DNA from: Candidatus Moraniibacteriota bacterium
GTDB taxonomy: Bacteria; Patescibacteriota; Minisyncoccia; Moranbacterales; UBA2206
Reading direction: 5' to 3'
DNA length: 64,000 nt
Assembly: GCA_049303905.1 (NCBI GenBank)
Contig: JBAQNP010000020.1
Location: forward strand, 78,309 to 142,308
Shown: positions 1 through 64,000 of the stretch, in pieces
Position numbering within the stretch: position 1 is the first letter of the stretch
Layout of the letters: the number at the start of each line of letters is the position of its first letter
Position numbers and translations under genes: made by a program
Notes under the pieces: generated by a model
Databases searched by the model: none
What the model saw: the letters and a program-made list of their open reading frames with translations, nothing else
What the model was told of the DNA's origin: nothing

Positions 1-277
1 GAAAAACTCGCCTCGACTCGCGGAGACGCTACGTCGACGCGAAGCGGGGAAGAAAAACAAAACTACATTACACAAAGAAATGCTATTTTAAAATATTCAC
101 AAAATGAAGAGAGGCAGCAAAATTCAAAGCCGGACGTCATTGTTTCTTCTGATCGGCCAATGAGCCTTTCTCAGATGTCCCACATTGCGCCAAAAAAATT
201 CAAATCTCTGCGAAAAAAACCCGAAGTTAATTTGAACGATGTGAGAGAGTTGATAAATCAAACAAAAAATAATTAGA
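1..277 (+). CDS. 3' end of an upstream gene (partial CDS, product unknown)
   Basis: Frame 1 is open from the window edge to TAG at 275-277 (…KKPEVNLNDVRELINQTKNN*). It is absent from the ORF track because no start codon lies inside the window. Confidence 0.3.
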
Positions 278-458
278 ATGACGAGAAAAATAAATTTCAA
301 TCAAAAAATTCCCACTTCTCATGCATTTCTTGTGATTTTTGTTTTAGGTTTTTTGCTTTCTTGGTTTACAATTTCAGAAGGAAAAAAAATAGTAGAAGAT
401 GGAAAAAATTCTCCAGCCTTTAATGTTTCTAAAAGAATGCAGATTAATGATTTAGCAG

Positions 459-1547
459 ATGATAAAAAAAAGTAAAAAAGTATTACTTGGAATGTCAGGT
501 GGTGTCGATTCCTGTGTGTCAGCAGTCCTGCTCAAAAAGCAGGGTTTTGATGTTAGGGGGGTGTATTTGTGGATGTGGAAAGTTGACGGGAAAAAAAGTA
601 ATACAAAAGCAATTGAAGACGCGCAGAAAATTGCCAAAATCTTGGATATCCCTTTGGAAATTATCGATGTGCAAAAAAAATTCAAAAAAGAAGTGGTGGG
701 ATATTTTCTGAAAGAATACTCAGCTGGACGCACACCTAATCCCTGTATTTTTTGCAATGAAAATTTGAAATTTAAAACGTTGTTTGAAGTGGCGGATAAG
801 TTGGGAATAGATTATGTAGCGACGGGACATTACGCGCTGGCGCGCAAAGTCAAAAGTCAAAAGTCAAAAGTCAAACTTGAGGAAAAATTTCAATACAAAT
901 TATTAGAAGCTAAGGACAAGAATAAAGATCAGTCATATTTTTTATATCGGCTGAAGCAGAAACAGTTGGCGAGAATTATTTTTCCGTTAGGGGAATATCA
1001 AAAAGAAGAAGTCAAGACATTGGCGAAAAAATTCAAACTGCCGGTTTTTGACAAAGCGGAATCGCAAGATATTTGTTTTTTAGCGAATATATCAGTGGAG
1101 GAATTTTTAGCAGAAAACATAAAATTGAAAAAAGGGAAAATAGTCAACACGGACGGAAAAGTTATCGGAGAACATTTAGGCCTTCCTCTTTACACGCTCG
1201 GTCAGAGAAAAGGCATAAATATCGGAGGAACTGGGCCGTACTATGTGGCTAAGAGAGATGCTAAAAGAAATTGCCTTACTGTGACTAACAAAAAAGAGGA
1301 TTTGTTTTTATTCTCTAAATTTGCTAATATAAATGAGGTAAATTGGATTTCGACTGCGCCTAAATTGCCAGTCAAGGTTTTGGCGAGAATTAGGTATCGA
1401 AGCTCATTAATTCCGGCGACGATAGTCATGAGACGCAAAAAATATGAAATACAATTCGATATCGCACAGCGTGCGGTGACGGCGGGGCAGTCGGTGGTGT
1501 TTTATAATAAAAAAGAAGAGGTGGTGGGGGGAGGGGTAGTGTTTTAA
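459..1547 (+). CDS. mnmA: tRNA-specific 2-thiouridylase MnmA
   Basis: N-terminal PP-loop SGGVDS; length and overall pattern match MnmA/TrmU. Confidence 0.85.
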   Translation: MIKKSKKVLLGMSGGVDSCVSAVLLKKQGFDVRGVYLWMWKVDGKKSNTKAIEDAQKIAKILDIPLEIIDVQKKFKKEVVGYFLKEYSAGRTPNPCIFCNENLKFKTLFEVADKLGIDYVATGHYALARKVKSQKSKVKLEEKFQYKLLEAKDKNKDQSYFLYRLKQKQLARIIFPLGEYQKEEVKTLAKKFKLPVFDKAESQDICFLANISVEEFLAENIKLKKGKIVNTDGKVIGEHLGLPLYTLGQRKGINIGGTGPYYVAKRDAKRNCLTVTNKKEDLFLFSKFANINEVNWISTAPKLPVKVLARIRYRSSLIPATIVMRRKKYEIQFDIAQRAVTAGQSVVFYNKKEEVVGGGVVF

Positions 1548-1603
1548 TTTTTTAAATTTTTCAAAAATAAAAACCAAAAGGAAGATGGGGAAAAGGGTTT
1601 AAT

Positions 1604-1676
1604 TAATATTCACCCTATGGAATAAATTTTGATTACAAAATTATCACGCTGAGGCGTGATATTCCACAGGGTAAAA
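1604..1676. repeat. Small palindromic MITE-like element, TTCACCCT family
   Basis: Terminal inverted repeats ATTCACCCTATGGAATA / TATTCCACAGGGTAAAAT flank an inner hairpin ATCACGC-TGAG-GCGTGAT. The termini resemble elements at 18672 and 40065. Confidence 0.45.
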
Positions 1677-1680
1677 TTTT

Positions 1681-1950
1681 ATGTACGGAAATAATGATGC
1701 GAGCGATGAGGACAAAAAAAGACAGCTGAATGCTTTGAATATGCAACTGAGTATGCTCGATAGTGATCAGAAGAAATTTTCCAATGAAAAAAATATTCTG
1801 GAAGCAGAGATTAGAAAAAACAAAATGGACACTGAAAGATTGCGGATTGATTTGAGCGAAAAGCAAAAAAGATTTGATAAGATAACTTTTCAATTTTTGC
1901 AAAATGAAGAGGAGATCAAGAGAATAAAAAGAAAATTAACATCATTATAA
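1681..1950 (+). CDS. Hypothetical coiled-coil protein
   Basis: 89-aa ORF, charged and heptad-rich; no recognisable motif. Confidence 0.3.
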   Translation: MYGNNDASDEDKKRQLNALNMQLSMLDSDQKKFSNEKNILEAEIRKNKMDTERLRIDLSEKQKRFDKITFQFLQNEEEIKRIKRKLTSL

Positions 1951-1951
1951 T

Positions 1952-2200
1952 ATGGCAATATCAAAATTAACAAGCATTGTGATTAGGGCGATTAAGGAAG
2001 AAAGGATGAAAGAAATAGAATCACAAAAAGGAATTTTCAATTCCGAAAGTAAAATAAAAAATATCGAAAGAGAACTAGATAATAAAGGTGTAAATTATAT
2101 TCCTGAAGCAATACAAAAACTGAAGGAATTATTTGGATCATATGTTAAGGATTGGGAATATAATAATATTGAACAGCAAATTAGATATAATGTGAAATAA
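1952..2200 (+). CDS. Hypothetical protein
   Basis: 82-aa ORF immediately following the previous ORF; no recognisable motif. Confidence 0.3.
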   Translation: MAISKLTSIVIRAIKEERMKEIESQKGIFNSESKIKNIERELDNKGVNYIPEAIQKLKELFGSYVKDWEYNNIEQQIRYNVK

Positions 2201-2210
2201 TTTTTAATTT

Positions 2211-4118
2211 ATGAACGCAAATGAACTTCGTCAAAAATATTTGGAATTTTTCAAAGAACGAGGACATCAAATTGTGCCGAGTGGTTCTTTGATTCCGGAA
2301 AATGATCCGACAACGCTTTTTACTGGCTCAGGAATGCAACCAATGCTTCCCTATCTCATGGGAGAAAAACATCCTCTAGGAGGCAGGATTGCCGATTCGC
2401 AAAAAAGTTTTCGCGCAGGCGACATTGAAGAGGTGGGCGACAATCGACACACGACTTTTTTTGAGATGCTAGGTAATTGGTCACTGGGAGATTATTTCAA
2501 AAAAGAACAAATTGGTTGGATGTTTGAATTTCTCACTAAAGAAATTGGTCTTAATCCAGAAAAAATTTATGTGACAGTTTTTCGCGGAGATGAAAAACTA
2601 AATATTTCCAAAGACGATGAATCAGTGGCGCTTTGGCAAGAACTTTTCAAAGGCGCAGGAATTGAAGCTAAGGCAGTTGATTTTGCCGAAAAAAATGGAA
2701 TGCAAAACGGGCGAATCTTCTATTATCCAGTCGAAAAAAATTGGTGGAGTCGCGCTGGCGTGCCGGACAATATGCCGTTTGGTGAACCGGGAGGACCGGA
2801 CAGTGAAATGTTTTGGGATTTTGGAGCAGAACTTGGTCTTCATGAAAAATCCATCTGGAAAAATGAGCCGTGTCATGTTAATTGCGATTGTGGAAGATTT
2901 TTGGAAATTGGGAATAATGTTTTTATGCAATATATCAAAACTCAAACAGGTTTCGAACTTTTAAAACAACAGAACGTTGATTTTGGCGGAGGATTGGAAA
3001 GAATCATGGCGGCGCTAAATGGCAACCCAGATATATTCCTCACAGATATTTTTGCTGGTGCAAGAAGTGAAATTGAAAAATTATCCACAAAAAAATATGA
3101 AGATAATAAAGAAGCTTTTCGAGTAGTTATGGATCATCTTCGCGCTGCGACATTCTTGATTGCAGATGGTGCTTATCCTAGCAACAAAGATCAGGGATAT
3201 TTTGTGCGTCGGCTTATTCGACGAGCAGTTAGATTTGCTCATAAACTTGGAGTAGAAAAAAACTTCTGTTCTGATATTGCTAAAATTTACATTGAGTATT
3301 ATCAAGATGCTTATTCGGATTTATTGGAGAAGTCGGAAAATATTTTTGAAGAATTGGAAAAAGAGGAAGATAAATTTAGAAAGACACTAGAAAAAGGATT
3401 ATCAGAAATCAATAAATTTAAAATAGACGATGTTGTTTCTAAGTCGTCAATAGATAATATTGAACTTATCCCAGGAGATGACAACACTAAGGCGGATAAA
3501 TTATTTGAATTATATACTACTCATGGTTTTCCAGTTGAGCTTGCAATAGAGGAGCTTAAGAAAAAAAATATCTTAATAAATCAAAATACTATTAGCTTAT
3601 TCGAGGATAGAGTAAAACAACATCAGGAACTTTCTCGTACAGCGAGTGCTGGAAAATTCAAGGGCGGACTAGCTGATCACAGTGAAAAAATAACCGCACT
3701 TCATACCGCGACGCATTTGATGCTGGCGGGATTGCGAAAGGTCCTTGGTGAGAATGTTCATCAAAAAGGATCTAATATTACGGAAGAGAGAATCAGATTT
3801 GATTTTTCCTATTCGGACAAAATGACTGACGAACAAAAAAAAGCCGTGGAGGAATATGTAAACGAAGCGATCAATTCCAAGACTGATGTTGTGATGGAGG
3901 AAATGACACTGGAAGAGGCACGCGAAAAGGGAGCCGAAGGGGCATTTGAAAATAAATATGGTGAGAGAGTGAAGGTGTATTCAATTGCTGGATTTTCCAA
4001 AGAAATTTGTGGCGGTCCGCACGTTGCCAACACCGGCGATATCAAGGGCGTTTTCAAAATCAAAAAAGAAGAAAGTTCTTCTGCTGGTGTGCGAAGGATT
4101 AAGGCGGTGGTGGAGTAA
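2211..4118 (+). CDS. alaS: Alanine--tRNA ligase (short form, 635 aa)
   Basis: N-terminus MNANELRQKYLEFFKERGHQIVPS…FTGSGMQ is the class II AlaRS catalytic core. An editing-domain HxxxH region (HTATHLMLAG) is present; the C-terminal domain is absent or short. Confidence 0.85.
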   Translation: MNANELRQKYLEFFKERGHQIVPSGSLIPENDPTTLFTGSGMQPMLPYLMGEKHPLGGRIADSQKSFRAGDIEEVGDNRHTTFFEMLGNWSLGDYFKKEQIGWMFEFLTKEIGLNPEKIYVTVFRGDEKLNISKDDESVALWQELFKGAGIEAKAVDFAEKNGMQNGRIFYYPVEKNWWSRAGVPDNMPFGEPGGPDSEMFWDFGAELGLHEKSIWKNEPCHVNCDCGRFLEIGNNVFMQYIKTQTGFELLKQQNVDFGGGLERIMAALNGNPDIFLTDIFAGARSEIEKLSTKKYEDNKEAFRVVMDHLRAATFLIADGAYPSNKDQGYFVRRLIRRAVRFAHKLGVEKNFCSDIAKIYIEYYQDAYSDLLEKSENIFEELEKEEDKFRKTLEKGLSEINKFKIDDVVSKSSIDNIELIPGDDNTKADKLFELYTTHGFPVELAIEELKKKNILINQNTISLFEDRVKQHQELSRTASAGKFKGGLADHSEKITALHTATHLMLAGLRKVLGENVHQKGSNITEERIRFDFSYSDKMTDEQKKAVEEYVNEAINSKTDVVMEEMTLEEAREKGAEGAFENKYGERVKVYSIAGFSKEICGGPHVANTGDIKGVFKIKKEESSSAGVRRIKAVVE

Positions 4119-4120
4119 TT

Positions 4121-4315
4121 TCTCTTTACTTTTTCTTTCCGCAAGAAAAAGTAACAAAAAGAACTCTCAGCTGAGCTCACGTGCCAATAAATTCTTTGTT
4201 TGTCGGCTAAAATTTATAATTCGGTCCGACCAAATGCGTCGGGCCTCAAACAAAATAAATTTCTTAACTCAGACTCACTCGAATTTATAGTGGCACGTTT
4301 CGCAAGGCTGAAATT
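4121..4315 (+). ncRNA. Candidate structured RNA element, copy A (unclassified)
   Basis: Starts 3 nt after the alaS stop. It has an 11-bp hairpin (TACTTTTTCTT-TCCGC-AAGAAAAAGTA), a long-range helix (ACGTGCC…GGCACGT plus ATAAATTC/GAATTTAT), an inner hairpin (GGTCCGAC/GTCGGGCC) and a 3' CGCAAGGCTGAAA tail. Copy B at 38377 has the same architecture with compensatory changes. Confidence 0.4.
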
Positions 4316-4384
4316 TAATATAAAATATAAGATACAAAAGTTTAAATAAGAGGTTGAAGTTTATTGATAAAATTTGAAGAGTGG

Positions 4385-4409
4385 ATAAAAAAGGCTAAAC
4401 TAAGCCTTT
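4385..4409 (-). terminator. Hairpin + U-run downstream of the transposase gene (minus strand)
   Basis: AAGGCT-AAACTA-AGCCTT; the T-run read on the minus strand is the plus-strand A-run at 4386-4391. Confidence 0.4.
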
Positions 4410-4416
4410 CCTGAAT

Positions 4417-5484
4417 TCAACAATCTAACGCAACACCTGTCTTCTGATAAAATACCTCATACGGAGTAAAACCGCAATGTCTTTTTCGTGGACGACTATT
4501 GATTAAATATTCAACCTGAGAAATTTCCTGAGCGGATATTTTTTCAAAATCAGTTTTCTTAGGAAAGTATCTGCGAAACAACCCATTGGCATTTTCATTA
4601 GAGCCTCTTTCTTGCGAACAATACGGATGAGCGAAAAAACAGGAAAGATTAAGTTTTTCTTCAACTGTTTCATAATCAAGATTTTCTGTTCCTCTGTCGC
4701 GTGTTAAAGTTTTTCTAAACTCTACGGGAATATTTTTTAAACGATCAATCAAAACCTTATCACATTCCTTGGTAGTTCCATTGATTGCTTTTCCGAAAAA
4801 TACAAGACCGCTCACTCTTTCATTAACACTCTTTATTCTGAATTTACTTTCACGAGAAACTAAGGTGTCATCTTCCCAATGACCGATAGTTTTTCTTTCT
4901 AAGACTTCCTCTGGTCGTATCTCTATGGAAGGCAAGGTTGAATTTCTTTCTAATTTTTGGGCTTTACGCAAGCCCTTTTTCTGTCTACGCTTATGTCGAC
5001 GAGTTAAATATTTTCTTAAATCTTCACAGCCTCTCTTAATCGCTCCATTGCCTCGTCTGTGTATTTTAGAATAAACGAATTGATAAATAGCTTCATAAGA
5101 AATTCTCATTTTCTTATCATTTGGATAATCAATTGGCAAACGCAATTTTATTTGTTCGGGAGACCAACCCAATTTTAGTTTTTTAGTAGTGTAATCTTTC
5201 AGCGGTTCGTAATTGAATTTACTTTCCCTTCCTTGATTCTTGCGATTATTTTCAGATTTTTTCTGGGCTCTATCGGCATTGTATTTTCCTCTGCCAATTC
5301 TTGGCTTCCCATCTATCTCTCGACTGACTGCGGACTTGGGTCTGTTTAGCTCCTCAGCTATCTCTGACATCAATTTTTTGTCTATACAGTACCTATTTTC
5401 AATGATTACTCTTTCTTTGTAAACTATACGTTTGAATGTTTTGAGTCCGCCGGCTCTTTTTTGTAATTTATTCATACACTTCAT
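4417..5484 (-). CDS. IS30-family DDE transposase
   Basis: N-terminal HTH, then a DDE domain with the HWEDDT (HWEGD-like) motif and the IS30-typical spacing; 355 aa. Confidence 0.85.
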   Translation of the reverse strand: MKCMNKLQKRAGGLKTFKRIVYKERVIIENRYCIDKKLMSEIAEELNRPKSAVSREIDGKPRIGRGKYNADRAQKKSENNRKNQGRESKFNYEPLKDYTTKKLKLGWSPEQIKLRLPIDYPNDKKMRISYEAIYQFVYSKIHRRGNGAIKRGCEDLRKYLTRRHKRRQKKGLRKAQKLERNSTLPSIEIRPEEVLERKTIGHWEDDTLVSRESKFRIKSVNERVSGLVFFGKAINGTTKECDKVLIDRLKNIPVEFRKTLTRDRGTENLDYETVEEKLNLSCFFAHPYCSQERGSNENANGLFRRYFPKKTDFEKISAQEISQVEYLINSRPRKRHCGFTPYEVFYQKTGVALDC

Positions 5485-5541
5485 TTTATATTATTTTTAA
5501 TGAAGTGTTGCAATTATTTCTTGAACTCGGGTTTTTTCGGT

Positions 5542-5570
5542 TTGACAAAAGCCTAATTCTATGCTACAAT
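5542..5570 (+). promoter_or_regulatory. Sigma70-like promoter (TTGACA-17-TACAAT)
   Basis: TTGACA at 5542-5547, 17-nt spacer, TACAAT at 5565-5570; reads toward the lipoprotein ORF at 5704. Confidence 0.45.
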
Positions 5571-5703
5571 TTATAGTCAAGAATCGTACATTAAAAATCC
5601 AACCAAAACTCGATTGCCCGGTTTTTGCCTTTAGTTAGTGATCTAATTTGAGGCAGAAATCGGGTAATTGAATTAATTTTATAAATTTATATTTTGGAGG
5701 AAT

Positions 5704-5931
5704 TTGAATATGAGGAAAATATGGCTTATTATTATTCTGTCGATTTTTGTTTCTGGGTGTGCAATGAGTATTGGCACCCAGAAACTGGATAAATTTTCTG
5801 GTGTCGCTATGAATATCGGTGACCAGGAAATTTCTGATTCTAATGGTGTCGCCTGTAATATTGGGCGGCAAAAAATTAAAAAGCTTAAGGGAGTTGCTCT
5901 GAACATTGGGCAACAGGAGGTTAAAAAATGA
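5704..5931 (+). CDS. Small lipoprotein with four GVAxNIGxQ repeats
   Basis: Signal peptide plus lipobox (VSGC), then repeats GVAMNIGDQ / GVACNIGRQ / GVALNIGQQ. Confidence 0.5.
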   Translation: MNMRKIWLIIILSIFVSGCAMSIGTQKLDKFSGVAMNIGDQEISDSNGVACNIGRQKIKKLKGVALNIGQQEVKK

Positions 5932-5936
5932 AATTA

Positions 5937-5977
5937 TTAAGAGGGTTCGCGTTGTCGTATCGCGTGGGCCCTCTTTT
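5937..5977 (+). terminator. GC-rich hairpin + T-run
   Basis: AGAGGG…CGCG…CGCG…CCCTCT followed by TTTTT. Confidence 0.5.
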
Positions 5978-6089
5978 TGCGTCTCGATTCTTGCAAACAA
6001 CTAATAATAATGCTAAATTTAGGATAATAGTAGTGATGCGCCTGCTTGCCGGTAGGCAGGAATATACGAATAAAAATTAAAAATAGTTT

Positions 6090-6431
6090 ATGAAAATAGT
6101 CGAAGAAAAAATAACATTGGAAGAATTGAAAGAAATGTCTGGGAAAATGTTTGGAAATCTGGTGAAAGCGGTGGTGGATATTGAAAAGGGAGTTATGGCA
6201 GTAGACGCTGGTTTGCATGCTGATGAAGAAACATTACTTCTTGAAAATGGTTCCGAACAAAAAAATCTCTGGGGAATAAATCTTTATCCAGATTTGATCG
6301 GGGATGATTTTGTGGAGTTTGATTCAATGATAAATTTGCGACCATCGCAAAATAATCGCAGTCGCGGAGTAGATGACGCGGAAATTCAAAAGAAGATAAT
6401 AGAAATAGTTGATAAATTAGTAAAAAAATAA
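6090..6431 (+). CDS. Hypothetical protein
   Basis: 113-aa ORF with good coding look; no recognisable catalytic motif. Confidence 0.4.
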   Translation: MKIVEEKITLEELKEMSGKMFGNLVKAVVDIEKGVMAVDAGLHADEETLLLENGSEQKNLWGINLYPDLIGDDFVEFDSMINLRPSQNNRSRGVDDAEIQKKIIEIVDKLVKK

Positions 6432-6437
6432 ATCAAT

Positions 6438-6764
6438 ATGCAACATACTGACTTAACAAACGAACGATGGCAAAATTTTTCTTTTTTTGAACAAATGGCA
6501 AATGTCGGCAGTGAGGTTGAACGAACTATAAAATGGAAAAATAAGGAAAATTTGGAATATAGCCGAATGGCCTTTGAGCGAGCGCTGGAACTCCTAGATC
6601 TCACAATTTCTGATCCAAAAAACAAAAAAAGATTGAAAGAGATATTGCGAGTGCGAGAAGTTTTGGCGGATTATTTTGCATTTCAAAATGAATATAAATC
6701 GACTGACAAAAGCTGGCAAAACTATTTTTATTCTTTTAATTTCGCAGCACGCTTGGGAATTTAA
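6438..6764 (+). CDS. Hypothetical protein
   Basis: 108-aa ORF tightly following the previous one. Confidence 0.4.
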   Translation: MQHTDLTNERWQNFSFFEQMANVGSEVERTIKWKNKENLEYSRMAFERALELLDLTISDPKNKKRLKEILRVREVLADYFAFQNEYKSTDKSWQNYFYSFNFAARLGI

Positions 6765-6786
6765 TAAAAATTAAAAATTTAATTTT

Positions 6787-7995
6787 ATGGCAAAAGTTAT
6801 AACTGATGAAAAGTTGGTGGATGAATTATTAGAAAGAGGAACAGAAGAAGTGATAGTGAAAGAGCATTTGAAAAAAAGAATGATGGCGGGAGAAAAATTG
6901 AGAATAAAATTGGGAATAGACCCAACCGGTTCTGTTTTGCATTTAGGACACGCGGTTGTTTTGAAAAAAATGAAACAATTTCAAGATTTGGGACACCAAG
7001 TGATTTTTTTGATTGGTGATTTCACGGCAAAAATTGGTGATCCGACGGGACGCTCATCAGCCAGAAAACCTCTCACCGATGAGGATGTAAAGAAAAATAT
7101 GGAGAGTTATCAAAAACAAGCGGGCATCATGTTGGATATGGAAAAAGTAGAAGTGCGATATAATTCGGAGTGGCTGGCAAAACTAAGTTTCAAAGAATTA
7201 ATTGTGCTAACTTCAAAAATCACTTATGCGCAAATGGCACAACGTGCGGATTTTAAGGAAAGGATAAAAAATGATATCGATCTTAGTATGCAAGAATTTA
7301 TGTATCCGGCAATGCAAGGATATGACAGTGTAGTTCTCAGGGCGGATGTTGAATTAGGAGGCACTGATCAAAAATTTAATTTACTCATGGGGCGACAATT
7401 ACAAAAAAGATATGATCAAGAGCCACAAGATGTCCTTACTTGTCCACTTTTGGAAGGTCTTGGCGGAATAGATAAAATGAGCAAGAGCTTGAATAATTAT
7501 ATTTCTCTCACGGAAGAATCTAATTCCATGTTTGGAAAAATAATGTCATTAGCTGATGAATTGATTATAAGATATTTTGAATTGTGCACGGAGATTTCAA
7601 TGGATGAAATTGAAAAAATAAAGAAAGATTTGAAAGATGGTAAAGTCAATCCACGAGATGTGAAAATAAAACTTGCACATGAAATAACCAAGATTTATCA
7701 CGGGGAAGAAAAAGCCAATGAAGCTAAAGAATATTTTGAAAAAGTTATTTCTAGAAAAGAAACGCCAGATGAAGTTGCTCCATCTCCAGCACCACCAGAA
7801 ACTAAACTTATTGATTTAATGATTAAGGAGGGCTTAGCTGAGAGTAATGGCGATGCTAAAAGAAAAATTGAACAAGGGGGAGTTTCACTGAATGGAGAAA
7901 TCATAAAAGATATTCAAACCAAAATTTCCAAAGTTATGGATGGAAAAATTTTGAAAGTTGGGAAAAGAGAATTTCGAAAGATTGTTGTGAGATAG
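6787..7995 (+). CDS. tyrS: Tyrosine--tRNA ligase
   Basis: HIGH-type motif (LHLGH), KMSKS motif (KMSKSLNN), C-terminal S4-like domain (GGVSLNGEII). Confidence 0.85.
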   Translation: MAKVITDEKLVDELLERGTEEVIVKEHLKKRMMAGEKLRIKLGIDPTGSVLHLGHAVVLKKMKQFQDLGHQVIFLIGDFTAKIGDPTGRSSARKPLTDEDVKKNMESYQKQAGIMLDMEKVEVRYNSEWLAKLSFKELIVLTSKITYAQMAQRADFKERIKNDIDLSMQEFMYPAMQGYDSVVLRADVELGGTDQKFNLLMGRQLQKRYDQEPQDVLTCPLLEGLGGIDKMSKSLNNYISLTEESNSMFGKIMSLADELIIRYFELCTEISMDEIEKIKKDLKDGKVNPRDVKIKLAHEITKIYHGEEKANEAKEYFEKVISRKETPDEVAPSPAPPETKLIDLMIKEGLAESNGDAKRKIEQGGVSLNGEIIKDIQTKISKVMDGKILKVGKREFRKIVVR

Positions 7996-8139
7996 AAAGG
8001 CCTTGCATTTTTTTCAAATTTGTGTAAAATTATCTTAGTTAATTAATAATTAAAAAGCTGGATAGTATTTTAGGTTTTTTTTCACTTCATATTAACTTTT
8101 ATATGGGGTTTACTATTTGGCTAAATATGAAAAGAAGAG

Positions 8140-8583
8140 ATGGCAGAGAAAAAAAAATCAGTCGGTAAGAAAAATGCCAAGACAATTAATTTTGGATTGC
8201 ATCTCACTCTTGACGGCTACGGTGGAAATCCGGACAAGTTAAATGATGGGAAGCTCGTGAAAAAAATTCTCGATGAGCTCCCAGGAAAAGTAGGCATGCA
8301 TAAAATTTATGGACCAGTGACGATGGATTGTCCCGAATTCAATGAAAAGGATTCTGGTGGACACAGCGGTTTCGTGATGATCGCCGAGAGTCACATCAGT
8401 TGTCACACTTTCCCGTGGCGGAAATTTGTGAGCATAGATGTGTATACTTGCGGAAGTTCAATGGATAAAAAGTTTATCGTGAACTATTTCAAAAAAGCGT
8501 TTGAACTCAAAAAAGTGGAATTGAACTTCATAAAACGCGGAACAAAATTTCCAGCCAAGGATTTGGTAGCGAAAGAAAAATAA
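8140..8583 (+). CDS. speH: S-adenosylmethionine decarboxylase proenzyme (small SpeD/SpeH type)
   Basis: FVMIAESHISCHTFPW…SIDVYTCG matches the processing-site serine region and conserved core of small AdoMetDC. Confidence 0.7.
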   Translation: MAEKKKSVGKKNAKTINFGLHLTLDGYGGNPDKLNDGKLVKKILDELPGKVGMHKIYGPVTMDCPEFNEKDSGGHSGFVMIAESHISCHTFPWRKFVSIDVYTCGSSMDKKFIVNYFKKAFELKKVELNFIKRGTKFPAKDLVAKEK

Positions 8584-8602
8584 GCTTGAATATATAAAAA
8601 AA

Positions 8603-8636
8603 GCGAGGTTGCTCTTAAGCAAGACCTCGCTTTTTG
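8603..8636 (+). terminator. Rho-independent terminator
   Basis: GCGAGGT…ACCTCGC stem followed by TTTTTGTTTTT. Confidence 0.6.
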
Positions 8637-8653
8637 TTTTTGAAAATATATCC

Positions 8654-8857
8654 CTATCTTTTAATTTCTAAGCGGACATCGGATAAAACGATGAAGGGGC
8701 TTAGGATGATTAGGATAGATAAAAAACAAAGCAAAAAAAATATAAAAAAGACAAACATAGCTATTGGTTCCAGTATGTTAATTAAAACCATTAAAACGAA
8801 ACCAATAATTTGGATAAATAACCATAGATAAGAAAAAAACTTCTTTATTTTTTTCAT
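8654..8857 (-). CDS. Possible small membrane protein
   Basis: 67-aa hydrophobic ORF; weak support. Confidence 0.2.
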   Translation of the reverse strand: MKKIKKFFSYLWLFIQIIGFVLMVLINILEPIAMFVFFIFFLLCFLSILIILSPFIVLSDVRLEIKR

Positions 8858-9002
8858 AAATCCCCCTCCTTTTTTAAAGAGCCGTTTTCATTATTTATGT
8901 GAAATAGTGAGTCTGATTGATAATAATGAAATAGTATATGACTTTTCTTGTTTTAGCAAATAAAATACTTCAATAATATGGCTTTTTTATTTTTACAATC
9001 TA

Positions 9003-9011
9003 TGGTATAAT
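9003..9011 (+). promoter_or_regulatory. Extended -10 element (TGGTATAAT)
   Basis: TGn-TATAAT about 35 nt upstream of the ftsA-like start; no convincing -35. Confidence 0.35.
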
Positions 9012-9047
9012 TTCAGTAGTTAATAAAAACAAAATTATTTTTTTTCA

Positions 9048-10316
9048 ATGTCTATTTTTTCAAAAATTGCAGGATTAGGAAAGTCTTCTTCGGAATTTAT
9101 TGTATCTTTGGATATTGGCACGGAAGTGGTCAAAGTTTTGGTTTTCAAAATTGATCCAGAAACCGGAGCGGGAATAGTTCGAGGTGTTGGCAGGTCGCGT
9201 CAAGGTTTGAAAGACATGCATAGTGGAGCTGTCTCCGATATTTCTGGCGTGATTACCAATTGTCGAGAAGCCATCGCAATGGCGCAAAATATGGCCGGCG
9301 CGAAAAAAGTTGAAAAAGCGATTATTGGTATTGCGGGGGAGCTGGTCAAGGGCACAACGACTACGGTGCATTATGAAAGAATCAATCCAGAAATTCGAAT
9401 CGATTTGCCAGAGCTAAAAAACATTATTCAAAAAGTTCAAAGAAAAGCTTTTGATAGAATTAGAAGTCAGTTGTCTTGGGAAACAGGACACAGCGAAATA
9501 GAAATCGAACTAATAAACGCGGTGATTGTAGATGTTCGAATTGATGGCTACAAAGTTTCTAATCCAGTCGGATTTCAAGGGCGCGATGTGTCAATGTCAA
9601 TTTTCAATGCTTATGCGCCAATGATGCATCTTGGGGCGCTCACCAAAATTGCAGAAGAACTTGATCTTAATCTTTTGAATATCGCAGCCGAACCATATGC
9701 TGTGGCGCGTTCTATGGGCGTGGAAGATTCTCTGGATTTTAGCGCAATTTTCATTGATATTGGCGGAGGAACAACCGATGTTGCAGTGGTACGAAATGGC
9801 GGACTAGAAGGCACGAAAATGTTTGGTTTGGGTGGACGAGCCTTCACTAAAAGATTGGCACAAGAGCTCAATATTGGTTTTGAAGAAGCAGAAATGCTCA
9901 AGATTAAATATGCCGAAGGAAAATTAGGGAGGGATGTGAGTGTGAAAATTGAAAAAATTCTAGCTGATGATTGCGATGTGTGGCTTCGCGGAATCGAACT
10001 AACACTGTCGGAATTTTCTGAATCAGATATTTTGCCACATCGCTTTTTTCTGTGTGGCGGAGGATCGGGATTGCCGGGGATAAAAAAAGCTTTGATGAGT
10101 ACGCATTGGAGAAAAAATTTACCATTTGCTAAATCAATTGAAGTTGGGTATCTGCAACCAAAGGATGTGGTAAACATTATTGATGAAACAGGACAGCTCA
10201 AAGATCCACAAGATATTACCCCGATGGGGCTAGCTAATTTAGCGCTAGATTTAGCCGGAGAAGAAAAAGTAATTGCCGGAATTCTCCGACGAACAGTGAA
10301 AATGATGCAGAAGTAA
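9048..10316 (+). CDS. ftsA: Actin-like ATPase of the FtsA/PilM family (likely FtsA)
   Basis: VSLDIGTEVVKVLV phosphate-1 motif, DIGGGTTD phosphate-2; 422 aa favours FtsA over PilM. Confidence 0.55.
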   Translation: MSIFSKIAGLGKSSSEFIVSLDIGTEVVKVLVFKIDPETGAGIVRGVGRSRQGLKDMHSGAVSDISGVITNCREAIAMAQNMAGAKKVEKAIIGIAGELVKGTTTTVHYERINPEIRIDLPELKNIIQKVQRKAFDRIRSQLSWETGHSEIEIELINAVIVDVRIDGYKVSNPVGFQGRDVSMSIFNAYAPMMHLGALTKIAEELDLNLLNIAAEPYAVARSMGVEDSLDFSAIFIDIGGGTTDVAVVRNGGLEGTKMFGLGGRAFTKRLAQELNIGFEEAEMLKIKYAEGKLGRDVSVKIEKILADDCDVWLRGIELTLSEFSESDILPHRFFLCGGGSGLPGIKKALMSTHWRKNLPFAKSIEVGYLQPKDVVNIIDETGQLKDPQDITPMGLANLALDLAGEEKVIAGILRRTVKMMQK

Positions 10317-10317
10317 A

Positions 10318-10457
10318 TCAGAACCACTGATTATCTCTGATTTGCACATGATTGCACGTGAAATAATATAAATAATTTAAAACTGCAGATTAGTTTTTAT
10401 TTGATAAGATTTTGATTCAGTGAAATCAGAATAATCAAATGCTAATCAGTGGTTCTG
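10318..10457. repeat. 140-bp element bounded by 15-bp perfect inverted repeats (CAGAACCACTGATTA)
   Basis: TCAGAACCACTGATTA at 10319 and TAATCAGTGGTTCTGA at 10441; the right arm overlaps the start codon of the next ORF. Confidence 0.45.
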
Positions 10458-12356
10458 AACAGTATGGCCCATCAGACATTTTATATCGATATTGACGAGG
10501 AAATAACTTCTATTGTAGAACGGCTTAAAAAAGCGCGGGCCAGTGAAATTATTATCGTCGCGCCCAAAAGAGCGTTACTTATTCAAAGTATCGTAAATTT
10601 GCGCATTCTCAAAAAAGAAGCGGATGAAAATGATATTCAATTGATGATGGTGACGCAAGATAAGCTTGGAAAAATTCTCATAGAAAAAGCGGGAATTTTT
10701 GTTCAGCAAAAAATGGACAATATCTCTGATGAGGAAATTGATTTGGGTGAAAGGGAAATGGCCGGCACTCAGAATTATTCTAATGAAAATGAGATAGCTG
10801 AAATACGGGAAAGTCAAGGTCGACTAAATAATATTGGTTCAGAAAGTTATTTTGACGAAAAAGAAGGAGCCCAGCATTTGCAAGCTAATTTAGAAAAAAA
10901 TAAAAAAATTAGAGTGACTAAGAAAAATGAAGCAGAGCAGGAAAAACTAGTTAATAGAGAATTGGTCTCGGGCGTGGGAAATATCCTTGGGAAAAAAGAG
11001 AAAAAAGTGAATTTAGATATCGCTTCTCGATCAAATATCATTCCGCCCGAACCAAGAATTTCTAAAAATTATACAGAAAATGATGAGATCCAAGAGAAAA
11101 AAATAGATAATTTTTTCTTTCAAAAAAATAATTTTGAAAATAAGCCGAGAAAACCCCACGTCGAAGAATTTAGAAATTACGATTTATCCAAAAAGGATCA
11201 CAAAGGATTTTTGATTTTTGGCTTGATTTCACTTTTGGCAGTCTTGGCTATAGTTGCCTATCTATTTTTGCCGAAAGCTACTTTGAAGATTAGCGCCAAA
11301 ACGAAAACTCAATCAGTGGACTCCAATATAACTGGCAGTACCAACGCCGTTTCTTCTGATTTTGAAAAAGAAATTATCCCAGCCAAAATAGTATCAATTG
11401 AAAATTCTGTTTCTGAAAGTTTCAAATCTTCTGGCGATAAGGCAGTTTCTAATCAGAAAGCGCGAGGGAAGATAACAATTTATAATGAATACAGCACAAG
11501 TTCACAACCACTGGTGGCAACTACCAGATTTCTAAGTAGCAATGGAAAAATTTTCCGATTGGTAAATGGAGTGACGATTCCTGGAATGGAAACATCTGGT
11601 GGGGAAACAAAGCCTGGGACAGTGGAAGCGCAAGTGATTGCTGATGAAGCGGGAGAGAGTTTTAACATTGCTCCAGACAAGTTTACTATTCCTGGGTTTG
11701 AAGGTAGTGGAGCGGAAAAATATACGAAATTTTATGCTAAATCAGATACGACAATGTCAGGTGGAGGAAGCGGAAATCAAACAGCCAATTATATAACTGA
11801 CAGTGATATAGCCGAAGCTAAAGCTAAATCGCTCACAAAACTGAATGAAGAAATTGAGAAAAAATTAAAAGAATCTGCGGGAGAAGATGTGGTCATCTTA
11901 GACGACGCGACGCAAAGCGATGAACCAATTTATAAATTGTCTAATTCAAGCGGGGACGTGGTGGACACATTTCAAATTACTATGCAAACTAAAGTTAAGG
12001 CGATTGTGGTTAGCAAGAAAGATCTAAATGAAATGGTGGCAAAAATGATTTCCAAAGCAGGTGATGGCAAGGCGAATATAGATGATAATTCTATAAAATT
12101 GGATTTTGGAAAATCCAGTGTTGATTTTGAGGCGGGAACAATTGATATAAAATTTCATGCCGTTGGCGAAATTATCCCAGATCTTAATTTAGAGGCCATG
12201 AAAAAAGAGATTTTAGGGAAAAACAACGAGGATTTAACGGCTTATCTAAGCACATTTTCTGATATCAAGGATGCGAATGTGGAATATCAGCCGTCATTTA
12301 TGAATAGTCGTATTCCGCAAATAAAAAGTCGAGTGGAGATAATACTTGACAAATAA
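10449..12356 (+). CDS. Hypothetical membrane-anchored protein (635 aa)
   Basis: One predicted transmembrane helix near residue 255 (LIFGLISLLAVLAIVAYLFL); no catalytic motif. Confidence 0.45.
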   Translation: MVLNSMAHQTFYIDIDEEITSIVERLKKARASEIIIVAPKRALLIQSIVNLRILKKEADENDIQLMMVTQDKLGKILIEKAGIFVQQKMDNISDEEIDLGEREMAGTQNYSNENEIAEIRESQGRLNNIGSESYFDEKEGAQHLQANLEKNKKIRVTKKNEAEQEKLVNRELVSGVGNILGKKEKKVNLDIASRSNIIPPEPRISKNYTENDEIQEKKIDNFFFQKNNFENKPRKPHVEEFRNYDLSKKDHKGFLIFGLISLLAVLAIVAYLFLPKATLKISAKTKTQSVDSNITGSTNAVSSDFEKEIIPAKIVSIENSVSESFKSSGDKAVSNQKARGKITIYNEYSTSSQPLVATTRFLSSNGKIFRLVNGVTIPGMETSGGETKPGTVEAQVIADEAGESFNIAPDKFTIPGFEGSGAEKYTKFYAKSDTTMSGGGSGNQTANYITDSDIAEAKAKSLTKLNEEIEKKLKESAGEDVVILDDATQSDEPIYKLSNSSGDVVDTFQITMQTKVKAIVVSKKDLNEMVAKMISKAGDGKANIDDNSIKLDFGKSSVDFEAGTIDIKFHAVGEIIPDLNLEAMKKEILGKNNEDLTAYLSTFSDIKDANVEYQPSFMNSRIPQIKSRVEIILDK

Positions 12357-12514
12357 TTGAGGAAGCGATATTATAGTAGGGAAGTTAAAAATAAAGTTTC
12401 AATATATAGAGGGAATTTTTCAGTTTTCAGGAATTTGGATTGACAAAACAGTCCCAAGGCACAAGTGAAATTCTTCACTGGTCTTGTGAGATTCCGTCTA
12501 TTTTTTGTTTTATA

Positions 12515-12733
12515 ATGAATAATAAAGAATTAGTTAAATTAGAAGGAGAAGTTGTGGAAAATTTGCCTAGCACAACATTCAAAGTGAAATTGGATAATGG
12601 GCATGAGATTTTGGCTCATATTTCTGGAAGAATGCGAGTAAACTATATTCGCCTTATTCCCGGAGACAGAGTCATTGTTGAAATGAGCCCGTACGACCTA
12701 ACTAAGGGCAGAATTACGCAAAGATTAAAATAG
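12515..12733 (+). CDS. infA: Translation initiation factor IF-1
   Basis: From the internal Met: [67 protein letters not shown] is near-canonical IF-1. The ORF-track start at 12440 is probably too far upstream. Confidence 0.85.
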
Positions 12734-12743
12734 TAAATTTATT

Positions 12744-12857
12744 ATGAAAGTAAGAGCATCAGTGAAAAAAATTTGTGATAAATGTAAAATTGTTAAACGA
12801 AACAAAAAGATTTTTGTTATTTGTTCTAATCCAAAGCATAAACAACGTCAAGGGTAG
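12744..12857 (+). CDS. rpmJ: 50S ribosomal protein L36
   Basis: [37 protein letters not shown] (38 aa); below the ORF-track length cutoff. Confidence 0.85.
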
Positions 12858-12865
12858 ATCTTTAC

Positions 12866-12942
12866 TAATTACGAATTAAGTACGAATATACTAATAAGAA
12901 ATTCGTACATTCGTATATTAGTAAGTGATTCGTAATTCGTAA
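12866..12942. repeat. Cluster of TACGAAT / ATTCGTA palindromic motifs
   Basis: TTACGAAT, TACGAATATACTAATA, ATTCGTACATTCGTATATTAGTAA, ATTCGTAATTCGTAA upstream of rpsM. The same motif family recurs at 13369, 14575 and 48896. Confidence 0.4.
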
Positions 12943-12980
12943 GGAAAAAATCTAACTAAAATACTTAAATTTAAATTAGT

Positions 12981-13367
12981 ATGCTCAGAATTTCAGGAGT
13001 TAATATTCCAGATGAAAAAAGAATAGTTATTTCCCTAACCTATATATACGGGATAGGCAATGCTGTGGCGGCTAAAATTTTGAAAGAACTTAGTATTTCC
13101 CCAGATAAAAGAACCAAAGACTTGGACGAAGAAGAGCAAAATGCTATTCGAACTTATATTGAGAAAAAAATCAAATCTGAAGGAGAACTTAAGCATGAAG
13201 TGCGAAATAACATCAAAAGACTCAAGGAAATTGGTTGTTATCGCGGAACGCGTCATCAAAAAGGTTTGCCAACTCGTGGACAAAGAACCAAAACGAACAA
13301 TCGAACTGTGCGAGGCAACGTGAGACGAACAATGGGATCTGGCCGAGTGAAGACTGAAAAGACTTAG
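12981..13367 (+). CDS. rpsM: 30S ribosomal protein S13
   Basis: [26 protein letters not shown]… is canonical S13. Confidence 0.9.
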
Positions 13368-13368
13368 A

Positions 13369-13436
13369 ATTACGAAAATACGAATCTGGCGAAAATACGA
13401 ATTCGTACTTTCGTTTAATTCGTAAGTTCGTAAATG
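13369..13436. repeat. TACGAAT / ATTCGTA motif cluster
   Basis: TTACGAAAATACGAAT…AATACGAATTCGTAC…AATTCGTAAGTTCGTAA between rpsM and rpsK. Confidence 0.4.
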
Positions 13437-13457
13437 AAATAACTATATAAAACAATT

Positions 13458-13925
13458 ATGACCGAAGAAGTAACTAAAAAAGAAGAAGCTAAAAATACAG
13501 AAGCAAAGCCTGAGGTTTTGGAAGTGGAAAAAAACGAAGAAGAGGTAGCTAAGAAAAAAATCAAGAAAGCTAAAAGACAAATTTCTAAAGGCCGAGCAAC
13601 TGTTAAGTGTTCATATAATAACACTATGGTAAGTATTGCTGATTTGACTGGTGGAGTCTTGGGCTGGGCAAGTTCAGGAATGCTTGGTTTTAAGGGGGCA
13701 AAGAAGGCTACGCCATATGCTGCTACGCAAGTAGTTGCTAATGTGAGTGAAAAAGTGAAAAAATATGGACTAACAGAGTTGGAAGTTTTTGTTAAGGGTG
13801 TGGGAAGTGGTAGAGAAGCTTCCATACGTGCTCTTGCTAATAATGGATTTGATTTAACATTAATCAAGGATGTAACCCCGATTCCACACAACGGATGTCG
13901 GGCGAAAAAACCTAGACGAATATAA
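13458..13925 (+). CDS. rpsK: 30S ribosomal protein S11 (N-terminal Lys/Glu-rich extension)
   Basis: S11 core RATVKCSYNNTMVSIADLTGGVLGWASSGMLGFKGAKKATPYAA. Confidence 0.9.
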   Translation: MTEEVTKKEEAKNTEAKPEVLEVEKNEEEVAKKKIKKAKRQISKGRATVKCSYNNTMVSIADLTGGVLGWASSGMLGFKGAKKATPYAATQVVANVSEKVKKYGLTELEVFVKGVGSGREASIRALANNGFDLTLIKDVTPIPHNGCRAKKPRRI

Positions 13926-13930
13926 AGTTT

Positions 13931-14563
13931 ATGGCACGAGATATACAAGCAAAATGTAGAAAATGTAGAAGGGCTGGAGAAAAGCTTTTTATTAAAGGTG
14001 ACAGGTGTAATGGACCTAAATGCGCTATGGTAAAACGGGCTTATGCGCCGGGAGTTCATGGTAAGAAAATAAAGCGCGGACTTAGTGAATACGGAATGCA
14101 ACTTGCAACAAAACAGAAGATAAAAAGAATGTACGGAGTCTTGGAAAAACAATTCAGAAAACATTTTGAAGAAGTAAAGGGAAAAAAAGGGATCACTGGC
14201 GATTTATTATTGGCTCGTTTGGAAATGCGTCTAGACAATGTGGTATATCGAATGGGCTTGGCTAGTTCAAGATCTGGCGCTCGTCAATTAGTCAATCATG
14301 GTCTAATTAGTGTAGAAGGAAAAAAGGTGACTATTCCGTCATATGAAACTAAAATCGGACAAACTATTGGACTAAATAAGGCTAAAACAGAGCGAAATTA
14401 TTTCAAAAATATAGAGCAGGCTTTGAAAAATAAAAAAGATTTTCCAGCCTGGGTAAGTTTTGATGCTGATAAAAAAGAAGGAAAGGTTACAGGGCAACCA
14501 CAAAGAATGGATATCGGAGTAAATGTTGACGCCCAAATTATAGTGGAATATTATTCTCGATAA
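13931..14563 (+). CDS. rpsD: 30S ribosomal protein S4
   Basis: CRKCRRAGEKLFIKGDRC zinc-ribbon-like N-terminus and an S4 domain (RLDNVVYRMGLA…). Confidence 0.9.
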   Translation: MARDIQAKCRKCRRAGEKLFIKGDRCNGPKCAMVKRAYAPGVHGKKIKRGLSEYGMQLATKQKIKRMYGVLEKQFRKHFEEVKGKKGITGDLLLARLEMRLDNVVYRMGLASSRSGARQLVNHGLISVEGKKVTIPSYETKIGQTIGLNKAKTERNYFKNIEQALKNKKDFPAWVSFDADKKEGKVTGQPQRMDIGVNVDAQIIVEYYSR

Positions 14564-14574
14564 ATTTAAAATAT

Positions 14575-14612
14575 TTACGAACTATGAAATTAAAAAATTC
14601 GTAATTCGTAAA
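14575..14612. repeat. TACGAAT / ATTCGTA motif cluster
   Basis: ATTTACGAACT…AATTCGTAATTCGTAAAG between rpsD and rpoA. Confidence 0.35.
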
Positions 14613-14620
14613 GAAAAACT

Positions 14621-15586
14621 ATGCAAATATCACTTCCTCAAAAACCTAAATATGTTTCTTCGGACAAAAAAACTGCTACTTTCGAAATTGAAGGTTGCTA
14701 TCCGGGATATGGAACAACATTAGGTAACGCTCTTCGTAGAGTGCTTTTATCTTCTCTCTCTGGGGCAGCTATCGTTTCAGTTAAGATAAAAAATGTTAAA
14801 CATGAATTTTCCACTATTCCAAATGTAGCGGAAGATATTATTCAGATTATCTTGAATTTGAAGCAAGTGAGATTTAAACTTTATGGCGATGAAAATGTGA
14901 AAGTTAATTTGAAAGTTAAGGGTGAAAAGAAAATAACTGCTGATATGATAGAATGTCCTTCTAATGTAGAAGTGGTTAATGGCGATGCTTTTATTGCTTC
15001 TATCACTAGTCCAAAAGGTGAGGTTGAAATAGAGATGGAAATTTCCAGTGGAATTGGTTATATCCCAGTAGAACAACAAGATCGCGAGAAAAAAGAAGTT
15101 GGTGTGATCGCAGTAGATGCAATTTATACTCCAATTCGAAGAGTTAATTATACCATTTCTAATATGCGCGTGGGAAAAAGAACTGATTTTGAAAAGATAA
15201 GTTTGGAAATTGCAACGGATGGAAGCATTGACCCACAAGAAGCTTTTTTGAAATCAGTAGAAATTCTTGTGGAACAATTCTCCGTGCTCAAAGATTTGGA
15301 AAAAGCCGGTAAGGAAAAGGAAATTATTGCTCCGGAAAAAAAGGAAGTTGAAATAGAAGTGAAAAAAGTCGAAAAAGATCCAAACATAATTGAAATTGCT
15401 GATTTGAAAAGTCTCTCAACTAGAACTCTAAATGTTTTAGAAAAAGCCAAAATCAAGAATGTTGGTGATATTGTAAAGTTAAACGAGGATGAAATTACTA
15501 ATCTGGATGGAATGGGAGCAAAAGGCATCAAAGAAATCAAGAAAGCCGTAGGTGATTTCGGTTTGAATCTAAAAAAAGCGGAATAG
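14621..15586 (+). CDS. rpoA: DNA-directed RNA polymerase alpha subunit
   Basis: N-terminal domain (YGTTLGNALRRVLLSSL) plus a C-terminal helix-hairpin-helix domain. Confidence 0.9.
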   Translation: MQISLPQKPKYVSSDKKTATFEIEGCYPGYGTTLGNALRRVLLSSLSGAAIVSVKIKNVKHEFSTIPNVAEDIIQIILNLKQVRFKLYGDENVKVNLKVKGEKKITADMIECPSNVEVVNGDAFIASITSPKGEVEIEMEISSGIGYIPVEQQDREKKEVGVIAVDAIYTPIRRVNYTISNMRVGKRTDFEKISLEIATDGSIDPQEAFLKSVEILVEQFSVLKDLEKAGKEKEIIAPEKKEVEIEVKKVEKDPNIIEIADLKSLSTRTLNVLEKAKIKNVGDIVKLNEDEITNLDGMGAKGIKEIKKAVGDFGLNLKKAE

Positions 15587-15619
15587 TTTTATAGTAAATA
15601 GTAATTAGTAGCTAAAACA

Positions 15620-15982
15620 ATGCAACACAAGAATAAAACAAAGGAATTTGGCAGAACAACAAGTCAAAGAAAAGCAATGTACAAAACAATGCTAGGGAGT
15701 TTGATTATGCGAGAAAAAATTCAAACAACTGAGGCTAAGGCCAAAGAACTCAAAGCCAGAATTGACAAGGTGATTAACAAAGCCAAAATTGGCAATGATG
15801 AAAAGAAAAAACTTGGCATCAGAAGAGATTTAGTCAAATATATTCCAGAAATTGCTATCAAAAAAATCACCGGAGAATTCTTGAAAAAATTTGAAAAGAA
15901 AAATTGTGGCTATACAAGAGTGATAAAATTAGCTCCAAGAAAAAGTGATGGAGCCAGAGTTGCAGTAATTGAATTTATATAA
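15620..15982 (+). CDS. rplQ: 50S ribosomal protein L17
   Basis: Conserved alpha-operon position after rpoA; basic 120-aa protein with an L17-like N-terminus (TTSQRKAMYKT). Confidence 0.8.
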   Translation: MQHKNKTKEFGRTTSQRKAMYKTMLGSLIMREKIQTTEAKAKELKARIDKVINKAKIGNDEKKKLGIRRDLVKYIPEIAIKKITGEFLKKFEKKNCGYTRVIKLAPRKSDGARVAVIEFI

Positions 15983-15984
15983 TT

Positions 15985-16371
15985 ATGAAAACAATCAACA
16001 GAAAATATCATTTATTTGATGCAAAAAAAGAAAATCTTGGTAGAATGGCAACAAAAATTGCGACAATTCTTCGTGGTAAAAACAAAGTTGATTTCACTCC
16101 AAATATCGATGGTGGTGATTTCGTGGTGGTTATAAATTCTGATAATTTGCAAGTAACCGGCAATAAGCTAGATGGAAAGTTATACCATCATTATAGCGGA
16201 TATCCTGGAGGAATTAGAAGCGTTAAACTCAAAGATCAAATTGAAAAAGATTCTCGAGAAGTTATAAAGACAGCCGTCTATGGGATGTTGTCAAAAAATA
16301 AATTGAGAGATTTGATGATAAAAAGACTTTTGATATATAAAGATGATAAGCACGAACACAAGATTTCGTAA
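15985..16371 (+). CDS. rplM: 50S ribosomal protein L13
   Basis: LGRMATKIATILRGKNKVDFTPNIDGGDFVVVINSD is canonical L13. Confidence 0.9.
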   Translation: MKTINRKYHLFDAKKENLGRMATKIATILRGKNKVDFTPNIDGGDFVVVINSDNLQVTGNKLDGKLYHHYSGYPGGIRSVKLKDQIEKDSREVIKTAVYGMLSKNKLRDLMIKRLLIYKDDKHEHKIS

Positions 16372-16390
16372 TTAGTAGAGAAAAAATATT

Positions 16391-16852
16391 ATGCCAACAA
16401 AGAAAATTGTAAAAAAAGAAGAGGAAAAAGCTCCCAAAAAGGAAGTTGCTAAAAAAGGACCTTATTTTTATGCAGTCGGCAGAAGAAAAACTGCCATAGC
16501 TAGAGTTAAGATTTTTCCGTCTGACATTGCTCAAAATACACTTACGATAAATGAAAAGAAATTTGAAGAATATTTTCCAGTGAGTCGTTGGCGAGATTTA
16601 GCAAAAGCCCCCCTAGCTTTGGCAGGAGAAGGTGCAAAATTTAGCGTAGAAGCGAAAGTTTATGGCGGTGGAATAAGCGCGCAAGCTGATGCAGTAAAAC
16701 TTGGAATCGCCAGAGCGCTTGTGCTTTTCAATAAAGATCTAAAAAAAGCTTTGAAGGGAGAAAAATATCTAACCCGTGATCCGCGAGAAGTGGAACGCAA
16801 GAAATTCGGCCTCAAGAAAGCACGAAAATCCCCACAGTGGGCGAAACGATAG
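16391..16852 (+). CDS. rpsI: 30S ribosomal protein S9 (Lys-rich N-terminal extension)
   Basis: YGGGISAQADAVKLGIARAL…KKARKSPQWAKR is canonical S9. Confidence 0.9.
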   Translation: MPTKKIVKKEEEKAPKKEVAKKGPYFYAVGRRKTAIARVKIFPSDIAQNTLTINEKKFEEYFPVSRWRDLAKAPLALAGEGAKFSVEAKVYGGGISAQADAVKLGIARALVLFNKDLKKALKGEKYLTRDPREVERKKFGLKKARKSPQWAKR

Positions 16853-17030
16853 GAAATTTTGTTTATATTTTCAAAACACTCGTCATTTGGCGGGTGTTTT
16901 TTTGTTAATGACATATTTTTGGAGTAAAATAAAGAGGAGTTGATTATCGAAAAAAGTTATGCACACTACAAACTTTACAAAGGTTTAATTTAGTGATAAT
17001 ATATCATCGTAAGGAAATAAAAATAGAAAC

Positions 17031-17648
17031 ATGAACAAAGAAGAGATAAAAAAATTTATTGAATCATTCTTAGAAAAACAAGAACGAACTATTGTTATTG
17101 TAGATTATGGTAATGTTGAAAAATGGAAGAATAGTCTTGATTGGAAAGTAGGCACTAAAGAACTGGGGAACTTGGTTAAAAATTTTTCTAAAGGAAAGAA
17201 ATTTCTAAGAAGGTTTTATTATGGTTCAGATTATGGTAAAAGCGAGAATAATGAAAATTTGACTGGATGGTCACGTTCAATTCTAGAAAAAGCGGATATG
17301 AATAATTTTGAAGTAGTGACTAAGCGTGTAAAATACATCCATGATTTCAATAATAAAGCTGGATTTGAGAAAAAGTGTGACTTGGATGTTGAAATGGCAA
17401 TTGACTTAGTAAAAGAAAGAGAAAATTATGACACAATAATATTATTTTCTGGTGATGGTGATTTAATGTATGCGATAAAATATTTACATGATGAGTATAA
17501 GAAAGAAGGCTATGTTTTTGGTGCAAGAGATCATATTGGGAGAGAGATTTTTGATATGAAAAAAGAAGGAGTTATTAAGGATATTTTGTTTGCTGAAGAT
17601 TTTGAATATAGATTAAAAGATGCATATAATCCTAGTTTTTGGCGTTGA
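17031..17648 (+). CDS. NYN (LabA-like, PIN-fold) domain protein
   Basis: IVIVDYGNV…DLDVEMAIDLV…ILFSGDGDL matches the NYN acidic-residue constellation. Confidence 0.5.
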   Translation: MNKEEIKKFIESFLEKQERTIVIVDYGNVEKWKNSLDWKVGTKELGNLVKNFSKGKKFLRRFYYGSDYGKSENNENLTGWSRSILEKADMNNFEVVTKRVKYIHDFNNKAGFEKKCDLDVEMAIDLVKERENYDTIILFSGDGDLMYAIKYLHDEYKKEGYVFGARDHIGREIFDMKKEGVIKDILFAEDFEYRLKDAYNPSFWR

Positions 17649-17659
17649 TAAAATCAGAA

Positions 17660-17682
17660 AACCGCCTTACGGCGGTTATCGA
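17660..17682 (+). terminator. Hairpin ACCGCC-TTAC-GGCGGT (weak U-run)
   Basis: 6-bp GC stem just after the NYN stop codon. Confidence 0.35.
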
Positions 17683-17844
17683 TCAAAATGGGGCAGACCT
17701 AAAGTCTACGCTAATAATACTAGCATATATTGAAAAATATTTCAAGTGAGTTGTGGATAACTCTGAAAGGCGCTTTATTTAAGGGGTATAATTTGGAAAT
17801 CAGGGACACACTTTTGGCTTATTGGGAGAAAGGGGGTAAAATAG

Positions 17845-17893
17845 AAGTGTTAAGTAACCAGCCTCATCGGCGGACAAGCATGTTAAGTAACAA
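17845..17893. repeat. Island junction repeat (long form, GTTAAGT + CCTCATCGGCGGACAA core)
   Basis: GAAGTGTTAAGTAACCAGCCTCATCGGCGGACAAGCATGTTAAGTAACAA. Related copies at 18664, 26926, 27631, 28748. Confidence 0.45.
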
Positions 17894-17901
17894 TTAGCCA
17901 T

Positions 17902-18645
17902 ATGGAAAAAGACGAACAATACGAGAAAATTCTTCAACAAGCTAAAAATGATAGCGAGGTTCTTGGCTTTGCTTTGGTGGGAGGAAGAGGGAAAGGTTTT
18001 GTGACGGAAAATTCTGATTACGATATCTATATTATCACTTCCGAAAATTATCTGGATGAAGCTAAGAAAAAATATCCTTCAACTATAAAGCCATTTAAGT
18101 TTGATATTTTTGTGCATTCAATGACTTCCTTTAGAGAATATGCGAATTTTGGCACTTCACACAAATGGGATAGATATAATTTTACATATATCAAGGCTTT
18201 GTTTGATAACACGGATGGAGAATTTCAGAAACTTATCGATGAAAAAGGAAAAATTCCTGAAGATAGGGTGCGAGAAATAACCAAGGATAATCTTGATTCC
18301 TATATAAATTGTTTTTATCGTTCGGTGAAAAATCATCGAGACGGAAATGAATTTGCCTCATACTTGGATTCTACGGAATCTGTGCAGTGGTTGGTCGCTT
18401 TTGTTTTTTCGCTTGAAGGGCGAGTGAAGCCTTTTAGCAAATACATAGAGTGGGCTCTCAAAGAACATCCTTTGGAATTTTTGCCTTGGAGTGGAGAGGA
18501 CTTTATGTTAGTAATGAAAAAATTATTACAAATGGATAATATGGAATTTCAAAAAGAAGTTTTTCAAAAAATTTGCAAATTTGCGATAGAGCGAGGATAT
18601 AAAGAGATAATTGATAGTTGGGAGGGCTGCTATTTCGGGGAATGA
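17902..18645 (+). CDS. Pol-beta-fold nucleotidyltransferase (ANT(6)/Lnu-like)
   Basis: LGFALVGGRGKGFVTENSDYDIYIIT (a G-S-like motif plus paired Asp), followed by a helical C-terminal domain. Confidence 0.45.
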   Translation: MEKDEQYEKILQQAKNDSEVLGFALVGGRGKGFVTENSDYDIYIITSENYLDEAKKKYPSTIKPFKFDIFVHSMTSFREYANFGTSHKWDRYNFTYIKALFDNTDGEFQKLIDEKGKIPEDRVREITKDNLDSYINCFYRSVKNHRDGNEFASYLDSTESVQWLVAFVFSLEGRVKPFSKYIEWALKEHPLEFLPWSGEDFMLVMKKLLQMDNMEFQKEVFQKICKFAIERGYKEIIDSWEGCYFGE

Positions 18646-18663
18646 TTATTGATGGTAGAATGG

Positions 18664-18730
18664 AAGTGTTAAGTTCACCCTGTTAAATTGTGTTTTTTAT
18701 TTAATAGGGTAACATGTTAAGTAACATAAA
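18664..18730. repeat. Island junction repeat interrupted by a 43-bp MITE-like palindrome
   Basis: GAAGTGTTAAGT | TCACCCTGTTAAAT…ATTTAATAGGGTAA | CATGTTAAGTAACA. The inner palindrome (18672-18714) carries the same termini as 40065-40208. Confidence 0.45.
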
Positions 18731-18739
18731 TATAAACAT

Positions 18740-18922
18740 ATGCCTACGCGAAAAATTGAGGAGAAAAATGTACGCAAGCTAACGAGGATGGGGAGAGAGG
18801 GAAGTAGCCTCGGGATGACCATCCCCAAAGAACTCGCTCAAGAACTTGGTTGGCGGGAGCGTCAGAAGGTGGTGGTGAAAAAAGTTGGGAAGAATCTTGT
18901 AATTAGTGATTGGAAAAAATAA
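18740..18922 (+). CDS. AbrB/MazE/SpoVT-type small DNA-binding protein
   Basis: 60 aa; LTRMGREGSSLGMTIPKELAQELG…VVV…LVIS swapped-hairpin pattern. Locally GC-rich relative to its neighbours. Confidence 0.5.
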   Translation: MPTRKIEEKNVRKLTRMGREGSSLGMTIPKELAQELGWRERQKVVVKKVGKNLVISDWKK

Positions 18923-18937
18923 ATTTTTATAAAAATT

Positions 18938-20515
18938 ATGACCGAAGAACAAAAAAAGACTTTGGAGCGACAACTTTGGGGCGTGGCAAATGTTCTCAGA
19001 GGCAAGATGAATGCCGATGAATATAAAAATTATATTCTTGGCTTTATTTTCTATAAGTATCTCTCGGAGAAACTGGAACGCTATGTTGATACAAAACTCC
19101 TTGTGCGAGATAAGATTAAATTTTCTGAGATAAAAGAAAATACCAAGGAGGGAAAAGAATATTTGGAACACACGAAAAAGGCTTGTATCGATGAGCTGGG
19201 TTTTTTCCTGCGACCAACTGAACTTTTTTCCTATCTAGTCAAGAAAGGCAGAGGCGAGATTAAAAATGAAAAAACATTTATCATTGAAGATTTGAAAAAT
19301 ATCCTAAATGATATTGAAAAGACTTCTGCAGGAACAGCTAGTGAAGATGATTTCAAGGGCTTATTTGATGATATGGATTTGACTTCAACTAAGCTTGGTT
19401 CCAGGGAGAATGAAAAAAATGAAGTGGTGGTGGAGGTGCTCACTTTGCTTGACGGGATTGATTTTCAATTAGAAAACGCCAAAAGTGATTTGCTTGGTGA
19501 TGCCTATGAATATTTGATTGGAGAATTTGCCGCTGGAGCGGGGAAAAAGGGTGGTGAATTTTATACACCGGCTCAAGTATCGAGGCTTTTGGCTCAAATT
19601 GTTTCATTAGGTGAAACAAGGATTAAATCTGCCTATGATGCAACTTGCGGATCAGGATCTCTCTTGCTTCGTTTAGCAGAATTCACTAATGTGGCAAATT
19701 ATTATGGCCAAGAACTTAATCCGACAACATATAATCTGGCTCGAATGAATATGATTTTGCACGGAGTGCATTTTGATCATTTTTCAATTCTTAAAGGCGA
19801 TACACTTAAGGAAGATATGCATCCAGATCTTAAGGCACAAGCAATAGTCGCAAATCCACCTTTTTCATTAAAGTGGAAAGGAGACAGTGATCCACAATTG
19901 ATACATGATGAGCGTTTTTCACAATATGGTCGACTGGCTCCAAAAGATAGAGCTGATTATGCTTTTGTGACGCATATGCTTTATCACTTGGCTGACAACG
20001 GAACTATGGCGGTAGTATTGCCCCATGGTGTTCTTTTTGCAGGTGGAGCGAATCTTACAATTAGACAATATATCATAGAGAAACAGAATTATTTGGATAC
20101 TGTCATAGGTCTTCCTGCGAATTTATTTTATGGAGCTGCTATCCCAGCTACCGTTCTTGTTTTCAAAAAATGTCGTCGTGAAGATGAAGATATTTTGTTC
20201 ATTGATGCTTCAAAAGAATTTGAAAAAGGTAAAAATCAAAATCATTTGACCAATGAAAATCTGGAAAAGATTTTTGATACTTATAAAAATCGCCAAGAAA
20301 TTGAAAAATATTCCCATCGAGCGAGTCTTTCCGAAATAAAAGAAAACGAATTCAATCTCAATATTCCACGATATGTGGACACCTTTGAAGAAGAGGAGGC
20401 GATTGATATTGATGCAGTGGCAAAGAATTTGAAAGAATTGAACAAGAAAGAACTTGAATTTCAAGAAAAAATTGCAGGTTTTTGTGAGGAGTTGAAAATT
20501 GATAAGCCTTTTTAA
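18938..20515 (+). CDS. hsdM: Type I restriction-modification system, methyltransferase subunit
   Basis: N-terminal HsdM domain, motif I DATCGSGSLL, motif IV VANPPFS. Confidence 0.9.
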   Translation: MTEEQKKTLERQLWGVANVLRGKMNADEYKNYILGFIFYKYLSEKLERYVDTKLLVRDKIKFSEIKENTKEGKEYLEHTKKACIDELGFFLRPTELFSYLVKKGRGEIKNEKTFIIEDLKNILNDIEKTSAGTASEDDFKGLFDDMDLTSTKLGSRENEKNEVVVEVLTLLDGIDFQLENAKSDLLGDAYEYLIGEFAAGAGKKGGEFYTPAQVSRLLAQIVSLGETRIKSAYDATCGSGSLLLRLAEFTNVANYYGQELNPTTYNLARMNMILHGVHFDHFSILKGDTLKEDMHPDLKAQAIVANPPFSLKWKGDSDPQLIHDERFSQYGRLAPKDRADYAFVTHMLYHLADNGTMAVVLPHGVLFAGGANLTIRQYIIEKQNYLDTVIGLPANLFYGAAIPATVLVFKKCRREDEDILFIDASKEFEKGKNQNHLTNENLEKIFDTYKNRQEIEKYSHRASLSEIKENEFNLNIPRYVDTFEEEEAIDIDAVAKNLKELNKKELEFQEKIAGFCEELKIDKPF

Positions 20516-20523
20516 TAAGAAGT

Positions 20524-21099
20524 ATGAATTTAGATTTTCCAACAAGATTTTTAAAGAAGCTGGATATTTATCAGCAAATTAGAAATGGACAAGGTATTTC
20601 TAAGCATAAGAAATTATGGAAATACGAGGCTGCTTTTTTGCAGATTGCTTACGGCAATAGTCATCAATTTCTCAATGAATGTCCCAATGATGATATGGTA
20701 AAGGATTGGATAAAAAGAATAGAGAATGATTATGATGGTGACGCACTTCCTCAAGTTATTGGGAATTTAATTTGGCGAGGATATTTAATAAAAAAAGATA
20801 GTAGTACTTATAATATTACTAAAGAAGGATTGTTTGTTGGCGAAGTAGTAGCGGATATAAATAATAAAAGTTGTATTATTAAATTTTGGAATAAATATAG
20901 GTATAGTTTAATACTGGATTTGCTTTGGCTTGTAATAGCCATCGCTTTAATAAAATTATTTTTTCCTGAAAAATTTTTAAATGATATTCAAACATTCTTA
21001 CATTTAAATTCCATAAAAAATTATTTTATTGCAATTTTTATAGCATGGCCACTGTTTAATTGGATTTATAGAAGTTTTTATTCGGCGTTAGAAAAATAA
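20524..21099 (+). CDS. Hypothetical protein embedded in the hsd operon (two C-terminal TM helices)
   Basis: 191 aa; hydrophobic stretches LILDLLWLVIAIALIKLFF and YFIAIFIAWPLFNWIY. Confidence 0.4.
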   Translation: MNLDFPTRFLKKLDIYQQIRNGQGISKHKKLWKYEAAFLQIAYGNSHQFLNECPNDDMVKDWIKRIENDYDGDALPQVIGNLIWRGYLIKKDSSTYNITKEGLFVGEVVADINNKSCIIKFWNKYRYSLILDLLWLVIAIALIKLFFPEKFLNDIQTFLHLNSIKNYFIAIFIAWPLFNWIYRSFYSALEK

Positions 21100-21101
21100 A
21101 T

Positions 21102-22292
21102 ATGATAACCTTAGCTAAAACCAAAAATATTCCAAAACTTCGCTTTCCGGGTTTTTCTGATGAATGGGAAGAAAAGAAAATAAAAGATTTATTTGCTTTT
21201 AAGCAAGGAATTCAGGCTTCTGTAGAAACTCAATTATTTGAAAATATTTTTGGCACTGTAAGATTTATTAGGATTATTGATATAACACAATCAATAGAAT
21301 CTCCACGTTTCATTAAGGATCCTGGAAATATTTATCATGTGAGAAAAGAAGATTTATTTATGGTTAGATATGGCACACCCGGATTAATTTCAATCGGATA
21401 TGAAGGTGTAATTGCGAATAATCTCTTTCGATTAATTCCTGAACATAATAAACAAATAGATACAAAATTTTACTATTATAAATTTAAGCAGTTGGAAAAA
21501 AATATCTTAGCACTTTCAGGATCTTCTTCCATGCCAGCAATTAGTTTTTCAACATTAAATAACATAAAATTGCCAAAACCAATATTGGCTGAACAACAAA
21601 GGGTTGCTGAATTTTTGAGTTCAGTGGATGAGTGGATTTCTGATTTGCGAGGGCAAAAGGAAAGTTTGGAAAAATATAAAAAAGGAATGATGCAGAAAAT
21701 ATTTTCTCAAGAGATTAGATTCAAAGATGAAAATGGAAAGAATTTTCCGGAGTGGGAGGAAAAGAAGTTGGGGGATATTGGAAAGTTTTGGAATGGCAAA
21801 GCTCATGAACAAGAGATTTCTGAGAATGGAAAATATATTGTAATAAATTCAAAATTTATTTCACAAAATGGTAAGGTGAAAAAATATTCAAATAGCCAAA
21901 ATTCACCGCTTAAAAAAGATGATGTTGCTATTGTGATGAGTGATATTCCAAATGGTAAGGCTATTGGTAAATGCTTTTTGGTTGATAAAGATAATTTTTA
22001 CACACTAAATCAAAGAATTGGCGGTATTAAATCATCGGAGATTTTAAGTTCTTTTCTAATCCGAATATTAAGTCGAAATAAATATTTTTTGAAATTTGAT
22101 AATGGAGTAAGTCAAACGAATTTAAGGAAGGATGATATTCTAAGATGCCCAGTCGTATTTCCAATTATTCAGGAACAACAAAAAATTTCTGAATTTTTGG
22201 GATCAATTGATAATTTAATAGAATCTAAGCAACAACAAATAACTCAAGCTGAGCAGTGGAAAAAAGGTTTGATGCAGGGGTTGTTTGTATAA
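21102..22292 (+). CDS. hsdS: Type I restriction-modification system, specificity subunit
   Basis: Two target-recognition-domain halves, each followed by a conserved coiled region (…LISDLRGQKESLEKYKKGMMQKIF… and …QQQITQAEQWKKGLMQGLF). Confidence 0.8.
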   Translation: MITLAKTKNIPKLRFPGFSDEWEEKKIKDLFAFKQGIQASVETQLFENIFGTVRFIRIIDITQSIESPRFIKDPGNIYHVRKEDLFMVRYGTPGLISIGYEGVIANNLFRLIPEHNKQIDTKFYYYKFKQLEKNILALSGSSSMPAISFSTLNNIKLPKPILAEQQRVAEFLSSVDEWISDLRGQKESLEKYKKGMMQKIFSQEIRFKDENGKNFPEWEEKKLGDIGKFWNGKAHEQEISENGKYIVINSKFISQNGKVKKYSNSQNSPLKKDDVAIVMSDIPNGKAIGKCFLVDKDNFYTLNQRIGGIKSSEILSSFLIRILSRNKYFLKFDNGVSQTNLRKDDILRCPVVFPIIQEQQKISEFLGSIDNLIESKQQQITQAEQWKKGLMQGLFV

Positions 22293-22295
22293 ATT

Positions 22296-24125
22296 ATGAG
22301 TATAAATAAACACATCGAAGAATATCTAGATTATTATTGTGATTTCGCAAAAGATCTGCCGTTTGCTGTTTTGCTAAAAGGAAAATGGGGTTGTGGAAAA
22401 ACTTATTTTATAAAGAATTATATTGACCTAAGGAAAGATAAGAAAATTTTGCATGTTAGCTTATATGGCGTTGACAGTTTTAATGGGGTAAAAGAAAAAA
22501 TAATTATTGAATTGCTTCCATTCATCCCAGAAAAATATAGTAATTTTGCAAGTATCCTATATAAAAATATAAAAAAAATACCAAAAATTAGAGATTGGGT
22601 TCCATCTGATGCGGATGAGTTGTTAGTTGATATTTTTTTAAAAAAAAGTAATGGGTGCGTATTTGTCTTTGATGATCTTGAGAGATGTAATATAGAAATT
22701 GATAAACTACTTGGGTATATAAATAATTTTGTAGAATTTAAAAATCAAAAAGTTATTTTAATTGCAAATGAAGAAAATATATTAGACTCAAAAAGTGGTG
22801 ATAAATACAGGAAAATCAAAGAAAAATTAATCGGAAAAGAATTTTATATTAATCCTTCCCGGGAAGAGGCCATAATTCTATTTATCGAAGAAATAACAGA
22901 TGAAGGTCTAGGAAAATATTTAGAAAATATAAAAAAAATTCTTTCAGAAATATTTATTCAATCTAAATGCGATAATTTGAGATTAATTCAGCAAGCATTA
23001 TTTAATTTTGAATACTACTTTAAAAGTTTTTCAAGTAAGGCCAAGGAAGACGTTGAATTATTCGAAAGGATGTTTTATGAATTTATTGTAATTTTTATTG
23101 AGCATAAGAAAGGAGAAATAAAGAGTGATGAATTTTTCAAGGAATACCCCCAATTTTTTAAAGGATTACATGCAGATAAGGAAGTTATTCATTGTCTGGA
23201 TAAATATAAGTACGGGCTATCTAGTTGGCTTACTTGTTTTGATGTAAGTGTGTTAGGTAAGATTTTGCAAGGGATTGATTTATCTGAGAGTGAGAAGGCC
23301 GAAATGATTAGTAGATTTGAAAATTTTTCAGATGTCAACAAGGAATCTTGGCAAAAAACATGGTATCTTTATGAGCAGAGTGACGAAATTTTTTTCGAAA
23401 ATTTATTGGATGTTCAGGGAAAATGGGCAAAAAAAGAATATCTTGACCTATCTGTGGTTCTGCATGTTTTTGGGATGTTCTTAGATTTTTCTAAAAATGA
23501 ATTATTTCAAAAAACTAAAGAAGAAATATTAAAGGAAGGTAGGGAGTATATCGAATTTTTAATCGAAAAAGAAAAAATCCCTTTGAATATAAGGGAACAG
23601 AACGCAGGATTTAGTTGGAGGGAAAGTGCTTATGGTCTTCAATATACTGGAATGCAAAATGAAGAATGGAAAGAATTAATAAAATTTGTAGATGAAAAGC
23701 TGGAAAACCTAAAAGGAACTTATATTAAACAAAAAATTAAAGATGAATTGATGCCAATTCTAAGAGGAGAAAAAAGCTCTGAGCAGAGTTTGGATTTGTT
23801 GATGAATTATAATTTTTTTCATCATAATGGGAATAGAGAATCATATTTTCAATATTTTGATGTAAACGAAATAGTAAGTATTTTAATTGAGGGTGATCGT
23901 ATGTTTTTAGCTGCTTTGAAAAAAACTTTCAAAGAAAGATTTGAAAAAATGTCAACGCAGATAAGTGGTATTGAGCAAGAACTGCCATTTCTTGAAAAGT
24001 TAAATAAAGAGCTAGAAAATGAGATTAAAAAAATAGAAGAAAAATTTGGAAATAAAAAAACGCCAAGATCACTTTTAATAAAAAGTTTTATTAATGAAGC
24101 AATAAAGCCATTCATAAAAAAATAA
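22296..24125 (+). CDS. KAP-family P-loop NTPase
   Basis: KAP-type Walker [15 protein letters not shown] (GxWGxGKT) and Walker [10 protein letters not shown]; long helical C-terminal half. Sits between hsdS and hsdR, the PrrC position of prr-type loci. Confidence 0.6.
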
Positions 24126-24126
24126 T

Positions 24127-26925
24127 ATGACACACCAATCTGAACAAAAACTCGAAAAAACTCTAATCTCCCAACTTAATCGTTTGGGATTTGAGAGTGT
24201 GCAAATTGAAGACAATAATGCTTTGCAAAAAAATCTCAAAATCCAGCTGGAAAAATTTAATAAGATAACTTTTTCCGATGATGAATTTGTTCGCATTCTA
24301 AATCACGTTGAAAAAGGCGATCGATTCTATAAGGCAAAAACACTGCGTGATAGATTTGCATTAAAAAGAGACAACGAGGAGACTTTTTTTGTACGATTTT
24401 TTAATATGGATCAGTGGTGCAAAAATGAATATCAAGTAACACAGCAAATCACTCAAGTTGGAAGATATGAAAATCGCTATGATGTGACACTCTTGGTTAA
24501 TGGTTTGCCTTTGGTGCAAATCGAACTCAAACGCCGAGGGATGGAACTCAAAGAAGCTTTCAATCAAATTCAACGCTATCACAAGCATTCATTTACGGGA
24601 ACACTGTTTGAATATATTCAAATTTTTGTGATTTCCAATGGAGTAAATACTAAATATTTTTCTAATAATCCCAAGCAAACATTTGAACAGACTTTTTATT
24701 GGACAGATGCGGAGAATCGCAAAATTACCAAGCTGGATGAATTTGCGGAAATATTTTTGGCAAAATGCACAGTTTCGGAAATGATTGCGGAATATATCGT
24801 GCTCGCTGAGGCGATCAAGATTCCAATGACCCTTCGTCCATATCAATATTACGCTGTTCGAGCAATTGAAGATCGAGTGCGGGAATCAAACAAGAATGGT
24901 TATATCTGGCACACGACTGGAAGTGGCAAAACGCTCACTTCATATAAAGCTAGTCAAATACTTTCGAAGATTCCTGAAGTGAAGAAAGTGCTTTTTGTGG
25001 TAGATCGAAAAGATCTAGATATTCAAACGACTAAAGAATTCAATTCTTTTTCAGAAGGAGCAGTGGATGGCACAGGTAATACACATAGTCTGGTGAAACA
25101 ATTGGCGGACAAAAACCGAAAACTAATTGTGACAACAATTCAAAAATTGGACATTGCAATTGGTCGAGAAGTCTATCTCAAACAATTTGAATATTTGCAA
25201 AATGAAAAAGTGGTAATTATTTTTGACGAATGTCACCGCAGTCAATTTGGACAAACTCACGCGAGGATCAAAGGATTTTTCACTCAAGCACAATTGTTTG
25301 GATTTACTGGAACTCCAATTTTTGCGGATAACAATGTGGGTGGAGTGACAACAGTAGATGTGTTTGGGGAATGCTTGCATAAATATATTATTACCCATGC
25401 GATTTCTGATAATAATGTGCTGGGTTTTGCGGTTGAATATGTCGGGAAATATAAGCAGAAAGATCCAGACACACTGGATGCGGATATTTTTGCTGAAACT
25501 TTAGTGAAGGGGGTTGATACTAGGGAAGTATTGGAAAGTGATGATCGACTAAACAAAATTACAGACTATGTTTTGGCAGATTGGAAACGAAAAACAAAAA
25601 ATGGAAAGTTCAATGCAATCATGGCTGTTTCTTCTGTTGAAGTTTTGAAGAAATATTATAAATTACTAAAGGCTAAAAAAGCAGAAGATTTTTCCATTGC
25701 CACGATTTTTACTTATAAAGCCAATGAGGATGAGAGTTCGGATATGCTGGATGTGGATATTTTTGGCGATGAAAATTCTACCATCAATAAGCACTCCAGA
25801 GATTTTTTGGAGGAGTGTATTAAGGATTATAACAAGCGATACTTAACAAATTTTTCCACCGATCGTTTCTATGATTATTATCGAGATTTGCAAAAGCGAA
25901 TCAAAGAAAAGCAAGTGGATTTGGTGTTGGTGGTGAATATGTTTTTGACTGGATTTGATAGCCCACGGCTTAATACTTTGTATGTGGATAAAAACTTACG
26001 CTATCATGGATTGATTCAGGCCTATTCTAGAACAAACCGGCTTTTGAATTCTGATAAACCACACGGGAACATTGTAACATTTAGAAATCTGAAAGAAGCA
26101 ACTGATAGAGCCTTGGCACTTTTTGGTGATGAGAATGCTAAAGAAGTGGTGTTTAAGAAACCTTATGAAGTGCAGAAAAAAGAATTTGAAGACAAGTTGG
26201 CGGAGCTCAAAGAAAAAGTCCCAACAGTTTTCAGTGTTGATGAACTGAAAGGGGAGGAAGAAAAAGCAGAATTTGTGAAAACATTTCGAGATTTGCTTCG
26301 CATCAAATCATCGCTGGAAACATTTGCTGATTTTTCATTTAAGGATCTTGGAATAACGGAGCAAGAATTTTATGATTATCAAAGTAAATATTTAGATGTC
26401 TATGAAGATCGAAAAAACAATGACAGCGGAGTCGAATCAATTTTAGATCAGATAGATTTTGAAATTGAACTCACGGTGAGGGATGTGATTGATTTTGATT
26501 ATATCATTCAGCTTATTGCCGGACTTAAAAATATTAGTTCTGATGTGGTTCGTAAAAAGAAAACAGAAGAGATTTTGCGTTTGTTTGATCGGGATGTCCA
26601 ATTGCGAAAGAAGAAAGATTTGATCAAGAAATTTATCGAAGAGAATTTACCACGCATTGGCAAGTCGGATGATGTAGAAAAAGCCTTCAGTGATTTTTGG
26701 GCTAGTGAGCGTGCGGATAGCCTTAAGATTATTGCCAAGAATGAAAATATTCCAGTAGAGAAATTTGAACATTTGATTGGCGAATATCTATACACTCAAA
26801 AACTTCCTAATGGTCAGGATATTGTCGAGATGTTGCCAGAAGTGCCAATGATTAGAGAGCGACAAGGAATCATCGATCGTATCAAGGGAGCAATTGAAAA
26901 TATTGTGGATATGTTTGAGTGGTAG
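24127..26925 (+). CDS. hsdR: Type I restriction enzyme, R subunit
   Basis: N-terminal nuclease region, helicase motif I HTTGSGKT, motif [11 protein letters not shown]-terminal helical domain; 932 aa. Confidence 0.9.
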
Positions 26926-26962
26926 AAGTTTTTTGTTCAGTAACATGTTAAGTAACACTTTT
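26926..26962. repeat. Island junction repeat (short form)
   Basis: TTTTTGTTCAGTAACATGTTAAGTAACACTTTTT immediately after the hsdR stop. Confidence 0.45.
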
Positions 26963-26973
26963 TAAAAAAAACT

Positions 26974-27627
26974 ATGAATAAAAAGAAAATAATTGAAGCT
27001 ACTAAAGATTATGTAAAACTGAAAATGGAAGGGGATGGTTCGGGGCATGATTTTTGGCATGTTTATCGAGTTTGGAAAATGGCAATGCAAATTGGCAAAA
27101 AAGAAAAAGCGGATATGTTCATAGTTGAGCTCGGCGCGTTGCTTCATGATATTGCTGATTTTAAATTTAATAATGGTGATGATACTGTTGGAGCGAAAGT
27201 TTCTCGGGCTTGGCTAGAAAAACAGAAGGTAGATGAAAAGATAATTAAACACGTATGCAATATTGTTAATGGTGTGTCCTTTAAGGGAGCTGGAGTAAAA
27301 TCAGAAATTAAAACTAAGGAAGGGATGGTAGTTCAAGATGCTGATAGACTAGATGCCTTAGGAGCAATTGGAATAGCTAGAGTTTTTGCTTATGGTGGAA
27401 CTAAGGGAAGAGAAATATATAACCCAGAAATTAAACCTACAAAAAGCAAGTCATTTGAGGAATATAAAAAAGCTAACATAACCAGTATTAATCATTTTTA
27501 CGAAAAATTACTCTTACTTAAAGATTTGATGAATACTAAAACAGGCAAAAAGATGGCAAGTGAAAGGCATAAATTCACAAAACAGTATCTGGATAGATTT
27601 CTAAAAGAATGGGATGGAAAACTTTAA
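26974..27627 (+). CDS. HD-superfamily metal-dependent phosphohydrolase
   Basis: H…HD (GHDFWHVYRV…LLHDIADF) and a downstream DADRLDALG motif. Confidence 0.7.
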   Translation: MNKKKIIEATKDYVKLKMEGDGSGHDFWHVYRVWKMAMQIGKKEKADMFIVELGALLHDIADFKFNNGDDTVGAKVSRAWLEKQKVDEKIIKHVCNIVNGVSFKGAGVKSEIKTKEGMVVQDADRLDALGAIGIARVFAYGGTKGREIYNPEIKPTKSKSFEEYKKANITSINHFYEKLLLLKDLMNTKTGKKMASERHKFTKQYLDRFLKEWDGKL

Positions 27628-27630
27628 TAT

Positions 27631-27685
27631 AACTTTTTGTTCAGCCCACCTCATCGGCGGACAAATAACACTTTTTACATAAAAA
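27631..27685. repeat. Island junction repeat (long form)
   Basis: TTTTTGTTCAGCCCACCTCATCGGCGGACAAATAACACTTTTT; shares CCTCATCGGCGGACAA with 17862. Confidence 0.45.
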
Positions 27686-27883
27686 TATGACAGAAAAACA
27701 ACAACTTAATTTAGATTTTGAAAAAGCCGTTAGGATGATGGCGAAAACCAGAAAATTTCGATGATCCGATTTTTGAAAAATTAATTATGTAATTGTAAAT
27801 GAGAAGCTATCCACAGCCCAAGAGTTGCCAGGATTAGTTTAGAGTGATATAATATCATCATCATAATACTAAACTAAAAAAAT

Positions 27884-28738
27884 ATGACTAAAAAAACAAA
27901 AAATAATCTGGTAATTTTTGAGGAACATTCTGTTCGAAGAGAGTGGGATGGAAAAAAAGAAAAATGGTATTTTTCTGTTATCGATATCATTTCCGTGCTT
28001 GTTGAACAGCCTGATTTTAGAAAGGCAAAGAGTTATTGGACGACACTAAAAGGCCGACTCAAAAAGGAAGGCAGTGAGTTGGTCACAAAATGTGACCAAC
28101 TGAAAATGCAATCGGCTGACGGAAAATTTTATAAAACAGATGTAGCTAGCATAGAAACAATTTTGCGCTTAATTCAATCTATACCGAGCAAAAAAGCTGA
28201 GCCTTTCAAATTGTGGTTGGCAAAAGTGGGAAAGGAAAGAATTGATGAAATTGCTGATCCGGAATTAGCAGTCAGCAGAGCTAAGGGAATTTATGAGAAA
28301 AAAGGTTATCCAAAAGATTGGGTGGACAAGAGAATGAGAGGAATTGCTGTAAGGAATACTTTGACTGATGAGTGGAGTGAAAGAGATATAAAAAAAGGAA
28401 ATGAATTTGGAATTTTGACTAATGAGATTTATAAAAATACTTTTGATGAGGATTATAAGTCTCTAATGAAGATAAAGAATTTAGACAAGAAAAATAAGGA
28501 TAATTTGAGAGATCACATGGGGGATATTGAGTTGATTTTGACAATGTTGGCTGAGGCAACTTCTACTGACATTTCCAGATCAAAAAATTCAAAAGGATTG
28601 GAAGAGATCCGAATTGATGTCAAAAAAGGCGGAAAGATTGCAGGGGAGGCAAGGGAGAAAATTGAAAAAGAAACTAATCGGAAAGTTGTGATGAGAGGAA
28701 ATTTTAAAGAAGCGGGTGGTCAAAAAAAGTTGAAATAA
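27884..28738 (+). CDS. Bro-N-like domain protein (phage antirepressor-like N-terminus)
   Basis: The N-terminal ~120 aa (VRREWDGKKEKWYFSVIDIISVLV…) resemble a Bro-N fold; the C-terminal half is charged and helical. Confidence 0.35.
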   Translation: MTKKTKNNLVIFEEHSVRREWDGKKEKWYFSVIDIISVLVEQPDFRKAKSYWTTLKGRLKKEGSELVTKCDQLKMQSADGKFYKTDVASIETILRLIQSIPSKKAEPFKLWLAKVGKERIDEIADPELAVSRAKGIYEKKGYPKDWVDKRMRGIAVRNTLTDEWSERDIKKGNEFGILTNEIYKNTFDEDYKSLMKIKNLDKKNKDNLRDHMGDIELILTMLAEATSTDISRSKNSKGLEEIRIDVKKGGKIAGEAREKIEKETNRKVVMRGNFKEAGGQKKLK

Positions 28739-28747
28739 TTTTTTGTT

Positions 28748-28795
28748 CAGTAATATATTAAGTAACACCTTTTTAATTTTTGGATTATGTGACTA
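28748..28795. repeat. Island junction repeat (short form)
   Basis: TTTTTTGTTCAGTAATATATTAAGTAACACCTTTTT. Confidence 0.45.
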
Positions 28796-28850
28796 AAAAA
28801 TTTGATTGTTATTGGCTAACAACTCATTGCAAAGGCGATATTTCAGAAAT

Positions 28851-28880
28851 AAAAAAGACGGAAATTAATCCGTCTTTTTT
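28851..28880. terminator. Bidirectional terminator (AGACGG-…-CCGTCT flanked by A/T runs)
   Basis: AAAAAAGACGGAAATTAATCCGTCTTTTTT between convergent genes. Confidence 0.6.
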
Positions 28881-28896
28881 GCTATAAAAAGCTGTG

Positions 28897-29190
28897 TTAT
28901 TTTTTCTTCTTAGAAACTACTTTTTTGATTTCGGCTTTGGTTTTGACAACCTTTTCTTTCTTGGGTTTTTTGGCTACTTTTTTGGCGGCTGCTTTTTCGG
29001 CTAATTTCTTGAAACGATCAACTCGGCCCGTAGCGCCCATTTCTTTCTTTTTGCCGGTATAGAGCGGGTGGCAAGCGCCACAAATTTCGATTTTCATCTC
29101 CGGAACGGTTGAACCGGTTTCAATGACATTTCCGCAAGAACAGGTTATTTTTGCGTCAGAGTAGTACTTAGGATGGATGTTTTTCTTCAT
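28897..29190 (-). CDS. rpmE: 50S ribosomal protein L31 with Lys-rich C-terminal extension
   Basis: MKKNIHPKYYSDAKITCSCGNVIETGSTVPEMKIEICGACHPLYTGK is canonical L31. Confidence 0.85.
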   Translation of the reverse strand: MKKNIHPKYYSDAKITCSCGNVIETGSTVPEMKIEICGACHPLYTGKKKEMGATGRVDRFKKLAEKAAAKKVAKKPKKEKVVKTKAEIKKVVSKKKK

Positions 29191-29237
29191 AAAGTTAGGC
29201 AGGTTTTAGTTGTTTATACTAAGATAATTTAGCATAG

Positions 29238-29266
29238 CTTTTGAGAATTGACAAGGGGCGAGGTGG
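29238..29266 (+). promoter_or_regulatory. Sigma70-like promoter (TTGACA-17-TATATT) with a ~150-nt structured leader
   Basis: TTGACA 29238-29243, 17-nt spacer, TATATT 29261-29266, upstream of rpsB. Confidence 0.5.
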
Positions 29267-29423
29267 GTGGTATATTAGATAAGTCGTTTTATTTGATATG
29301 GAACGGCTAAAACACATACTTTCTTTGGATTCCGTCCTGATCCCTAAAAAAGGGATTTTAGGAGTCCAGCTTTTTAGTAGGCCAAGAGAAGGTAGCGGAG
29401 ATAATTAATTAAGGAAAAAAACA

Positions 29424-30239
29424 ATGGAAGAAAATAAGAAAGAATCGACCGTAACGGTTGATCAAACTACTCCAGCTAAACAGCCGGTAGTTGATTGTTT
29501 CTCCGATTTAGATTTTTCTAAATTGGAAGTGACCCTTGAAGAAATGTTTAAGAGTGGTGTTCATTTTGGACATCATAAATCGAGAAAGAGTCCAAAGATG
29601 AGCAAATTTATCTTTGCAACCAAAGATAATATTAACATTTTAAATTTGGAAAAAACCAAAGAGAAACTTGAAGAGGCAATGAATTTTATCTCTAAATTGA
29701 TTAGCGAAAATCAAGAGATACTTTTTGTTGGAACAAAAAAACAAGCTAAGAAAATAGTAGAATCGGCTGCTAAGAAATGTAGCATGCCAAGTGTCACAGA
29801 AAGATGGCTAGGTGGAACTTTCACTAACTTTTCAGCAATTTCTGGTCGCACTAGATATCTTCGCGAAGGATTAGAAAAAATGAAAAAAGGTGAGTATGTC
29901 AAATATACAAAATTTGAACAAATGAAAAAAGCAGAAGAACTGGAAAGATTGGAAAGTAAAATGGGTGGGATAAAAGAAATGATGAAATTGCCTGGGGCTA
30001 TTTTTATCGCTTCAGTAATGGAGGATAATATTGCTTTGAAAGAAGCTAAGAATAAAGGTATTCCAGTCATTGCTTTGGTGGACACTAATATTGATCCAAC
30101 AGATGTGGATTATCCAATTCCAGCCAATGAAGACGCTGTTTCATCTTTGAAATTAATGTTAGCCTATATTGTAAAAGCTGTGTTGGAAGGAAAAGATAAA
30201 AAAGAAAAATCAATCATTGAAGAAAAAGTAATTAGTTAA
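29424..30239 (+). CDS. rpsB: 30S ribosomal protein S2
   Basis: MFKSGVHFGHHKSRKSPKMSKFIF… is canonical S2 with a short N-terminal extension. Confidence 0.9.
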   Translation: MEENKKESTVTVDQTTPAKQPVVDCFSDLDFSKLEVTLEEMFKSGVHFGHHKSRKSPKMSKFIFATKDNINILNLEKTKEKLEEAMNFISKLISENQEILFVGTKKQAKKIVESAAKKCSMPSVTERWLGGTFTNFSAISGRTRYLREGLEKMKKGEYVKYTKFEQMKKAEELERLESKMGGIKEMMKLPGAIFIASVMEDNIALKEAKNKGIPVIALVDTNIDPTDVDYPIPANEDAVSSLKLMLAYIVKAVLEGKDKKEKSIIEEKVIS

Positions 30240-30248
30240 AAAAAGAGC

Positions 30249-30827
30249 ATGTTAGATAAAATAAAAAAATTAAGAGAACAAACTGGAGCAGGAATGGTGG
30301 ATATCAAAAAAGCTCTGGAAGAAGCCAATGGCGATGAAGCGAAAGCGATTGAATTGCTTCGTAAACGTGGCCAAGAAAAAGCTTCAAAGAAATCAGAGAG
30401 ATCAACACAAGAAGGTGTTGTGGTAAGCTATATTCATTCTAATAGTAGAGTCGGCGCAATCGTCAAGCTTCTTTGTGAAACTGATTTTGTAGCGAGGAAT
30501 GAAGAATTCAAAAAATTAGCGGAGGATATTGCTATGCACATCACCGCTATGAATCCAAAATACATCAAACCGGAAGACGTTTTGCAAGAAATTGTGGATA
30601 AAGAAAAAGAAATTTGGATCGAGCAATTGAAAAATGAAGGAAAGCCGGAAAACTTAATGGCAAATATTTTGGCCGGAAAAGAAAAAAAATTCCGCGAGGA
30701 ATTGTCGCTTATGGCACAACCATTTGTCAAAAATCCAGATCAAACTATAGGTGATTTAGTGAAAGAAAAAATTGGAAAAATTGGAGAAAATATTCAGGTG
30801 GGAAAGTTTTATCGAATAGAATTATAA
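30249..30827 (+). CDS. tsf: Elongation factor Ts (short form)
   Basis: LREQTGAGMVDIKKALEEANGD… UBA-like N-terminus; conserved rpsB-tsf pairing. Confidence 0.9.
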   Translation: MLDKIKKLREQTGAGMVDIKKALEEANGDEAKAIELLRKRGQEKASKKSERSTQEGVVVSYIHSNSRVGAIVKLLCETDFVARNEEFKKLAEDIAMHITAMNPKYIKPEDVLQEIVDKEKEIWIEQLKNEGKPENLMANILAGKEKKFREELSLMAQPFVKNPDQTIGDLVKEKIGKIGENIQVGKFYRIEL

Positions 30828-30834
30828 AAACTAT

Positions 30835-31611
30835 ATGGCTAATGTTTTAATTTCTATATATTCTTGGGAAAATCCTAAGATTTATAGAAGCAATATTGAA
30901 CTAAAAAAGGATGACAAAGTTATTGTTCCAATGGAAAACGGGAATGAGCTTGGAATAGTTTTGGAAATTGATGTTAAGACGAAAGATGAATTGAAAGAAG
31001 ATGTAGTGAGAAAAGCGACGAAAAGAGACGCGGAAACTTATGAGAAATACGAAAAAGAAAAAGATATTTTGCTAGATAGATGTCGAAAAGAGATAAAAGA
31101 AAGTCAGCTACCAATGAAAGTGATTGATGCTAGGATAAGTTTGGATGGCAAGCAAGCTATTTTTGTTTTCACGGCTGATGGTCGAGTAGATTTTCGAGAA
31201 TTAGTCAAAGTTCTTTCCAAAGATTTCAAGAAATCAATTAGAATGCAACAGATTGGTTCTCGGGATGAAGCGAGAAAGTTGGGAGGTTATGGAATCTGCG
31301 GTCGGGAATTTTGCTGTGTTAATTTTCCCGGAAGTATTCCTAGTATCACTACTGATATGGCGAGAGTTCAGCAAATTGCACATCGTGGAACCGAAAGAAT
31401 TTCCGGCCTTTGTGGAAGATTGATGTGTTGTCTAGCCTATGAAGCGGATCAATACCGAAACCTCTTGGAAGGAATGCCAGAGCTTTATAGTATTATAAAT
31501 ACCAGAGAAGGTAGGGGAACGGTAGTGGAAATAAATGCGATGACGCAAGAGATAAAAATAAAATTAGAAAGTGGTAAATACGTGGCTATAAAAAAAGAAG
31601 ATATAAAATAA
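30835..31611 (+). CDS. PSP1/RicT (YaaT)-family protein
   Basis: Cysteine-rich region CGREFCC…CGRLMCCLAYE is typical of the PSP1 C-terminal domain. Confidence 0.55.
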   Translation: MANVLISIYSWENPKIYRSNIELKKDDKVIVPMENGNELGIVLEIDVKTKDELKEDVVRKATKRDAETYEKYEKEKDILLDRCRKEIKESQLPMKVIDARISLDGKQAIFVFTADGRVDFRELVKVLSKDFKKSIRMQQIGSRDEARKLGGYGICGREFCCVNFPGSIPSITTDMARVQQIAHRGTERISGLCGRLMCCLAYEADQYRNLLEGMPELYSIINTREGRGTVVEINAMTQEIKIKLESGKYVAIKKEDIK

Positions 31612-31612
31612 T

Positions 31613-32263
31613 ATGTTGTATACAATTATTTCTCCAATACTTATCGTGGTTAGCCTTGTTGGCATAATAGTATTTTTGGTGAAAAAAGCCCCGGAGGTAG
31701 CTAATTTGGAAAAAGAAGAAAGTCTAGATCAAGGTGGAATGGTTGTTGCTAAGAAAAGTATTTGGTCAATATTAAAAAGAAAGAATATTGAAGAGCATAG
31801 GGATTTCAAGCATAAGACACTTTTATTTTTGGAAAAAACCACCAAAAAGATGAAAGTATTTTTTTTGAAAATGGAAAACATGTTTACCAACTGGGGAGAG
31901 TCAATTAGAAACAAGAGAAAAGCTCGAGAAGAAGAACATGTTGTGAGAGCGCTAGAATTGATTGAAGAAAATAAATTTTCCAAAGAAACTAAGAACCCTG
32001 AGATATCAGAACAAGTGAAAATAGAAGAAAAAGAGGAAGAGCAAAAACACGAGAAAAAAGATATTTTGGAAAAAATATTAGTGGAGAGAATTGCGACAAA
32101 TCCAAAAGATATCGAGGCATATGAAAGACTAGGGGAGTATTATTTTGAAATTGAAAATTGGAATTATGCCAAGGAATGTTTCAAGCAAGTTTTGAAGCTG
32201 AATCCGCGAAATATCGGAATTAGAAGCAAGATGCGAAAACTGGAAAGAATGTTGAGTAAATAA
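31613..32263 (+). CDS. Hypothetical membrane protein with TPR-like C-terminus
   Basis: N-terminal TM helix, then charged region and a TPR-like repeat. Confidence 0.4.
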   Translation: MLYTIISPILIVVSLVGIIVFLVKKAPEVANLEKEESLDQGGMVVAKKSIWSILKRKNIEEHRDFKHKTLLFLEKTTKKMKVFFLKMENMFTNWGESIRNKRKAREEEHVVRALELIEENKFSKETKNPEISEQVKIEEKEEEQKHEKKDILEKILVERIATNPKDIEAYERLGEYYFEIENWNYAKECFKQVLKLNPRNIGIRSKMRKLERMLSK

Positions 32264-32270
32264 AATAAAA

Positions 32271-32342
32271 GCCGATGTAGCTCAATGGCAGAGCAACTCT
32301 TTTGTAAAGAGAAGGTTGCGGGTTCGATTCCCTCCATCGGCT
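32271..32342 (+). tRNA. tRNA-Thr (anticodon UGU)
   Basis: Cloverleaf: acceptor GCCGATG/CATCGGC, anticodon arm ACTCT-TTTGTAA-AGAGA, T-loop TTCGATT, U73. The Thr assignment also fits the conserved thrU-tyrU-thrT order. Confidence 0.65.
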
Positions 32343-32355
32343 CAAAAATAAAAAA

Positions 32356-32754
32356 ATGCATATAAAAACAAAAGGATATATAGCTGAGATATATGTTACG
32401 GCTAAACTAATAGAAGATGGATGGAGAGTGCTAAATCCAATCGGTGAAAATAATCGATATGATTTAGTCGCCGAAAGAAAGGGGAAGTTTATTAGAATTC
32501 AGGTTAAATATGTTACGCCTAAAGACGGTGCCCTAGCTGTTAATTGCAGAAGTAGCAATAATTGGTCAGTTCTGCATTATTCTCCTGAAGAAATTGATTC
32601 CATTGCTGTTTTTAATTCAAAAGATAAATCAATTTATTTTGTGCCAGTTTCAAAAATAAATCATAGTCTGTTTAAATTAAGAATAGAGCCGGCAAAAAAT
32701 AATCAAAAAACAAAGATTCATTTAGCGAAAGATTTTATTAGATTAAAATATTAA
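32356..32754 (+). CDS. Hjc-like PD-(D/E)xK nuclease-fold protein
   Basis: E…G…YDLVAERKGKFIRIQVKY matches the D…E-x-K core of Hjc/restriction-endonuclease-like resolvases. Inserted between two tRNA genes. Confidence 0.4.
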   Translation: MHIKTKGYIAEIYVTAKLIEDGWRVLNPIGENNRYDLVAERKGKFIRIQVKYVTPKDGALAVNCRSSNNWSVLHYSPEEIDSIAVFNSKDKSIYFVPVSKINHSLFKLRIEPAKNNQKTKIHLAKDFIRLKY

Positions 32755-32775
32755 TCCGTTAATAGAAAAATAAGT

Positions 32776-32858
32776 GGGTCGGTGGCAGAGTGGTCAAATG
32801 CATCAGACTGTAAATCTGACGCCGCAAGGCTTCGGGGGTTCGACTCCCTCCCGGCCCA
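32776..32858 (+). tRNA. tRNA-Tyr (anticodon GUA, long variable arm)
   Basis: Acceptor GGGTCGG/CCGGCCC, anticodon arm TCAGA-CTGTAAA-TCTGA, variable arm with a GCC-GCAA-GGC hairpin, T-loop TTCGACT, A73. Confidence 0.8.
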
Positions 32859-32951
32859 CACAAAATTTGCACATTGAAATTATTATATAGGTGAGTATTA
32901 TTTTAAGAAGGATTAGCTTGACTATTTTTATTTATACTTTAAAATATAGAT

Positions 32952-33542
32952 ATGAGTATAAATAAAGACATATTATCAAAATATTATTTGGAAGAAAAAA
33001 AATCAGTATGTGAGATTGCTGAGATTTTAGGGAAAAGTGAAACGGGAATAAATTACTGGATGAATAAGTATAAGATAAAAAAAAGAACAATTAGCGACGC
33101 GGTTTATATAAAGAACAATCCAAATGGTGATCCATTTAAAATAAAAACTCCAAATAATTTATATTTAGCTGAGCTCAGAGGATTTGGCTTGGGATTATAT
33201 TGGGGTGAAGGAAATAAAGCCAATAAAAATTCTGTAAAAATTGCAAATACTGATCCGGAACTAATTAAAAAGTTTATTGAATTTTTAGTGAAAATATTAG
33301 GAGTTGATAAGAAAAAGATAAAATTTTCATTGCAAGTTTTTAGCGATGTTAGCCCGCAAAAAGCAAAAAAATATTGGATCGATCAATTAAAAATAGATCC
33401 TAAACAGTTCTATAAAAAAATTACCGTTACTCAATCCGGAAAAATAGGAACGTATAAAAAGAAAAATATCTATGGTGTTTTGATGGTTTACTATCATAAT
33501 ACTAAACTAAGAAATATTTTGATTAATATGCTGCCGTTGTAG
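32952..33542 (+). CDS. HTH-containing protein with a LAGLIDADG-like motif (possible homing endonuclease)
   Basis: N-terminal HTH (SVCEIAEILGKSETGINYW), then LAELRGFGLGLYWGEGNK resembling single-motif LAGLIDADG enzymes. Its stop codon overlaps the first nucleotides of the intron-containing tRNA. Confidence 0.4.
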   Translation: MSINKDILSKYYLEEKKSVCEIAEILGKSETGINYWMNKYKIKKRTISDAVYIKNNPNGDPFKIKTPNNLYLAELRGFGLGLYWGEGNKANKNSVKIANTDPELIKKFIEFLVKILGVDKKKIKFSLQVFSDVSPQKAKKYWIDQLKIDPKQFYKKITVTQSGKIGTYKKKNIYGVLMVYYHNTKLRNILINMLPL

Positions 33543-33810
33543 CTCAGTTGGTAGAGCATTTCCATGGTAAAATAATATTGCCCATTATTTAGGAAACTAA
33601 ATAGTGCACCCCTGAATAACGGTTAAAGACCTGACACAGGCTCAGACCGTGGCGTTTTTGTGGAAGCGCCCGAACGACTGACAAGGGGAAGCTAATTTCT
33701 TTTTTTGGAAAATGCTTGATATACAGTCTAATCCTCTAAAATAGTGTTTTCGTGAAAAATAGAGGCATCAATGAAGGAAAAGGTCCGCAGTTCGATTCTG
33801 CGCAACGGCT
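33533..33810 (+). tRNA. tRNA-Thr (anticodon GGU) interrupted by a ~205-nt intervening sequence
   Basis: 5' exon 33533-33568 (…TTTCC-ATGGT), 3' exon 33774-33810 (AA-GGAAA…CAACGGC-T). Joined exons give a 73-nt cloverleaf with anticodon GGU, T-loop TTCGATT and U73. Confidence 0.6.
33569..33773 (+). other. Putative group I self-splicing intron in the tRNA-Thr(GGU) anticodon loop (between positions 36 and 37)
   Basis: The last 5'-exon nucleotide is U and the intron ends in G. An S-like element GATATACAGTC and an R-like CTCAGACCG are present. No internal ORF. Confidence 0.5.
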
Positions 33811-33844
33811 CAAGTTTAAAAATTTAAAAAATTAATTTAATTTT

Positions 33845-34000
33845 ATGGCACGAGAAAATTTAGCGAAGATGAAATGCGAAGTTTGCAAAACTGTAAATTA
33901 TTTCACAACTCGCAACAAGAAAAAATTGAAAGAAAAACTCGCAATGAAAAAACATTGCAAGAAATGCAAGACTCACACGATGCATAAGGAAGCGAAGTAG
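33845..34000 (+). CDS. rpmG: 50S ribosomal protein L33
   Basis: MARENLAKMKCEVCKTVNYFTTRNKKKLKEKLAMKKHCKKCKTHTMHKEAK (51 aa); below the ORF-track cutoff. Confidence 0.8.
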   Translation: MARENLAKMKCEVCKTVNYFTTRNKKKLKEKLAMKKHCKKCKTHTMHKEAK

Positions 34001-34096
34001 CCCAGCTGTGCTGGAATTTTCAATTCACAATTTTCAATTTTCAATCAATTTCTAATGTTTAAATTTTTAAATTTAGGATTTGTTTGGAAATTTTGA

Positions 34097-34167
34097 GCGG
34101 GGTTAGTATAGTGGTAGTACAGGACTCTCCAAAAGTTCTAGCGTAGGTTCAATTCCTACACCCCGTG
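34097..34167 (+). tRNA. tRNA-Trp (anticodon CCA)
   Basis: Acceptor GCGGGGT/ACCCCGT (G1·U72), anticodon arm GGACT-CTCCAAA-AGTTC, T-arm GTAGG-TTCAATT-CCTAC, G73. Confidence 0.7.
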
Positions 34168-34177
34168 CATAAGCAAA

Positions 34178-34205
34178 ACAGCCTTTCGAAGAAGGCTGTT
34201 TTTGT
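34178..34205 (+). terminator. Rho-independent terminator
   Basis: CAGCCTT-TCGAAGA-AGGCTG followed by TTTTTGTTT. Confidence 0.6.
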
Positions 34206-34269
34206 TTGGGGAGAGACTTGAGAAATTATTTGGTTAGTGTTAACATTAAGACACTAAATAACAACAATT

Positions 34270-35004
34270 ATGAACAAATCTAACCTCGTTTTTCTGGACA
34301 CAGAAACGACCGGAAAGGGGCCGTTGGATCGGTTATGTCAAATTGCCTATAGTTTTAAGGGAGAAGAATTCGATTCACTTTTCAAGCCTCCTATTCCAAT
34401 TCAAGTGGAAGCTATGGCCATTACTCATATCACCAATAAGATGGTGGAAGATAAGGAGGCATTTATTGATTCCGAATTTCAAAAAAAATTAATCGATATT
34501 TTTCTGGAAAAAAATATTCTAGTGGCGCATAATGCGCAGTTTGATGTGGAAATGCTCAAAAAAGAAAATGTTGAAGTTAGTCATTTTATTGATACTTTGA
34601 AAATTGCACATCACTTAGACAAGGAAGGAAAAATTCCTAAGCACGGTTTGCAATATTTGAGATATTTTCTTGATCTGAATATTTGCGATGTAGTTCCGCA
34701 TAGTGCGCTAGGAGATGTGAGAGTTCTAGAAAAACTTTTCGAGCGTCTTTTTCAAAAAATGTTGGTTGAATTCAAAGAAGAATCCGCGGTCATTGATGAG
34801 ATGCTCAGAATTTCGACTTTGCCAATTTTGATGAAAAAATTTCCTTTTGGAAAATATAATGGGCGTATGGTTTCCGAAATTGCCAAAATTGACGCAGGAT
34901 ACTTACAATGGCTTTTGAATAGTAAGATAGAGGCGAGGGAGAAAGATGGTGATAACGATGAGAATTGGATTTATACTCTTGAATATTATCTGATGCCAAG
35001 ATAG
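34270..35004 (+). CDS. DnaQ-like 3'-5' exonuclease (DEDDh) with a DUF3820-like C-terminal domain
   Basis: Exo I LVFLDTETTG, Exo II VAHNAQFDVEML, Exo III HSALGDVRVLEKLF; C-terminal KFPFGKYNGRMVSEIAKIDAGYLQWLL. Confidence 0.75.
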   Translation: MNKSNLVFLDTETTGKGPLDRLCQIAYSFKGEEFDSLFKPPIPIQVEAMAITHITNKMVEDKEAFIDSEFQKKLIDIFLEKNILVAHNAQFDVEMLKKENVEVSHFIDTLKIAHHLDKEGKIPKHGLQYLRYFLDLNICDVVPHSALGDVRVLEKLFERLFQKMLVEFKEESAVIDEMLRISTLPILMKKFPFGKYNGRMVSEIAKIDAGYLQWLLNSKIEAREKDGDNDENWIYTLEYYLMPR

Positions 35005-35591
35005 TGTGTTATAATGAAAACAGAAAAAACATGCCAAAAGTAAAACCAAAAACAAAAGCGAAAATAAAAAAAGAAAAGGAGTATGTAGAAAATGATCTCG
35101 ATGCTGTGGTGGCTTTTTTAGATGGGCTTTCTCATCGAATTATTGAGAGAACGAGAAATATCGATGCGCAGTCCAATGTGCTGATTGGTCTTAGTACTGG
35201 TATCTTTATTCTCGCAATCAATGAGATAATGAACGTGGAACGGTTTCACATCACACTTTCGCTCGTGGCGATTTTTTCAGCTCTCAGCTCCATTATCGCT
35301 CTTTTGGCGATTCGTCCGCCTGGTTGGATGGTAAAAAAAGGCCAAGAACAAAGTTTGCTGTTTACTCAAACAATTGCTGATTTTGATTCGGCCAAAAAAT
35401 ATTCCATAGAGCTCAAGAAGATATTAAATTGCGATGAAGAAATTTTTCATCAGTATGCCATTGAAATTTATAACTTGTCAAAATATTACTATCGCCCTAA
35501 AAGAAAACTGTTTGCGATTTCCCGAAATATTTTTCTTTTTGGGGTAATTTCCAGTCTAGTGCTCTTGTTTTTGGAAGCGAAATTTCTTTGA
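35004..35591 (+). CDS. Hypothetical membrane protein
   Basis: 195 aa with three hydrophobic helices; start overlaps the previous stop. Confidence 0.4.
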   Translation: MCYNENRKNMPKVKPKTKAKIKKEKEYVENDLDAVVAFLDGLSHRIIERTRNIDAQSNVLIGLSTGIFILAINEIMNVERFHITLSLVAIFSALSSIIALLAIRPPGWMVKKGQEQSLLFTQTIADFDSAKKYSIELKKILNCDEEIFHQYAIEIYNLSKYYYRPKRKLFAISRNIFLFGVISSLVLLFLEAKFL

Positions 35592-35665
35592 GTTGTTAAA
35601 AAACTGTAATTATTGTATTATATAGAAAGGGAATAAGTCCCGTTTTTTGCTTATAAAAAAACAAA

Positions 35666-37444
35666 ATGAGTGAAAATAAGAAAGAAAAAAAATTTAGCCT
35701 AAAGAGTTTTTGGGTGAAGATCTGGAAACTACTCGAACCAAGCCAAGGACAGATAAAAATTGTGCTGTTTTTGATATTTTCGCTGGAGGCTGTTCGGTTA
35801 ATCGGACCTTACATTTTAAAAATAATTATCGACAAAATTACTACCTTTAGTGTAAATGAAATCAATATTATTTTGGTGCTTATTACGTTGATGTTTCTCA
35901 TTAATCAAATTATTTCCATCGTGGATTATTTTGCTGATCGAAAAATTCTTGCCGTTCTTTTTAATGCTGTTGCTTATCTTTCTAATAATGCCCATCGAAA
36001 AATGGTTTTTTTGAGCTTGGGGTATCATGAAAAAGAAAATACTGGAAGTAAGATTATAAAAATCAGCCGAGGGGTGGACAAAATTGACAATCTCTTTGGA
36101 AATTTCTTCTGGGAAGTGGCCCCAACTATTTTTCAAATTGTTTTGACTACAGCGACCCTTTTTTGGGTGAACTGGATATTTGGAGTTATTATCTTAATTT
36201 TTGTTCCTGCTTTTGTTTTTTTGACGCTTAGGGTCAACAGGATGGTTTTCCCTTTTCGCATGAAGAGATTTAACAATCAAGAGGTGGCAGCTGGTCTAAT
36301 GACGCAATCAATTATAAATATCAATACAGTCAAATCTTTTGTACAAGAACTTCGTGAATACCGGCAATTTTCTGCCGCTACGAAGAATGTGAAGGATAAT
36401 GTCACTGATGAATTTAGATTGATATTGAAATACAATGTAGTCAGAAATTTAGTTATCGATTTGGGGCGTGGGTTTGTCTTGCTTTTTGGAATTTATTTAG
36501 TCATCAGAGGACACATCACAGTTGGAAGTTTGGTTTTTGTCTATACTATTTCAGAAAAAGCTCTGGTGTCACTTTTTAGAATTTCTCGACTATATGATCG
36601 AATTATGGAATCATCTGAGGCAGTAGAAAGACTTTATGATTTATCACTAGAAGAATCTGAAATCAAAAATTCGACGCGCGGATTGAAACCAAAAAGCATT
36701 GAAGGTGCAATTGAATTTAGAAATGTTGATTTTGTCTATAAGGAAAGCTCAAACAAAGCGCTTGATGGAGTGAATCTTTCGATTTGTTCAGGGGGTGTGA
36801 CAGCCTTAGTTGGTCCGTCAGGTGGAGGGAAAACTACAGTGGCTAGAATGATTTATCGTCATTATGATCCAACTAAAGGAGAAATTTTGCTGGACGGAAA
36901 AAATTTGAAAGAATATGATTTGTATGCATTTCGAAAATTCATTGCCATTGTGGCGCAAGAGGTGGAAATTTTCAATTCAACTGTCAGAGAAAATATTGCT
37001 TATGCTAAACCCAATGCCAGCTTAGCTGAGATAAAAGCGGCGGCCAGAATTGCCAATGCCGAAGAATTTATCACTCAACTTAAAGATGGCTATGATACAA
37101 TCGTAGGAGAACGAGGGATAAAACTTTCTGGCGGACAACGTCAGCGCCTTGGAATAGCAAGGTCAATTTTGGCTAATCCGCGAATTTTGATTTTTGACGA
37201 AGCGACTTCAAGCCTGGATTCTTATTCAGAAAAATTGATTCAAGACGCCATGGAAAAAATTCGAAAGAACAGAACCGTGATTATAATTGCGCATCGCTTG
37301 AGCACGATCAAAAAAGCTGACAAGATTATCGTTTTGGAAAATGGGAAGGTAGCGGAAGAAGGCAGTCACACGGAACTTTCCAGAGCTCAGGGTGGGCTGT
37401 ATCAGAAGCTTATTAATTTGCAGAGTATGGGGGAAATAGAATAG
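35666..37444 (+). CDS. ABC transporter, fused permease/ATP-binding protein (MsbA-like exporter)
   Basis: Six-TM N-terminal domain; Walker A GPSGGGKTT, signature LSGGQRQR, Walker B ILIFDEATS. Confidence 0.85.
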   Translation: MSENKKEKKFSLKSFWVKIWKLLEPSQGQIKIVLFLIFSLEAVRLIGPYILKIIIDKITTFSVNEINIILVLITLMFLINQIISIVDYFADRKILAVLFNAVAYLSNNAHRKMVFLSLGYHEKENTGSKIIKISRGVDKIDNLFGNFFWEVAPTIFQIVLTTATLFWVNWIFGVIILIFVPAFVFLTLRVNRMVFPFRMKRFNNQEVAAGLMTQSIININTVKSFVQELREYRQFSAATKNVKDNVTDEFRLILKYNVVRNLVIDLGRGFVLLFGIYLVIRGHITVGSLVFVYTISEKALVSLFRISRLYDRIMESSEAVERLYDLSLEESEIKNSTRGLKPKSIEGAIEFRNVDFVYKESSNKALDGVNLSICSGGVTALVGPSGGGKTTVARMIYRHYDPTKGEILLDGKNLKEYDLYAFRKFIAIVAQEVEIFNSTVRENIAYAKPNASLAEIKAAARIANAEEFITQLKDGYDTIVGERGIKLSGGQRQRLGIARSILANPRILIFDEATSSLDSYSEKLIQDAMEKIRKNRTVIIIAHRLSTIKKADKIIVLENGKVAEEGSHTELSRAQGGLYQKLINLQSMGEIE

Positions 37445-37454
37445 CTCGGCAAGT

Positions 37455-37580
37455 TTTGTTTTTGAGATAATTTAAACTCGAAGGTCTATTTTCTAGTTGA
37501 AATTATTTCGACAGGCAACGGCGGAACGAAACAATTTCAGATAAAATAGACCTTCTCAAACAAGAAATTATCTCAAAAAT
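37455..37580. repeat. 125-bp nested imperfect palindrome (MITE-like or complex terminator)
   Basis: Arms TTTTTGAGATAATTT…AAGGTCTATTTT and AAAATAGACCTT…AAATTATCTCAAAAA around an inner palindrome GAAATTATTTCG…CGAAACAATTTC. Confidence 0.4.
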
Positions 37581-37625
37581 AAAACTGCCTCGCGGGGAGA
37601 GGAGGGAAAGAGAAATTGAAAAATT

Positions 37626-38372
37626 ATGTACACACAACATTCAAATAATCTAATAATCTCGGCGGATGATTTTGGGATAAGTGAGAAAGCTAATCGGGCG
37701 ATTTTGGAATTGGCGCGGGAGAAAAAAATTGATCGAGTGGCGGTGATGATGGGTGGCAAGATTTCTAAGGATGAAGCTAAAGATCTTCTAGAATCAGGAG
37801 TGAAAATTGATATCCATTTGCATCTTTTGGAAAAAGATTTTTTTGATAAAAAAGAAAAAAAATCAAAAGATGGAACAAACAAGAGAATAGCAATTTTCCT
37901 ACTGGATTTTTTGACTGGCTGGTATGGTTCAGCTAAAGTCAAAATAATTTGGAAAAAACAAATTGAAGAATTTAAAAATATTTTTGGAAGATACCCAGAT
38001 GGGATAAATTCACATGAACATATTCATTTTTTTCCGCCACTTTTCAAAACTGCCTTGAAGATAAAAGAAGAATTCAAAATATCTTATATCCGCTTAGGTA
38101 AATTGAAGCATAGGGGAAAATTTGGCAAAACAGTTTTTATTTTAGACAAGTTAAGATTGATGAATTTTAGAAGAAATTTGATTTTTTTTACGCCTCTTGG
38201 CATTGCAAGAAGTTATCCATTTGAACTTAATACCTCGGATTTTTTGGTGAGTTTTGATTGGATAAAAAACGAAGAAGAATTTTTTGAAAATCTAATTGAA
38301 AAAACTCAGACAGAATTAGTTTTTCATCCAGAGCGAAAAAATGAATATGATTTTTTGATGAAAAATTTCTAA
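37626..38372 (+). CDS. ChbG/YdjC/HpnK-family carbohydrate deacetylase
   Basis: N-terminal LIISADDFGISEKANRAILEL…VAVMMGG is typical of the YdjC family. Confidence 0.65.
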   Translation: MYTQHSNNLIISADDFGISEKANRAILELAREKKIDRVAVMMGGKISKDEAKDLLESGVKIDIHLHLLEKDFFDKKEKKSKDGTNKRIAIFLLDFLTGWYGSAKVKIIWKKQIEEFKNIFGRYPDGINSHEHIHFFPPLFKTALKIKEEFKISYIRLGKLKHRGKFGKTVFILDKLRLMNFRRNLIFFTPLGIARSYPFELNTSDFLVSFDWIKNEEEFFENLIEKTQTELVFHPERKNEYDFLMKNF

Positions 38373-38376
38373 TTCC

Positions 38377-38558
38377 TTACTTTTTCTTTCCGCAAGAAAA
38401 AGTAACAAAAAGAACTCGGAGCTATGCTACGTACTCCAATAAATTCTGCGTTCGCTGGCTAAATTTACTAGGCTTGATGAGTACATCAAGCTAAGATGAA
38501 TAAATTCTTAACGCCAGCTCACTTGAATTTATATTGGAGTACTCCGCAAGGCTGAAAA
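38377..38558 (+). ncRNA. Candidate structured RNA element, copy B (unclassified)
   Basis: Same architecture as 4121-4315: identical 5' hairpin and linker (TACTTTTTCTTTCCGCAAGAAAAAGTAACAAAAAGAACTC) and 3' tail (CCGCAAGGCTGAAA). The long-range helix is GTACTCC/GGAGTAC (ACGTGCC/GGCACGT in A) and the inner hairpin GCTTGATG/CATCAAGC (GGTCCGAC/GTCGGGCC in A). Confidence 0.4.
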
Positions 38559-38740
38559 TTTATTTCTTTATTTTATTAGGGTGGCCTTTTTCTTTTGTTA
38601 CTTTTCTTTGAGGTAAAGAAAAGTAAGTGGAGAATATTTTCTTGGCTCGAAAGAAAAAGTAAGGCTAAGTTTTTGGGAAAAGAAAAATGGCGAGGAGCTA
38701 ATTGCGGATAGAAAAAGTAAAGGTAGATAAAACATAAAAT

Positions 38741-38770
38741 AAAAAAACTCTAGATTAACTAGAGTTTTTA
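38741..38770. terminator. Bidirectional terminator
   Basis: AAAAAAACTCTAG-ATTAA-CTAGAGTTTTT between convergent genes. Confidence 0.6.
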
Positions 38771-38792
38771 AAGTTTAAATAAAGGGAATACT

Positions 38793-40064
38793 TTATTTCA
38801 ACTCTTTTATAATATCTTCAATCTTCACAATCCTACTTTCTTTTCCGGCACGTTTTTTGATTTCTACCCAGCCCGCATCGCTACGCGAAGCGTTGCTGGC
38901 GGGTCCGCCGTACTCTAATGTTTTTTTGCTGATAACAATGCGATAGGGAATACCAATTAAATCTGAATCGGCGAATTTTTCTCCGGCGGAAGTTTCTCGG
39001 TCGTCATAGAGAACTTCAATTCCACTCTTGGATAAATTATCATAAATCTCTTGTGCCTGTTCATTCTGAGAAAGACTAATCAGATGAACTTTAAAAGGCG
39101 CTACTGCTTCTGGCCAGATAATTCCTTTTTCGTCGTTGTTAGTTTCGACAATTGTTCCCATAAGTCTTGAGATGCCTATTCCGTATGATCCCATATAAAC
39201 TAATTGCTCGTTGCTATTTTCATCTTTATATTTCAAATTAAAAGGCTCTGAAAATTTATAGCCCAAAGAAAATATATTTCCAACTTCGATGGCTTTTTTT
39301 TCAATTAATTTATTTTTATTTAAATCAAGGTCTTTTAAAACTTCATCATTAAAAACTTCTTTATTGATAGCTATATTTTTTTCTTCATCGATATATATAA
39401 TATCTTCTCCGGCTTCTGAAATAGTTTGAAATTCATGAGAATATTTAGAAAAAGTTCCGCCCGAAGCAAAAGTTAGAAATGTTCTATTTCCTAGACCAAC
39501 TCTATTAAAAATATTTTTATAAGCAATTTTAGCTTTTTCGTAATAAGTGTTATGCTCTTCTTCATTTCTAGAAAAAGAATATAGCGCTTTCCAAAAAAAT
39601 TCTCTACCTCGCATAATTCCTGATTTTGCTCTTGCTTCATTTCTAAAGACAGTTCTAATGTCGTATGCATATATCGGAAGATCTTTGTATGATGAAATAA
39701 AATTAGTCATTAAATTTGACATAGGTTCTTCGTGAGTAAATCCTAAGCCAAGTTCAGTTCCATTTTTTAGGGTGGTTTTAAACCAATTATCTACAATTTT
39801 ATCATCCCAACGATTAGTTTTTTCCCAAACTTCCTTTTTCTGAAGAGCGGTGGATTGTATCTCAACACCACCAGTTTTATTCATTTCATCCCTAACTATG
39901 GCGGATATTTTATTAATAACTTTTAATCCTAATGGTAAAATAGAATAAATTCCTGCCATTTCTTTATTGATAAATCCAGCGCGAATAAGAAGTTGTGCAT
40001 TTAGACTCACTTCGTCTTTGGGGGCATTTTTTTGAGTTTTGGTGAAAAGTTGTGATTGTTTCAT
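38793..40064 (-). CDS. proS: Proline--tRNA ligase (short form)
   Basis: Class II motifs and an N-terminal region typical of ProRS; 423 aa. Confidence 0.8.
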   Translation of the reverse strand: MKQSQLFTKTQKNAPKDEVSLNAQLLIRAGFINKEMAGIYSILPLGLKVINKISAIVRDEMNKTGGVEIQSTALQKKEVWEKTNRWDDKIVDNWFKTTLKNGTELGLGFTHEEPMSNLMTNFISSYKDLPIYAYDIRTVFRNEARAKSGIMRGREFFWKALYSFSRNEEEHNTYYEKAKIAYKNIFNRVGLGNRTFLTFASGGTFSKYSHEFQTISEAGEDIIYIDEEKNIAINKEVFNDEVLKDLDLNKNKLIEKKAIEVGNIFSLGYKFSEPFNLKYKDENSNEQLVYMGSYGIGISRLMGTIVETNNDEKGIIWPEAVAPFKVHLISLSQNEQAQEIYDNLSKSGIEVLYDDRETSAGEKFADSDLIGIPYRIVISKKTLEYGGPASNASRSDAGWVEIKKRAGKESRIVKIEDIIKELK

Positions 40065-40208
40065 TTACCCTGTTAAATAAGATTTGTATTTTACTGTAAA
40101 ATACAGCTTATTTTGATTATGCTATTTAAATTTTTTACCCAGTTTTTATTTGAATATATACAAATCTAATTTTAATTTTTTTAAATTAAAATTATTTAAC
40201 AGGGTGAA
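40065..40208. repeat. 144-bp MITE-like element with 15-17-bp terminal inverted repeats (TTCACCCTGTTAAATAA)
   Basis: TACCCTGTTAAATAA at 40066 and TTATTTAACAGGGTGAA at 40190; nested inner palindromes GATTTGTAT…ATACAAATC and TATTTTAC-TG-TAAAATA. Confidence 0.55.
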
Positions 40209-40304
40209 TTTTATATTAATGATTATCTTAAGAATATGGTTTATTTCAATGTTTGTCAAAGCAAGAATTTGTGGCAGAGGCGGTGCGTTGACCGCCTCTG
40301 ACTT

Positions 40305-40637
40305 TTAGCAAAACATATAGGGGCTTTTATTTTTTTCTGTTTGAGCATTTCTTCTCCAGTATGCTTTGCTGAAAATTACATTAAAGAAGGTGACTTTCAT
40401 TCGAGACTTTTGTTTTTTGCTTAAATTTCTAAAATAAATAATCCAACCCCGATTATTAGTTTTCTTAACGGAAAGATCTTCGGCAAAGGCGATGATATTA
40501 TCTTCAATATCAACAGAAATTAAACATCTTCCGTGAATTAAGCTTAACAAACTTCTCTTTATGCCAAAATTTTCTAGTAAGCGCATCGCTCTTTGAGCGT
40601 TTGTTTGGTCTATCCTCCTAATATCAAATTCAAGCAT
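40305..40637 (-). CDS. Hypothetical protein (110 aa)
   Basis: Good coding look; a faint Cas2/VapD-like pattern at the N-terminus was not considered sufficient. Confidence 0.35.
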   Translation of the reverse strand: MLEFDIRRIDQTNAQRAMRLLENFGIKRSLLSLIHGRCLISVDIEDNIIAFAEDLSVKKTNNRGWIIYFRNLSKKQKSRMKVTFFNVIFSKAYWRRNAQTEKNKSPYMFC

Positions 40638-40701
40638 GGTATTTTCTCCTCTTGTAAAAAATTAAAGAACCTTATTTTCATATTCCCACCATTGGAAATA
40701 C

Positions 40702-40778
40702 AAAAAAACAGCTCACTTAAGGCTGTCTGGTAAAGTTCAATTTTTGTGTAATTTTAAACGCTAACAAACAACCTCAAG
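40702..40778. promoter_or_regulatory. Conserved ~80-nt motif, copy 1 (leader or small-RNA candidate)
   Basis: AAAAAAACAGC…GTCTGGTAAAGTTCAAT…TTTTAAACGCTAACAAACAACCTCAA, shared with 45549-45627. It lies 65 nt upstream of the minus-strand ORF 40305-40637. On that strand it ends with an ACAGC…GCTGT hairpin followed by a U-run. Confidence 0.4.
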
Positions 40779-40872
40779 GATGATTTTGGGTTGATCGGTT
40801 GCGGTAATGAGTTTGTTAGAATCTTTTTCATAAGCCCAATATAGCATAGGATTATTTTTTGTCAACTTTCAA

Positions 40873-40901
40873 TTGACAAAAAGCATAATTTCGGATAGTA
40901 T
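40873..40901 (+). promoter_or_regulatory. Sigma70-like promoter (TTGACA-17-TAGTAT) overlapping a TTGTCAA-N5-TTGACAA palindrome
   Basis: TTGACA 40873-40878, 17-nt spacer, TAGTAT 40896-40901; drives the ~310-nt trpB2 leader. Confidence 0.5.
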
Positions 40902-41016
40902 TTAGCTATGAAACAGGAAATCTATAAAAATTCAATTTTCTGGTGTGCTTTCAAGATCTAATTTTTGAGAGCCTCTTAGTGTTTTTGGAAAAATATAGCA
41001 AATCATTTGGCAAGAG

Positions 41017-41046
41017 TTCTCAAAATAGAGAACTTTTTTGTTTTTA
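41017..41046 (+). terminator. Leader terminator 1 (AGTTCTC-AAAATA-GAGAACT + T-run)
   Basis: 7-bp stem followed by TTTTTTGTTTTT, just upstream of the leader-peptide ORF. Confidence 0.45.
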
Positions 41047-41056
41047 GAATAATATT

Positions 41057-41140
41057 ATGACAAATCATATAAAAAATAGTTTGATACAAAAAAATATCTG
41101 GTGGGTAAGAACATTTCCAAGAGCAGGTTGGCGTTTTTAA
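41057..41140 (+). CDS. Trp-codon-rich leader peptide (27 aa, MTNHIKNSLIQKKIWWVRTFPRAGWRF)
   Basis: Tandem TGG codons at 41099-41104 and a third at 41129-41131. The stop sits at 41138-41140, inside the antiterminator/terminator region upstream of trpB2. Confidence 0.45.
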   Translation: MTNHIKNSLIQKNIWWVRTFPRAGWRF

Positions 41141-41199
41141 ATTTTGAAAAATTTAGACAAAGCCAAAAGAACCTGCTCACAAAGCAGGTCTTATTAATT
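41123..41199 (+). promoter_or_regulatory. Antiterminator/terminator switch of a putative trp attenuator
   Basis: AGCAGGTT (41123-41130, inside the leader ORF) can pair with AACCTGCT (41170-41177). Alternatively AACCTGCT-CACAA-AGCAGGT forms a terminator followed by CTTATTAATT. Confidence 0.45.
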
Positions 41200-41218
41200 A
41201 AAAAATAATTCTAAACTT

Positions 41219-42502
41219 ATGCAAACTATAAAAACATATCTCAATATCAGTTACTATCTCAAAAAATATCTTGGCAAACTTCCTTTTCCGCCAATTCATC
41301 CGGCGACAGGAGAAAGATTGAAACCAGAAGATCTGGAACCGCTTTTTGCCAAGGAATTGGTGCGACAAGAATTTTCTTTGGAAAAAGAAATCGCCATTCC
41401 CGAGGAAGTACAAGAGATATATTCACTATACCGCCCAACCCCATTTCTTCGCGCCAGAAGATTGGAAAAATTTCTGGGTACACCGGCGCATATCTATTAT
41501 AAATATGAAGGGGCGAGTCCGGCCGGCAGTCATAAGCTTAACACCGCACTTCCGCAAGCGTTCTATAACAAAAAAGAAGGCGTGAAAATGCTCACGACTG
41601 AAACTGGCGCGGGACAGTGGGGATCAGCGCTAGCGATGGCATGTAATTTTTTCAATTTGGCGTGCAAAGTTTTTATGGTGAAAATTTCCTTTGAGCAAAA
41701 ACCATATCGAAAAGTTATTATGCAAACGTTCGGCGCGGATATTACGCCTAGTCCATCAGATACAACTGAGATTGGAAAAAAAATGCTTGAGCAATATCCT
41801 GGCACTTCAGGCAGTTTGGGGATGGCGGTTTCTGAAGCAATTGAAGTGGCGATGAAAAACAAGGAGGCTAAGTATGCTTTAGGTAGCGTACTAAATCATG
41901 TGCTTTTGCATCAAACCATCATAGGGCAAGAAGCAATCCATCAATTGGAAAAAGCTGGGGAATATCCCGATGTAGTGATTGGTTGTTGCGGAGGAGGAAG
42001 TAATTTTGCGGGAATGGCTTTTCCATTTTTAGCGCAAAAACTGGCTGGGAAAAAATCAAAAACTAGATTCATCGGAGTGGAGCCAAGAAGTTGCGCTTCG
42101 ATGGGCGAGGGGCAATATCGCTATGACCATGGCGACACTGCTAAACTCACTCCGCTTTTTATGATGGAAACTTTAGGTTGCGATTTTGTTCCGCCTTCCG
42201 AACATTCCGGCGGGCTTCGCTATCACGGCATCGCGCCTCTCATTGCTTTTTTGCATCATGAGGAACTCATTGAAGCGAGAAATTATGATCAAAAAGAAAT
42301 TTTTGCCTCAGCCATTGATTTTGCCAAAGCTGAAGGAATTATCCCTGCGCCGGAATCAGCGCATGCTATAAAAGCGACCATTGAAGAAGCGCTTAGATGC
42401 AAAAAAGAAAACAAAAAAGAAACCATAGTCTTCTGTCTTTCCGGGCACGGAATGCTTGATCTTAAAGGATACGAAGATTATTTAAGTGGGAAAATAAAAT
42501 AA
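41219..42502 (+). CDS. trpB: TrpB2-type tryptophan synthase beta subunit (PLP-dependent)
   Basis: PLP lysine context GSHKLNTA, glycine loop GCCGGGSNFAGMAF; 427 aa, typical of the stand-alone TrpB2 clade. Confidence 0.8.
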   Translation: MQTIKTYLNISYYLKKYLGKLPFPPIHPATGERLKPEDLEPLFAKELVRQEFSLEKEIAIPEEVQEIYSLYRPTPFLRARRLEKFLGTPAHIYYKYEGASPAGSHKLNTALPQAFYNKKEGVKMLTTETGAGQWGSALAMACNFFNLACKVFMVKISFEQKPYRKVIMQTFGADITPSPSDTTEIGKKMLEQYPGTSGSLGMAVSEAIEVAMKNKEAKYALGSVLNHVLLHQTIIGQEAIHQLEKAGEYPDVVIGCCGGGSNFAGMAFPFLAQKLAGKKSKTRFIGVEPRSCASMGEGQYRYDHGDTAKLTPLFMMETLGCDFVPPSEHSGGLRYHGIAPLIAFLHHEELIEARNYDQKEIFASAIDFAKAEGIIPAPESAHAIKATIEEALRCKKENKKETIVFCLSGHGMLDLKGYEDYLSGKIK

Positions 42503-42521
42503 AAATATTTTCCAAAAAAGC

Positions 42522-42556
42522 AAAAAGAGTCCTGAATAATTGGGACTCTTTTGTGT
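42522..42556 (+). terminator. Rho-independent terminator
   Basis: AGAGTCC-TGAATAATTG-GGACTCT followed by TTTGTGTT. Confidence 0.55.
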
Positions 42557-42581
42557 TATCTGTAGTCATCTAAATGACCCC

Positions 42582-42609
42582 TTGACAATTTTTTTGTATT
42601 TGCTATGCT
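42582..42609 (+). promoter_or_regulatory. Promoter of cassette copy 1 (TTGACA-16-TATGCT)
   Basis: Conserved with the copy-2 promoter at 57886 (TTGACA-17-TATACT). Followed by the conserved TTTATCNAAGTAAAGTG. Confidence 0.5.
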
Positions 42610-42645
42610 TTATCTAAGTAAAGTGATTTATTAAAGTAAAGCAAT

Positions 42646-42972
42646 ATGAAAAAGTTAAATGATAGTAAGAATGAAGATTTAATGCAAGCTATTTTGGCGC
42701 TTGAAAACAAGCAAGAAGCCAAGATGTTTTTGCGTGACCTTTTGACGGAAAAGGAAATTTTAGAATTGGGCAATCGCTGGAAAGCGGTGCAAATGTTAGA
42801 CGCGAAAAAAACTTATTCTGAAATTGAAAAAGAAACCGGCCTTAGCTCAACTACTGTGGCGCGAATTTCCAAATGGTTTCAAGCAGGCACAGGCGGATAT
42901 GGTTTAATGCTAAAAAGAATTTCTAAGAATCATCACAGAACCCCTTCTAGTTCTAGAAAGCGGTTGATTTAG
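42646..42972 (+). CDS. TrpR-like (YerC/YecD family) DNA-binding protein, copy 1
   Basis: FLRDLLTEKEILELGNRWKAVQML…TYSEIEKETGLSSTTVARISKWFQAGTGGY matches the Trp-repressor-fold YerC family. Confidence 0.7.
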   Translation: MKKLNDSKNEDLMQAILALENKQEAKMFLRDLLTEKEILELGNRWKAVQMLDAKKTYSEIEKETGLSSTTVARISKWFQAGTGGYGLMLKRISKNHHRTPSSSRKRLI

Positions 42973-43079
42973 ATTTTTAGTTATATATCTTCACAAACCT
43001 CTTTCTGGGATAGGAAGAGGTTTTTTAAATTTGGACCTCTTAATATTAGTACATTAAAAATTAAATAGAGGAGAAGAAA

Positions 43080-43934
43080 ATGAAAAAAAATCTGACTTTG
43101 GGAATTCCTTCTGGTTCACTTTTTGATTCCACAGTAGCCTTGCTTCGAAAAGTAGGAATCGAAGTGGTGGTTAACGGGCGCAATTTTATGGCGGAAATTA
43201 GAGGAAGCGATATTTTTTCTCGCGCAATAATTATGCGACCGAATGATCTGCCTCTAGCGCTCAAAAACGGAATTGTTGACGGCATCATCACGGGGCTTGA
43301 TATGTGTCTCGAAAGTGGTTTAGGAAAAAAGCTTTGTATAATAGTAGAGCTTAACTTTTCCAAAAAATCTAAAGTGCCGGCTCGAGTGGTAGTTTTCTGT
43401 CGAGAAAGTGATTTAGATGAAATAGTTGATTCCGGAGAAATCTTAGTTTCATCAGAATATATGGAATTGGCGAAAACTATTTTCAAAAAATCGCAGATAA
43501 TTTTCTCTACTGGTTCGACTGAAATCAAAGTCGCTATTGCGGAATTTGGTTTTCGATACGGCGTTGGCGTGGTCGAAAGTGGAAAGAGTCTTAAGGACAA
43601 CAATCTCAAGATTGTGAAAGTTATCCTGACCACTCCGGTAATTTTCGCTGTAAGAAAAGAAAACCTGGAATTTCAAATCTTCGGCCAAATGCTCAAGGGT
43701 GCGTTGGAAGCCGAGATTTATCAGTTGGTAAAATTCAACGCGGATTCAAAGGACAAGGATCAGTTGATTGAAATTTTGCCAGCTATGGAATCGCCAACTA
43801 TTAGCAATCTTGCTGATGGCATGATTGCAATCGAGACGGTTATTGCTAAAGAAGCAATCACCGATTCGATCATAGCAATTAGGAAAAATGGCGGCAGAAA
43901 TATTCTCGTACAAAACATTAACATCTCCGTGTAA
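43080..43934 (+). CDS. hisG: ATP phosphoribosyltransferase, long form (HisG), copy 1
   Basis: Full-length match to long-form HisG: N-terminal LTLGIPSGSLFDSTVALLRKVGIEV, PRPP loop GVVESGKSL, C-terminal regulatory domain ILPAMESPTISNLADG…GGRNILVQNI. Confidence 0.7.
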   Translation: MKKNLTLGIPSGSLFDSTVALLRKVGIEVVVNGRNFMAEIRGSDIFSRAIIMRPNDLPLALKNGIVDGIITGLDMCLESGLGKKLCIIVELNFSKKSKVPARVVVFCRESDLDEIVDSGEILVSSEYMELAKTIFKKSQIIFSTGSTEIKVAIAEFGFRYGVGVVESGKSLKDNNLKIVKVILTTPVIFAVRKENLEFQIFGQMLKGALEAEIYQLVKFNADSKDKDQLIEILPAMESPTISNLADGMIAIETVIAKEAITDSIIAIRKNGGRNILVQNINISV

Positions 43935-43940
43935 GAAATA

Positions 43941-43980
43941 AGGGCGTGATGAATATCATTCATCCGCCCTTTCTAATTTT
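43941..43980 (+). terminator. Rho-independent terminator (conserved in both cassette copies)
   Basis: GGGCG-TGATGAAT-ATC-ATTCATC-CGCCC followed by TTTCTAATTTTT. Confidence 0.65.
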
Positions 43981-44698
43981 TCTTAGATAAAACCAATAGC
44001 CATTTATTTATAATTTTTAATGCCTCTTTATGATTCATGATTTCATTGTGTCCTGTTAAAACAATTTTAAAATCTAATTTGCTAATAATATTTAGCGCTC
44101 TTAAAAATTGTTTTTTATCTGAAGAATGACAATTAGCATAAATTTCGCCATTATATAATAAATCTCCAGATATTAAAATTTTATATTCAGGTTCATAGTA
44201 TATGCAAGAATCTTTTGAATGACCACCAAGGTGCATTATCTTGAAATTATAATCAAACCATCGTATCGATTTTGTTTTAATTGGTATAAAATCTGGAATA
44301 ATAAGATTAAAGTTATCACATACTTGTTTCACCTTCCTATTTATTATTTTATTTAATAAGACTGGGTTAAAATTTTCTTTTTTTAAATATTGTAAGCACC
44401 AATTTTTTTGATCATATATGTTTTTTTTGATAACTTCTGGAATAAGATATTCATTTTTTTTAAAATCTGAAATACCGCCGATATGATCAAAGTGAGAATG
44501 GGTTAAGGCAACTAGGAAATTTTCAATACCCAATTTATTTAGAAATTTTTTTAAAGAAAACAAACCTAATCCGGTATCAAAAATCAAGCAATTATTATTT
44601 TTTTTAAACAAATAAATATTGCAGCTTTCAAAATTCCAAGGCTCGCTAATTTGAAATATGTTTTTTGAGATTTTTTTTAATATAAATTTTTTATTCAT
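43973..44698 (-). CDS. Metallo-beta-lactamase-fold hydrolase
   Basis: HxHxDH motif ALTHSHFDHIGG, plus downstream H (HLGGH) and D (SGDLL). Very AT-rich relative to its neighbours. Confidence 0.7.
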   Translation of the reverse strand: MNKKFILKKISKNIFQISEPWNFESCNIYLFKKNNNCLIFDTGLGLFSLKKFLNKLGIENFLVALTHSHFDHIGGISDFKKNEYLIPEVIKKNIYDQKNWCLQYLKKENFNPVLLNKIINRKVKQVCDNFNLIIPDFIPIKTKSIRWFDYNFKIMHLGGHSKDSCIYYEPEYKILISGDLLYNGEIYANCHSSDKKQFLRALNIISKLDFKIVLTGHNEIMNHKEALKIINKWLLVLSKKN

Positions 44699-44780
44699 AT
44701 GTGAATTTATAATAACTTAAGTAAGAGGGGAAAGCTAGTTAGCTAACCCCTCATTTTTTTATTTTCAAGTCATGTAAATA

Positions 44781-45470
44781 TTATGGCTTGAAAGGTTTTA
44801 AATACTGAACCCAACACCCGGCGTTTAATGATTCCGCATCTTCCATTGAAAATAAACACGGTTTAATAATTTTTGCTCCCATCCTTTCGTGAAAGCGTAA
44901 CACCGGATCAAAAAGTTTTCCGTCAGCGCGACGCAAATTGCAATACTCATTAATTTTCATCTCAGGCCTTTTGTGATAAAAAGGCACGCGCGCATTAGCA
45001 ATTACTGTCTGAATAGGGGGTGACTCTTTTTTTGGAAAGAATAAGGCGTCTAATGTGTATGCAATTAACAGTTCTGATGCTTTGAATTTTTCTGGCCAAT
45101 ATTTGTCGTGATCAAAATATATACCTCTGAATTTAGGTATTACTCCGACACCAACTAGAAAGCCCGTATTGCCAGTTGGAATATGGACTTTATTTGTCCA
45201 TCCAAAAGATGTCATTTCATCCCATGATGTAAGGATATTGATATCTTGATTCCAATTAAATCTAAAGGCAAATTGGCTACCGACCGGTTTGCCATTAGTT
45301 ATTGCTAATTGCACCACTTGTTTTGATGCAATTCTGGCTGCAATTTTTGGTTTTGACGCCGAAACATTTTCACCTGGAGATGCCCAAGCGAGTTGTTCGA
45401 TAATCATAAGGCTTTCCAACGAATTGGCGGGGTTTTGAAAATTTAAGATAGGCTTGATTTGAATTTTCAT
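44781..45470 (-). CDS. Hypothetical protein (229 aa)
   Basis: No recognisable motif; preceded by the conserved ~80-nt motif. Confidence 0.4.
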   Translation of the reverse strand: MKIQIKPILNFQNPANSLESLMIIEQLAWASPGENVSASKPKIAARIASKQVVQLAITNGKPVGSQFAFRFNWNQDINILTSWDEMTSFGWTNKVHIPTGNTGFLVGVGVIPKFRGIYFDHDKYWPEKFKASELLIAYTLDALFFPKKESPPIQTVIANARVPFYHKRPEMKINEYCNLRRADGKLFDPVLRFHERMGAKIIKPCLFSMEDAESLNAGCWVQYLKPFKP

Positions 45471-45548
45471 TTCATTTACCTCACTTTTGGGTTCGTATTT
45501 ATTTTAAAGAGCAGACGGTCTCGCGCTTTCACTATGAAAGCAGGTGCA

Positions 45549-45627
45549 AAAAAAACAGCCCTTGAGGCCGTCTGATAAAGTTTAATGATTTTTCTAAAGT
45601 TTTTAAACGCTAACAAACAACCTCAAT
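45549..45627. promoter_or_regulatory. Conserved ~80-nt motif, copy 2
   Basis: AAAAAAAACAGCCC…GTCTGATAAAGTTTAAT…TTTTAAACGCTAACAAACAACCTCAA, 79 nt upstream of the minus-strand ORF 44781-45470. Confidence 0.4.
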
Positions 45628-45759
45628 AAATAGTGGTTGTTGCGTCGTCGTTGAATTAGATTAGATTGTATGTTTTTCATATCGTTGAGTAGAATATAAA
45701 TCAATAATTGTTTTTTGTCAAGGGCTTGTGAAAAATTTGAAATTATTGAACATTAAAAC

Positions 45760-45788
45760 TTGATTTAGTTTAGTGATTTTGCTAGAAT
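45760..45788 (+). promoter_or_regulatory. Sigma70-like promoter (TTGATT-17-TAGAAT)
   Basis: Upstream of two small ORFs that both have strong AAGGAGG ribosome-binding sites. Confidence 0.45.
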
Positions 45789-45834
45789 TTAGAATAAGTT
45801 TAATTATTAACAATGAAAAAATAAGGAGGAAGGG

Positions 45835-46038
45835 ATGTATGAATCGATAACGGGCCCGTTAATTCAAGCAATAAGAATTACGGATTCGAAAAAAAAGAAA
45901 TTTGCTATAGATTTTCTTGTCGATTTGATTAAAAATGACAAGAAGATCGAGGATTTCTTCTGGGAGGAGTATAAACAACTAAGTACTTACGTTGCAAGTT
46001 TTATTTGGGCAAATGTTCCGGAATTGTTTGAGGATTGA
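45835..46038 (+). CDS. Small acidic protein (67 aa)
   Basis: Strong RBS AAGGAGGAAGGG, then MYESITGPLIQAIRI…; no signal peptide. Confidence 0.35.
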   Translation: MYESITGPLIQAIRITDSKKKKFAIDFLVDLIKNDKKIEDFFWEEYKQLSTYVASFIWANVPELFED

Positions 46039-46109
46039 TTATTTTTGGCAGAGGGTCGCAACGCTCGGCTCTCTAAAACGGTTTTTAAAAATCAAGGAGG
46101 ATATTTTTC

Positions 46110-46307
46110 ATGAACTCTACTATCAGAATGTTATTTGATGCGGCTGGTATCGGTGGTGATGAAGAGAAAGAAGTTATCGAGGGTCTCATTAGAGACAATG
46201 AAGAATATGCCACTGATTTTATATGTGGCTTGGGATTCATAGGAGAAAAAGAAAGGGAGGTTCTCGAAGCGGAATATCCAAACCTTTTTTCTCTTGAAAC
46301 AGCTTAA
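46110..46307 (+). CDS. Small acidic protein (65 aa)
   Basis: Strong RBS CAAGGAGGAT, then MNSTIRMLFDAAGIGGDEEKEVIEGLIRD…. Confidence 0.35.
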   Translation: MNSTIRMLFDAAGIGGDEEKEVIEGLIRDNEEYATDFICGLGFIGEKEREVLEAEYPNLFSLETA

Positions 46308-46321
46308 ACGAAATTGCTTTT

Positions 46322-46362
46322 GGGGTGGATCGTACAAGTTACGGTCCACCCCTTTTTTATTT
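46322..46362 (+). terminator. Strong rho-independent terminator
   Basis: GGGGTGGATCGTA-CAAGT-TACGGTCCACCCC followed by TTTTTTATTTG. Confidence 0.7.
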
Positions 46363-46414
46363 GAAATTATTTCGTTATTATGCTAGGTTTAGTAATAAAG
46401 AATAAGAGATTTTT

Positions 46415-47401
46415 ATGAACAAAATTTTTCCAAAAAAATTGAAAAAGGGGGATTTGGTGCAAGTTATTGCGCCAGCTTCTTCGCTGGGGATTATTTCGCA
46501 GGAAAACAGAAAGATTGCCAATCAACGATTTCAAAAAATGGGTTTGAAATTGATTTTTGGAAAGCACGTGGAGGAAATTGATGAATTTAATTCTTCTAGT
46601 GTCGAATCAAGAATTGAAGATTTACATGAAGCTTTTCGCAATCCCAAAGTCAAAGCTGTTCTTTGCGTGATTGGCGGATTTAGTAGCAATCAGCTTTTGA
46701 AATATATCGATTGGAATTTGATCAAAAAAAATCCTAAGATTTTTTGCGGATATTCGGATATCACAGCACTTGGCAATACTATCTTTGCCAAAACAGGGCT
46801 AGTGAATTATTCCGGTCCGGCTTATGCTACTTTTGGTGACAAGAAAGGTTTTGATTATACATTGGAATATTTTGAAAAATGTTTATTCTCAAAAAAATCT
46901 TTCGAGGTTGTGTCATCTCTAAAGTGGAGTGATGACAAATATTATATCAATCAAAAGGATCGAACTTTTTTCAAAAACGAAGGACCTTTGATTGTTAATG
47001 AAGGCAAAGCAGAAGGCACATTGCTTGGCGGTAATCTCTGCACGCTTAATTTGCTTCAGGGGACTGAGTTTTTTCCTGATATCTCAAATTCAGTTTTGTT
47101 TATCGAAGATGATTATATGTCTAATGCAGTTGAGTTTGATCGGAATCTTCAATCGCTTTTGCATTTGCCAAATTTTGACAAAGTACGAGGAATTGTTTTT
47201 GGGCGTTTTCAAAGAACGAGCGAAATTACCAACGAAAAACTTTTTAAAATTATTAAAACCAAAAAAGAATTAGAAAAAATTCCAATTATCATCAACGCTG
47301 ATTTTGGACACACTCAATCAATGATAACTTTTCCAATCGGCGGAACGGCAAAATTTTCGGCAAAAGATGGGAAAATAAAATTGGAAATTGTAAAACACTA
47401 A
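46415..47401 (+). CDS. S66-family LD-carboxypeptidase (LdcA/MccF-like)
   Basis: Nucleophile motif GYSDITAL, N-terminal GDLVQVIAPAS, C-terminal His/Glu region. Confidence 0.7.
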   Translation: MNKIFPKKLKKGDLVQVIAPASSLGIISQENRKIANQRFQKMGLKLIFGKHVEEIDEFNSSSVESRIEDLHEAFRNPKVKAVLCVIGGFSSNQLLKYIDWNLIKKNPKIFCGYSDITALGNTIFAKTGLVNYSGPAYATFGDKKGFDYTLEYFEKCLFSKKSFEVVSSLKWSDDKYYINQKDRTFFKNEGPLIVNEGKAEGTLLGGNLCTLNLLQGTEFFPDISNSVLFIEDDYMSNAVEFDRNLQSLLHLPNFDKVRGIVFGRFQRTSEITNEKLFKIIKTKKELEKIPIIINADFGHTQSMITFPIGGTAKFSAKDGKIKLEIVKH

Positions 47402-47410
47402 TTTTTTTTT

Positions 47411-48226
47411 ATGAAACCATTATACATTCTAAAAATTGGCGGGAGTGTGGCGACTCATAAGGATCGTCCGGGAATTTCGGTGCAAAGCGAACTCTTGAAA
47501 AAAATTGCGCTTTCGATAAAAAAATCCAAGATTAAAAAGGATTTTAATTTAATTTTGATTCATGGGGCGGGAGCGGCAGGGCATCAGTTAGCGAAAAAAT
47601 ATGATTTAAGAGTCGGCGTGAAGGGAGATGAAAATAAATTTCATGGATCATTGCTCTCTAGCATTGCTAATCAAAAACTAAACAACGCTATATTTGAAAT
47701 TTTTGTTTCAAGTGGACTAAGGATTTTTCCAGCGCATACAGCCTCAACAATTATTCAAAAAAATAACAAGATCAGTTATTGCAATTTGAAAATTATAAAA
47801 GAAGCGCTAAAAAAGGATGGTGTTCCCATTCTCTATGGTGAAATGGTTTTTGATGAAAGGTTGGATATGTCAATTTGTTCCGGAGATGCGATTGCGCCGT
47901 ATTTGGCAAAAAAATTAGGAGCAGAAAAGATTCTTTTTGCTTCGGATATTGATGGCATTTTTGACCAAGATCCGCACATTCATAAAGATGCAAAATTGAT
48001 AGAAAATATCGATTTAAATAAAATTAGAAAGAATAGGAAAATAAAATTAACTAATTCACATAATGTTGATGTGACCGGTGGGCTTTCGGGAAAGATAAAA
48101 AATATTGATTTGAAACACAATATTTCTTTAAGATCGGTGGAAATTTTCAACGGCTTAAAATCTGAAAATTACGAAAAAATTATTCTAGGAAAAAAATTTC
48201 CGCATACTTTTATTAAAATAAAATAA
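47411..48226 (+). CDS. Amino-acid-kinase-family protein (isopentenyl phosphate kinase / FomA-like)
   Basis: N-terminal ILKIGGSVATHKD and an HGAGAAGH glycine-rich loop typical of the AAK superfamily. Confidence 0.55.
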   Translation: MKPLYILKIGGSVATHKDRPGISVQSELLKKIALSIKKSKIKKDFNLILIHGAGAAGHQLAKKYDLRVGVKGDENKFHGSLLSSIANQKLNNAIFEIFVSSGLRIFPAHTASTIIQKNNKISYCNLKIIKEALKKDGVPILYGEMVFDERLDMSICSGDAIAPYLAKKLGAEKILFASDIDGIFDQDPHIHKDAKLIENIDLNKIRKNRKIKLTNSHNVDVTGGLSGKIKNIDLKHNISLRSVEIFNGLKSENYEKIILGKKFPHTFIKIK

Positions 48227-48306
48227 AAAGGCAACTCAATTGTGAGCTGCCGGGTTGTGCCAAATTTTTGGCGGTTAATTGTGTTAGTCCCATGGAGGAA
48301 AATTCT

Positions 48307-48759
48307 CTAGTCGATTTGTGACAAAAAATGATTGAGAATCGGATGGACTTCGATTCTAACTTTCGATTTTTCTGTGGATAGTAACTCCCAAGGTGTTTTC
48401 CAGCCAGCGATTGCAATATCATCATCTTTAGGGATGAAGAGATGACCAGGGTTTCCCAAAAATTTTGCAACTCCGTAGAAAGTCGTGATGTCTTTTCTTT
48501 CGGTGAATAGGTTGAATTTATTGGGTGAAATACCCCAAAAATTTACTTGATTTGGAAGTAGCCCTAACTCCTCCCAAAGCAAGCGTTTAATGGTTCCATC
48601 TGGATTGGCATCCTTATCCTTGAGAGTTTCAAGAGGAAAAGACACCATTCCAGCTTCTTTTTTTATTTCGGGCTTACTTCGCAGTTCCTTGACGGTCAAA
48701 ATGCGACCATCTAAAAAAAGTAAAAGCCCTACTCCGATAGCCCCATGTTTTACTGTCAT
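48307..48759 (-). CDS. Hypothetical protein (150 aa)
   Basis: Convergent with the kinase gene; no recognisable motif. Confidence 0.4.
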   Translation of the reverse strand: MTVKHGAIGVGLLLFLDGRILTVKELRSKPEIKKEAGMVSFPLETLKDKDANPDGTIKRLLWEELGLLPNQVNFWGISPNKFNLFTERKDITTFYGVAKFLGNPGHLFIPKDDDIAIAGWKTPWELLSTEKSKVRIEVHPILNHFLSQID

Positions 48760-48895
48760 TTTTCTCTTGCCTCCTTTGGTTTTATGATGGGTGAAAGGTA
48801 CTATTTATTATATTAAAGGCTAGCACGATAAATGCTTTATGGCAATATAGCTCGACGATTGACGGAAAATTTGAGAGTGGTAAGATATAGAAGCG

Positions 48896-48949
48896 ATGCG
48901 AATCTACGAATGACATGCGAATCTACGAATGACATGCGAATCTACGAAT
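48896..48949. repeat. Tandem repeat (19-bp unit ATGCGAATCTACGAATGAC, ~2.8 copies)
   Basis: Perfect direct tandem copies; contains the TACGAAT motif also seen in the ribosomal-operon spacers. Confidence 0.6.
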
Positions 48950-48974
48950 TTTAAAATTATAAAAATTTAAAAAT

Positions 48975-49235
48975 ATGAGCGAAGAAAAAACATATAAATC
49001 AGGCGAGGTGATGTCAATGCTTGAACAAATAAACGGTGGCATTGAGGTTATCGGTGAACAACATGGTGAAATAGTTAAAAATATCAAATCTATTAATGGC
49101 AGACTTGATAGTATGCAAAACGATATAACTGAAATAAAGCATAAACTTTCGGAAAAAGTTGATCGGGAAGAATTTAATAAATTGGAAAACAGAGTGGTGA
49201 AAATGGAAAAATTAATACTGGCTAAATCGGTTTAA
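48975..49235 (+). CDS. Hypothetical coiled-coil protein (86 aa)
   Basis: Heptad-rich charged sequence. Confidence 0.35.
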   Translation: MSEEKTYKSGEVMSMLEQINGGIEVIGEQHGEIVKNIKSINGRLDSMQNDITEIKHKLSEKVDREEFNKLENRVVKMEKLILAKSV

Positions 49236-49248
49236 AAACAAAAATTAA

Positions 49249-49890
49249 ATGGATAAAAAGAATAAAATATTTTTCATAGTGCTGTTTCTCCTAATCTTTG
49301 GTTCAATTGGCGCGACATATCTACGCATAGTGGTTTTCAAAAACTATACCTTGGAAGCGCAGGCTGATTGCGATCCGGAAATTGAAAAATGTTTTGTTTG
49401 GGAATGTGATCCAAATTCAACCGAGGAAGGTGAAGCTTGCACTGGAGATGAGGAAGAAGATATTTCATATTATCAATTAATCAGAAGAAAAGCCTACAAT
49501 GTTCCACTGTGCAATCCGGATGAAGACGAAAACTTGCCTGCCGATGAGGCAGGATGCGTTCCAATGGAATGTGATCCGGAAACAGAAAAAGGTTGCGAAA
49601 TAGTTTTCTGCGATGAAGAAACTAAGATTGAACAAGAAGTGGAATGTAGTGATCCGGTGGAATATTTGCTAAATAATCCAGCCGAAGAAGAAGAGGGAGA
49701 AGCCGAAGGAGAAATTGAAGAAGCTGAAGAGGAGGAAGTTGAAGGAGAGGCTGAAGGAGAAGAGGGGGAAGAAGTTTCACCCGAAGATGAGGCGGATGCA
49801 TCTGCTAGTGAAGATGAAAAAAATACAATAGATGGAGAAGAAACCGAGAACAAAGATGATGAAACTAAGTCGCAAGAAGCTATAAACTAA
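49249..49890 (+). CDS. Membrane-anchored acidic Cys-rich protein with a poly-Glu tail
   Basis: N-terminal TM helix; repeated C-D/E-P-E motifs (WECDPNS, MECDPETE, FCDEETK); C-terminal EEEEGEAEGEIEEAEEEE tract. Confidence 0.45.
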   Translation: MDKKNKIFFIVLFLLIFGSIGATYLRIVVFKNYTLEAQADCDPEIEKCFVWECDPNSTEEGEACTGDEEEDISYYQLIRRKAYNVPLCNPDEDENLPADEAGCVPMECDPETEKGCEIVFCDEETKIEQEVECSDPVEYLLNNPAEEEEGEAEGEIEEAEEEEVEGEAEGEEGEEVSPEDEADASASEDEKNTIDGEETENKDDETKSQEAIN

Positions 49891-50007
49891 AAAAATGAAA
49901 CAGAAACGAAAAAAGTTAATGCAAATAACTTGCTGTTGTCTCGAAAAAATATGTTCGAGAAATTTTTGTTGTTAGCTAAATAACTTTCAAATATAAACTA
50001 AGCAAAA

Positions 50008-50036
50008 ATTCTCGAGCATGATCGAGATTTTTTTAA
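50008..50036 (+). terminator. Rho-independent terminator
   Basis: TCTCGA-GCATGA-TCGAGA followed by TTTTTTT. Confidence 0.55.
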
Positions 50037-50052
50037 TTTAAAATGATGATTA

Positions 50053-50196
50053 TTTCATGCACTTAAATATATCGAACGCGCTTCGGCGTGAAAGTTTTTT
50101 GGAAAAGCAAAGCCTCGACAGTAAGGCAATCTAATCTATAAAAATAGATTACCAATCGCCTTCGTAAGCTCTCAATATATTTAAGTGTATGAAATC
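50053..50196. repeat. ~145-bp element bounded by 18-20-bp inverted repeats (TCATGCACTTAAATATAT)
   Basis: ATTTCATGCACTTAAATATAT at 50053 and ATATATTTAAGTGTATGAAAT at 50176, with two inner hairpins; just upstream of cysK. Confidence 0.4.
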
Positions 50197-50210
50197 TCAT
50201 TAATAATTCT

Positions 50211-51101
50211 ATGATTTATAAAAACATTCTAGAGCAAATTGGAAATACGCCGATGGTAAGAATTAATAATTTCAATTTAAAAAAAGGCGTGGAAATTTTT
50301 GCCAAATTAGAAGGTGCTAACCCCGGAGGGAGTATCAAAGATCGGATCGCTCTGAAAATGATTCAAGAAGCCAAAAAAAATGGTGAGCTCACAAAAAAGA
50401 AAACCATTATCGAACCAACCTCTGGCAACACCGGCATCGGCTTGGCTATGATTGGAACGGTCTTGGGTTATGCCGTAGAAATTGTGATGAGCTCAGCGGT
50501 TTCCATTGAAAGACGAAAAATGATTGAGGCATATGGTGCCAAGGTAATTTTGACTGATGGAAATTTAGGAACAGACGGCGCAATTTTGGTAGCGCGAGAA
50601 CTGGTCAAAAAAAATCCAAAAAAATATTTTATGCCGGATCAATTTTCTAATAAGAATAATAAGCTGGCGCATTATGAAGCGACCGCCCAGGAGATTTGGC
50701 GGGATATGGAGGGTAAGATAGATTATTTTGTTTCTTCCATTGGAACTTCCGGAACGATTATGGGTGTGAGCGAATATTTGAAAAAGCTAAATCCAAAAAT
50801 AAAAATAGTTTGTGCTTATCCAGAAAAAAATCATTATATTCAAGGACTCAAGAATATGGAAGAGGCGATTGTGCCCAAACTTTATGACAAAAACAAAATA
50901 GATGAATTCGTGACGATAGAAAGTGAGAAAGCTTTTGAAATGACAAGGCAACTAGCTAGGCGTGAAGGGCTTTTTGTGGGAATGTCTAGCGGAGCCACAA
51001 TGCTTGCCACTCTTGAAATTGCCCAAAAAATAGACAAAGGCCGAATCGCGATTATCTTCCCCGATCGAGGCGAAAAATATCTCAGTACGGAATTATTTTG
51101 A
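50211..51101 (+). CDS. cysK: Cysteine synthase / O-acetylserine sulfhydrylase family
   Basis: PLP lysine context GGSIKDR; TSGNTGIGLA glycine loop. Confidence 0.75.
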   Translation: MIYKNILEQIGNTPMVRINNFNLKKGVEIFAKLEGANPGGSIKDRIALKMIQEAKKNGELTKKKTIIEPTSGNTGIGLAMIGTVLGYAVEIVMSSAVSIERRKMIEAYGAKVILTDGNLGTDGAILVARELVKKNPKKYFMPDQFSNKNNKLAHYEATAQEIWRDMEGKIDYFVSSIGTSGTIMGVSEYLKKLNPKIKIVCAYPEKNHYIQGLKNMEEAIVPKLYDKNKIDEFVTIESEKAFEMTRQLARREGLFVGMSSGATMLATLEIAQKIDKGRIAIIFPDRGEKYLSTELF

Positions 51102-51217
51102 TTTTATGGCTAAATTAGGCAACTAAACGAAGTCCCGCCTTCGTTTTTTGCTTTATTTAAGGCAAATATGTTTTGTGCCTTTGACAAAAAGGCTTTTTTG
51201 ATATATAATAATAGGTT

Positions 51218-52309
51218 ATGAAAATAAATACGGGTGACAATAAAAAAGTTTTCTTTTTCTACCTAGTTTTGGTAGATTTTATTATCGCAATGCAAATTGC
51301 GGCGGTTTCTTTTTTGCAGGTAAAATCAATTGATTTCTTTTTTTCTTTTGTCATTTCCTTTTTAGTTTTCTTGGCTTTCTCTGAAATTTTTGAAAGTAGC
51401 AGGAAGATAAAAAGTATCATGCGTCCAGGAATGATCTTTATGATCTTAGGAAGTTTGATTAATTTTTTTCTAAGTGACGCAAGTTTTTTTGCTCTAGGCA
51501 GAGTTATGTCTGGCTTAGGCGCCGGTATGGTAATGGCAAGTCAAATTGGAATGATTTGGCATGATAATTCGGAAAGAATGAAAAACTTTTTTTTGTTTTT
51601 TCTGTTTTCTTTTATCTCTGGTTTGATTTTTAGTCCCGCGCTAGTTAGCTTTCTATCCGGCCCAGCGCTAGGAGAAATGAAAGTGGTTTTTGTTTTAGGC
51701 ATAGCATTGCCCGGCTTGGTGATGGCAGGAAATATGAATGGAATTTTCACGATGGTTTCAAATACGGCGTCGGATGCAACGAAAGCTTTTTTTGATATAA
51801 GTGGAGATGATAATCTCGGTGCTGGTGCAAAAAAAATAGCCGTTACTACGGCAAGAAGAATTGTCTATGTCTTTTTTGATTATTGGTTTTCTATCGCTTG
51901 TGCCGCACTAGTTGGTCTTTTGAATTTTTGGGGATTGTCATTTTGGAAAGTAGTTTTTATCACTTGGGTTTTCGATTTTGCTATTGCTTTTGGTTTTATG
52001 ACTATAAGTGAAAAAAGCGGGCAGGATATAACTTTAGGAGAATCATTTCGCCGAGCAGCTGAAGCTATAAAAGTGAACTCAAAAATAATGGGACATTTCG
52101 CTTTTGCATATTTGAATATTAAGGCGATAATTTGGGATGGCCCAGAACAGGTTGTGATTTTTTTCAAAAAAGAAATCGGCGGAACAAAAAAAATGACCCT
52201 GATTCTTGTTGGCTTAACTTTCATCCAAGGATTTTTTTGGGCTTGGATTTATAGTCTTGGATATGAAAGCGTATCTGAGCTTATTGAAAGAATGTTGCAA
52301 ATAAGCTAA
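51218..52309 (+). CDS. Polytopic membrane protein (~10 TM helices)
   Basis: 363 aa, hydrophobic throughout; no transporter signature recognised. Confidence 0.4.
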   Translation: MKINTGDNKKVFFFYLVLVDFIIAMQIAAVSFLQVKSIDFFFSFVISFLVFLAFSEIFESSRKIKSIMRPGMIFMILGSLINFFLSDASFFALGRVMSGLGAGMVMASQIGMIWHDNSERMKNFFLFFLFSFISGLIFSPALVSFLSGPALGEMKVVFVLGIALPGLVMAGNMNGIFTMVSNTASDATKAFFDISGDDNLGAGAKKIAVTTARRIVYVFFDYWFSIACAALVGLLNFWGLSFWKVVFITWVFDFAIAFGFMTISEKSGQDITLGESFRRAAEAIKVNSKIMGHFAFAYLNIKAIIWDGPEQVVIFFKKEIGGTKKMTLILVGLTFIQGFFWAWIYSLGYESVSELIERMLQIS

Positions 52310-52334
52310 AATAGTTTTAGAATAGCAATAGCGT

Positions 52335-53636
52335 ATGAATATATTATTTATCTCTAAGGACTTATCCGGAGCTGATCTGGCTTATCGGTTGAAAAAGGAA
52401 GGGCATAGCGTCCGTCTTTTTATTGAAGATAAAACCCAAAATCATAACTTCGAGGGTTTGGTGGAAAAAACTAAGGACTGGAAAAATGATCTTGAATGGG
52501 TCGGCAAAAACGGACTAATTGTTTTTGATAGTTCTGGCTATGGAGATATTCAAGATAACCTAAGAAAAAAAGGTTATTTGGTAGTTGGCGGAAACAAGTT
52601 TGCTGATCGATTGGAACATGACAGGCAATATGGACAAAAAATAATTTCAGTATGCGGAATGAAAATTATTCCGTCAATTAATTTTAATTGCGCTAAATCC
52701 GCCATTAAATTTGTGGAAGAAAATGAAGGTCCGTGGGTAGTCAAACAAAATGGCCATATCAATACTAGCTTCAACTATGTCGGACAACTCAAAAATGGCA
52801 AAGATGTTATTTCAGTTTTGAAAAATTATAACAGAAATAATAAGAAGGAATGTGTTTCAATTGATTTGCAAAAGAAAATTGATGGAGTTGAGATTGGTGT
52901 AGCAAGGTATTTTAATGGCAAGGACTGGGTTGGACCGATTGAAATTAATTTGGAGCACAAGAGTCTTTTTAACGGTGATTTAGGACCGAAAACATACGAG
53001 ATGGGAACTTTGCTTTGGTATGAAGAAAATGAAAAAAATAAACTTTTTCAAAAAACTTTAGCAAAAATGAAGCCATATTTGAAGAGTATAAAATTCAAAG
53101 GAGACATTGATATTAATTGTATCGTAACAAAAGATGAAATTTTTCCCTTAGAGATAACCCCACGTTTTGGCTGGCCGTCAACCCATCTTCATGAGGAAAT
53201 TCATCTGTCTCCATGGGGAGAATTTTTAAAAGCAATCGCCGAAGGCAAGCCCTATGATTTGAAATACAAAAAAGGATATGGAATTGTGGTCTTGCTTTCT
53301 ACGCCTCCTTTTCCATATGTAGTCAGAACAAAGAAATATTATCCGGAAGGAATGGATATTTTTTTCAAAAAAGAATTATCCAAAGAAGAAATAGAACGAA
53401 TTCATTTGGAGGAAGTTTCTCTGAGAAAAAACACAAAAGATCAGCTTTATATTTCAAGCAAAACAGGTTTTGCGCTTCATGTTACGGGAATGGGAAAAAC
53501 AGTAGTGGAAGCCAGAAAAAATACTTATGATCTTGTTCGAAATGTTGTCATTCCGAAAATGTTTTATCGAACAGATATTGGATTGAAGTTTGTCGAAAGA
53601 GATCAGAAAAAACTTGAAGAATGGGGATTGATATAG
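52335..53636 (+). CDS. ATP-grasp-like protein, distantly PurD-like
   Basis: 433 aa, the size and domain order of PurD-like ATP-grasp enzymes; similarity is weak. Its last 55 nt are duplicated at 57784-57838. Confidence 0.4.
   Translation: MNILFISKDLSGADLAYRLKKEGHSVRLFIEDKTQNHNFEGLVEKTKDWKNDLEWVGKNGLIVFDSSGYGDIQDNLRKKGYLVVGGNKFADRLEHDRQYGQKIISVCGMKIIPSINFNCAKSAIKFVEENEGPWVVKQNGHINTSFNYVGQLKNGKDVISVLKNYNRNNKKECVSIDLQKKIDGVEIGVARYFNGKDWVGPIEINLEHKSLFNGDLGPKTYEMGTLLWYEENEKNKLFQKTLAKMKPYLKSIKFKGDIDINCIVTKDEIFPLEITPRFGWPSTHLHEEIHLSPWGEFLKAIAEGKPYDLKYKKGYGIVVLLSTPPFPYVVRTKKYYPEGMDIFFKKELSKEEIERIHLEEVSLRKNTKDQLYISSKTGFALHVTGMGKTVVEARKNTYDLVRNVVIPKMFYRTDIGLKFVERDQKKLEEWGLI
53582..53636. repeat. Direct repeat, copy 1 (3' end of the ATP-grasp gene)
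   Basis: ATTGAAGTTTGTCGAAAGAGATCAGAAAAAACTTGAAGAATGGGGATTGATATAG; 51/55 identical to 57784-57838 (all differences A>G). Confidence 0.6.
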
Positions 53637-53698
53637 AAAATATAATAAGCTATGTTTGACTAAAATTGGTGTTTATAACAATCTATAGCTGATTAAAA

Positions 53699-54607
53699 AT
53701 GGAAAAATTAATTCTTGATTTATTAAAAATAGAATCATACTCAGGCAATGAAAAGAAAGTTGCTGATTTTATTATTTCAAAATTAAAAGGATTTGAAATT
53801 GAATGCCAACTTGTAGCAAAAAATCGTTTCAATATAATTGCTAAAAAAGGGAATTCAAAAATTTGGTTATTGGCTCATATGGATACTGTCAAGAGTTGGA
53901 TCGAGCCTAGGATTGAAGGAAATAAGATTTATGGACGAGGAGCGGTTGATAACAAGGGCAATATAGCTTCTGCTATTGAAGTTGGAAAACGACTTGAGAA
54001 TATAAATCTATGTTTTACTGTTGGCGAGGAGTACGATTTCATTGGTGCAAAATCAGCTAGGAAAATTATTAAAAATGATCTGGTTGTGGTTATGGAGCCG
54101 ACTAATTTTGAAATTTATTCTGGTCAAAGAGGAATGATTGAATTTGAGATTTCAACAAAAGGAAAACAAGGTCATAGTGCCTATGCTAATAGTAAAAATA
54201 ATGCAATTCAAAAAATAGCAAATATTATAGTTAGTTTTGAAAGAAAAAAATGGACAGCTTTTAATGTTGGGAAAATTGAAGGTGGTATAGCGGCCAATAT
54301 AGTTGCTCCAGTAGCGAATGCAATTATATCTGTGAGACCTGAAACGACAAGAGAATACAATTCAATTCTTCGGGATATAAAAAATTTCAAAATATTAAAC
54401 AATATTCCTCCTGTTGTAAATCAGAAAATAAAAGGGAAAATAAAAAAAGCATTTACCGAGATGGCTTTCTTTGAAAATAGTATTGTTTTTGGAGCGGGAG
54501 ATTTTAAACAGGCTCATAGTGACAAGGAATATATACTCAGAAAAGATCTCAAATTAGCCCCAGAAAAAATCATCAAGTTGCTTGAAAAAATTTCTAAAAA
54601 TGCTTAG
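53699..54607 (+). CDS. M20-family metallopeptidase (ArgE/DapE-like, short)
   Basis: Metal ligands HMDTV and GRGAVDNKG. Confidence 0.6.
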   Translation: MEKLILDLLKIESYSGNEKKVADFIISKLKGFEIECQLVAKNRFNIIAKKGNSKIWLLAHMDTVKSWIEPRIEGNKIYGRGAVDNKGNIASAIEVGKRLENINLCFTVGEEYDFIGAKSARKIIKNDLVVVMEPTNFEIYSGQRGMIEFEISTKGKQGHSAYANSKNNAIQKIANIIVSFERKKWTAFNVGKIEGGIAANIVAPVANAIISVRPETTREYNSILRDIKNFKILNNIPPVVNQKIKGKIKKAFTEMAFFENSIVFGAGDFKQAHSDKEYILRKDLKLAPEKIIKLLEKISKNA

Positions 54608-54698
54608 GAGTTTTATTTAAAGATAGTTGTGTCGTTGTTGACATTTATGGCAATTGTAGTAATATTAAATTTAGTAATTAAAATATAATTTAGTTAAT

Positions 54699-55994
54699 TT
54701 GATAATGTTTAAAAGTATGAAATCAATAAAAAATACAAAAATTGCTGTTATTGGTATGGGTTACGTTGGGTTGCCTTTGGCGATTGCCTTTGGAAAGAAA
54801 GTTGAAACTATTGGATTTGATATTAATAAAAAAAGAATACAAGAATTGAAAAATTACGAAGATAGGTCGAAAGAAATGAATAAAGATGAGATTAAAAACG
54901 CAAAGAAGCTTTGTTTCTCGGATAATATTTTAGATTTAAAACAATGCAATTTTTTTATCGTTGCAGTTCCTACTCCAGTTGATCAGTTTAAAATACCAGA
55001 TTTTAGCCCCTTGATAAAAGCGAGTGCTTCCATAGCGAAAGTATTGAAAAATGGAGATGTTGTTGTCTATGAATCGACGGTGTATCCAGGAGCAACTGAA
55101 GAAATTTGTGTTCCTGTTTTAGAGAAAGAATCAAAGTTAGTTTATAATAAGGATTTTTTTGTTGGGTATAGTCCAGAAAGAATTAGTCCTGCGGATAATA
55201 ATAACCTACAGGATATTGTAAAAGTTACTTCAGGATCTAATATAGAGATTGGTAAATATGTGGATAGTGTTTATAGGGAGATTATAACAGCGGGAACTTT
55301 TTTAGTTGAGGATATGCGAGTCGCAGAGGCTTGTAAGGTTATTGAAAATACGCAAAGAGACATCAATATAGCATTTATGAATGAAATTTCTATTGCTATG
55401 GAAAAAATGGGAATAGAAACGCGAGATGTCTTGGCGGCCATGAAAACAAAATGGAATGCGCTCTCTTTTGTTCCTGGGCTTGTTGGTGGGCATTGCATTG
55501 GAGTTGATCCTTATTATTTAATTCATAAGGCTTATGAATTTGGATATAGTATGGAAGTTTCAAGAAATGCAAGAATCGTGAACGATGGAATGCCAAAATT
55601 TATTGCTGAAAAAGTGGCAATTAAAATATGCGAGAATAAAATAAATCCAGCAAAGACTAGAGTGCTTATAATGGGAGCTTCGTTTAAGGAAAATTGTGCA
55701 GATATTAGAAATGCCCGTCCATTTGATATTGCAAAAGAGCTAAAGAAATATGGAATGAAAGTTGATTTTTTTGATCCTATTGTTGATGCAGAAGAAGTTA
55801 AAAGGGTGGAAAAAGTTGTTCTTACTAAAAATCCAGCCCTTGGTTATTATGATGTTGTAATTTTAGCGGTGGCGCATAAAAAATTTATAGATATGGGAGT
55901 TAAAAAAATTAGAAATTTTGGTAAAAAAGACAAAAACATTCTTTTCGATATCAAGGCGATTTTCGGAAAAAATGATTCGGATTTAAGATTGTAA
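54699..55994 (+). CDS. Nucleotide-sugar dehydrogenase (UDP-glucose / UDP-ManNAc dehydrogenase family)
   Basis: Rossmann GMGYVGLPLA; catalytic-Cys region GGHCIGVDP. Confidence 0.8.
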   Translation: MIMFKSMKSIKNTKIAVIGMGYVGLPLAIAFGKKVETIGFDINKKRIQELKNYEDRSKEMNKDEIKNAKKLCFSDNILDLKQCNFFIVAVPTPVDQFKIPDFSPLIKASASIAKVLKNGDVVVYESTVYPGATEEICVPVLEKESKLVYNKDFFVGYSPERISPADNNNLQDIVKVTSGSNIEIGKYVDSVYREIITAGTFLVEDMRVAEACKVIENTQRDINIAFMNEISIAMEKMGIETRDVLAAMKTKWNALSFVPGLVGGHCIGVDPYYLIHKAYEFGYSMEVSRNARIVNDGMPKFIAEKVAIKICENKINPAKTRVLIMGASFKENCADIRNARPFDIAKELKKYGMKVDFFDPIVDAEEVKRVEKVVLTKNPALGYYDVVILAVAHKKFIDMGVKKIRNFGKKDKNILFDIKAIFGKNDSDLRL

Positions 55995-56006
55995 TTTTTG
56001 TAATAT

Positions 56007-57242
56007 ATGATAAAATTTCCCATCATCATAAAGAAAGATATCGGATTGGATAATTATAATAAATGGCAAAAATATTATAATAGAAAAGAAAATGATCATG
56101 AATGTTTTAAGGAGGAAGGACTCTGGAGAAGAAGTCAGTGCGTTATAAATAAAGAACATTCAGATTGGTTAAATCAGGATGATAAAAGAAGAAGAATTGT
56201 GCACTATGAGCATGAGTTTGGAGTTTCAAAAAAAGAAAAATTTTTTAATTTTATACTTAAAAAAACATACATTTGGATTAGTTTATGCTTGCCAGCCGAA
56301 GAAATAGATGAATACTATTTGAATATCATAAAGAAGCTTGAAAATAATAAGTTCTGGATAAGGAATTATACCAGAAAAGATCTCTATAGTTGCGGGGATC
56401 TTTTTTTATCGATTAAAAGAAAAAAGAATACAAAAGAAGATATAGAACAAAAAAGATTTTTTCCTGAAAATTATGAAATTTTGGAGATAAATTTTTATTC
56501 TAAAAATAATTATAAGGATGAAAAATTTATTTCAAAGCCATGGCTGGTCTTGAAAAATGGCGTAAGGAAAAAGGATGTTAGGGGTAATCCTTTTATTACA
56601 GATGATCCATCGATTATATTGAAATATCTTCCAGCTCAAATAGAGTTGGGTGGCGGAGCGTCAATTGAAGCGGGTATTTACCCCCTTCATTTTTTACATG
56701 AAATTTATAGTGTTTGTGATAGAGAAAAGAATTTTATTTTTAATTATAAAAAAGACAATATCGTAAGAGAAATTATCACAAATCCGAGAAAATTGATTGA
56801 TAAAATTAGTTTAATGCACAAAAAAATTATCAATACTAATCCTAATCGTTTTTACAAAACATTAAAATTTTTGTACGATAAAAATTTTATAGTTGGACCA
56901 ATAATAACCAATAATTTTGATGGACTCATAAGACAAGTTGGTTTGAATGAATTGTATGTGAGGAAATATAGTGACAATATTTTTCCCAATGTAGATTTTC
57001 ATAAGGACGCAAAAAGTTTGATTGTCGTTGGTTCTCATGCTGATAGAAGGCGTGTTCAAAAAACTGCTAGAGAAAAAGGACTTAAGGTTATATATGTTGA
57101 TCCGGAGGGTTATTGGAATAAAAAAGGTTTTTTTGTTCCTTATCCACTGGAATCTCCACAGAATAACGATATAATAATAAAAAGTGAGGCAGGTGATGTT
57201 TTTTGCATATTGAAAAAGATTATAGGAAAATTAGTTTGTTAA
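56007..57242 (+). CDS. Fusion protein: unknown N-terminal domain + SIR2-like (sirtuin-fold) C-terminal domain lacking the Zn module
   Basis: The C-terminal half has sirtuin motifs LGGGASIEAGI (GAGIS-like), ITNNFDGLIRQ (TQNIDGL-like) and LIVVGSHADRR (VVGTSL-like). No CxxC…CxxC zinc ribbon lies between them. Confidence 0.45.
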   Translation: MIKFPIIIKKDIGLDNYNKWQKYYNRKENDHECFKEEGLWRRSQCVINKEHSDWLNQDDKRRRIVHYEHEFGVSKKEKFFNFILKKTYIWISLCLPAEEIDEYYLNIIKKLENNKFWIRNYTRKDLYSCGDLFLSIKRKKNTKEDIEQKRFFPENYEILEINFYSKNNYKDEKFISKPWLVLKNGVRKKDVRGNPFITDDPSIILKYLPAQIELGGGASIEAGIYPLHFLHEIYSVCDREKNFIFNYKKDNIVREIITNPRKLIDKISLMHKKIINTNPNRFYKTLKFLYDKNFIVGPIITNNFDGLIRQVGLNELYVRKYSDNIFPNVDFHKDAKSLIVVGSHADRRRVQKTAREKGLKVIYVDPEGYWNKKGFFVPYPLESPQNNDIIIKSEAGDVFCILKKIIGKLVC

Positions 57243-57341
57243 ACTAAAATAAAAAATTTATATTGCTTAGAGCAACAAATTATGTTGCCCTTTTTTTGTG
57301 TTTTATGCTACAATAAAATCACTAAAAGCTAAGATAAAAAT

Positions 57342-57818
57342 ATGGCGGAGAATATTTATGTTTCACTGGATGAAGCGAGGGAGGAAATTAAGAAACGATG
57401 GAATGATGTGGAACTCCGAAAAAAAGTGGAAGAAGAGTTGGAGGATAATTTTATGCCAGAATTTAAGGATAATCCTCGGGCAGTTCTTTTTCGTCAAATA
57501 TGTCCGGCAGACAATGGCTTTGAATTCTTCTTTTATTCCGGGAAATATATAAAGGCAGAACCTTTAATATTGGAATATCATGATGATATGTTTGTTTCTT
57601 TTAATGAAGAGAAAAAGGGGCTTGGCCGCGTAAGGGTAAAATTAGATGATGGATCTCCTGCAATGATAGATATAATGAATTTTCATGAAAATGAAAAAAA
57701 GAAGCTAGGCGAATGTGCTTTAAAGACAGGTGAAAAATTAGTTGATTTTCATCATAATCTTTTTGATTTATTGAATTATAAAATTGAAGTTTGTCGAAAG
57801 GGATCAGGAAAAACTTGA
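57342..57818 (+). CDS. Hypothetical protein (158 aa)
   Basis: Its last 12 codons lie in the duplicated 55-bp repeat, read in a different frame from the ATP-grasp gene. Confidence 0.35.
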   Translation: MAENIYVSLDEAREEIKKRWNDVELRKKVEEELEDNFMPEFKDNPRAVLFRQICPADNGFEFFFYSGKYIKAEPLILEYHDDMFVSFNEEKKGLGRVRVKLDDGSPAMIDIMNFHENEKKKLGECALKTGEKLVDFHHNLFDLLNYKIEVCRKGSGKT

Positions 57819-57838
57819 AGAGTGGGGGTTGATATAGA
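57784..57838. repeat. Direct repeat, copy 2
   Basis: ATTGAAGTTTGTCGAAAGGGATCAGGAAAAACTTGAAGAGTGGGGGTTGATATAG. Confidence 0.6.
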
Positions 57839-57885
57839 TTAAAGGGAGATTAAAGGGGTCGGTACCTCTTTAGTTGTTTTTTGTC

Positions 57886-57914
57886 TTGACAATATTTTTT
57901 ATGTTTGCTATACT
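57886..57914 (+). promoter_or_regulatory. Promoter of cassette copy 2 (TTGACA-17-TATACT)
   Basis: Consensus -35 and -10 with a 17-nt spacer. Confidence 0.55.
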
Positions 57915-57940
57915 TTATCAAAGTAAAGTGGTATAAAACG

Positions 57941-58267
57941 ATGAAAAAGTTAAATGATAATAAAACTGAAGATTTAATGCAAGCTATTTTGGCGTTGGAA
58001 AGCAAAAAAGAAGCCAAGATGTTTTTGCGTGACCTTTTGACGGAAAAGGAAATTTTGGAATTGGGTAATCGCTGGAAAGCGGTGCAAATGTTAGACCAGA
58101 AAAAAACTTATTCTGAAATCGAAAAAGAAACTGGCCTTAGTTCAACCACAGTGGCGCGAATCTCCAAATGGTTTCAAGAAGGCACAGGTGGATACGGCTT
58201 AATACTAAACAGAATTTCCAAAAATCATCACAAAACCTCTTCTAGTTCTAGAAAGCGGTTGATTTAG
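57941..58267 (+). CDS. TrpR-like (YerC/YecD family) DNA-binding protein, copy 2
   Basis: About 90% identical to 42646-42972. The ORF-track start at 57905 is a TTG; the ATG at 57941 matches the paralog. Confidence 0.7.
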   Translation: MKKLNDNKTEDLMQAILALESKKEAKMFLRDLLTEKEILELGNRWKAVQMLDQKKTYSEIEKETGLSSTTVARISKWFQEGTGGYGLILNRISKNHHKTSSSSRKRLI

Positions 58268-58371
58268 ATTTTTAGTTATTTATCTTCACAAACCTCTTTC
58301 TGGGATAGGAAGAGGTTTTTTTTATGCCTCTTAATATTGGTACATTAAAAATTAAATGTAAGGAGAAGAAA

Positions 58372-58773
58372 ATGAAAATCAACAAATCAATGATTAACAG
58401 TGAAATTTTGAACAAGGTAAGTTTCGGCAGAGCCATTCATCGGGATGGAACTAAGGCGCCGGACTTGATTGATGTGATTTTGCAAAATCATCTCAACGGA
58501 CAAGTGCTCTATGGTGCTTCTATGAACCAGGAAAATTTCGCAGAAACATTGGAAATTGGTTTTGTTGTTCTTTATAGCAAATCCAGAAAGACCCGCTGGT
58601 TCAAAGGAGAAACAAGCGGAGACAAGCTTCAAGTCGTTAATATTTTCTTAAATTGCAATAACGATCAATTATTGATCCAAGTTATTCCAATTGGAGCAGG
58701 CGTGTGTCACGAAAAAGATGAAAATGGCATTTCAAAACCAACATGCTTCAGCAAATTGTTGCTGGAAGTATAA
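58372..58773 (+). CDS. hisI: Phosphoribosyl-AMP cyclohydrolase (HisI)
   Basis: SRKTRWFKGETSGDKLQVVNIFLNCNNDQLLIQVIPIGAGVCH matches the HisI core. The start is set at the ATG preceded by AAGGAGAAGAAA (track start 58324). Confidence 0.7.
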   Translation: MKINKSMINSEILNKVSFGRAIHRDGTKAPDLIDVILQNHLNGQVLYGASMNQENFAETLEIGFVVLYSKSRKTRWFKGETSGDKLQVVNIFLNCNNDQLLIQVIPIGAGVCHEKDENGISKPTCFSKLLLEV

Positions 58774-58800
58774 ACTAAAAAAACAAAAGGAGAAAAAGAA

Positions 58801-59655
58801 ATGAAAAAAAATTTGATTTTGGGAATTCCTTCTGGTTCACTTTTTGATTCTACGGTGGCTTTGCTTCGAAAAGTAGGAATTGAAGTGGTGGTTAATGGGC
58901 GCAATTTTATGGCAGAAATTAGAGGAAGTGATATTTTTTCTCGCGCGATAATTATGAGACCTAATGATCTTCCTCTGGCGCTCAAAAACGGAATTGTTGA
59001 CGGCATCATCACGGGACTTGATATGTGCCTAGAAAGTGGCTTGGAAAAAGAGCTTTGTATAATGGTAGAGCTTAACTTTTCCAAAAAATCCAAAGTGCCG
59101 GCTCGAGTCGTGGTTTTCTGCCGAGAAAATGATTGTGATGAAATAGTTGATTCAGGAGAAATCTTAGTTTCATCAGAATATATGGAATTGGCGAGAAATA
59201 TTTTCAAAAAATCGAAAATAGTTTTCTCTACTGGCTCGACTGAAATCAAAGTCGCTATTGAGGAATTTGGTTTCCGATACGGCGTTGGCGTGGTCGAAAG
59301 TGGAAAGAGCCTTAAGGACAATAATCTCAAGATTGTGAAAGTTATCCTGACAACCCCGGTGATTTTTGCTGTGAGAAAAGAAAGTCTGGAATTTGAAATT
59401 TTCGGCCAAATGCTCAAGGGGGCGCTGGAAGCGGAGATGTATCAATTGGTGAAATTCAATGCAGATTCAAAAGACAAGGATCGGCTGATTGATATTTTGC
59501 CTGCTATGGAATCACCAACCATCAGCAATCTTGCTGATGGCATGATCGCAATCGAGACTGTTATTACTAAAGAAAAAATCACTGATTCGATTATAGCAAT
59601 CAAGAAATCGGGAGGCAGAAATATTCTAGTACAAAACTTGAATATTTCTCTGTAA
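58801..59655 (+). CDS. hisG: ATP phosphoribosyltransferase, long form (HisG), copy 2
   Basis: About 90% identical to 43080-43934. Confidence 0.7.
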   Translation: MKKNLILGIPSGSLFDSTVALLRKVGIEVVVNGRNFMAEIRGSDIFSRAIIMRPNDLPLALKNGIVDGIITGLDMCLESGLEKELCIMVELNFSKKSKVPARVVVFCRENDCDEIVDSGEILVSSEYMELARNIFKKSKIVFSTGSTEIKVAIEEFGFRYGVGVVESGKSLKDNNLKIVKVILTTPVIFAVRKESLEFEIFGQMLKGALEAEMYQLVKFNADSKDKDRLIDILPAMESPTISNLADGMIAIETVITKEKITDSIIAIKKSGGRNILVQNLNISL

Positions 59656-59661
59656 AAGACA

Positions 59662-59698
59662 AAGGGCGTGATGGTATCATTCATCCGCCCTTTTAATA
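59662..59698 (+). terminator. Rho-independent terminator (paralog of 43941-43980)
   Basis: AAGGGCG-TGATGGTATCATTCATC-CGCCCTTTT. Confidence 0.65.
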
Positions 59699-59753
59699 TT
59701 TGAATTTATTCTTACATTATGCTAGATTTAGTAGGAAATAAGCTAATATTTCT

Positions 59754-60545
59754 ATGAAAAAATACTTATTATTTTTCAAAAACTCTATTTCCGAAGCGTT
59801 GATATATCGCTCGCATATTTTTATGCTTATTATTTCCCAAGCAATTTCGCTGTTTGTTTTTATTTTTCTCTGGAAAGCCATTTATGCGGAGGGAAATCAA
59901 ATTGGGGGATATTCACTGAGCGGACTTATTAATTATTATATTCTTTCGGCAATTATTTCTTTTGTAATTCAAGGCGTGGATGTCGCTTGGAGAGTTGGCG
60001 ATGAAATTAGACTCGGAAATATTACCAACTTTATCCTAAAGCCAATAAATTATTTTTGGTCAACGCTTTGGATTGTGGCGGGAAAGTCTTTCTTAAATCT
60101 GCTTATTTCTTTTATTATTGTGGTGCCAATAATTTTATTCAGTACTAACTTTTTTGGTGAAGGTTTGGATTTTACTAAGATTATTTTTTTTATTTTTTCA
60201 ATTTTTTTAGCTTTTATCATTTTTGTTTTATTTTTCTATATAGTCGGGCTAGCCACTTTTTGGCTGGGTGAAGTTAGGGGCTTTAATTTTCTGGTGCGAA
60301 TGATTATGTTTTTTTTGGCAGGGAATATTGTGCCGTTAGATCTACTGCCAAAAATAATTTCCAATATTAATAATTTTCTGCCGTTTAGATTTATTACTTG
60401 GTTTCCTATTGCTATTTGGAGCGGAAAGCTGGAGTTGAATTTTTCGATTTTCATTCCGAGTTTAATTTGGATTTTGATATTGGGATTTTTGGCTAATTTT
60501 ATTTTTAAAAAAGGTTTAGAACAATATGAAGGACAAGGCGCTTAA
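59754..60545 (+). CDS. ABC-2-type transporter permease
   Basis: Six hydrophobic helices; first of a tandem permease pair. Confidence 0.55.
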   Translation: MKKYLLFFKNSISEALIYRSHIFMLIISQAISLFVFIFLWKAIYAEGNQIGGYSLSGLINYYILSAIISFVIQGVDVAWRVGDEIRLGNITNFILKPINYFWSTLWIVAGKSFLNLLISFIIVVPIILFSTNFFGEGLDFTKIIFFIFSIFLAFIIFVLFFYIVGLATFWLGEVRGFNFLVRMIMFFLAGNIVPLDLLPKIISNINNFLPFRFITWFPIAIWSGKLELNFSIFIPSLIWILILGFLANFIFKKGLEQYEGQGA

Positions 60546-61338
60546 GATAAAAAAATATCTCAAAGTTTTTATTCATTTTAAGAGGATAAATTTCGTTGAA
60601 CGTGTTGCCTTTCGATTAGGTTTTTTTCTGATGGCTTTTGGAGTATTTTTAATGCTGTTTTTTAATTTATTTTTTATTAAAATAATTTTTGGCTGGGTAG
60701 AGAATATTAATGGCTGGAATTATTATGAAGCCCTCTTGGTGGTGGGAACTGTGCTACTTCTAGATGGCTTTATGTGGGTTAGCTGTGCTTTCGTCCATGT
60801 TCTTGGTCAGCACATTAAAATGGGAACACTGGATTCTTTGATTATAAAACCGATGGATTGCCAGTTTCTAGTTTCCGTTTATCGTGGAGATCTGGAGGAT
60901 GCGGTAAGAATTGCAACAGGACTTGGAGTGATGATCTTTGCGCTTAGTAATCTGGGGAATTTTGGTTGGGGATTTTTGTTGAATATTTTTTGGTATTTAA
61001 TTTTAGTTTTCAATGCTTTTGTTATAATCTATAGCATTTCAATTATATTGACTTCTATAAAATTTTGGACGATTGAATCTGGGGGATTTCATGTGGCAGA
61101 TACGGTCGTGAGAGTGTCTCAATATCCCACAGATATTTTTAGCGGAAAAATTATTCATTTTATTTTTTCCTTTATTTTTCCTTTGGCATTTATCGCCACT
61201 GTTCCGGCAAAAATTTTGGCGCATGGTTTTCAATGGCAACTAGTCGGCGAATCTTTTTTGATAGCGATAATATTTTTTTGGCTTGCCAGAAAAGTTTGGA
61301 AATTAGGACTAAGTAAATATTCCAGCGCCAGTAGTTAA
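60526..61338 (+). CDS. ABC-2-type transporter permease
   Basis: Six hydrophobic helices; overlaps the previous gene by 20 nt. Confidence 0.55.
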   Translation: MKDKALKIKKYLKVFIHFKRINFVERVAFRLGFFLMAFGVFLMLFFNLFFIKIIFGWVENINGWNYYEALLVVGTVLLLDGFMWVSCAFVHVLGQHIKMGTLDSLIIKPMDCQFLVSVYRGDLEDAVRIATGLGVMIFALSNLGNFGWGFLLNIFWYLILVFNAFVIIYSISIILTSIKFWTIESGGFHVADTVVRVSQYPTDIFSGKIIHFIFSFIFPLAFIATVPAKILAHGFQWQLVGESFLIAIIFFWLARKVWKLGLSKYSSASS

Positions 61339-61359
61339 TTAATAATTTTTTAAAATAAA

Positions 61360-62337
61360 ATGTCAATCATCTCAATTAGAAATCTAAACAAGACTTATTT
61401 TTCCAGCAAGAAAGAGCCGGGAGTTTGGGCGGGGATAAAAAGTTTGTTTAGACCTAACATTATAAGAATATCGGCAGTGCAAGATGTTAGTTTTGAAATT
61501 CAGGAAGGGGAGCTTGTGGGATTTCTTGGGCCAAATGGCGCAGGAAAAACCACCACACTTAAAATGCTTTCTGGGATAATCAAATCAACTAGCGGAGAAA
61601 TAAGCGTGATGGGATTTGATCCTTGGGAAAAAAAGAATGAATATAAAAAACAGTTTGCGTTACTGATGGGGCAAAAAAATCAGCTTTGGTGGGATTTGCC
61701 GGTAATGGAAAGTTTTCTTTTGAACAAGGAAATATATGATATCCCTAATGATCAATTTGAAAAAACACTAAAGGAATTAGTGGAACTTTTAGACATAAAA
61801 AAAGTATTGGATATTCAAGTGAGAAAATTGTCACTGGGAGAAAGAATGAAATGCGAGTTGGTTGCTTCGCTTTTACATTCTCCCAAGGTGCTTTTTTTGG
61901 ATGAGCCAACAATTGGACTGGATGTGGTGGCGCAAAAAAATATTCGAGATTTTTTGAAGAAATATAATAAAGAAAAGAAAATCACTATCATTCTCACTTC
62001 CCATTATATGGAAGATATTGAAAAGCTTTGCAAGAGAATTATTATCATTAATCAAAAAATATTTTATGATGGGTCACTTTCGGAATTAATTGAAAAATAT
62101 GCTAAAAATAAGATTCTAAGAGTGACTTTTGAAGATTCTGTGAAAGAAGCGGATATAAAAAAATTTGGCACCGATTATGAATTTGATCCGGTGGATGTGA
62201 AATTTAGATTTCCTCGGGAGCAAGTGAAAGAAAAAGCCAGGGAGATTTTGTCTTCCAATTTACCGGTAGATGACATTATGATTGACGAAGTGGAAGCGGA
62301 AAGTATTATTCGGGATATTTTTGGAAAGGTGAATTAA
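61360..62337 (+). CDS. ABC transporter ATP-binding protein
   Basis: Walker A GPNGAGKTT, signature LSLGERMK, Walker B LFLDEPT. Confidence 0.85.
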   Translation: MSIISIRNLNKTYFSSKKEPGVWAGIKSLFRPNIIRISAVQDVSFEIQEGELVGFLGPNGAGKTTTLKMLSGIIKSTSGEISVMGFDPWEKKNEYKKQFALLMGQKNQLWWDLPVMESFLLNKEIYDIPNDQFEKTLKELVELLDIKKVLDIQVRKLSLGERMKCELVASLLHSPKVLFLDEPTIGLDVVAQKNIRDFLKKYNKEKKITIILTSHYMEDIEKLCKRIIIINQKIFYDGSLSELIEKYAKNKILRVTFEDSVKEADIKKFGTDYEFDPVDVKFRFPREQVKEKAREILSSNLPVDDIMIDEVEAESIIRDIFGKVN

Positions 62338-62593
62338 TAAAATAGGTATTTTTGACTATTTTACTTGTATGATTTGTAAATAATATTGAATCCGAGTTCA
62401 AGGCTGTCGGTATCCAAGAAAGAAATTTGGAGGAGATGGGATGGAGGATGTTGATATGAGAAAAAAAGATTTTTTGAACATGAGCTTACTTAGAATTTTG
62501 AACTTGCTTTTTTATAAAATTCGGATTAAATTAGACATAGAAGATTGAGGGGGTTTTAATTAAAAAACGCTCATTTTAAAAAGGAGAAATGTC

Positions 62594-62779
62594 ATGACGA
62601 ATACACAGCTCTTTGTTATTTCGAAAGTCATTGAATGGTGCAATAATAATCTTGAAAAAATGAAAGGAGAAGGCAAAACACAGAAAGAAATAGTTTCTGC
62701 TTGCACGGATTCTATCTCTCAATATGAAGTTATTCACCCGAGCGTCGTTCAGCAGTATGTTGGCGCTTGCATGGCTTAA
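62594..62779 (+). CDS. Small Cys-containing protein (61 aa)
   Basis: Strong RBS AAAAGGAGAAATGTC; no signal peptide. Confidence 0.3.
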   Translation: MTNTQLFVISKVIEWCNNNLEKMKGEGKTQKEIVSACTDSISQYEVIHPSVVQQYVGACMA

Positions 62780-62799
62780 TGTTCTTTTTTGTTTCTTGC

Positions 62800-62877
62800 G
62801 GGCGCGTAGTTCTAATTGGCTAGAACATTGGACTCCAAATCCAATAGTTGGGGGTTCGAGTCCCTCCGCGCCTGCCA
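62800..62877 (+). tRNA. tRNA-Trp (anticodon CCA), second divergent copy, CCA encoded
   Basis: Acceptor GGGCGCG/CGCGCCT, anticodon arm TTGGA-CTCCAAA-TCCAA, T-loop TTCGAGT, G73, 3' CCA. Confidence 0.7.
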
Positions 62878-62912
62878 AACCCGTTTTTAGATAAAAACGG
62901 GTTTTATTTATT
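62878..62912 (+). terminator. Rho-independent terminator
   Basis: AAACCCGTTTTT-AGAT-AAAAACGGGTTT followed by TATTT. Confidence 0.5.
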
Positions 62913-62975
62913 GAAAATTTTTTGACAACATAAAACCTCGACAATCAATCTTTAATATGGTAATCTAAAATTAGA

Positions 62976-63959
62976 ATGGATGAAAATAATTATCAAAAAA
63001 CTTACGAAAAAAAGGTTGGCACAGCCAGATTAGACATAAAAAAAGCTGTTGCTGGTCAAAAAGTAAATTGTCGCTTAATGTATAAAGCGGGTTTTTATGG
63101 TGTTGATGATAGCGGAAGCTTAAAAATACTTTTTAGATTAGTTTCTGATTTTGAAGAATTTCAATTTACTAATCCTGCTGCTGATAACTTTGTAAAAATA
63201 TCATCTAGCAATAAAGATGTAAAAATTCGAGTTGAATCAAGATCAAGTGGAGCGTTAGGTAAAGCTTATATTCGACCATGGAGTCGTGGGTTTACTTTGC
63301 ATTTCGCTGAAGCATTTTTAAAAGAAAATGACGAAATATATATTGATTTTAGTAATTGGAAGATACAAACATTCTGTGAAAAAACGTTTGAGTTTAAGAT
63401 TCTTGTTGATTCATTTGCTACTGGAAAATATATTGAAATTGAAAAATCTCCAGAAATTGAAATTGTGCCAGACAAACCATCCCAACTAAAAATTATTGCT
63501 CCAACTCAAGTTAAAATAAATGCACCTTTTAAGGTTTTAATAAAAATCGAAGATCAAAATGGTAATCCTTGCCGTTATCAAAATGGAATATTTAATTTAG
63601 AAAAAAATTCTAAAATCAATGGGCTTCTTGCGAAGGCTAAATTTACAAATGGGAAAGCCATACTGAAATTAATGATTGCCGAAGAGGGGACTTATTTTAT
63701 AAAGGCAAATTTTGGAAATATCAGTGGAAATTCAAATCCACTAATTGGAATTAACAATGCGAAATTAAATTATTATTGGGCTGATCTTCATGCTCAATCG
63801 GAAGAAACAGTTGGAACTAACGATGTGGTTGATTATTTTAATTTCGCTAAAAATTATGCTTTTATTGATATAGCTTCACATCAGGCTAATGATTTTCAAG
63901 TTGCTAATGAGATATGGAAAAAAATTAATAAAACTAGGACTTACGCGTTTGCCAAATAA
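62976..63959 (+). CDS. Hypothetical protein (327 aa)
   Basis: No confident motif; a C-terminal WADLH segment was noted but not interpreted. Confidence 0.35.
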   Translation: MDENNYQKTYEKKVGTARLDIKKAVAGQKVNCRLMYKAGFYGVDDSGSLKILFRLVSDFEEFQFTNPAADNFVKISSSNKDVKIRVESRSSGALGKAYIRPWSRGFTLHFAEAFLKENDEIYIDFSNWKIQTFCEKTFEFKILVDSFATGKYIEIEKSPEIEIVPDKPSQLKIIAPTQVKINAPFKVLIKIEDQNGNPCRYQNGIFNLEKNSKINGLLAKAKFTNGKAILKLMIAEEGTYFIKANFGNISGNSNPLIGINNAKLNYYWADLHAQSEETVGTNDVVDYFNFAKNYAFIDIASHQANDFQVANEIWKKINKTRTYAFAK

Positions 63960-64000
63960 TCAGCAGTTGCCATTCTAGATATCGACCATTTCTGTTCATA

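Follow-up and report, generated by a model that had tools for sequence, protein, structure and literature searches.

A dispersed family of structured ~185-nt repeats downstream of genes in Moranbacteria/Parcubacteria genomes

Two look-alike elements in the window (the whole stretch of 64,000 nucleotides analysed here) are, as we consider fairly probable, members of a dispersed, non-autonomous hairpin-and-rod repeat family of the Moranbacteria lineage (Parcubacteria, CPR), which is acted upon in the form of folded single-stranded DNA and transcribed passively along with genes as part of their 3' UTRs. The family is probably mobile, and its sequence features point to a structured repeat of the REP/REPIN or MITE type. 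The initial annotation had proposed a dedicated RNA present in two copies. Instead, we found a dispersed multi-copy family over many genomes, with dimers, fragments, chimeras and insertion polymorphism.

The two copies in the window and the fold of the family

Both elements noticed initially, each of about 185 nt, are present (Table 1). They were thought to start 3 nt after a stop codon, which applies for copy B behind a ydjC-like gene, but the core of copy A begins 7 nt past the alaS stop. The common 5' module could be confirmed as an identical stretch of 40 nt, TACTTTTTCTTTCCGCAAGAAAAAGTAACAAAAAGAACTC, which the window contains at two places only (4127-4166 and 38378-38417, both on the plus strand), with a chance expectation of none. 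The common 3' tail CGCAAGGCTGAAA is found in register at 4301-4313 and 38545-38557; taken alone, this 13-mer is not beyond chance with 2 mismatches allowed. Both copies are located within 3' UTRs upstream of canonical terminators and have no T-run after the tail. As parts of the 3' UTRs of alaS and ydjC they would be passively co-transcribed. The window plus strand, on which both copies lie, exhibits a positive GC skew throughout.

Table 1. Features of the two copies and their surroundings (positions in the window)
Feature	Position	Strand	Evidence
Copy A, core element	4125..4313	+	covariance model R1 170.7 bits; fold; alignment A2
Copy A, P1 hairpin	4126-4154	+	
Copy A, A-rich linker	4155-4168	+	
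Copy A, closed rod	4169-4311	+	
A-rich tail extension of copy A (ATTTAATATAAAATATAAGATACAAAAG...)	4314..4352	+	AATACAAAATA-type sequence recurs past the tail at many unrelated loci
Left part of canonical alaS terminator (AAAAAAGGCTAAACTAAGCCTTT)	4387..4409	.	intact in L036; equivalents in L109 and L110
IS30-family insertion sequence, outside the element	4410..5531	-	ORF 4417-5484 matches NF033563, 223 bits
Copy B, core element	38376..38557	+	R1 171.3 bits; fold; orthologs behind ydjC in L044 and L032
Copy B, P1 hairpin	38377-38405	+	
Copy B, rod	~38420-38555	+	
Inverted "type-2" partner remnant, rod deleted	38558..38627	-	inverted repeat of 35 nt with the head of copy B (83% complementary); R1 partial match 38511-38627, 39 bits; collinear with intact dimer in L096
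Head hairpin kept in type-2 remnant (TTACTTTTCTTT-GAGGT-AAAGAAAAGTAA)	38598-38626	-	
Cluster of further inverted head fragments	38637..38722	-	inverted-repeat pairs I2, I4, I6 with copy B head
Cluster member: hairpin	38637-38664	-	
Cluster member: type-2' head fragment (TTTTGGGAAAAGAAAAATGGCGAGGAG)	within ~38665-38697	-	
Cluster member: head fragment (TTGCGGATAGAAAAAGTAA)	38702-38720	-	
Canonical bidirectional terminator between ydjC/copy B and proS	38743..38769	.	11 pairs and T-run

Compared to shuffled sequences, RNA folding of the two copies gave z values of -6.8 and -6.9. The minus strand (z -6.4) and DNA parameters (z -7.1) gave equally good folds, which we counted as DNA-like pairing. 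In the long-range helix, ACGTGCC/GGCACGT of copy A corresponds to GTACTCC/GGAGTAC of copy B; as described before, 5 of the 7 pairs differ and all of these are compensated (alignment columns 58-64 with 179-185). When the whole consensus structure of the family is considered, 8 compensated pairs and 2 unpaired cells distinguish the two copies. Two further proposals did not hold. The C-GCAA-G motif, regarded as a tetraloop, is not part of a hairpin loop but of the basal internal loop, on its 3' strand, and the segment varies among copies (CGCGAGG, CCACATGG, TTGTAGG). The second ATAAATTC segment, from which a switch-like fold had been suggested, is the 3' strand of the inner helix AAATTTAC/GTAAATTT covarying across the family; since the alternative pairing is not kept in other subfamilies, a switch is unsupported.

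Further copies were collected with an exact 22-mer of the 5' module as seed, a procedure that by itself accounts for part of the head invariance among them, and full copies were then gathered by a covariance model (collected loci are labelled L###). The 22-mer was detected at about 100 loci. About 20 MAGs of Moranbacteria/Parcubacteria contributed most of them, each with 3-6 or more copies having the exact head. The covariance model yielded 88 full copies in about 20 Moranbacteria/Parcubacteria MAGs. The conserved unit of ~185 nt comprises a 12-bp A/T hairpin (P1), the A-rich linker CAAAAAGAAC, a closed rod of ~140 nt and an A-rich tail. Its head is a 12-5-12 palindrome starting with YTTAC and lacking GTAG, and the rod consists of five or six short helices with conserved asymmetric internal loops (GCTAAA opposite TTCTTAACGC).

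Compensatory double changes were detected in 41 of 48 pairs among the 88 full copies, and 95.7% of the cells are paired compared to 38-54% with the partner columns slid. P1 covaries as well, in 9 of 12 pairs once diverged copies are included. Hence the structure is constrained and the copies are not decaying duplicates, as the initial annotation had argued. It had further taken non-compensatory substitutions as the mark of a MITE. However, REPIN-type mobile DNA hairpins likewise carry compensatory changes across the hairpin (PMC3116915), so this test does not discriminate. Compensation is almost purely Watson-Crick: G:U occupies only 31 of 4165 cells (0.7%), being nearly absent on either strand and rarer than A:C (70) or other mismatches (109). 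A weak wobble asymmetry (A:C 70 vs. G:U 31 cells; 24 vs. 17 events) favours folding of the minus strand. This is the opposite of the strand predicted by the lagging-template model and speaks against our preferred explanation. The asymmetry does not track the transcribed strand (strand-of-transcription test).

At gathering score, Rfam 15 returned 4 tRNAs only for the whole window and no family for the copies, in accordance with the initial annotation, which had recognised no known RNA class. At E<10 both copies gave weak sub-threshold matches only, the best with 25.6 bits compared to a cut-off of 69. The missing Rfam match, the strong covariation and the conserved unpaired motifs would fit a family of stand-alone structured ncRNA genes, trans-acting or switch-like and expressed from each copy. 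The same applies for promoter-like matches located at the window copies or within them (plus strand of both: TTAAC(T/G)-16-TATA(G/T)T; minus strand, only at the copy A tail: TTTAAA-18-TATATT) and for a 75-nt 5' extension of the element conserved in a Marinilabiliaceae MAG. Nevertheless, we regard such genes as very improbable. There is no conserved flanking promoter or terminator, the head abutting stop or start codons within 2-20 nt, and the alternative pairing suggested initially is not conserved. Truncated, chimeric or dimerised forms are frequent among the copies, and the number and positions of copies differ among close relatives. An internal promoter (TTAACG-16-TATAnT) was rejected as a family feature, too, its -10 hexamer being confined to the ATAAATTC subfamily and not conserved in others.

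Distribution, placement and orientation of the copies

P1 together with the CAAAAAGAAC linker was also found in records labelled Marinilabiliaceae and Clostridia/Christensenellaceae. Plasmid and phage collections (BLAST) and IMG/VR (scan with the head 22-mer) gave no match, and nothing relevant was found in the literature on CPR/Moranbacteria repeats, RNA motifs or the sequence itself. Paralogs at separate loci of one genome are 95-99% identical. In addition to solo copies, 18 inverted dimers were found, of which 17 are arranged tail-to-tail, and module-swapped copies occur besides truncated and chimeric ones, including chimeras with mismatched arms (L014, L044, L056). Between copy B and its ortholog L044 the apical module has been replaced (52% identity vs. 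~90% in the flanks) and the partner deleted. The further hairpins noted initially past copy B do exist, and we read them as remnants of inverted partner copies; sequences of this cluster also end type-2 copies in L095, L007 and L044. Recombination takes place among the copies, and many of them are joined as tail-to-tail inverted dimers.

The ends of solo copies are unlike and contain no terminal inverted repeats. Their flanks revealed neither a target-site duplication nor a defined target motif, the sole signal being a pyrimidine at -1 and -2. Among the collected loci, neither excision nor insertion was observed directly. A copy occupies the infB-rbfA junction in L010 and L034, but in L069 and L082 this junction is only 6-9 nt long. 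At the thrS locus the element is retained in deeply diverged genomes, with 45/45 identical positions in the head, 72% identity in the flanks and 5-12 compensated pairs per comparison. This retention and the conserved asymmetric loops would also fit a host-selected function, which counts against our best explanation.

Among 50 occupied spacers, 19 are convergent, 31 co-directional and none divergent, i.e. the copies are located downstream of genes only. Convergent spacers are enriched (38% vs. a background of 13.5%, p=1e-5) and the divergent class, with a background of 10.9%, is empty (p=0.005). The orientation relative to the flanking genes is arbitrary in co-directional contexts (18 vs. 17). 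The neighbours are housekeeping genes (alaS, proS, thrS, infB), behind which the element is found in both orientations. Three synthetase neighbours (alaS, proS, thrS) among about 45 loci are near expectation, the thrS cases representing one orthologous locus. In tight convergent pairs (L071, L022, L103, L032) the element nearly fills the gap between two stop codons, and some copies are situated inside operon junctions such as infB-rbfA, 8-20 nt ahead of the next start codon. We take these data to show that copies moved, or were moved, into the narrow space separating a stop codon from the following signal, and that they persist downstream of genes only.

Alternatively, it might be that the element is a host-selected cis-acting RNA structure at gene 3' ends whose pairing is selected as RNA, e.g. 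a bidirectional terminator/attenuator, a 3' exonuclease block or an RNase III-type site. Besides the placement just described, the location of both window copies inside 3' UTRs and the retention with compensated pairs at thrS, the surrounding signals are in line with this. A further canonical terminator is found within 160 nt of only about 15% of the copies, so that the element may be what many genes depend on. The rod is always followed, on the minus strand, by the U-rich tract GAG-UUCUUUUUGUUACUUUUUCUU, which starts 3 nt past it, and on the plus strand a run of at least 5 T is found within 15 nt of the tail in 13 of 60 copies. We consider this alternative possible but rather unlikely. Both window copies are followed by separate canonical terminators, so the element is not needed there for termination, and efficient termination would harm operon junctions such as infB-rbfA. 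Near-absence of G:U is unusual for selected RNA helices, orientation does not track the transcribed strand (see below), and the alaS copy is missing in most relatives with no replacement structure of that kind. A secondary host effect of a repeat handled as single-stranded DNA, as 3'-end hairpin, attenuator, terminator or stabiliser, is plausible.

The plus strand of solo copies lies on the G-rich strand at 39 of 46 loci (p=2e-6), GC skew being determined in 8-kb blocks of MAG contigs and not in mapped replichores. This polarity survives a split by gene strand (skew +0.168 under co-oriented genes, 0.0 under opposite genes). Adjacent solo pairs on one contig share the strand in all 10 of 10 cases at distances of up to 185 kb. 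The orientation follows the G-rich chromosome strand and not the direction of transcription. The orientation of IS200/IS605 elements is biased with respect to replication, and a preference for the lagging-strand template has been published as the hallmark of their single-strand transposition (PMC5027513). In our explanation the fold itself would be the conserved feature, most likely read as folded single-stranded DNA on one chromosome strand during replication. The reader may be a trans-acting structure-specific enzyme of the HUH/Y1 (IS200/IS605-RAYT) type or an analogous one, for which P1 and the linker might serve as recognition handle.

The alaS site and the search for a mobilising enzyme

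The site behind alaS is filled in the window, in L104 (AlaRS 89% identical) and in L036, and empty in seven relatives (L105-L111, AlaRS 86-73% identical). Filled only in the shallow clade of the window, the site exhibits insertion polymorphism. L109 and L110, although empty, have kept the same downstream terminator, promoter and gene. Comparing filled and empty sites, the end of the insertion falls just before GTTGAAGTTTATTGATAAA, and the tail extension of copy A probably belonged to the inserted unit.

Copy A had been described as abutting an IS30 element. Such an element is near, but it starts ~96 nt past copy A and has inserted independently into the alaS terminator, whose T-run it severed; the site is empty in L036 and L109. 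The vicinity of copy A to the transposase gene (~100 nt) and the inverted heads at the outer ends of dimers, which resemble terminal inverted repeats, could indicate that the family represents an end or MITE derivative of this IS30-family element or of another classical DDE transposon. This seems extremely improbable to us. Linkage to IS30 was rejected on the basis of ortholog L036, which has the element without IS30, and of a tblastn search over the collected loci, in which the transposase was found in the window only, plus a distant homolog in L007. In addition, the IS30 element has its own boundaries inside the split terminator, solo copies show the unlike ends and absence of target duplications reported above, and their helices covary, whereas inverted repeats bound by a transposase would keep their sequence.

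Around the collected loci we found no recurrent neighbour protein family as candidate transposase, no ORF bracketed by inverted heads and no parent element bearing tnpA and sharing the ends. In about 0.6 Mb of these loci there was no Y1 (RAYT) gene flanked by the same repeat, and tblastn with an approximate IS200 TnpA query gave nothing significant. A motif screen detected one Y1_Tnp gene (L049, PF01797), indicating that Moranbacteria do encode Y1 transposases. As the cognate enzyme it was rejected: it has its own GTAG-type palindrome, GGACAGGT..ACCTGTCC, which is different from the element and absent from the window.

Relation to known systems and meaning

The Neisseria Correia, enterobacterial ERIC and pneumococcal BOX and RUP repeats are, like the element, 100-200 nt long and fold into long hairpins. 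They are found in 3' UTRs or operon spacers, have in the case of BOX a comparable modular or mosaic build and are able to influence termination or the stability of mRNAs. Terminal inverted repeats and TA-type duplications are typical of Correia and RUP; the element has neither, and it shows no sequence relationship to any of these families. To our knowledge, strong strand polarity is not a feature of them. Integron attC sites, like the element, lie directly after an ORF and are conserved in fold instead of sequence; recombination acts on their folded single-stranded form, the choice of strand being tied to replication. In contrast to attC, the element stands behind scattered housekeeping genes in both orientations to them, and no cassette arrays, integrase or R/L box pairs (RYYYAAC/GTTRRRY) were seen with it. 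Intrinsic terminators share the hairpin at the gene 3' end and the A-rich tract upstream, and in the element a U-rich tract comes after the rod on the minus and, for some subfamilies, also on the plus strand. However, the stem-loop of the element is about 10 times longer, and its U-tract is offset by 3-5 nt or absent.

IS200/IS605 elements and the non-autonomous PATEs derived from them have structure-defined ends, no inverted repeats and no target duplication, as is the case for the element. Unlike in IS200/IS605, no tnpA or tnpB is associated with it, a hairpin is evident at the left end only, the right end being the rod base and the A-rich tail, and no conserved 4-5-nt target was found. REP/BIME/REPIN sequences with their RAYT (TnpA_REP) have several properties in common with the family. 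Both are extragenic palindromic units limited to the 3' sides of genes, both form inverted doublets yielding long hairpins as well as mosaic clusters of alternating orientation, and terminal inverted repeats and target duplications are missing in both. For both, recognition in the form of folded single-stranded DNA is presumed (PMC8266576). Compared to the 20-40-nt REP, the element is much longer (~185 nt, with a 140-nt multi-loop rod on one 29-nt palindrome), is without the GTAG tetranucleotide and resides in a CPR lineage, and no RAYT gene flanked by its units was found.

It is conceivable, if unlikely, that the invariant P1 hairpin with its linker is the handle of a cross-phylum system, not previously described, which copies a ~185-nt structured module onto one chromosome strand behind genes. 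This could be either a new ssDNA (or RNA-templated) mobile element or a "portable 3'-end module" adopted as gene-end signal by streamlined CPR genomes. In the latter case the conserved TTAAC internal loop would bind a conserved host factor.

Owing to their strong covariation, these repeats will give rise to false calls of novel ncRNAs where covariation screens do not check copy number, orientation and G:U content. The contigs of L104 and of Marinilabiliaceae end inside elements; the repeats break assemblies. CPR/Patescibacteria genomes of about 1 Mb are tightly packed and usually described as repeat-poor. A family of 185-nt repeats retained behind essential genes (alaS, thrS, infB) and polarised along the chromosome represents a noticeable share of their intergenic DNA. 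It offers a handle on the survival of mobile DNA in streamlined genomes, on the marking of gene ends in a lineage with poorly known terminators and on the direction of replication in fragmentary MAGs.

Two copies in the window and a covarying family

The two look-alike segments noticed in the initial annotation are real. They share the 40-nt 5' module TACTTTTTCTTTCCGCAAGAAAAAGTAACAAAAAGAACTC, which occurs exactly twice in the window (chance expectation none), as well as the in-register tail CGCAAGGCTGAAA, and both are predicted to fold alike, with a 12-bp hairpin (P1, the head) leading into a long, closed multi-loop rod. As RNA, copy A has a minimum free energy of -58.4 kcal/mol and copy B one of -60.6 kcal/mol (z-scores versus dinucleotide shuffles -6.8 and -6.9). 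As proposed earlier, five of the seven pairs of the long-range helix are changed between A and B, all five compensated; over the family consensus structure, the differences comprise 8 compensated pairs plus 2 cells without pairing. The Rfam check called for at that time gave no matching family, neither at gathering score nor at E<10.

Window features of the hairpin-and-rod element and its surroundings
Feature	Position	Strand	Remark
Copy A	4125-4313	+	3' of alaS
40-nt module, copy A	4127-4166	+	
Tail, copy A	4301-4313		
Canonical terminator beyond copy A	4387-4409		split by IS
IS30-family insertion sequence	4410-5531		ORF 4417-5484, minus strand; NF033563, 223 bits
Second, unrelated rod-like hairpin, ~140 nt	37448-37590		ABC-transporter gene/ydjC spacer; z -7.3
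Copy B	38376-38557	+	3' of ydjC-like gene, facing proS
40-nt module, copy B	38378-38417	+	
Tail, copy B	38545-38557		
Remnant of inverted type-2 partner	38558-38627	inverted vs copy B	rod deleted
More inverted head fragments	38637-38722	inverted vs copy B	
Canonical terminator beyond copy B	38743-38769		
More long inverted repeats	10318-10458, 12859-12945, 13370-13433, 40063-40209, 50052-50195, 58232-58319		differing sequences
Two duplicated stretches, each at least 300 nt	42646-43349 and 57941-59070		~90% identity, 15.3-15.7 kb apart

The description as a two-copy element did not hold. A 22-mer from the 5' module, scanned against one genome per species, gave 103 stretches; some 20 MAGs with the labels Moranbacteria, Moraniibacteriota or Parcubacteria contribute most of these, each with 3-6 exact-head copies. 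The window's AlaRS is 100% identical to a protein encoded by a Candidatus Moraniibacteriota MAG. Aligning 58 copies (A2, with a head whose invariance is partly due to exact-match seeding) yielded a 42-pair consensus with compensatory double changes in 23 of 42 pairs. Paired cells amounted to 95.2% (40-52% with 3' partners slid) and double-change cells to 346 (38-68 in slid controls). The covariance model built from this alignment (R1) detected only the 2 full copies and 1 partial inverted copy in the window and 88 full copies in the collected loci, including diverged type-2 copies without the 22-mer. Fitted to R1, these 88 copies exhibit double changes at 41 of 48 pairs (9 of 12 in P1), 95.7% paired cells and a covariation score of 0.485 versus at most 0.096 in slid controls, so that the structural constraint postulated for the two copies was borne out by their homologs. 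Unpaired motifs conserved in all types are CAAA(A)AGAAC in the linker, the internal loop GCTAAA facing TTCTTAACGC, and CGCAA near the tail.

Outside Moranbacteria, a MAG labelled Marinilabiliaceae (CAJONN01; contigs within L004-L102) contains at least 24 near-identical related copies at contig ends, each preceded by an extra conserved 75-nt 5' block (CTCAAGTTTCGCAAGTAGAAATGTACTGCAAAC...). These look like a recent burst by which the assembly was fragmented. A Clostridia MAG (loci L027, L030, L077, L092) and Christensenellaceae/Eubacteriales records (L020, L035, L051, L057, L060, L072, L081) carry similar intergenic 10-12-bp hairpins as tandem arrays or inverted pairs, xxxCTTTTCTT/AAGAAAAGxxx followed by CAAAAGAAC, even in genomes of 57-61% G+C; one such spacer is kept at the orthologous site in 7 records. 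Plasmid, phage and IMG/VR collections gave no match to the element.

The second rod-like hairpin in the window is 98% conserved in locus L044 and 87% in L046, above adjacent coding DNA. Given the additional long inverted repeats of the window, long hairpins may be a general trait of this genome. The two duplicated stretches may be paralogous genes.

Insertion, dimers and placement

The window, L036 and L104 have a filled site 3' of alaS; in L104, AlaRS is 89% identical and the contig terminates within the element head. The site is empty in relatives L105-L108 (AlaRS 86-83% identical), L109 (80%), L110 (78%) and L111 (73%). L109 and L110 retain the window's terminator, promoter and downstream gene, and this comparison of sequences indicates that copy A inserted in one clade only, in the gap separating the alaS stop codon from the alaS terminator. 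The inserted unit consists of about 6 nt, the 188-nt core and roughly 40 nt of A-rich tail, and no target duplication was discernible between filled and empty sites. Similarly, the infB-rbfA junction measures 204 nt where filled (L010, L034) and just 6-9 nt in L069 and L082. In the element-free L105-L108, the alaS 3' UTR (1-60 nt past the stop) contains tandem ATAAAGT-type repeats (GTTCATAAAGTCTATAAAGTCCGTAAAG) preceding a canonical terminator.

The IS30 element beside copy A sits within the alaS terminator, where it separates AAAAAAGGCTAAACTAAGCCTTT from the T-run and is probably flanked by a 2-3-nt T duplication. Its site is uninterrupted in L036 and L109, and it is a separate, later insertion. 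Linkage of IS30 to the repeat family was rejected, there being no association at other loci.

Paralogs at unrelated loci within one genome are 95-99% identical. Eighteen copies have an inverted partner 12-60 nt away, tail-to-tail in 17 of the 18 pairs. Apical hairpin modules are swapped among types, and in the chimeric copies L014, L044 and L056 the helix is broken because the two arms derive from different subfamilies. The further hairpins reported behind copy B are present and represent remnants of an inverted partner and of heads; copy B is a decayed dimer. In its ortholog L044 (flanks ~90% identical, apical module replaced with 52% identity), the inverted partner is intact.

The placement of both copies directly behind genes was confirmed. 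The 50 occupied intergenic spacers comprise 19 convergent (background in the same loci 13.5%, p=1e-5), 31 co-directional and no divergent ones (background 10.9%, p=0.005). Orientation relative to co-directional flanking genes goes either way (18 vs 17). Heads lie 2-9 nt from stop codons or 8-20 nt from start codons, and no flank motif was found except a pyrimidine at -1 and -2. In co-directional loci, start codons facing the head are often 8-23 nt away, those facing the tail never closer than about 35-40 nt, which suggests that transcription can leave the element and enter the next gene at the head end, but not at the tail end.

DNA or RNA level

Three results lean towards DNA over RNA. First, compensation is nearly all Watson-Crick: G:U makes up 31 of 4165 cells (0.7%) and is rarer than both A:C (70 cells) and the remaining mismatches (109 cells). 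In the helices of functional RNAs, G:U usually accounts for several per cent of pairs and often occurs as a single-step intermediate. Second, the small wobble asymmetry does not track the strand transcribed by neighbouring genes. Third, orientation goes with the chromosome strand: in 39 of 46 loci with solo copies, the plus strand of the element coincides with the G-rich one (elements masked; mean GC skew +0.098, binomial p=2e-6). The skew is +0.168 with co-oriented and 0.0 with opposite genes, indicating residual polarity beyond gene strand, since a pure coding-strand effect would be symmetric. Where two solo copies are neighbours on a contig, they lie on the same strand in 10 of 10 cases, up to 185 kb apart; both window copies lie on the plus strand, which has a GC skew of +0.10 to +0.27 throughout. 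The element folds equally well on the complementary strand (z -6.4) and with DNA parameters (z -7.1).

For single-strand transposition of the IS200/IS605 type, the published hallmark is an orientation bias linked to the lagging-strand template (PMC5027513). In REPIN hairpins, which Y1 enzymes related to those of IS200/IS605 move, changes are likewise compensatory (PMC3116915), and it is the single-stranded fold that is recognised (PMC8266576). The element behaves like REP/REPIN or IS200/IS605-derived elements but falls outside these classes, having neither GTAG nor, within about 0.6 Mb of collected loci, a cognate Y1 gene, nor a second subterminal hairpin. We infer that, as the chromosome replicates, the folded single strand of the element would be recognised on one of the two strands, P1 and linker being the putative recognition handle. 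A MAG closely related to the window's organism (UBA4824, L049, 2115-3055) encodes a 182-aa IS200-like Y1 transposase (PF01797, 29.4 bits) whose gene is ringed by a fourfold repeated GTAG-type palindrome, GT(A/C)(A/G)GGACAGGT-N4-6-ACCTGTCC, absent from the window. Three of the four fall within ORFs, of which the upstream gene and the Y1 ORF have one or two each. This locus is a REPtron-like unit whose repeat is distinct from the hairpin-and-rod element.

Possible host role and nature of the family

At the thrS locus, copies are retained in diverged genomes with flanks only ~72% identical; the head is identical at 45 of 45 positions, and between rods 5-12 pairs have changed with compensation. 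A reading as in-place evolution is weakened here because copies recombine with one another. Furthermore, the asymmetric internal loops are conserved, another canonical terminator lies within 160 nt of only ~15% of copies, on the minus strand a U-rich tract invariably comes after the rod, and a plus-strand T-run follows the tail in 13 of 60 copies. It is therefore plausible that the element has a secondary role, either as a hairpin at 3' ends or as an attenuator. Efficient termination as a general role is opposed by copies within operons 8-20 nt upstream of start codons and by the separate terminators following both window copies, which also place the plus strands of A and B in the 3' UTRs of alaS and ydjC. 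Of the earlier interpretation as a candidate novel RNA, the real, constrained fold without Rfam counterpart stands, but the element represents a new family of structured, dispersed and probably mobile intergenic repeats.

Follow-up and report, generated by a model that had tools for sequence, protein, structure and literature searches.

What are the short repeats that close one accessory module after another in an island of a Candidatus Moraniibacteriota genome? We analysed a stretch of 64,000 nucleotides (64 kb; hereafter the window), in which an initial annotation had described five related junction elements and had left the choice between an integron- or CALIN-like cassette array and a set of operator sites. 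Our results favour the latter: the repeats are probably arrays of operator boxes (TGTTA-NN-TAACA, usually two in tandem), and the protein that binds them is likely to be the product of the small gene at 18740-18922, as judged from sequence comparisons. The features on which the argument turns are these:

16933..28831, plus strand: variable island bounded by the rpsI and rpmE terminators
17814..17842, plus strand: sigma-70-like promoter TTGGCT-N17-TAAAAT, separated by 5 nt from the first unit of element 1
17844-17893, plus strand: element 1 (el1), units plus GC insert at 17848..17892
17902..18645, plus strand: module 1, nucleotidyltransferase-like gene (weak Pfam match to NTP_transf_2)
18663-18727, plus strand: element 2 (el2), split unit plus intact unit; with the upstream -10-like part, 18653..18726
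18740..18922, plus strand: gene for a 60-aa protein of predicted AbrB/MazE/SpoVT fold (Pfam MazE_antitoxin/AbrB), the proposed box-binding regulator
18938..26925, plus strand: Type I restriction-modification (R-M) block with hsdM, an unknown gene, hsdS, KAP NTPase and hsdR (Pfam)
26929-26963, plus strand: element 3 (el3), units at 26934 and 26946
26974..27627, plus strand: module 3, HD phosphohydrolase gene (Pfam HD)
27634-27676, plus strand: element 4 (el4), single unit split by a GC insert, with the 16-mer at 27649-27664
27805..27853, plus strand: second portable promoter, CTATCCACAG followed by TTGCCA-N17-TATAAT, upstream of the Bro-N gene
27884..28738, plus strand: module 4, Bro-N domain gene (Pfam Bro-N)
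28739-28775, plus strand: element 5 (el5), units at 28744 and 28756

The four modules named earlier are all confirmed by Pfam, with the NTP_transf_2 match being weak. The core that flanks the island is 89% identical to that of a related locus (L163) while the interior differs, and the gap between rpsI and rpmE is filled by differing defence cargo in the window, L035 and L163. This gap is therefore a hotspot with variable cargo, and the modular picture of the island is correct. Look-ups of the exact HD and nucleotidyltransferase proteins returned zero records. We rejected the HD gene as a cassette-borne gene, because homologues of about 80% identity in other Patescibacteria occupy ordinary contexts without boxes.

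All five junction elements are present and lie far above chance expectation. Units with at most one mismatch to TGTTANNTAACA were observed 11 times, compared with a mean of 3.0 and a maximum of 7 in 200 first-order Markov simulations, and the two tandem doublets were matched by none in 200 of 200 simulations. The GC-rich 16-mer occurs exactly twice (0.13 matches expected with up to three mismatches). Strong copies are all found within the 11.9-kb island, and none across the other 52 kb of the window.

The building block of each element is the 12-bp palindromic unit TGTTMAGTAACA, usually as two tandem copies, to which a GC hairpin (CCTCATCGGCGGACAA) is added in two elements and an AT-rich inverted-repeat insert in one. 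The 16-mer forms a small hairpin of its own, placed between boxes or within them. In el1, the first unit (TGTTAAGTAACC, 17848-17859) and the second (TGTTAAGTAACA, 17881-17892) are separated by a GC hairpin insert of 21 nt (17860-17880; 16-mer at 17862-17877), and the nucleotidyltransferase gene starts 9 nt past the end of the element. In el2, an extended -10-like sequence (TGGTAGAAT) and GGAAG precede a first unit whose halves (18667-18674 and 18711-18714) enclose an inverted-repeat insert (18675-18710); the second, intact unit follows at 18715-18726, and the AbrB gene begins 13 nt further on. That el2 is interrupted had been recognised before, but the insert measures 35-36 nt and not 43 bp; it is absent from the same junction in L031. 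The insert recreates the string AGGGT-N4-ATG, and an insertion of the IS200/IS605 type 3' of TTAC could account for it, though not for the GC insert.

The remaining elements are framed by T-runs. El3 (T-run, TGTTCAGTAACA, TGTTAAGTAACA, C, T-run) begins 3 nt past the hsdR stop codon and ends its last unit 16 nt ahead of the HD gene, and el4 consists of TTTTTGTTCAG, the GC hairpin insert, ATAACAC and a T-run. El5 (T-run, TGTTCAGTAATA, TATTAAGTAACA, CC, T-run) is the final feature of the island, facing rpmE on the minus strand, and has the same terminal position in L035 and L163; the coordinates given at first needed correction, those of el5 starting about 9 nt late and ending about 20 nt too far. 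The initial annotation placed all elements 1-10 nt after stop codons. The distance is 0-6 nt for el3 to el5 and 21 nt for el2 (8 nt if the conserved GGTAGAATGGAAG is counted in), but the description fails for el1, because the stop codon of the preceding NYN gene is 199 nt away.

The promoter ahead of el1 belongs to a conserved module, TTGATTTATTGGGGGAAAGGGGGTA(A/G)AAT(A/G)GAAG, and a promoter-like module of the form TTGATT-N17-TA(A/G)AAT plus 5 nt precedes the boxes at nine loci, directly after a terminator. A replication origin or DnaA-box cluster was considered; the TTATCCACA boxes form part of a distinct promoter module.

The same boxes are found at about 35 other Patescibacteria loci, and it is their neighbours that point to a regulator. 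Scans for the doublet pattern gave about 12 loci in Patescibacteria genomes and about 25 in metagenomes; a gene for an AbrB-like protein of 59-62 aa lies downstream at nine scanned loci as well as in the window, with a spacing of 4-18 nt in seven of the nine. The converse search, starting from the protein, covered the contexts of seven AbrB homologues, six of them previously unseen, and in six of the seven, 2-4 units lie no more than 30 nt from the start codon. Among the 15 distinct AbrB-like genes (54-64 aa) at all loci retrieved, 12 have 1-4 units 4-30 nt upstream, and such units often directly follow a sigma-70-like promoter. In homologues down to 64% identity the arrangement is kept and the boxes are altered yet palindromic: the box is TGTTACGTAACA in L173 (64%) and TATTACGTAATA in L168 (67%), the latter changed symmetrically (G2A/C11T). 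L165 and L074 have a flipped middle unit, and L082 has four units. The most distant homologue (L179, 49% identity) is translationally coupled to a NUDIX gene, and boxes are absent directly upstream. The view that the elements are operator sites thus gains support in three respects: units stand directly upstream of AbrB-family genes in many unrelated contexts, they lie downstream of a conserved promoter-like sequence, and diverged homologues show symmetric changes.

Short palindromes on many contigs of the same metagenome-assembled genomes (three in UBA2206 and two in UBA4824), some hosting or struck by two other small inverted-repeat inserts, might also be selfish or neutral dispersed repeats, REP- or MITE-like, which accumulate in AT-rich intergenic DNA and sit beside AbrB genes by hitch-hiking. 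We consider this highly improbable: the copy density is low, at about one per locus outside islands, the boxes diverge alongside the protein, and their position relative to the AbrB start and the promoter is kept among homologues of 64-100% identity in unrelated contexts. The density is also far too low for a DNA uptake sequence, a reading that we rejected. The box doublet had no match in viral contigs; the 16-mer had 16 matches there, all of them chance occurrences in unrelated GC-rich or coding contexts. A literature search on the motif, on Patescibacteria integrons and on AbrB controllers found nothing relevant.

The product of 18740-18922 matches Pfam MazE_antitoxin (PF04014) with 29.8 bits against a cut-off of 24.7. 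The top PDB matches of its AlphaFold model (pLDDT 70) are MazE, AbrB, VapB and SpoVT (probability 0.95-0.99), and the top seven Foldseek matches of this pLDDT 70 model are all MazE or AbrB (probability 0.80-0.99, TM 0.45-0.61, E about 0.1-0.3). The model thus places the protein in the AbrB/MazE/SpoVT superfamily, with a predicted swapped-hairpin beta-barrel DNA-binding domain. The best structural matches come from the AbrB/MazE/SpoVT/VapB family (PF04014; PDB 1ub4, 1yfb, 2k1n, 5l6l), whose members are likewise small and whose antitoxins similarly autoregulate through palindromic sites upstream of their own gene; the window protein is much shorter than SpoVT, and its sequence similarity to solved members is weak (E about 0.2-0.3). 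No toxin gene (MazF/PemK, PIN, Doc etc.) was found beside the AbrB gene, the next gene in the window being hsdM, and at other loci the gene after the homologue encodes a methylase, RadC, a sigma factor or TspO; the protein is therefore not a MazE- or VapB-type antitoxin.

We suggest that this 60-aa protein of AbrB/MazE/SpoVT fold is the candidate regulator of the boxes. Synteny and symmetric covariation, observed here together with the sequence architecture and the protein fold, suggest binding, repression and the promoter that would be controlled. In el1 and el2 (class I), the boxes begin 5 nt past the -10 hexamer of the conserved sigma-70-like promoter and would therefore cover the transcription start; a bound dimer or tetramer may then repress the gene of the regulator itself together with the Type I R-M genes that follow it, as well as the nucleotidyltransferase gene. 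The T-run-framed boxes of el3 to el5 (class II) occupy very short gaps after hsdR, HD and BroN, 2-30 nt ahead of the next start codon, which lacks a Shine-Dalgarno (SD) sequence, and may bring the following module under that regulator or stop read-through. Some observations run against operators. El5 and the terminal copies in L035 and L163 lack a co-oriented gene that they could regulate, and a convincing -35/-10 pair is absent from class II. Relative to neighbouring features, the strand polarity of the elements is constant (CAG/AAG centres, a T-run on either side), a constancy that a symmetric operator does not require, and the TAA of the upstream gene falls inside the left flank of the element. 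Several copies elsewhere lack an AbrB gene within 8-14 kb and neighbour housekeeping genes, e.g. rmlC/rmlB, atpA and ruvB.

The integron- or CALIN-like array was the other option, and in several respects it resembles what we see: co-oriented modules are each followed by a repeat, the repeat often overlaps the upstream stop codon, and GTTAAGT, present in el1 to el3, does fit the GTTRRRY consensus. As a sign of attC, however, the string is merely part of the 12-bp palindrome, and it also occurs in solitary copies upstream of AbrB genes. Integron attC sites measure 57-141 nt. The elements here are 24-45 bp and their basic form has no single-strand hairpin: the minimum free energies as single-stranded DNA (el3, -2.7 kcal/mol, z -0.12; el5, 0, z +1.46) are no better than those of shuffles. 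Unlike in integrons, promoters lie inside the array and most copies elsewhere are solitary, not arrayed. The absence of an integrase noted earlier holds: among ORFs of at least 80 aa, the 64-kb window and 38 family loci yielded no tyrosine or serine recombinase (phmmer, E<=0.01; seeds XerD, a Patescibacteria phage-type integrase and gamma-delta resolvase). Because no recombinase was found, the basic elements are unfolded, and unit number (1-4) and orientation vary, the attC reading is unsupported.

A wider form of this idea is that a site-specific recombinase, encoded elsewhere in the genome, uses the boxes for crossover, the modules being mobile cassettes; besides attC-like sites we considered Xer/dif-like sites as in Acinetobacter pdif modules and a 24-bp serine-recombinase site with central AT. 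The repeats that bound co-oriented modules, the variable rpsI|rpmE cargo in the window, L035 and L163, and the pair of class I elements flanking the nucleotidyltransferase module (L163 has only one there) would all fit, as would a doublet read as an imperfect 24-bp palindrome around AT. L017 is the most telling case, since its order BroN-box-HD reverses that of the window (hsdR-box-HD-box-BroN-box) with the breakpoint inside a box. Exchange at boxes is thus possible, and regulation alone does not explain this reshuffling; homologous recombination between repeats of 35-50 bp can, however, explain it. Like pdif and other Xer-exploiting elements, the island has accessory modules, short imperfect palindromes as borders and no recombinase of its own, yet pdif sites are 28 bp (11-6-11) in alternating orientation, whereas the boxes come in 12-bp multiples (1-4 units), all in one direction and on a promoter, and no XerD-like ORF is found in the window. 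Given also the tight linkage of boxes to AbrB genes and promoter, and the box-free HD homologues elsewhere, we regard a dedicated recombinase as very unlikely. That the operator boxes double as portable junctions, at which modules are swapped, inserted or lost by recombination, seems doubtful.

The constant polarity, the location at 5' leaders and intergenic junctions, and the GC hairpin raise another explanation, in which the elements act in the transcript, either as signals for antitermination or pausing of the nut/ops type (a boxA-like UGUUMAGUAACA, optionally followed or preceded by a boxB-like GC hairpin) or as short leader ORFs (SD-GTG-MLSN...) that deliver ribosomes to downstream genes without an SD. 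The hairpin may indeed be a transcribed 5' hairpin rather than part of a protein site. In the 16S rRNA leader of L018, from another Patescibacterium, a hairpin identical to it at 15 of 16 positions lies 13 nt upstream of the boxA-like GAACTTTAACAAG; CCGCC-TCATC-GGCGG-AC(A/G)AGCAT is nearly identical in both places. CTTTAACAA is common to GAACTTTAACAAG and E. coli rrn boxA, and TAACA(A) to the unit and boxA. The promoter-spacer G-run of class I is SD-like (GGAGG, GGGGG, GAGGG) and stands 9 nt ahead of a GTG, so a short, translated leader ORF could contain the boxes; no SD precedes the downstream genes, and the AGGGT-N4-ATG of el2 would belong here too. Against this, L018 is a single rRNA leader, canonical boxA is absent from the window and, unlike in the rrn leader, does not follow the hairpin there, and most boxes have no hairpin. 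Leader peptides vary in length and sequence past MLSN, and in L112 and L137 about 25 nt separate the G-run from the GTG, more than an SD would allow. Shuffled sequences are more structured than the basic element (RNA folding z-scores +1.42 for el3 and +0.81 for el5). Rfam at its gathering threshold reported tRNAs alone, and an E-value scan of the island had no match at the elements. Palindrome-keeping symmetric changes, as in L168 and L173, and the flipping of units characterise a duplex site bound by a dimer rather than a linear RNA motif. We therefore judge action in the transcript to be rather improbable, and a basic element without RNA or single-stranded DNA structure fits a duplex protein site. 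Intrinsic terminators were rejected (weak stems, energies no better than shuffles, none called at the elements by a terminator scan), as was a hammerhead-like CUGAUGA on the minus strand of the 16-mer, which by eye has C for U4 and lacks GAAA.

With operator boxes as the preferred reading, the overall logic would resemble the control of restriction-modification by controller (C) proteins and C-boxes, e.g. C.PvuII, C.AhdI and C.Esp1396I (PMC2175313, PMC2504287, PMC3488213), with an AbrB fold instead. In both, the R-M genes are led by the gene for a small regulator, whose own promoter carries two adjacent palindromic operators, and further copies of the operator can act on other genes of the system. 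El2, the AbrB gene and hsdM follow in this order, and regulator-then-R-M layouts recur in L163 (EcoRI-like methylase) and in L173 and L181 (LexA-like and N6_Mtase genes). C proteins are Xre-type helix-turn-helix proteins, whereas the window protein is a PF04014 member with a predicted swapped hairpin and MazE/AbrB/VapB fold matches, and lacks the Xre-type helix-turn-helix. Unlike C-protein systems, the system here is of Type I with a KAP NTPase, binding to its boxes is a prediction, and boxes also occur at the HD, BroN and nucleotidyltransferase modules and at housekeeping genes of other genomes.

Gene regulation in the Patescibacteria, which are uncultured and have reduced genomes, is very poorly understood. 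For these organisms we offer a candidate regulator-operator pair, a 60-aa AbrB-fold protein and TGTTA-NN-TAACA boxes, plus a conserved promoter module, and evidence that one control element serves both a Type I R-M system and the defence or accessory genes next to it. This would extend the C-protein principle, i.e. delayed, autoregulated expression of restriction genes, to another protein fold and to Type I systems. The analysis also points to ribosomal-protein gene clusters as the site of a recurrent defence-island hotspot, and cautions that short GTTRRRY-matching repeats between co-oriented genes need not be integron sites. If the boxes do serve as portable junctions, modules would carry the same 35-50 bp promoter/operator cassette into fixed gaps in translation-gene clusters (rpsI|rpmE, before rpsL); Patescibacteria would then possess an integrase-free, regulator-linked cassette system, in which incoming modules would automatically come under one AbrB-type controller.

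All five junction elements (el1 to el5) that the initial annotation claimed for the defence island at 16933-28831 are present in the window sequence. However, GTTAAGT does not form their core, and they are instead built from a 12-bp palindromic unit or box, TGTTMAGTAACA, in which the arms TGTTA and TAACA are separated by two central bases. In class I (el1 and el2) the boxes come after a promoter-like module, while in class II (el3 to el5) they are framed by T-runs and come after gene ends:

el1, 17848-17892: two units, with a 21-nt GC-rich insert containing a 16-mer between them
el2, 18663-18727: two units, the first split by an AT-rich inverted repeat of 35-36 nt
el3, 26929-26963: two tandem units with T-runs on either side
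el4, 27634-27676: a single unit interrupted by the GC-rich 16-mer insert of el1
el5, 28739-28775: two tandem units with T-runs on either side

The positions first reported are accurate to 1-3 nt, apart from that of el5, which was about 10 nt off, and the placement of the elements 1-10 nt after stop codons does not apply to el1, where the preceding stop codon is 199 nt away. Units with at most one mismatch were observed 11 times in the window against 3.0 expected (200 simulations), and tandem doublets twice against none across 200 simulations. All strong box copies of the window lie within the island, and the GC-rich 16-mer has exactly two occurrences in the window.

Scanning one genome per species for the pattern yielded 24 stretches, and the full frame is present in about 12 of them, all in Patescibacteria MAGs. 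The metagenome scan gave 116 stretches, including approximately 25 true members (24-nt class, contigs of 29-43% GC), and viral scans gave chance matches only. Most loci have one element each and the window is the densest with five, while the number of units ranges from one to four (four in L082; L-numbers denote related loci from other genomes or metagenomes). The next gene downstream of the element encodes an AbrB-like protein of 59-62 aa in nine of the loci found by pattern, as it does at el2 of the window; in seven of the nine it starts 4-18 nt past the last unit. The distance from element to AbrB-like gene is 149 nt in L109 and 486 nt in L112 and L129, and the upstream neighbour of the element is hsdR in four loci. 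For the converse test, AbrB homologues were picked regardless of DNA, and their gene contexts were then fetched (identities in percent):

L164, 93%: three units
L165 and L166, 68%, glycosyltransferase context: three units, the middle one flipped
L181, 69%: three units
L173, 64%, beside dnaA-dnaN: TGTTACGTAACA plus one more unit 6 nt upstream of the ATG
L168, 67%: TGTAAGTAATA-TATTACGTAATA-CATTACTTACA

The sole boxless case of this test was a homologue of 49% identity coupled to a NUDIX gene. Among all loci, boxes occur within 75 nt of 12 of the 15 distinct AbrB-like genes. Perfect palindromes, units that are flipped or vary in number, and the symmetric G2A/C11T change are all expected if the boxes are duplex sites bound by a dimeric protein; they would not be expected of a linear RNA motif or of a recombination core.

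Nine loci share a conserved sequence ahead of the boxes, namely the T-run of a terminator followed by TTGATTTATTGGGGGAAAGGGGGTA(A/G)AAT(A/G)GAAG. It reads TTGATT-N17-TAGAAT and ends 5 nt before unit 1, and a promoter scan scores the window copy at 17814-17842. The class I boxes would thereby extend over the start of transcription, where a repressor would sit. As a caveat, the boxes could be part of a short leader ORF (MLSN...), because a GTG stands where unit 1 begins and the G-run, 9 nt ahead of this GTG, has remained SD-like; however, the G-run is about 25 nt away in L112 and L137, and the leader peptides are without conservation. We also found a second portable promoter (AAGTTATCCACAG, N7, AGTTGCCA, N17, TGATATAATATCAT), in which AAGTTATCCACAG is a perfect DnaA-box-like 9-mer. 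In four further loci its position is ahead of BroN/RhuM-like or other island genes, and a class II box element is frequently found a short way upstream of it:

window 27805-27860: upstream of the BroN gene
window 16956-17005: weaker copy before the NYN gene
L026, L027 and L040: reverse strand of each locus
L164: at 12803

In the GC-rich 16-mer, a GC stem of 5 bp encloses a TCATC loop and ACAAG comes next; its orientation is constant and its position is always between or inside units (el1, el4, L017, L026 and L163). The 16S rRNA leader of L018 (14836-14885) has a copy that matches at 15/16 positions and shares the flanks (TTTTTGTTC...ACGAGCAT); it lies 13 nt upstream of a boxA-like GAACTTTAACAAG, which has CTTTAACAA in common with the E. 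coli rrn boxA. This one rRNA leader suggests that the 16-mer is transcribed as a hairpin, either boxB-like or stabilising the 5' end. Roughly 100 nt further on, L018 has another hairpin of similar make-up (CCCGCC-TC-GGCGGG-ACAAAG). The el2 insert (18675-18710), previously described as a MITE, is a short copy of an inverted-repeat family, TCACCCTGTTAAAT ... ATTTAACAGGGTGA, also found at window 40065-40210 (a 145-nt copy, upstream of the gene 38793-40064 on the minus strand) and in L040, L043 and L109, in the last between the boxes and the AbrB gene. The right arm of the repeat has an SD-like AGGGT 3-5 nt before ATG, and the family could be a hairpin that sequesters the SD, or else a small mobile element.

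The window has a GC content of 34% and its best protein matches are to Moranbacteria/Patescibacteria MAGs; protein record P0121, from a Moraniibacteriota contig of 142 kb, is identical to the AbrB protein of the island. The island is arranged as follows:

left flank: rpsD-rpoA-rplQ-rplM-rpsI
island: NYN; nucleotidyltransferase; 60-aa MazE/AbrB-family gene; hsdM, an unknown gene, hsdS, KAP NTPase, hsdR; HD; Bro-N
right flank: rpmE (minus strand)-rpsB-tsf

Core homology with the related genome L163 ends at 16932 and restarts at 28832. The rpsI|rpmE gap holds Fic, AbrB, EcoRI-like methylase, GmrSD and other genes in L163, and a LexA-like gene plus an unknown gene in L035; since the window, L163 and L035 carry different genes there, the gap is a hotspot with variable cargo. 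In GCA_030654225.1 (L163 and L164), defence islets lie within translation-gene clusters, as at window 16933-28831: at rpsI|rpmE, immediately ahead of rpsL and, with AbiEii, in the fusA-tuf interval. This genome has two AbrB paralogues, each after a Fic-domain gene. Directly after el4, a 26-codon ORF (27688-27768) has initial bases similar to the hsdM and BroN gene starts (direct-repeat family D2) and could be what is left of a module since lost.

Modules at this gap and around the boxes do differ between related genomes (L163, L035 and L017), in line with the modular character first proposed. The integron interpretation, on the other hand, found no support, since no tyrosine or serine recombinase ORF was found in the window or 38 family loci, a total of about 250 kb, single-strand folding of the basic elements gave no fold, the copies are mostly solitary, and HD homologues elsewhere are without boxes. 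To our knowledge, the elements are also shorter than any known attC site. L017, a 1.8-kb contig of a close relative, carries BroN (88% identical), a hybrid element and HD (94.6%), unlike the window order hsdR-el3-HD-el4-BroN-el5; the left flank of the hybrid matches el5 and its right flank el3. Class I elements flank the nucleotidyltransferase module on both sides, and at the corresponding place L163 has a single element with AbrB directly after it; in L031 the el2 junction lacks the insert. Terminal class II copies mark the island/core border in the window, L035 and L163, and one also occurs before rpsL in L164. These arrangements fit module exchange through homologous recombination between repeated regulatory cassettes; a dedicated recombination enzyme would be compatible with them and is not required.

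Several other features were observed in the window:

32356-32754 and 35004-35591: accessory genes outside the island, namely a PD-(D/E)XK endonuclease gene between tRNA-Thr and tRNA-Tyr, and a PycTM (Pycsar effector-like) domain gene after an RNase T/ExoX-like gene
42581-43981 and 57885-59701: a segment of 1.4-1.8 kb present twice with 88-89% identity, which holds a small TrpR-like and a HisG-like gene (by reading translations)
4417-5484, minus strand: 355-aa ORF, IS30-family transposase-like by eye, with HTH_38 as its only Pfam match, below cut-off

The AbrB protein (60 aa, encoded at 18740-18922) matches Pfam MazE_antitoxin (PF04014) above cut-off and has weak sequence matches to AbrB and antidote chains of the PDB. 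The top matches of its AlphaFold model (27 homologues, pLDDT 70) are MazE, AbrB, VapB and SpoVT, with probability up to 0.99, and no toxin gene was found after the AbrB gene. Operator sites, offered by the initial annotation as an alternative, gain support from synteny and covariation. This leaves without explanation the constant strand polarity of the elements, and the box copies that adjoin housekeeping genes where no AbrB gene is seen nearby. The class II T-run frame is likewise unexplained, together with its conserved left flank RAAATAATTTTT, which often provides the stop codon of the upstream gene. A literature search found no description of this pair of AbrB-like protein and boxes. Its nearest functional analogue is the controller (C) protein/C-box circuit of R-M systems (PMC2175313, PMC2504287), although the fold differs from that of the AbrB protein. 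Synteny and covariation support the boxes as predicted operators of the AbrB-like protein.

Follow-up and report, generated by a model that had tools for sequence, protein, structure and literature searches.

PrrC of the EcoprrI locus is encoded between hsdS and hsdR and occurs almost nowhere except inside Type I restriction-modification (R-M) loci. The PDC defence candidates came from a "guilt-by-embedding" screen, which collected genes lying inside BREX, DISARM and Type I R-M loci (Payne et al. 2024, 10.1101/2024.01.29.577857), and one paper explicitly terms these candidates unvalidated. The literature searched does not mention PDC-S49, the candidate that concerns us here, and reports neither an experimental test nor a mechanism for it. 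Phage blocking has since been demonstrated for KAP NTPases from other families; those tested are Tmn, EF_KAP together with three metagenomic KAPs, QatA, Reve and PifA. EF_KAP requires both its Walker B motif and its C-terminal region, QatA binds DNA and forms 7-8-mers, and Reve is a single-gene KAP-domain system from a P4 hotspot. Inserted transmembrane (TM) helices, two or four in number, are typical of the KAP family, for example in Tmn; the Pfam model does not require them.

The locus described here lies on a 64,000-nt stretch of DNA from Candidatus Moraniibacteriota (the "window"), in which six genes occupy positions 18740-26925 of the + strand:

18740-18922, + strand: AbrB/MazE-like gene, 60 aa, SpoVT/AbrB (MazE-type) fold
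18938-20515, + strand: hsdM, 525 aa, Type I m6A DNA methyltransferase subunit
20524-21099, + strand: 191-aa passenger gene (p191), 191 aa, no library match
21102-22292, + strand: hsdS, 396 aa, specificity subunit with two target-recognition domains
22296-24125, + strand: KAP NTPase gene, 609 aa, member of PADLOC PDC-S49
24127-26925, + strand: hsdR, 932 aa, EcoR124-type (Type IC) restriction/translocase subunit

Gene order, ORF sizes and shared direction are as the original prediction described them. Its spacers of 1-10 nt apply to four of the five intervals (8, 2, 3 and 1 nt, 5' to 3') but not to the first, which measures 15 nt. Judged by this spacing the six genes are probably transcribed as one unit; promoter and terminator scans performed no better than chance.

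The cluster contains a complete Type I (Type IC, EcoR124-like) R-M operon, with three full-length subunits and two inserted genes. HsdM matches TIGR00497 (3e-142) and its translation contains the NPPF catalytic motif. HsdS matches Methylase_S over two stretches, and hsdS contains the internal conserved repeat that is usual for specificity subunits (21591-21629 and 22173-22211, repeat family D7). HsdR matches TIGR00348 (2.5e-146) and carries HSDR_N, SWI2_SNF2, T1R_D3-like and EcoR124_C domains, the last being the EcoR124-type C-terminal domain PF12008 (1.1e-56), as well as a DECH motif read from the translation. The PADLOC models MTase_I, Specificity_I and REase_I all match the hsd subunits.

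The protein encoded between hsdS and hsdR is a KAP-type NTPase with both Walker motifs, as predicted: it matches KAP_NTPase (PF07693) at 68.7 bits against a cut-off of 20, its Walker A reads GKWGCGKT and its Walker B VFVFDDLER, and residues G29, W31, G32, G34, K35, T36, F125, D126, D127, E129 and R130 are invariant in 20 relatives. It matches three PADLOC models of PDC-S49 end to end, PDLC05031 (E 3.9e-126, residues 1-604 against 1-610 of 624), PDLC05029 (8.5e-105) and PDLC05030 (4.7e-74), and phrog_4740 over its full length (6e-61). Because a PDC candidate is by definition one found inside a BREX, DISARM or Type I R-M locus, the pairing of this KAP NTPase with Type I R-M is already catalogued, as a candidate defence, and a full-length PDC-S49 member cannot be presented as a new association. 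The identity that the original prediction had set against its own, a conventional PrrC/RloC ABC ATPase, was rejected by HMM searches: Pfam gives KAP, PADLOC at E <= 0.01 gives PDC-S49 only, with no PrrC, Tmn or Qat model, and no anticodon-nuclease domain was detected. Further Pfam matches, to AAA_14 and FWWh, were sub-threshold.

The NTPase core spans residues ~1-290 and is followed by an all-alpha C-terminal region (~317-609); the C-terminal half diverges faster than the core. The fold resembles ORC, Cdc6, DnaA, MuB, RdrA and TnsC in partial matches with TM-scores of 0.2-0.3 and a model pTM of 0.46. Neither a family nor a PDB sequence match was obtained for the C-terminal 300 residues, for which the fold matches cover AAA+-type initiators only, and a search for effector domains (nuclease, protease, TIR, pore) found none. 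No segment of the protein reaches the Kyte-Doolittle scan cut-off of 1.2, and the classic inserted TM helices were not encountered. In the 20 aligned PDC-S49 relatives, whatever their context, the interval from Walker A to Walker B is likewise free of clear TM segments (best values 1.22 and 1.28). By its sequence, PDC-S49 is a soluble branch of the KAP NTPases.

A neighbourhood survey of 80 KAP relatives found them recurring in and beside hsd loci, which refutes the proposition that they are never associated with R-M. Type I components were the commonest immediate neighbours; hsd genes lay within 8 kb in 11 of the 80 cases, and none lay within 8 kb in the other 69. Other neighbours include TniQ, integron Cass2, ParE and HNH proteins, and no recurrent operon partner was found among the relatives apart from hsd genes. 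A UvrD-PLD helicase-nuclease gene begins 7 nt downstream of that of a close relative outside hsd loci (L090). PDC-S49 is embedded in a multi-gene defence locus in the window and in L008, L088, L091 and L065. Full-length PDC-S49 genes of E. coli occupy the P2-prophage defence hotspot between gpA and the portal gene; 336 of 5426 complete genomes have a match. The Nostoc and Lentisphaeria relatives, like those of E. coli, are PDC-S49. Since 69 of the 80 relatives are away from hsd genes and members reside in E. coli P2 hotspots, the PDC-S49 KAP family looks autonomous, in keeping with a mobile single-gene NTPase defence and not with an hsd-dependent analogue of PrrC.

The sister operons in Patescibacteria (L008, L088/89, L091/92) all place the KAP gene directly 5' of hsdR. 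It directly follows hsdS in L008 and L088, and two other passenger genes intervene between hsdS and KAP in L091. Identity to the window is 81-87% for hsdR, 77-83% for hsdM and 57-71% for KAP. The KAP-hsdR junction in four sister loci is either a 1-nt spacing or an 8-nt overlap, even where the other passengers differ. Independent arrangements occur in Lentisphaeria (hsdM-KAP-hsdS), in Bacteroidales, and in Nostoc, whose KAP and hsdR genes converge. The Nostoc hsd genes belong to the same subfamily (hsdR 50-55%, hsdM 57% identical), and there too the PDC-S49 gene adjoins hsdR.

The tight, conserved junction in Patescibacteria would also fit a functional coupling of KAP to HsdR, as would the Nostoc adjacency within one hsd subfamily and the neighbour of L090, a hint that helicase-nucleases may be favoured as partners. 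Coupling of this kind could amount to a PrrC-like guard, tied to HsdR in the Patescibacteria Type IC lineage: HsdMSR would hold KAP inactive, and a phage anti-restriction protein that disables R-M would free KAP to kill or arrest the cell. The KAP gene does occupy the prrC slot between hsdS and hsdR, and to that extent the analogy drawn in the original prediction holds. It falters on the protein, in which the searches detected neither a nuclease nor any other toxic domain and which no PrrC model matches, and on the family, most of which has no hsd gene nearby and whose E. coli members stand alone in P2 hotspots. Moreover, the sister loci are one inherited operon and therefore count as one event, and the position and orientation of KAP relative to hsd vary elsewhere (in the hsdM/hsdS interval, before hsdM, or convergent with hsdR). 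We regard such a guard as unlikely.

The 191-aa protein encoded between hsdM and hsdS is, as had been proposed, a second uncharacterised passenger, with zero matches in Pfam, NCBIfam, PADLOC and PHROG. Its family is tiny and undescribed and is the newer element of the locus: it comprises 52 clusters among 5.8 billion and 77 representatives among 1.84 billion, and all named members are from Patescibacteria. A conserved basic N-terminal domain precedes a C-terminal hydrophobic helical hairpin, and 31 positions are invariant across 24 relatives that are 44-68% identical to the window protein. The N-domain is winged-helix-like by weak wHTH fold matches only (best Foldseek E 0.018). Of the two C-terminal TM helices originally proposed, the first is strong (residues 129-147, Kyte-Doolittle 2.62) and the AF2 model contains two long C-terminal helices (117-146 and 164-190); the second segment (~162-180) scores about 1.1 by hand calculation, below the 1.2 cut-off, and is marginal in the window copy. 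At least two segments exceed the cut-off in 22 of the 24 relatives. The models thus describe a winged-helix-like protein with a predicted membrane anchor.

In about 10 of 14 informative contexts a methyltransferase, a restriction enzyme or a helicase of defence type lies no more than two genes away from the 191-aa gene. Four loci (window, L007, L101, L096) have it in one operon with Type I hsd genes. In L100 it stands directly 3' of a Type III res gene, with mod further upstream; it also directly follows Eco57I-like methylases in L093 and L102, an EcoRI-like methylase in L107 and an SLFN-type helicase in L003, and an AlwI R-M system lies near it in L108. R-M genes are absent from 4 of the 14 contexts (L001, L097-99, L109, L110).

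The passengers might alternatively have no defensive role and persist, as selfish or neutral insertions or as decaying cargo, because insertion between hsd genes is tolerated. Both have a lower GC content (0.273 and 0.278) than hsdM (0.366) and hsdR (0.361), neither contains a recognised effector domain, and the defence role of PDC-S49 is, as noted above, described as unvalidated. Decay is difficult to reconcile with two intact, full-length ORFs, with KAP catalytic residues that are kept invariant across phyla, and with the invariant positions of the 191-aa protein at such levels of identity. The KAP family also recurs in known defence slots in three unrelated settings, namely hsd operons, P2 hotspots and Tn7/integron neighbourhoods. 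A non-defensive origin of this kind thus appears quite improbable.

The two passengers are independent of each other, because L008, the closest sister operon, has KAP and lacks the 191-aa gene, and the 191-aa family occurs elsewhere without KAP. L088 and L091 also carry KAP without the 191-aa gene, and KAP is absent from every other locus examined that has the 191-aa gene (about 20 loci). These distributions largely refute a cooperation in which the small protein would anchor KAP to the membrane in trans, replacing the helices inserted in the P-loop domain of classic KAPs. The idea draws on the membrane anchoring of classic KAP NTPases (Tmn, EF_KAP) and on an operon that encodes a KAP with no hydrophobic segment and, separately, a membrane-hairpin protein. 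Yet the two genes are never together outside the window, hsdS separates them within it, and all 20 aligned PDC-S49 members do without TM helices between the Walker motifs irrespective of context, so that we give this cooperation almost no credence.

The first gene of the cluster most likely encodes a DNA-binding protein that regulates the unit locally. Its 60-aa product matches MazE_antitoxin/SpoVT-AbrB (PF04014, E 5.8e-7, 29.8 bits against a cut-off of 24.7), with further weak AbrB and "doc_partner" matches, and the gene is GC-richer than its surroundings, as had been remarked (0.459 versus 0.343 for the window). No RNA family, tRNA or fold signal was found in its region. The gene is not conserved in the sister operons, an AbrB-like ORF upstream of hsdM is absent from 12 other hsd loci, and the source collection has no record of a gene with exactly this product. 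The matches to MazE_antitoxin and doc_partner could indicate the antitoxin of a toxin-antitoxin pair with its partner inside the cluster. However, no toxin gene (MazF, PIN, Doc or similar) adjoins it: the next gene is hsdM, and the gene upstream, a nucleotidyltransferase, is 94 nt away with a repeat element in between. That none of the sister or other hsd loci examined has the gene also speaks against such a pair, and L008 has in the same slot a non-homologous 60-aa ORF, read by eye as an excisionase/MerR-like HTH, that better fits a small DNA-binding regulator. Of the two roles originally offered, regulator remains plausible and antitoxin is very unlikely. R-M controller (C) proteins are comparable in being small DNA-binding proteins at the head of R-M operons, the position that the L008 ORF also fills. 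These belong to the Xre-type HTH proteins, have defined C-box operators and typically accompany Type II systems, whereas the window protein, a putative regulator, has the SpoVT/AbrB fold.

An 18-nt repeat brackets the cluster:

18709-18726, + strand: left repeat copy, GTAACATGTTAAGTAACA, exact 18 nt, 14 nt upstream of the AbrB-like start codon
26940-26957, + strand: right repeat copy, exact 18 nt, 14 nt past the hsdR stop codon

The right copy lies 16 nt before the next gene, which encodes an HD-domain protein. These are the two exact copies in the window (at 18709 and 26940); two variants lie at 17875 and 28750, and by chance 0.05 matches would be expected in the window.

From the observed gene content, family memberships, context statistics and domain layout, we favour, with a probability of roughly 0.6, a functional Type IC R-M operon with two unrelated, separately acquired passengers, an autonomous KAP defence and a 191-aa R-M accessory. 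The KAP protein would act as a single-gene anti-phage module. Its P-loop switch, like those of ORC, Cdc6 and DnaA, would oligomerise or change state as it binds and hydrolyses NTP; the all-alpha C-terminal half, which evolves faster, may recognise a phage-derived or DNA ligand, and switching would block phage replication. Placement inside the hsd operon would let the module be expressed and transferred together with a first-line R-M defence, the two layers being complementary, and would entail no PrrC-like physical dependence upon the R-M enzyme. The 191-aa protein may be a generic R-M-associated accessory or a second defence gene, whose basic, invariant N-domain would have as its ligand something that all of its contexts share (such as DNA, or a component of the host located at the membrane) and not the specific R-M partner.

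Of the described systems that come close, PDC-S49 as catalogued agrees with the window copy, a single gene nested in a Type I R-M operon, and differs from it in source, the window copy coming from a Patescibacteria MAG. Such genomes are presumably poorly represented in the RefSeq set behind the PDC screen. PrrC and RloC share with the KAP protein an N-terminal P-loop NTPase domain, and PrrC its gene position; they are ABC-type proteins with an anticodon nuclease, whereas the window NTPase is KAP/AAA+-like and has no such domain that we could find, and most KAP relatives, unlike PrrC, lie outside hsd loci. The tested KAP defences have the same layout, a P-loop domain followed by a C-terminal region without a known domain. 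Tmn and EF_KAP differ from the window protein, soluble by sequence, in having TM helices within the P-loop domain or close to it, and Reve, which PADLOC does not recognise, probably belongs to a family other than PDC-S49. Additional second-layer defence genes nested between hsd genes have precedents in TgvAB of Vibrio cholerae VPI-2 and in the rlo genes of Campylobacter jejuni. The protein families there (GmrSD-like type IV restriction) are unrelated to the KAP NTPase and the small membrane protein of the window; TgvAB works without HsdR activity, although protection is stronger with the whole cluster.

The operon at 18740-26925 comprises six forward-strand open reading frames separated by spacers of 15, 8, 2, 3 and 1 nt. 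The original prediction of a co-directional six-gene order therefore holds, and its spacer range of 1-10 nt is right for the last four gaps; the first, at 15 nt, falls outside it. Database entries that are 100% identical identify the source as a Candidatus Moraniibacteriota MAG (Patescibacteria/CPR). The 60-aa product of the first gene is a SpoVT/AbrB protein of the MazE type (PF04014, 29.8 bits; cut-off 24.7), HsdM matches TIGR00497 (3e-142), HsdS matched Methylase_S in two stretches, the 609-aa protein is a KAP_NTPase (PF07693, 68.7 bits; cut-off 20), and HsdR carries an EcoR124-type C-terminal domain. The NPPF, DECH, Walker A and Walker B strings were all found in the translations. GC content is low in the two passengers (0.273 and 0.278) relative to hsdM (0.366) and hsdR (0.361), while the AbrB-like gene is, as had been noted, GC-richer (0.459) than the window (0.343). 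Promoter and terminator scans did no better than chance, so it is from gene spacing alone that the R-M genes, the KAP gene and the 191-aa gene are judged to be probably co-transcribed.

Features of the window
20524-21099, forward strand: gene for the 191-aa protein, between hsdM and hsdS
22296-24125, forward strand: gene for the 609-aa KAP NTPase, between hsdS and hsdR
17840-17904, 18675-18742, 26906-26976, 27610-27690 and 28716-28790: modular intergenic repeat at gene boundaries, spread over about 11 kb
17031-28738: segment with NYN, nucleotidyltransferase, hsd cluster, HD-domain gene and Bro-N gene

The source collection has no gene call on record for the AbrB-like gene, and no AbrB-like ORF lies upstream of hsdM in 12 other hsd loci. 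Two roles had been proposed for it. No toxin gene follows it, which counts against an antitoxin-like partner; the simplest reading, though a tentative one, is that of a small, operon-proximal DNA-binding regulator. An RNA gene in this GC-rich region was rejected, as neither an Rfam or tRNA match nor a sign of RNA folding (z -0.16) was seen. The corresponding slot of L008, the closest sister operon, is filled by a non-homologous 60-aa ORF (5008-5190, ITLAEACSILALHPNTLRKWDNSG...), which we take, reading by eye, to be an excisionase/MerR-type HTH protein. The presence of non-homologous ORFs in one slot suggests that small DNA-binding genes are swappable at the head of this Type IC operon lineage.

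An exact 18-nt repeat, GTAACATGTTAAGTAACA, lies 14 nt before the AbrB-like start codon and again 14 nt after the hsdR stop codon (0.05 matches expected by chance), and variants of it precede the nucleotidyltransferase gene and follow the Bro-N gene. Alignment of the five intergenic regions reveals a modular element: TTTTTTGTTCAG, an optional CCTCATCGGCGGAC, and then TAACATGTTAAGTAACAC with a T-run. No further copy with up to 3 mismatches occurs in the 64-kb window, and the repeat was not found in the sister loci. The element could be a shared promoter, a shared operator or a cassette boundary. It puts the AbrB-like gene and the hsd operon into a single repeat-bounded unit and hints at a cassette-like or commonly regulated island. 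The segment 17031-28738 is flanked by rplM-rpsI (15985-16852) and rpmE/rpsB (28897-30239), its Bro-N and HD genes match phrog_15286 (1e-89) and phrog_3921 (6e-25), respectively, and it has the look of a variable or defence island set into a run of ribosomal-protein genes.

The assignment of the 609-aa protein to the KAP type rather than the PrrC/RloC type was borne out. Besides PF07693, it matches all three PADLOC models of the phage defence candidate family PDC-S49 along its full length (best 3.9e-126); the PADLOC search returned nothing else, leaving the PrrC, Tmn and Qat models unmatched. The PDCs are 145 curated candidates, drawn from genes that lie inside BREX, DISARM and Type I R-M loci (Payne et al. 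2024, bioRxiv 10.1101/2024.01.29.577857). A published paper calls them explicitly unvalidated, and a literature search found no paper naming PDC-S49. Given this definition, membership in PDC-S49 means that the KAP/Type I pairing had already been catalogued, and the original remark that no characterised pairing of this kind was known needs correcting: the operon is a new example of a catalogued, experimentally unvalidated candidate family. Since defence genes are well known to be embedded in Type I R-M operons, and this KAP family was already listed as a candidate, a Patescibacteria example is added, not a new principle.

The KAP protein contains no hydrophobic segment, and 20 aligned relatives likewise have none between Walker A and Walker B; it is thus predicted to be soluble, in contrast to Tmn and EF_KAP, two experimentally tested KAP-type defence proteins that are membrane proteins. 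In an AF2 model (pLDDT 80.7, pTM 0.46) the P-loop core runs to roughly residue 290, and the C-terminal half is all-alpha. Foldseek comparison of this model with the PDB gave generic matches to ORC, Cdc6, DnaA, MuB, RdrA and TnsC-type ATPases (TM-score 0.2-0.3) and no effector fold, a viral fold library added nothing, and a profile search against PDB sequences found zero relatives. The NTPase domain alone was matched by tblastn against phage records. Comparison of close relatives shows the C-terminal half to be evolving faster than the NTPase core, with identities of 62 versus 82%, 60 versus 75% and 57.5 versus 72%, and two close relatives have an added C-terminal serine-hydrolase domain. EF_KAP requires both its Walker B motif and its C-terminal region, and QatA, another tested KAP-type protein, binds DNA and forms 7-8-mers. 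Together with the ORC/DnaA-like fold, these properties lead us to propose that the protein would oligomerise in an NTP-dependent manner and that its variable C-terminal half would recognise a ligand.

To place the family in its genomic settings, relatives were sought in one genome from each of 185,579 species. At least 474 were confirmed, and the best 80 of these loci were analysed, with the window's Hsd proteins as probes within a radius of 8 kb. Homologs do recur with R-M genes: in 11 of these best 80 of at least 474, an hsd gene is found no more than 8 kb away. From how common Type I systems are, a random gene is expected near Type I hsd genes in well under 1% of cases; the enrichment is roughly 30-fold by our own estimate, which is not a computed control. 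The commonest immediate neighbours in the same best 80 are Type I components, followed by HNH, TniQ, Eco57I/MmeI methylases, ParE and integron Cass2.

Loci carrying KAP relatives, in coordinates of each locus
L091, 2476-12624: unusually crowded embedded-defence operon, a sister Type IC operon, hsdM-Fic-hsdS-Abi_C-279aa-KAP-hsdR, with four passengers (three beyond KAP)
L090, 8001-13605: KAP relative, 64% identical, fused to a C-terminal serine alpha/beta-hydrolase (PF06821)
L113, 9096-12505: PDC-S49 gene in an E. coli P2-like prophage, beside a RES-family NAD+ phosphorylase
L114, 9096-13082: PDC-S49 gene in an E. coli P2-like prophage, beside a hypothetical gene and an HNH endonuclease

A single operon lineage is common to the window and the Patescibacteria loci L008, L088/89 and L091/92 (hsdR 81-87%, hsdM 77-83% and KAP 57-71% identical). 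KAP abuts hsdR in all four despite differing passengers, the L008 operon having no 191-aa gene, and the four count as a single insertion event. Downstream of the L091 operon are a PDDEXK/RNase_H_2 gene and then a SocA_Panacea gene. Independent arrangements occur in Lentisphaeria (hsdM-KAP-hsdS), in Bacteroidales (KAP before hsdM) and in Nostoc, where KAP is convergent with an hsdR of the window's subfamily (50-55% identical); all of these KAPs that were checked are PDC-S49.

Other copies stand apart from hsd operons. A cyanobacterial plasmid copy has transposases all around it. The L090 gene lies 7 nt upstream of a gene for a 1064-aa UvrD-helicase/PLD-nuclease/Zn-ribbon protein, the pair flanked by two integrase genes; the two may together form a variant of the system with two genes. 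P2-like prophages of E. coli carry a full-length PDC-S49 gene (E 4e-156) between a replication gene (gpA/DinI-like) and the portal gene, a slot that we take to be the tin/old hotspot. The E. coli gene of this hotspot is represented by WP_032176113.1, and among 5426 complete E. coli genomes a match is present in 336. A 2026 survey states that P2 defence loci are concentrated in a few hotspots. All-against-all BLAST of the KAP neighbours revealed no recurrent operon partner except hsd genes. With its solo, mobile and varied settings, the family thus acts like a mobile module of one gene, autonomous in nature, for which an R-M operon is a frequent but not an obligatory home.

These settings also bear on whether the KAP protein is a guard tied to the R-M enzyme, as the anticodon nuclease PrrC is placed between hsdS and hsdR in prr loci. 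The conserved KAP-hsdR junction, the Nostoc copy adjoining the same hsd subfamily and the helicase-nuclease neighbour in L090 would all fit such a guard, but the abundance of solo copies and the lack of any toxic domain in KAP make it improbable. The conserved junction offers a handle on whether embedded genes are merely co-located with their host system or coupled to it.

The 191-aa protein had zero matches in Pfam, NCBIfam, PADLOC and PHROGs, and its description as a second uncharacterised passenger stands. Only 39 clusters were matched directly, and 52 among 5.8 billion by profile search; an exhaustive profile search of 1.84 billion representatives gave 77 matches, 26 of them at E <= 1e-10. 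All named members are Patescibacteria (Moraniibacteriota, Andersenbacteria, Microgenomates and Berkelbacteria). The N-terminal 50 residues are basic and almost invariant (RFLKKLDIYQQIR...K.LW.YE..FL), and are followed by a variable insert, a conserved GLxxGEV motif and hydrophobic helices. An AF2 model (pLDDT 83.5) consists of helices with a beta-hairpin and then long C-terminal helices; its top Foldseek matches in the PDB are weak (E >= 0.018) and all winged-helix (MarR, MntR/DtxR, O-methyltransferase N-domains and SSV1 F-93).

Loci carrying the 191-aa family, in coordinates of each locus
L007, 5983-15333: Patescibacteria Type I operon with five inserted genes, hsdM-RVT_3(RNase H-like)-p191-110aa-hsdS-AAA_21-DUF4276-hsdR (p191, the 191-aa family gene)
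L003-L006, 6087-9297: Andersenbacteria, MazG-like, SLFN-group-3-type helicase, 191-aa family gene, 209-aa gene, HTH-SocA_Panacea

In the window, L101 and L096 the gene is the immediate upstream neighbour of hsdS, and in L007 one gene stands between the two; L007 and L101 have hsd genes of a Type I subfamily different from the window's. Elsewhere the 191-aa family gene directly follows Type III res, with mod upstream (L100), or comes after Eco57I-like methylases or a T5orf172-ResIII helicase (L093, L102), an EcoRI-like methylase fragment (L107) or the SLFN-type helicase of L003-L006, a gene set that may be another uncharacterised defence cassette. In L108 it stands behind an HTH-ImmA pair, with an AlwI/D12 R-M system 1.4 kb away, and R-M genes are absent from four contexts (L001, L097-99, L109 and L110). 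Overall, a methyltransferase, restriction enzyme or defence-type helicase lies within two genes in about 10 of 14 informative contexts, usually with gaps of less than 30 nt. According to a 2026 survey of Patescibacteria, a genome has only a few methyltransferases, and 12,552 genomes together have 4,737 restriction enzymes (about 0.4 per genome), from which the expectation for a random gene is a few percent, our own rough figure. All-against-all BLAST of the neighbours found no recurrent operon partner except hsd genes. Since the partner enzymes differ while the N-domain is invariant, we infer that this domain binds something common to all contexts (DNA or a membrane-side host component), not a specific R-M enzyme.

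Among the loci examined, the 191-aa gene and KAP occur together nowhere outside the window, indicating that the two passengers are independent. For the same reason a trans-acting membrane anchor for KAP was rejected as a role for the 191-aa protein. As far as these searches reach, its family is undescribed, a more original lead than KAP and, being tightly linked to R-M enzymes of different types, a concrete lead on the workings of R-M in organisms with almost no experimental genetics.

The observations of the original prediction were confirmed and its interpretation is supported in part. The best-supported reading is a layered defence, in which a working Type IC R-M system would be joined by a KAP switch, autonomous and driven by NTP, and by a membrane protein associated with R-M. 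A bolder reading, which we consider doubtful, is that the 191-aa protein is the founding member of a class of accessory proteins, specific to Patescibacteria, winged-helix and membrane-anchored, that work with R-M types I, IIG-like and III and that, separately, KAP of this Type IC lineage is functionally coupled to HsdR as a PrrC-style guard with a different NTPase. Proteins of such a class might hold R-M enzymes at the membrane or DNA-entry site of ultrasmall, DNA-scavenging cells, or might be an R-M-linked membrane effector.

The PDC-S49 family is widespread, with at least 474 relatives among the 185,579 species genomes, and occupies three independent kinds of defence slot. This breadth, the lack of a recognisable effector domain and its predicted solubility, unlike the tested KAP defences, mark it as a good place to look for a new mechanism.
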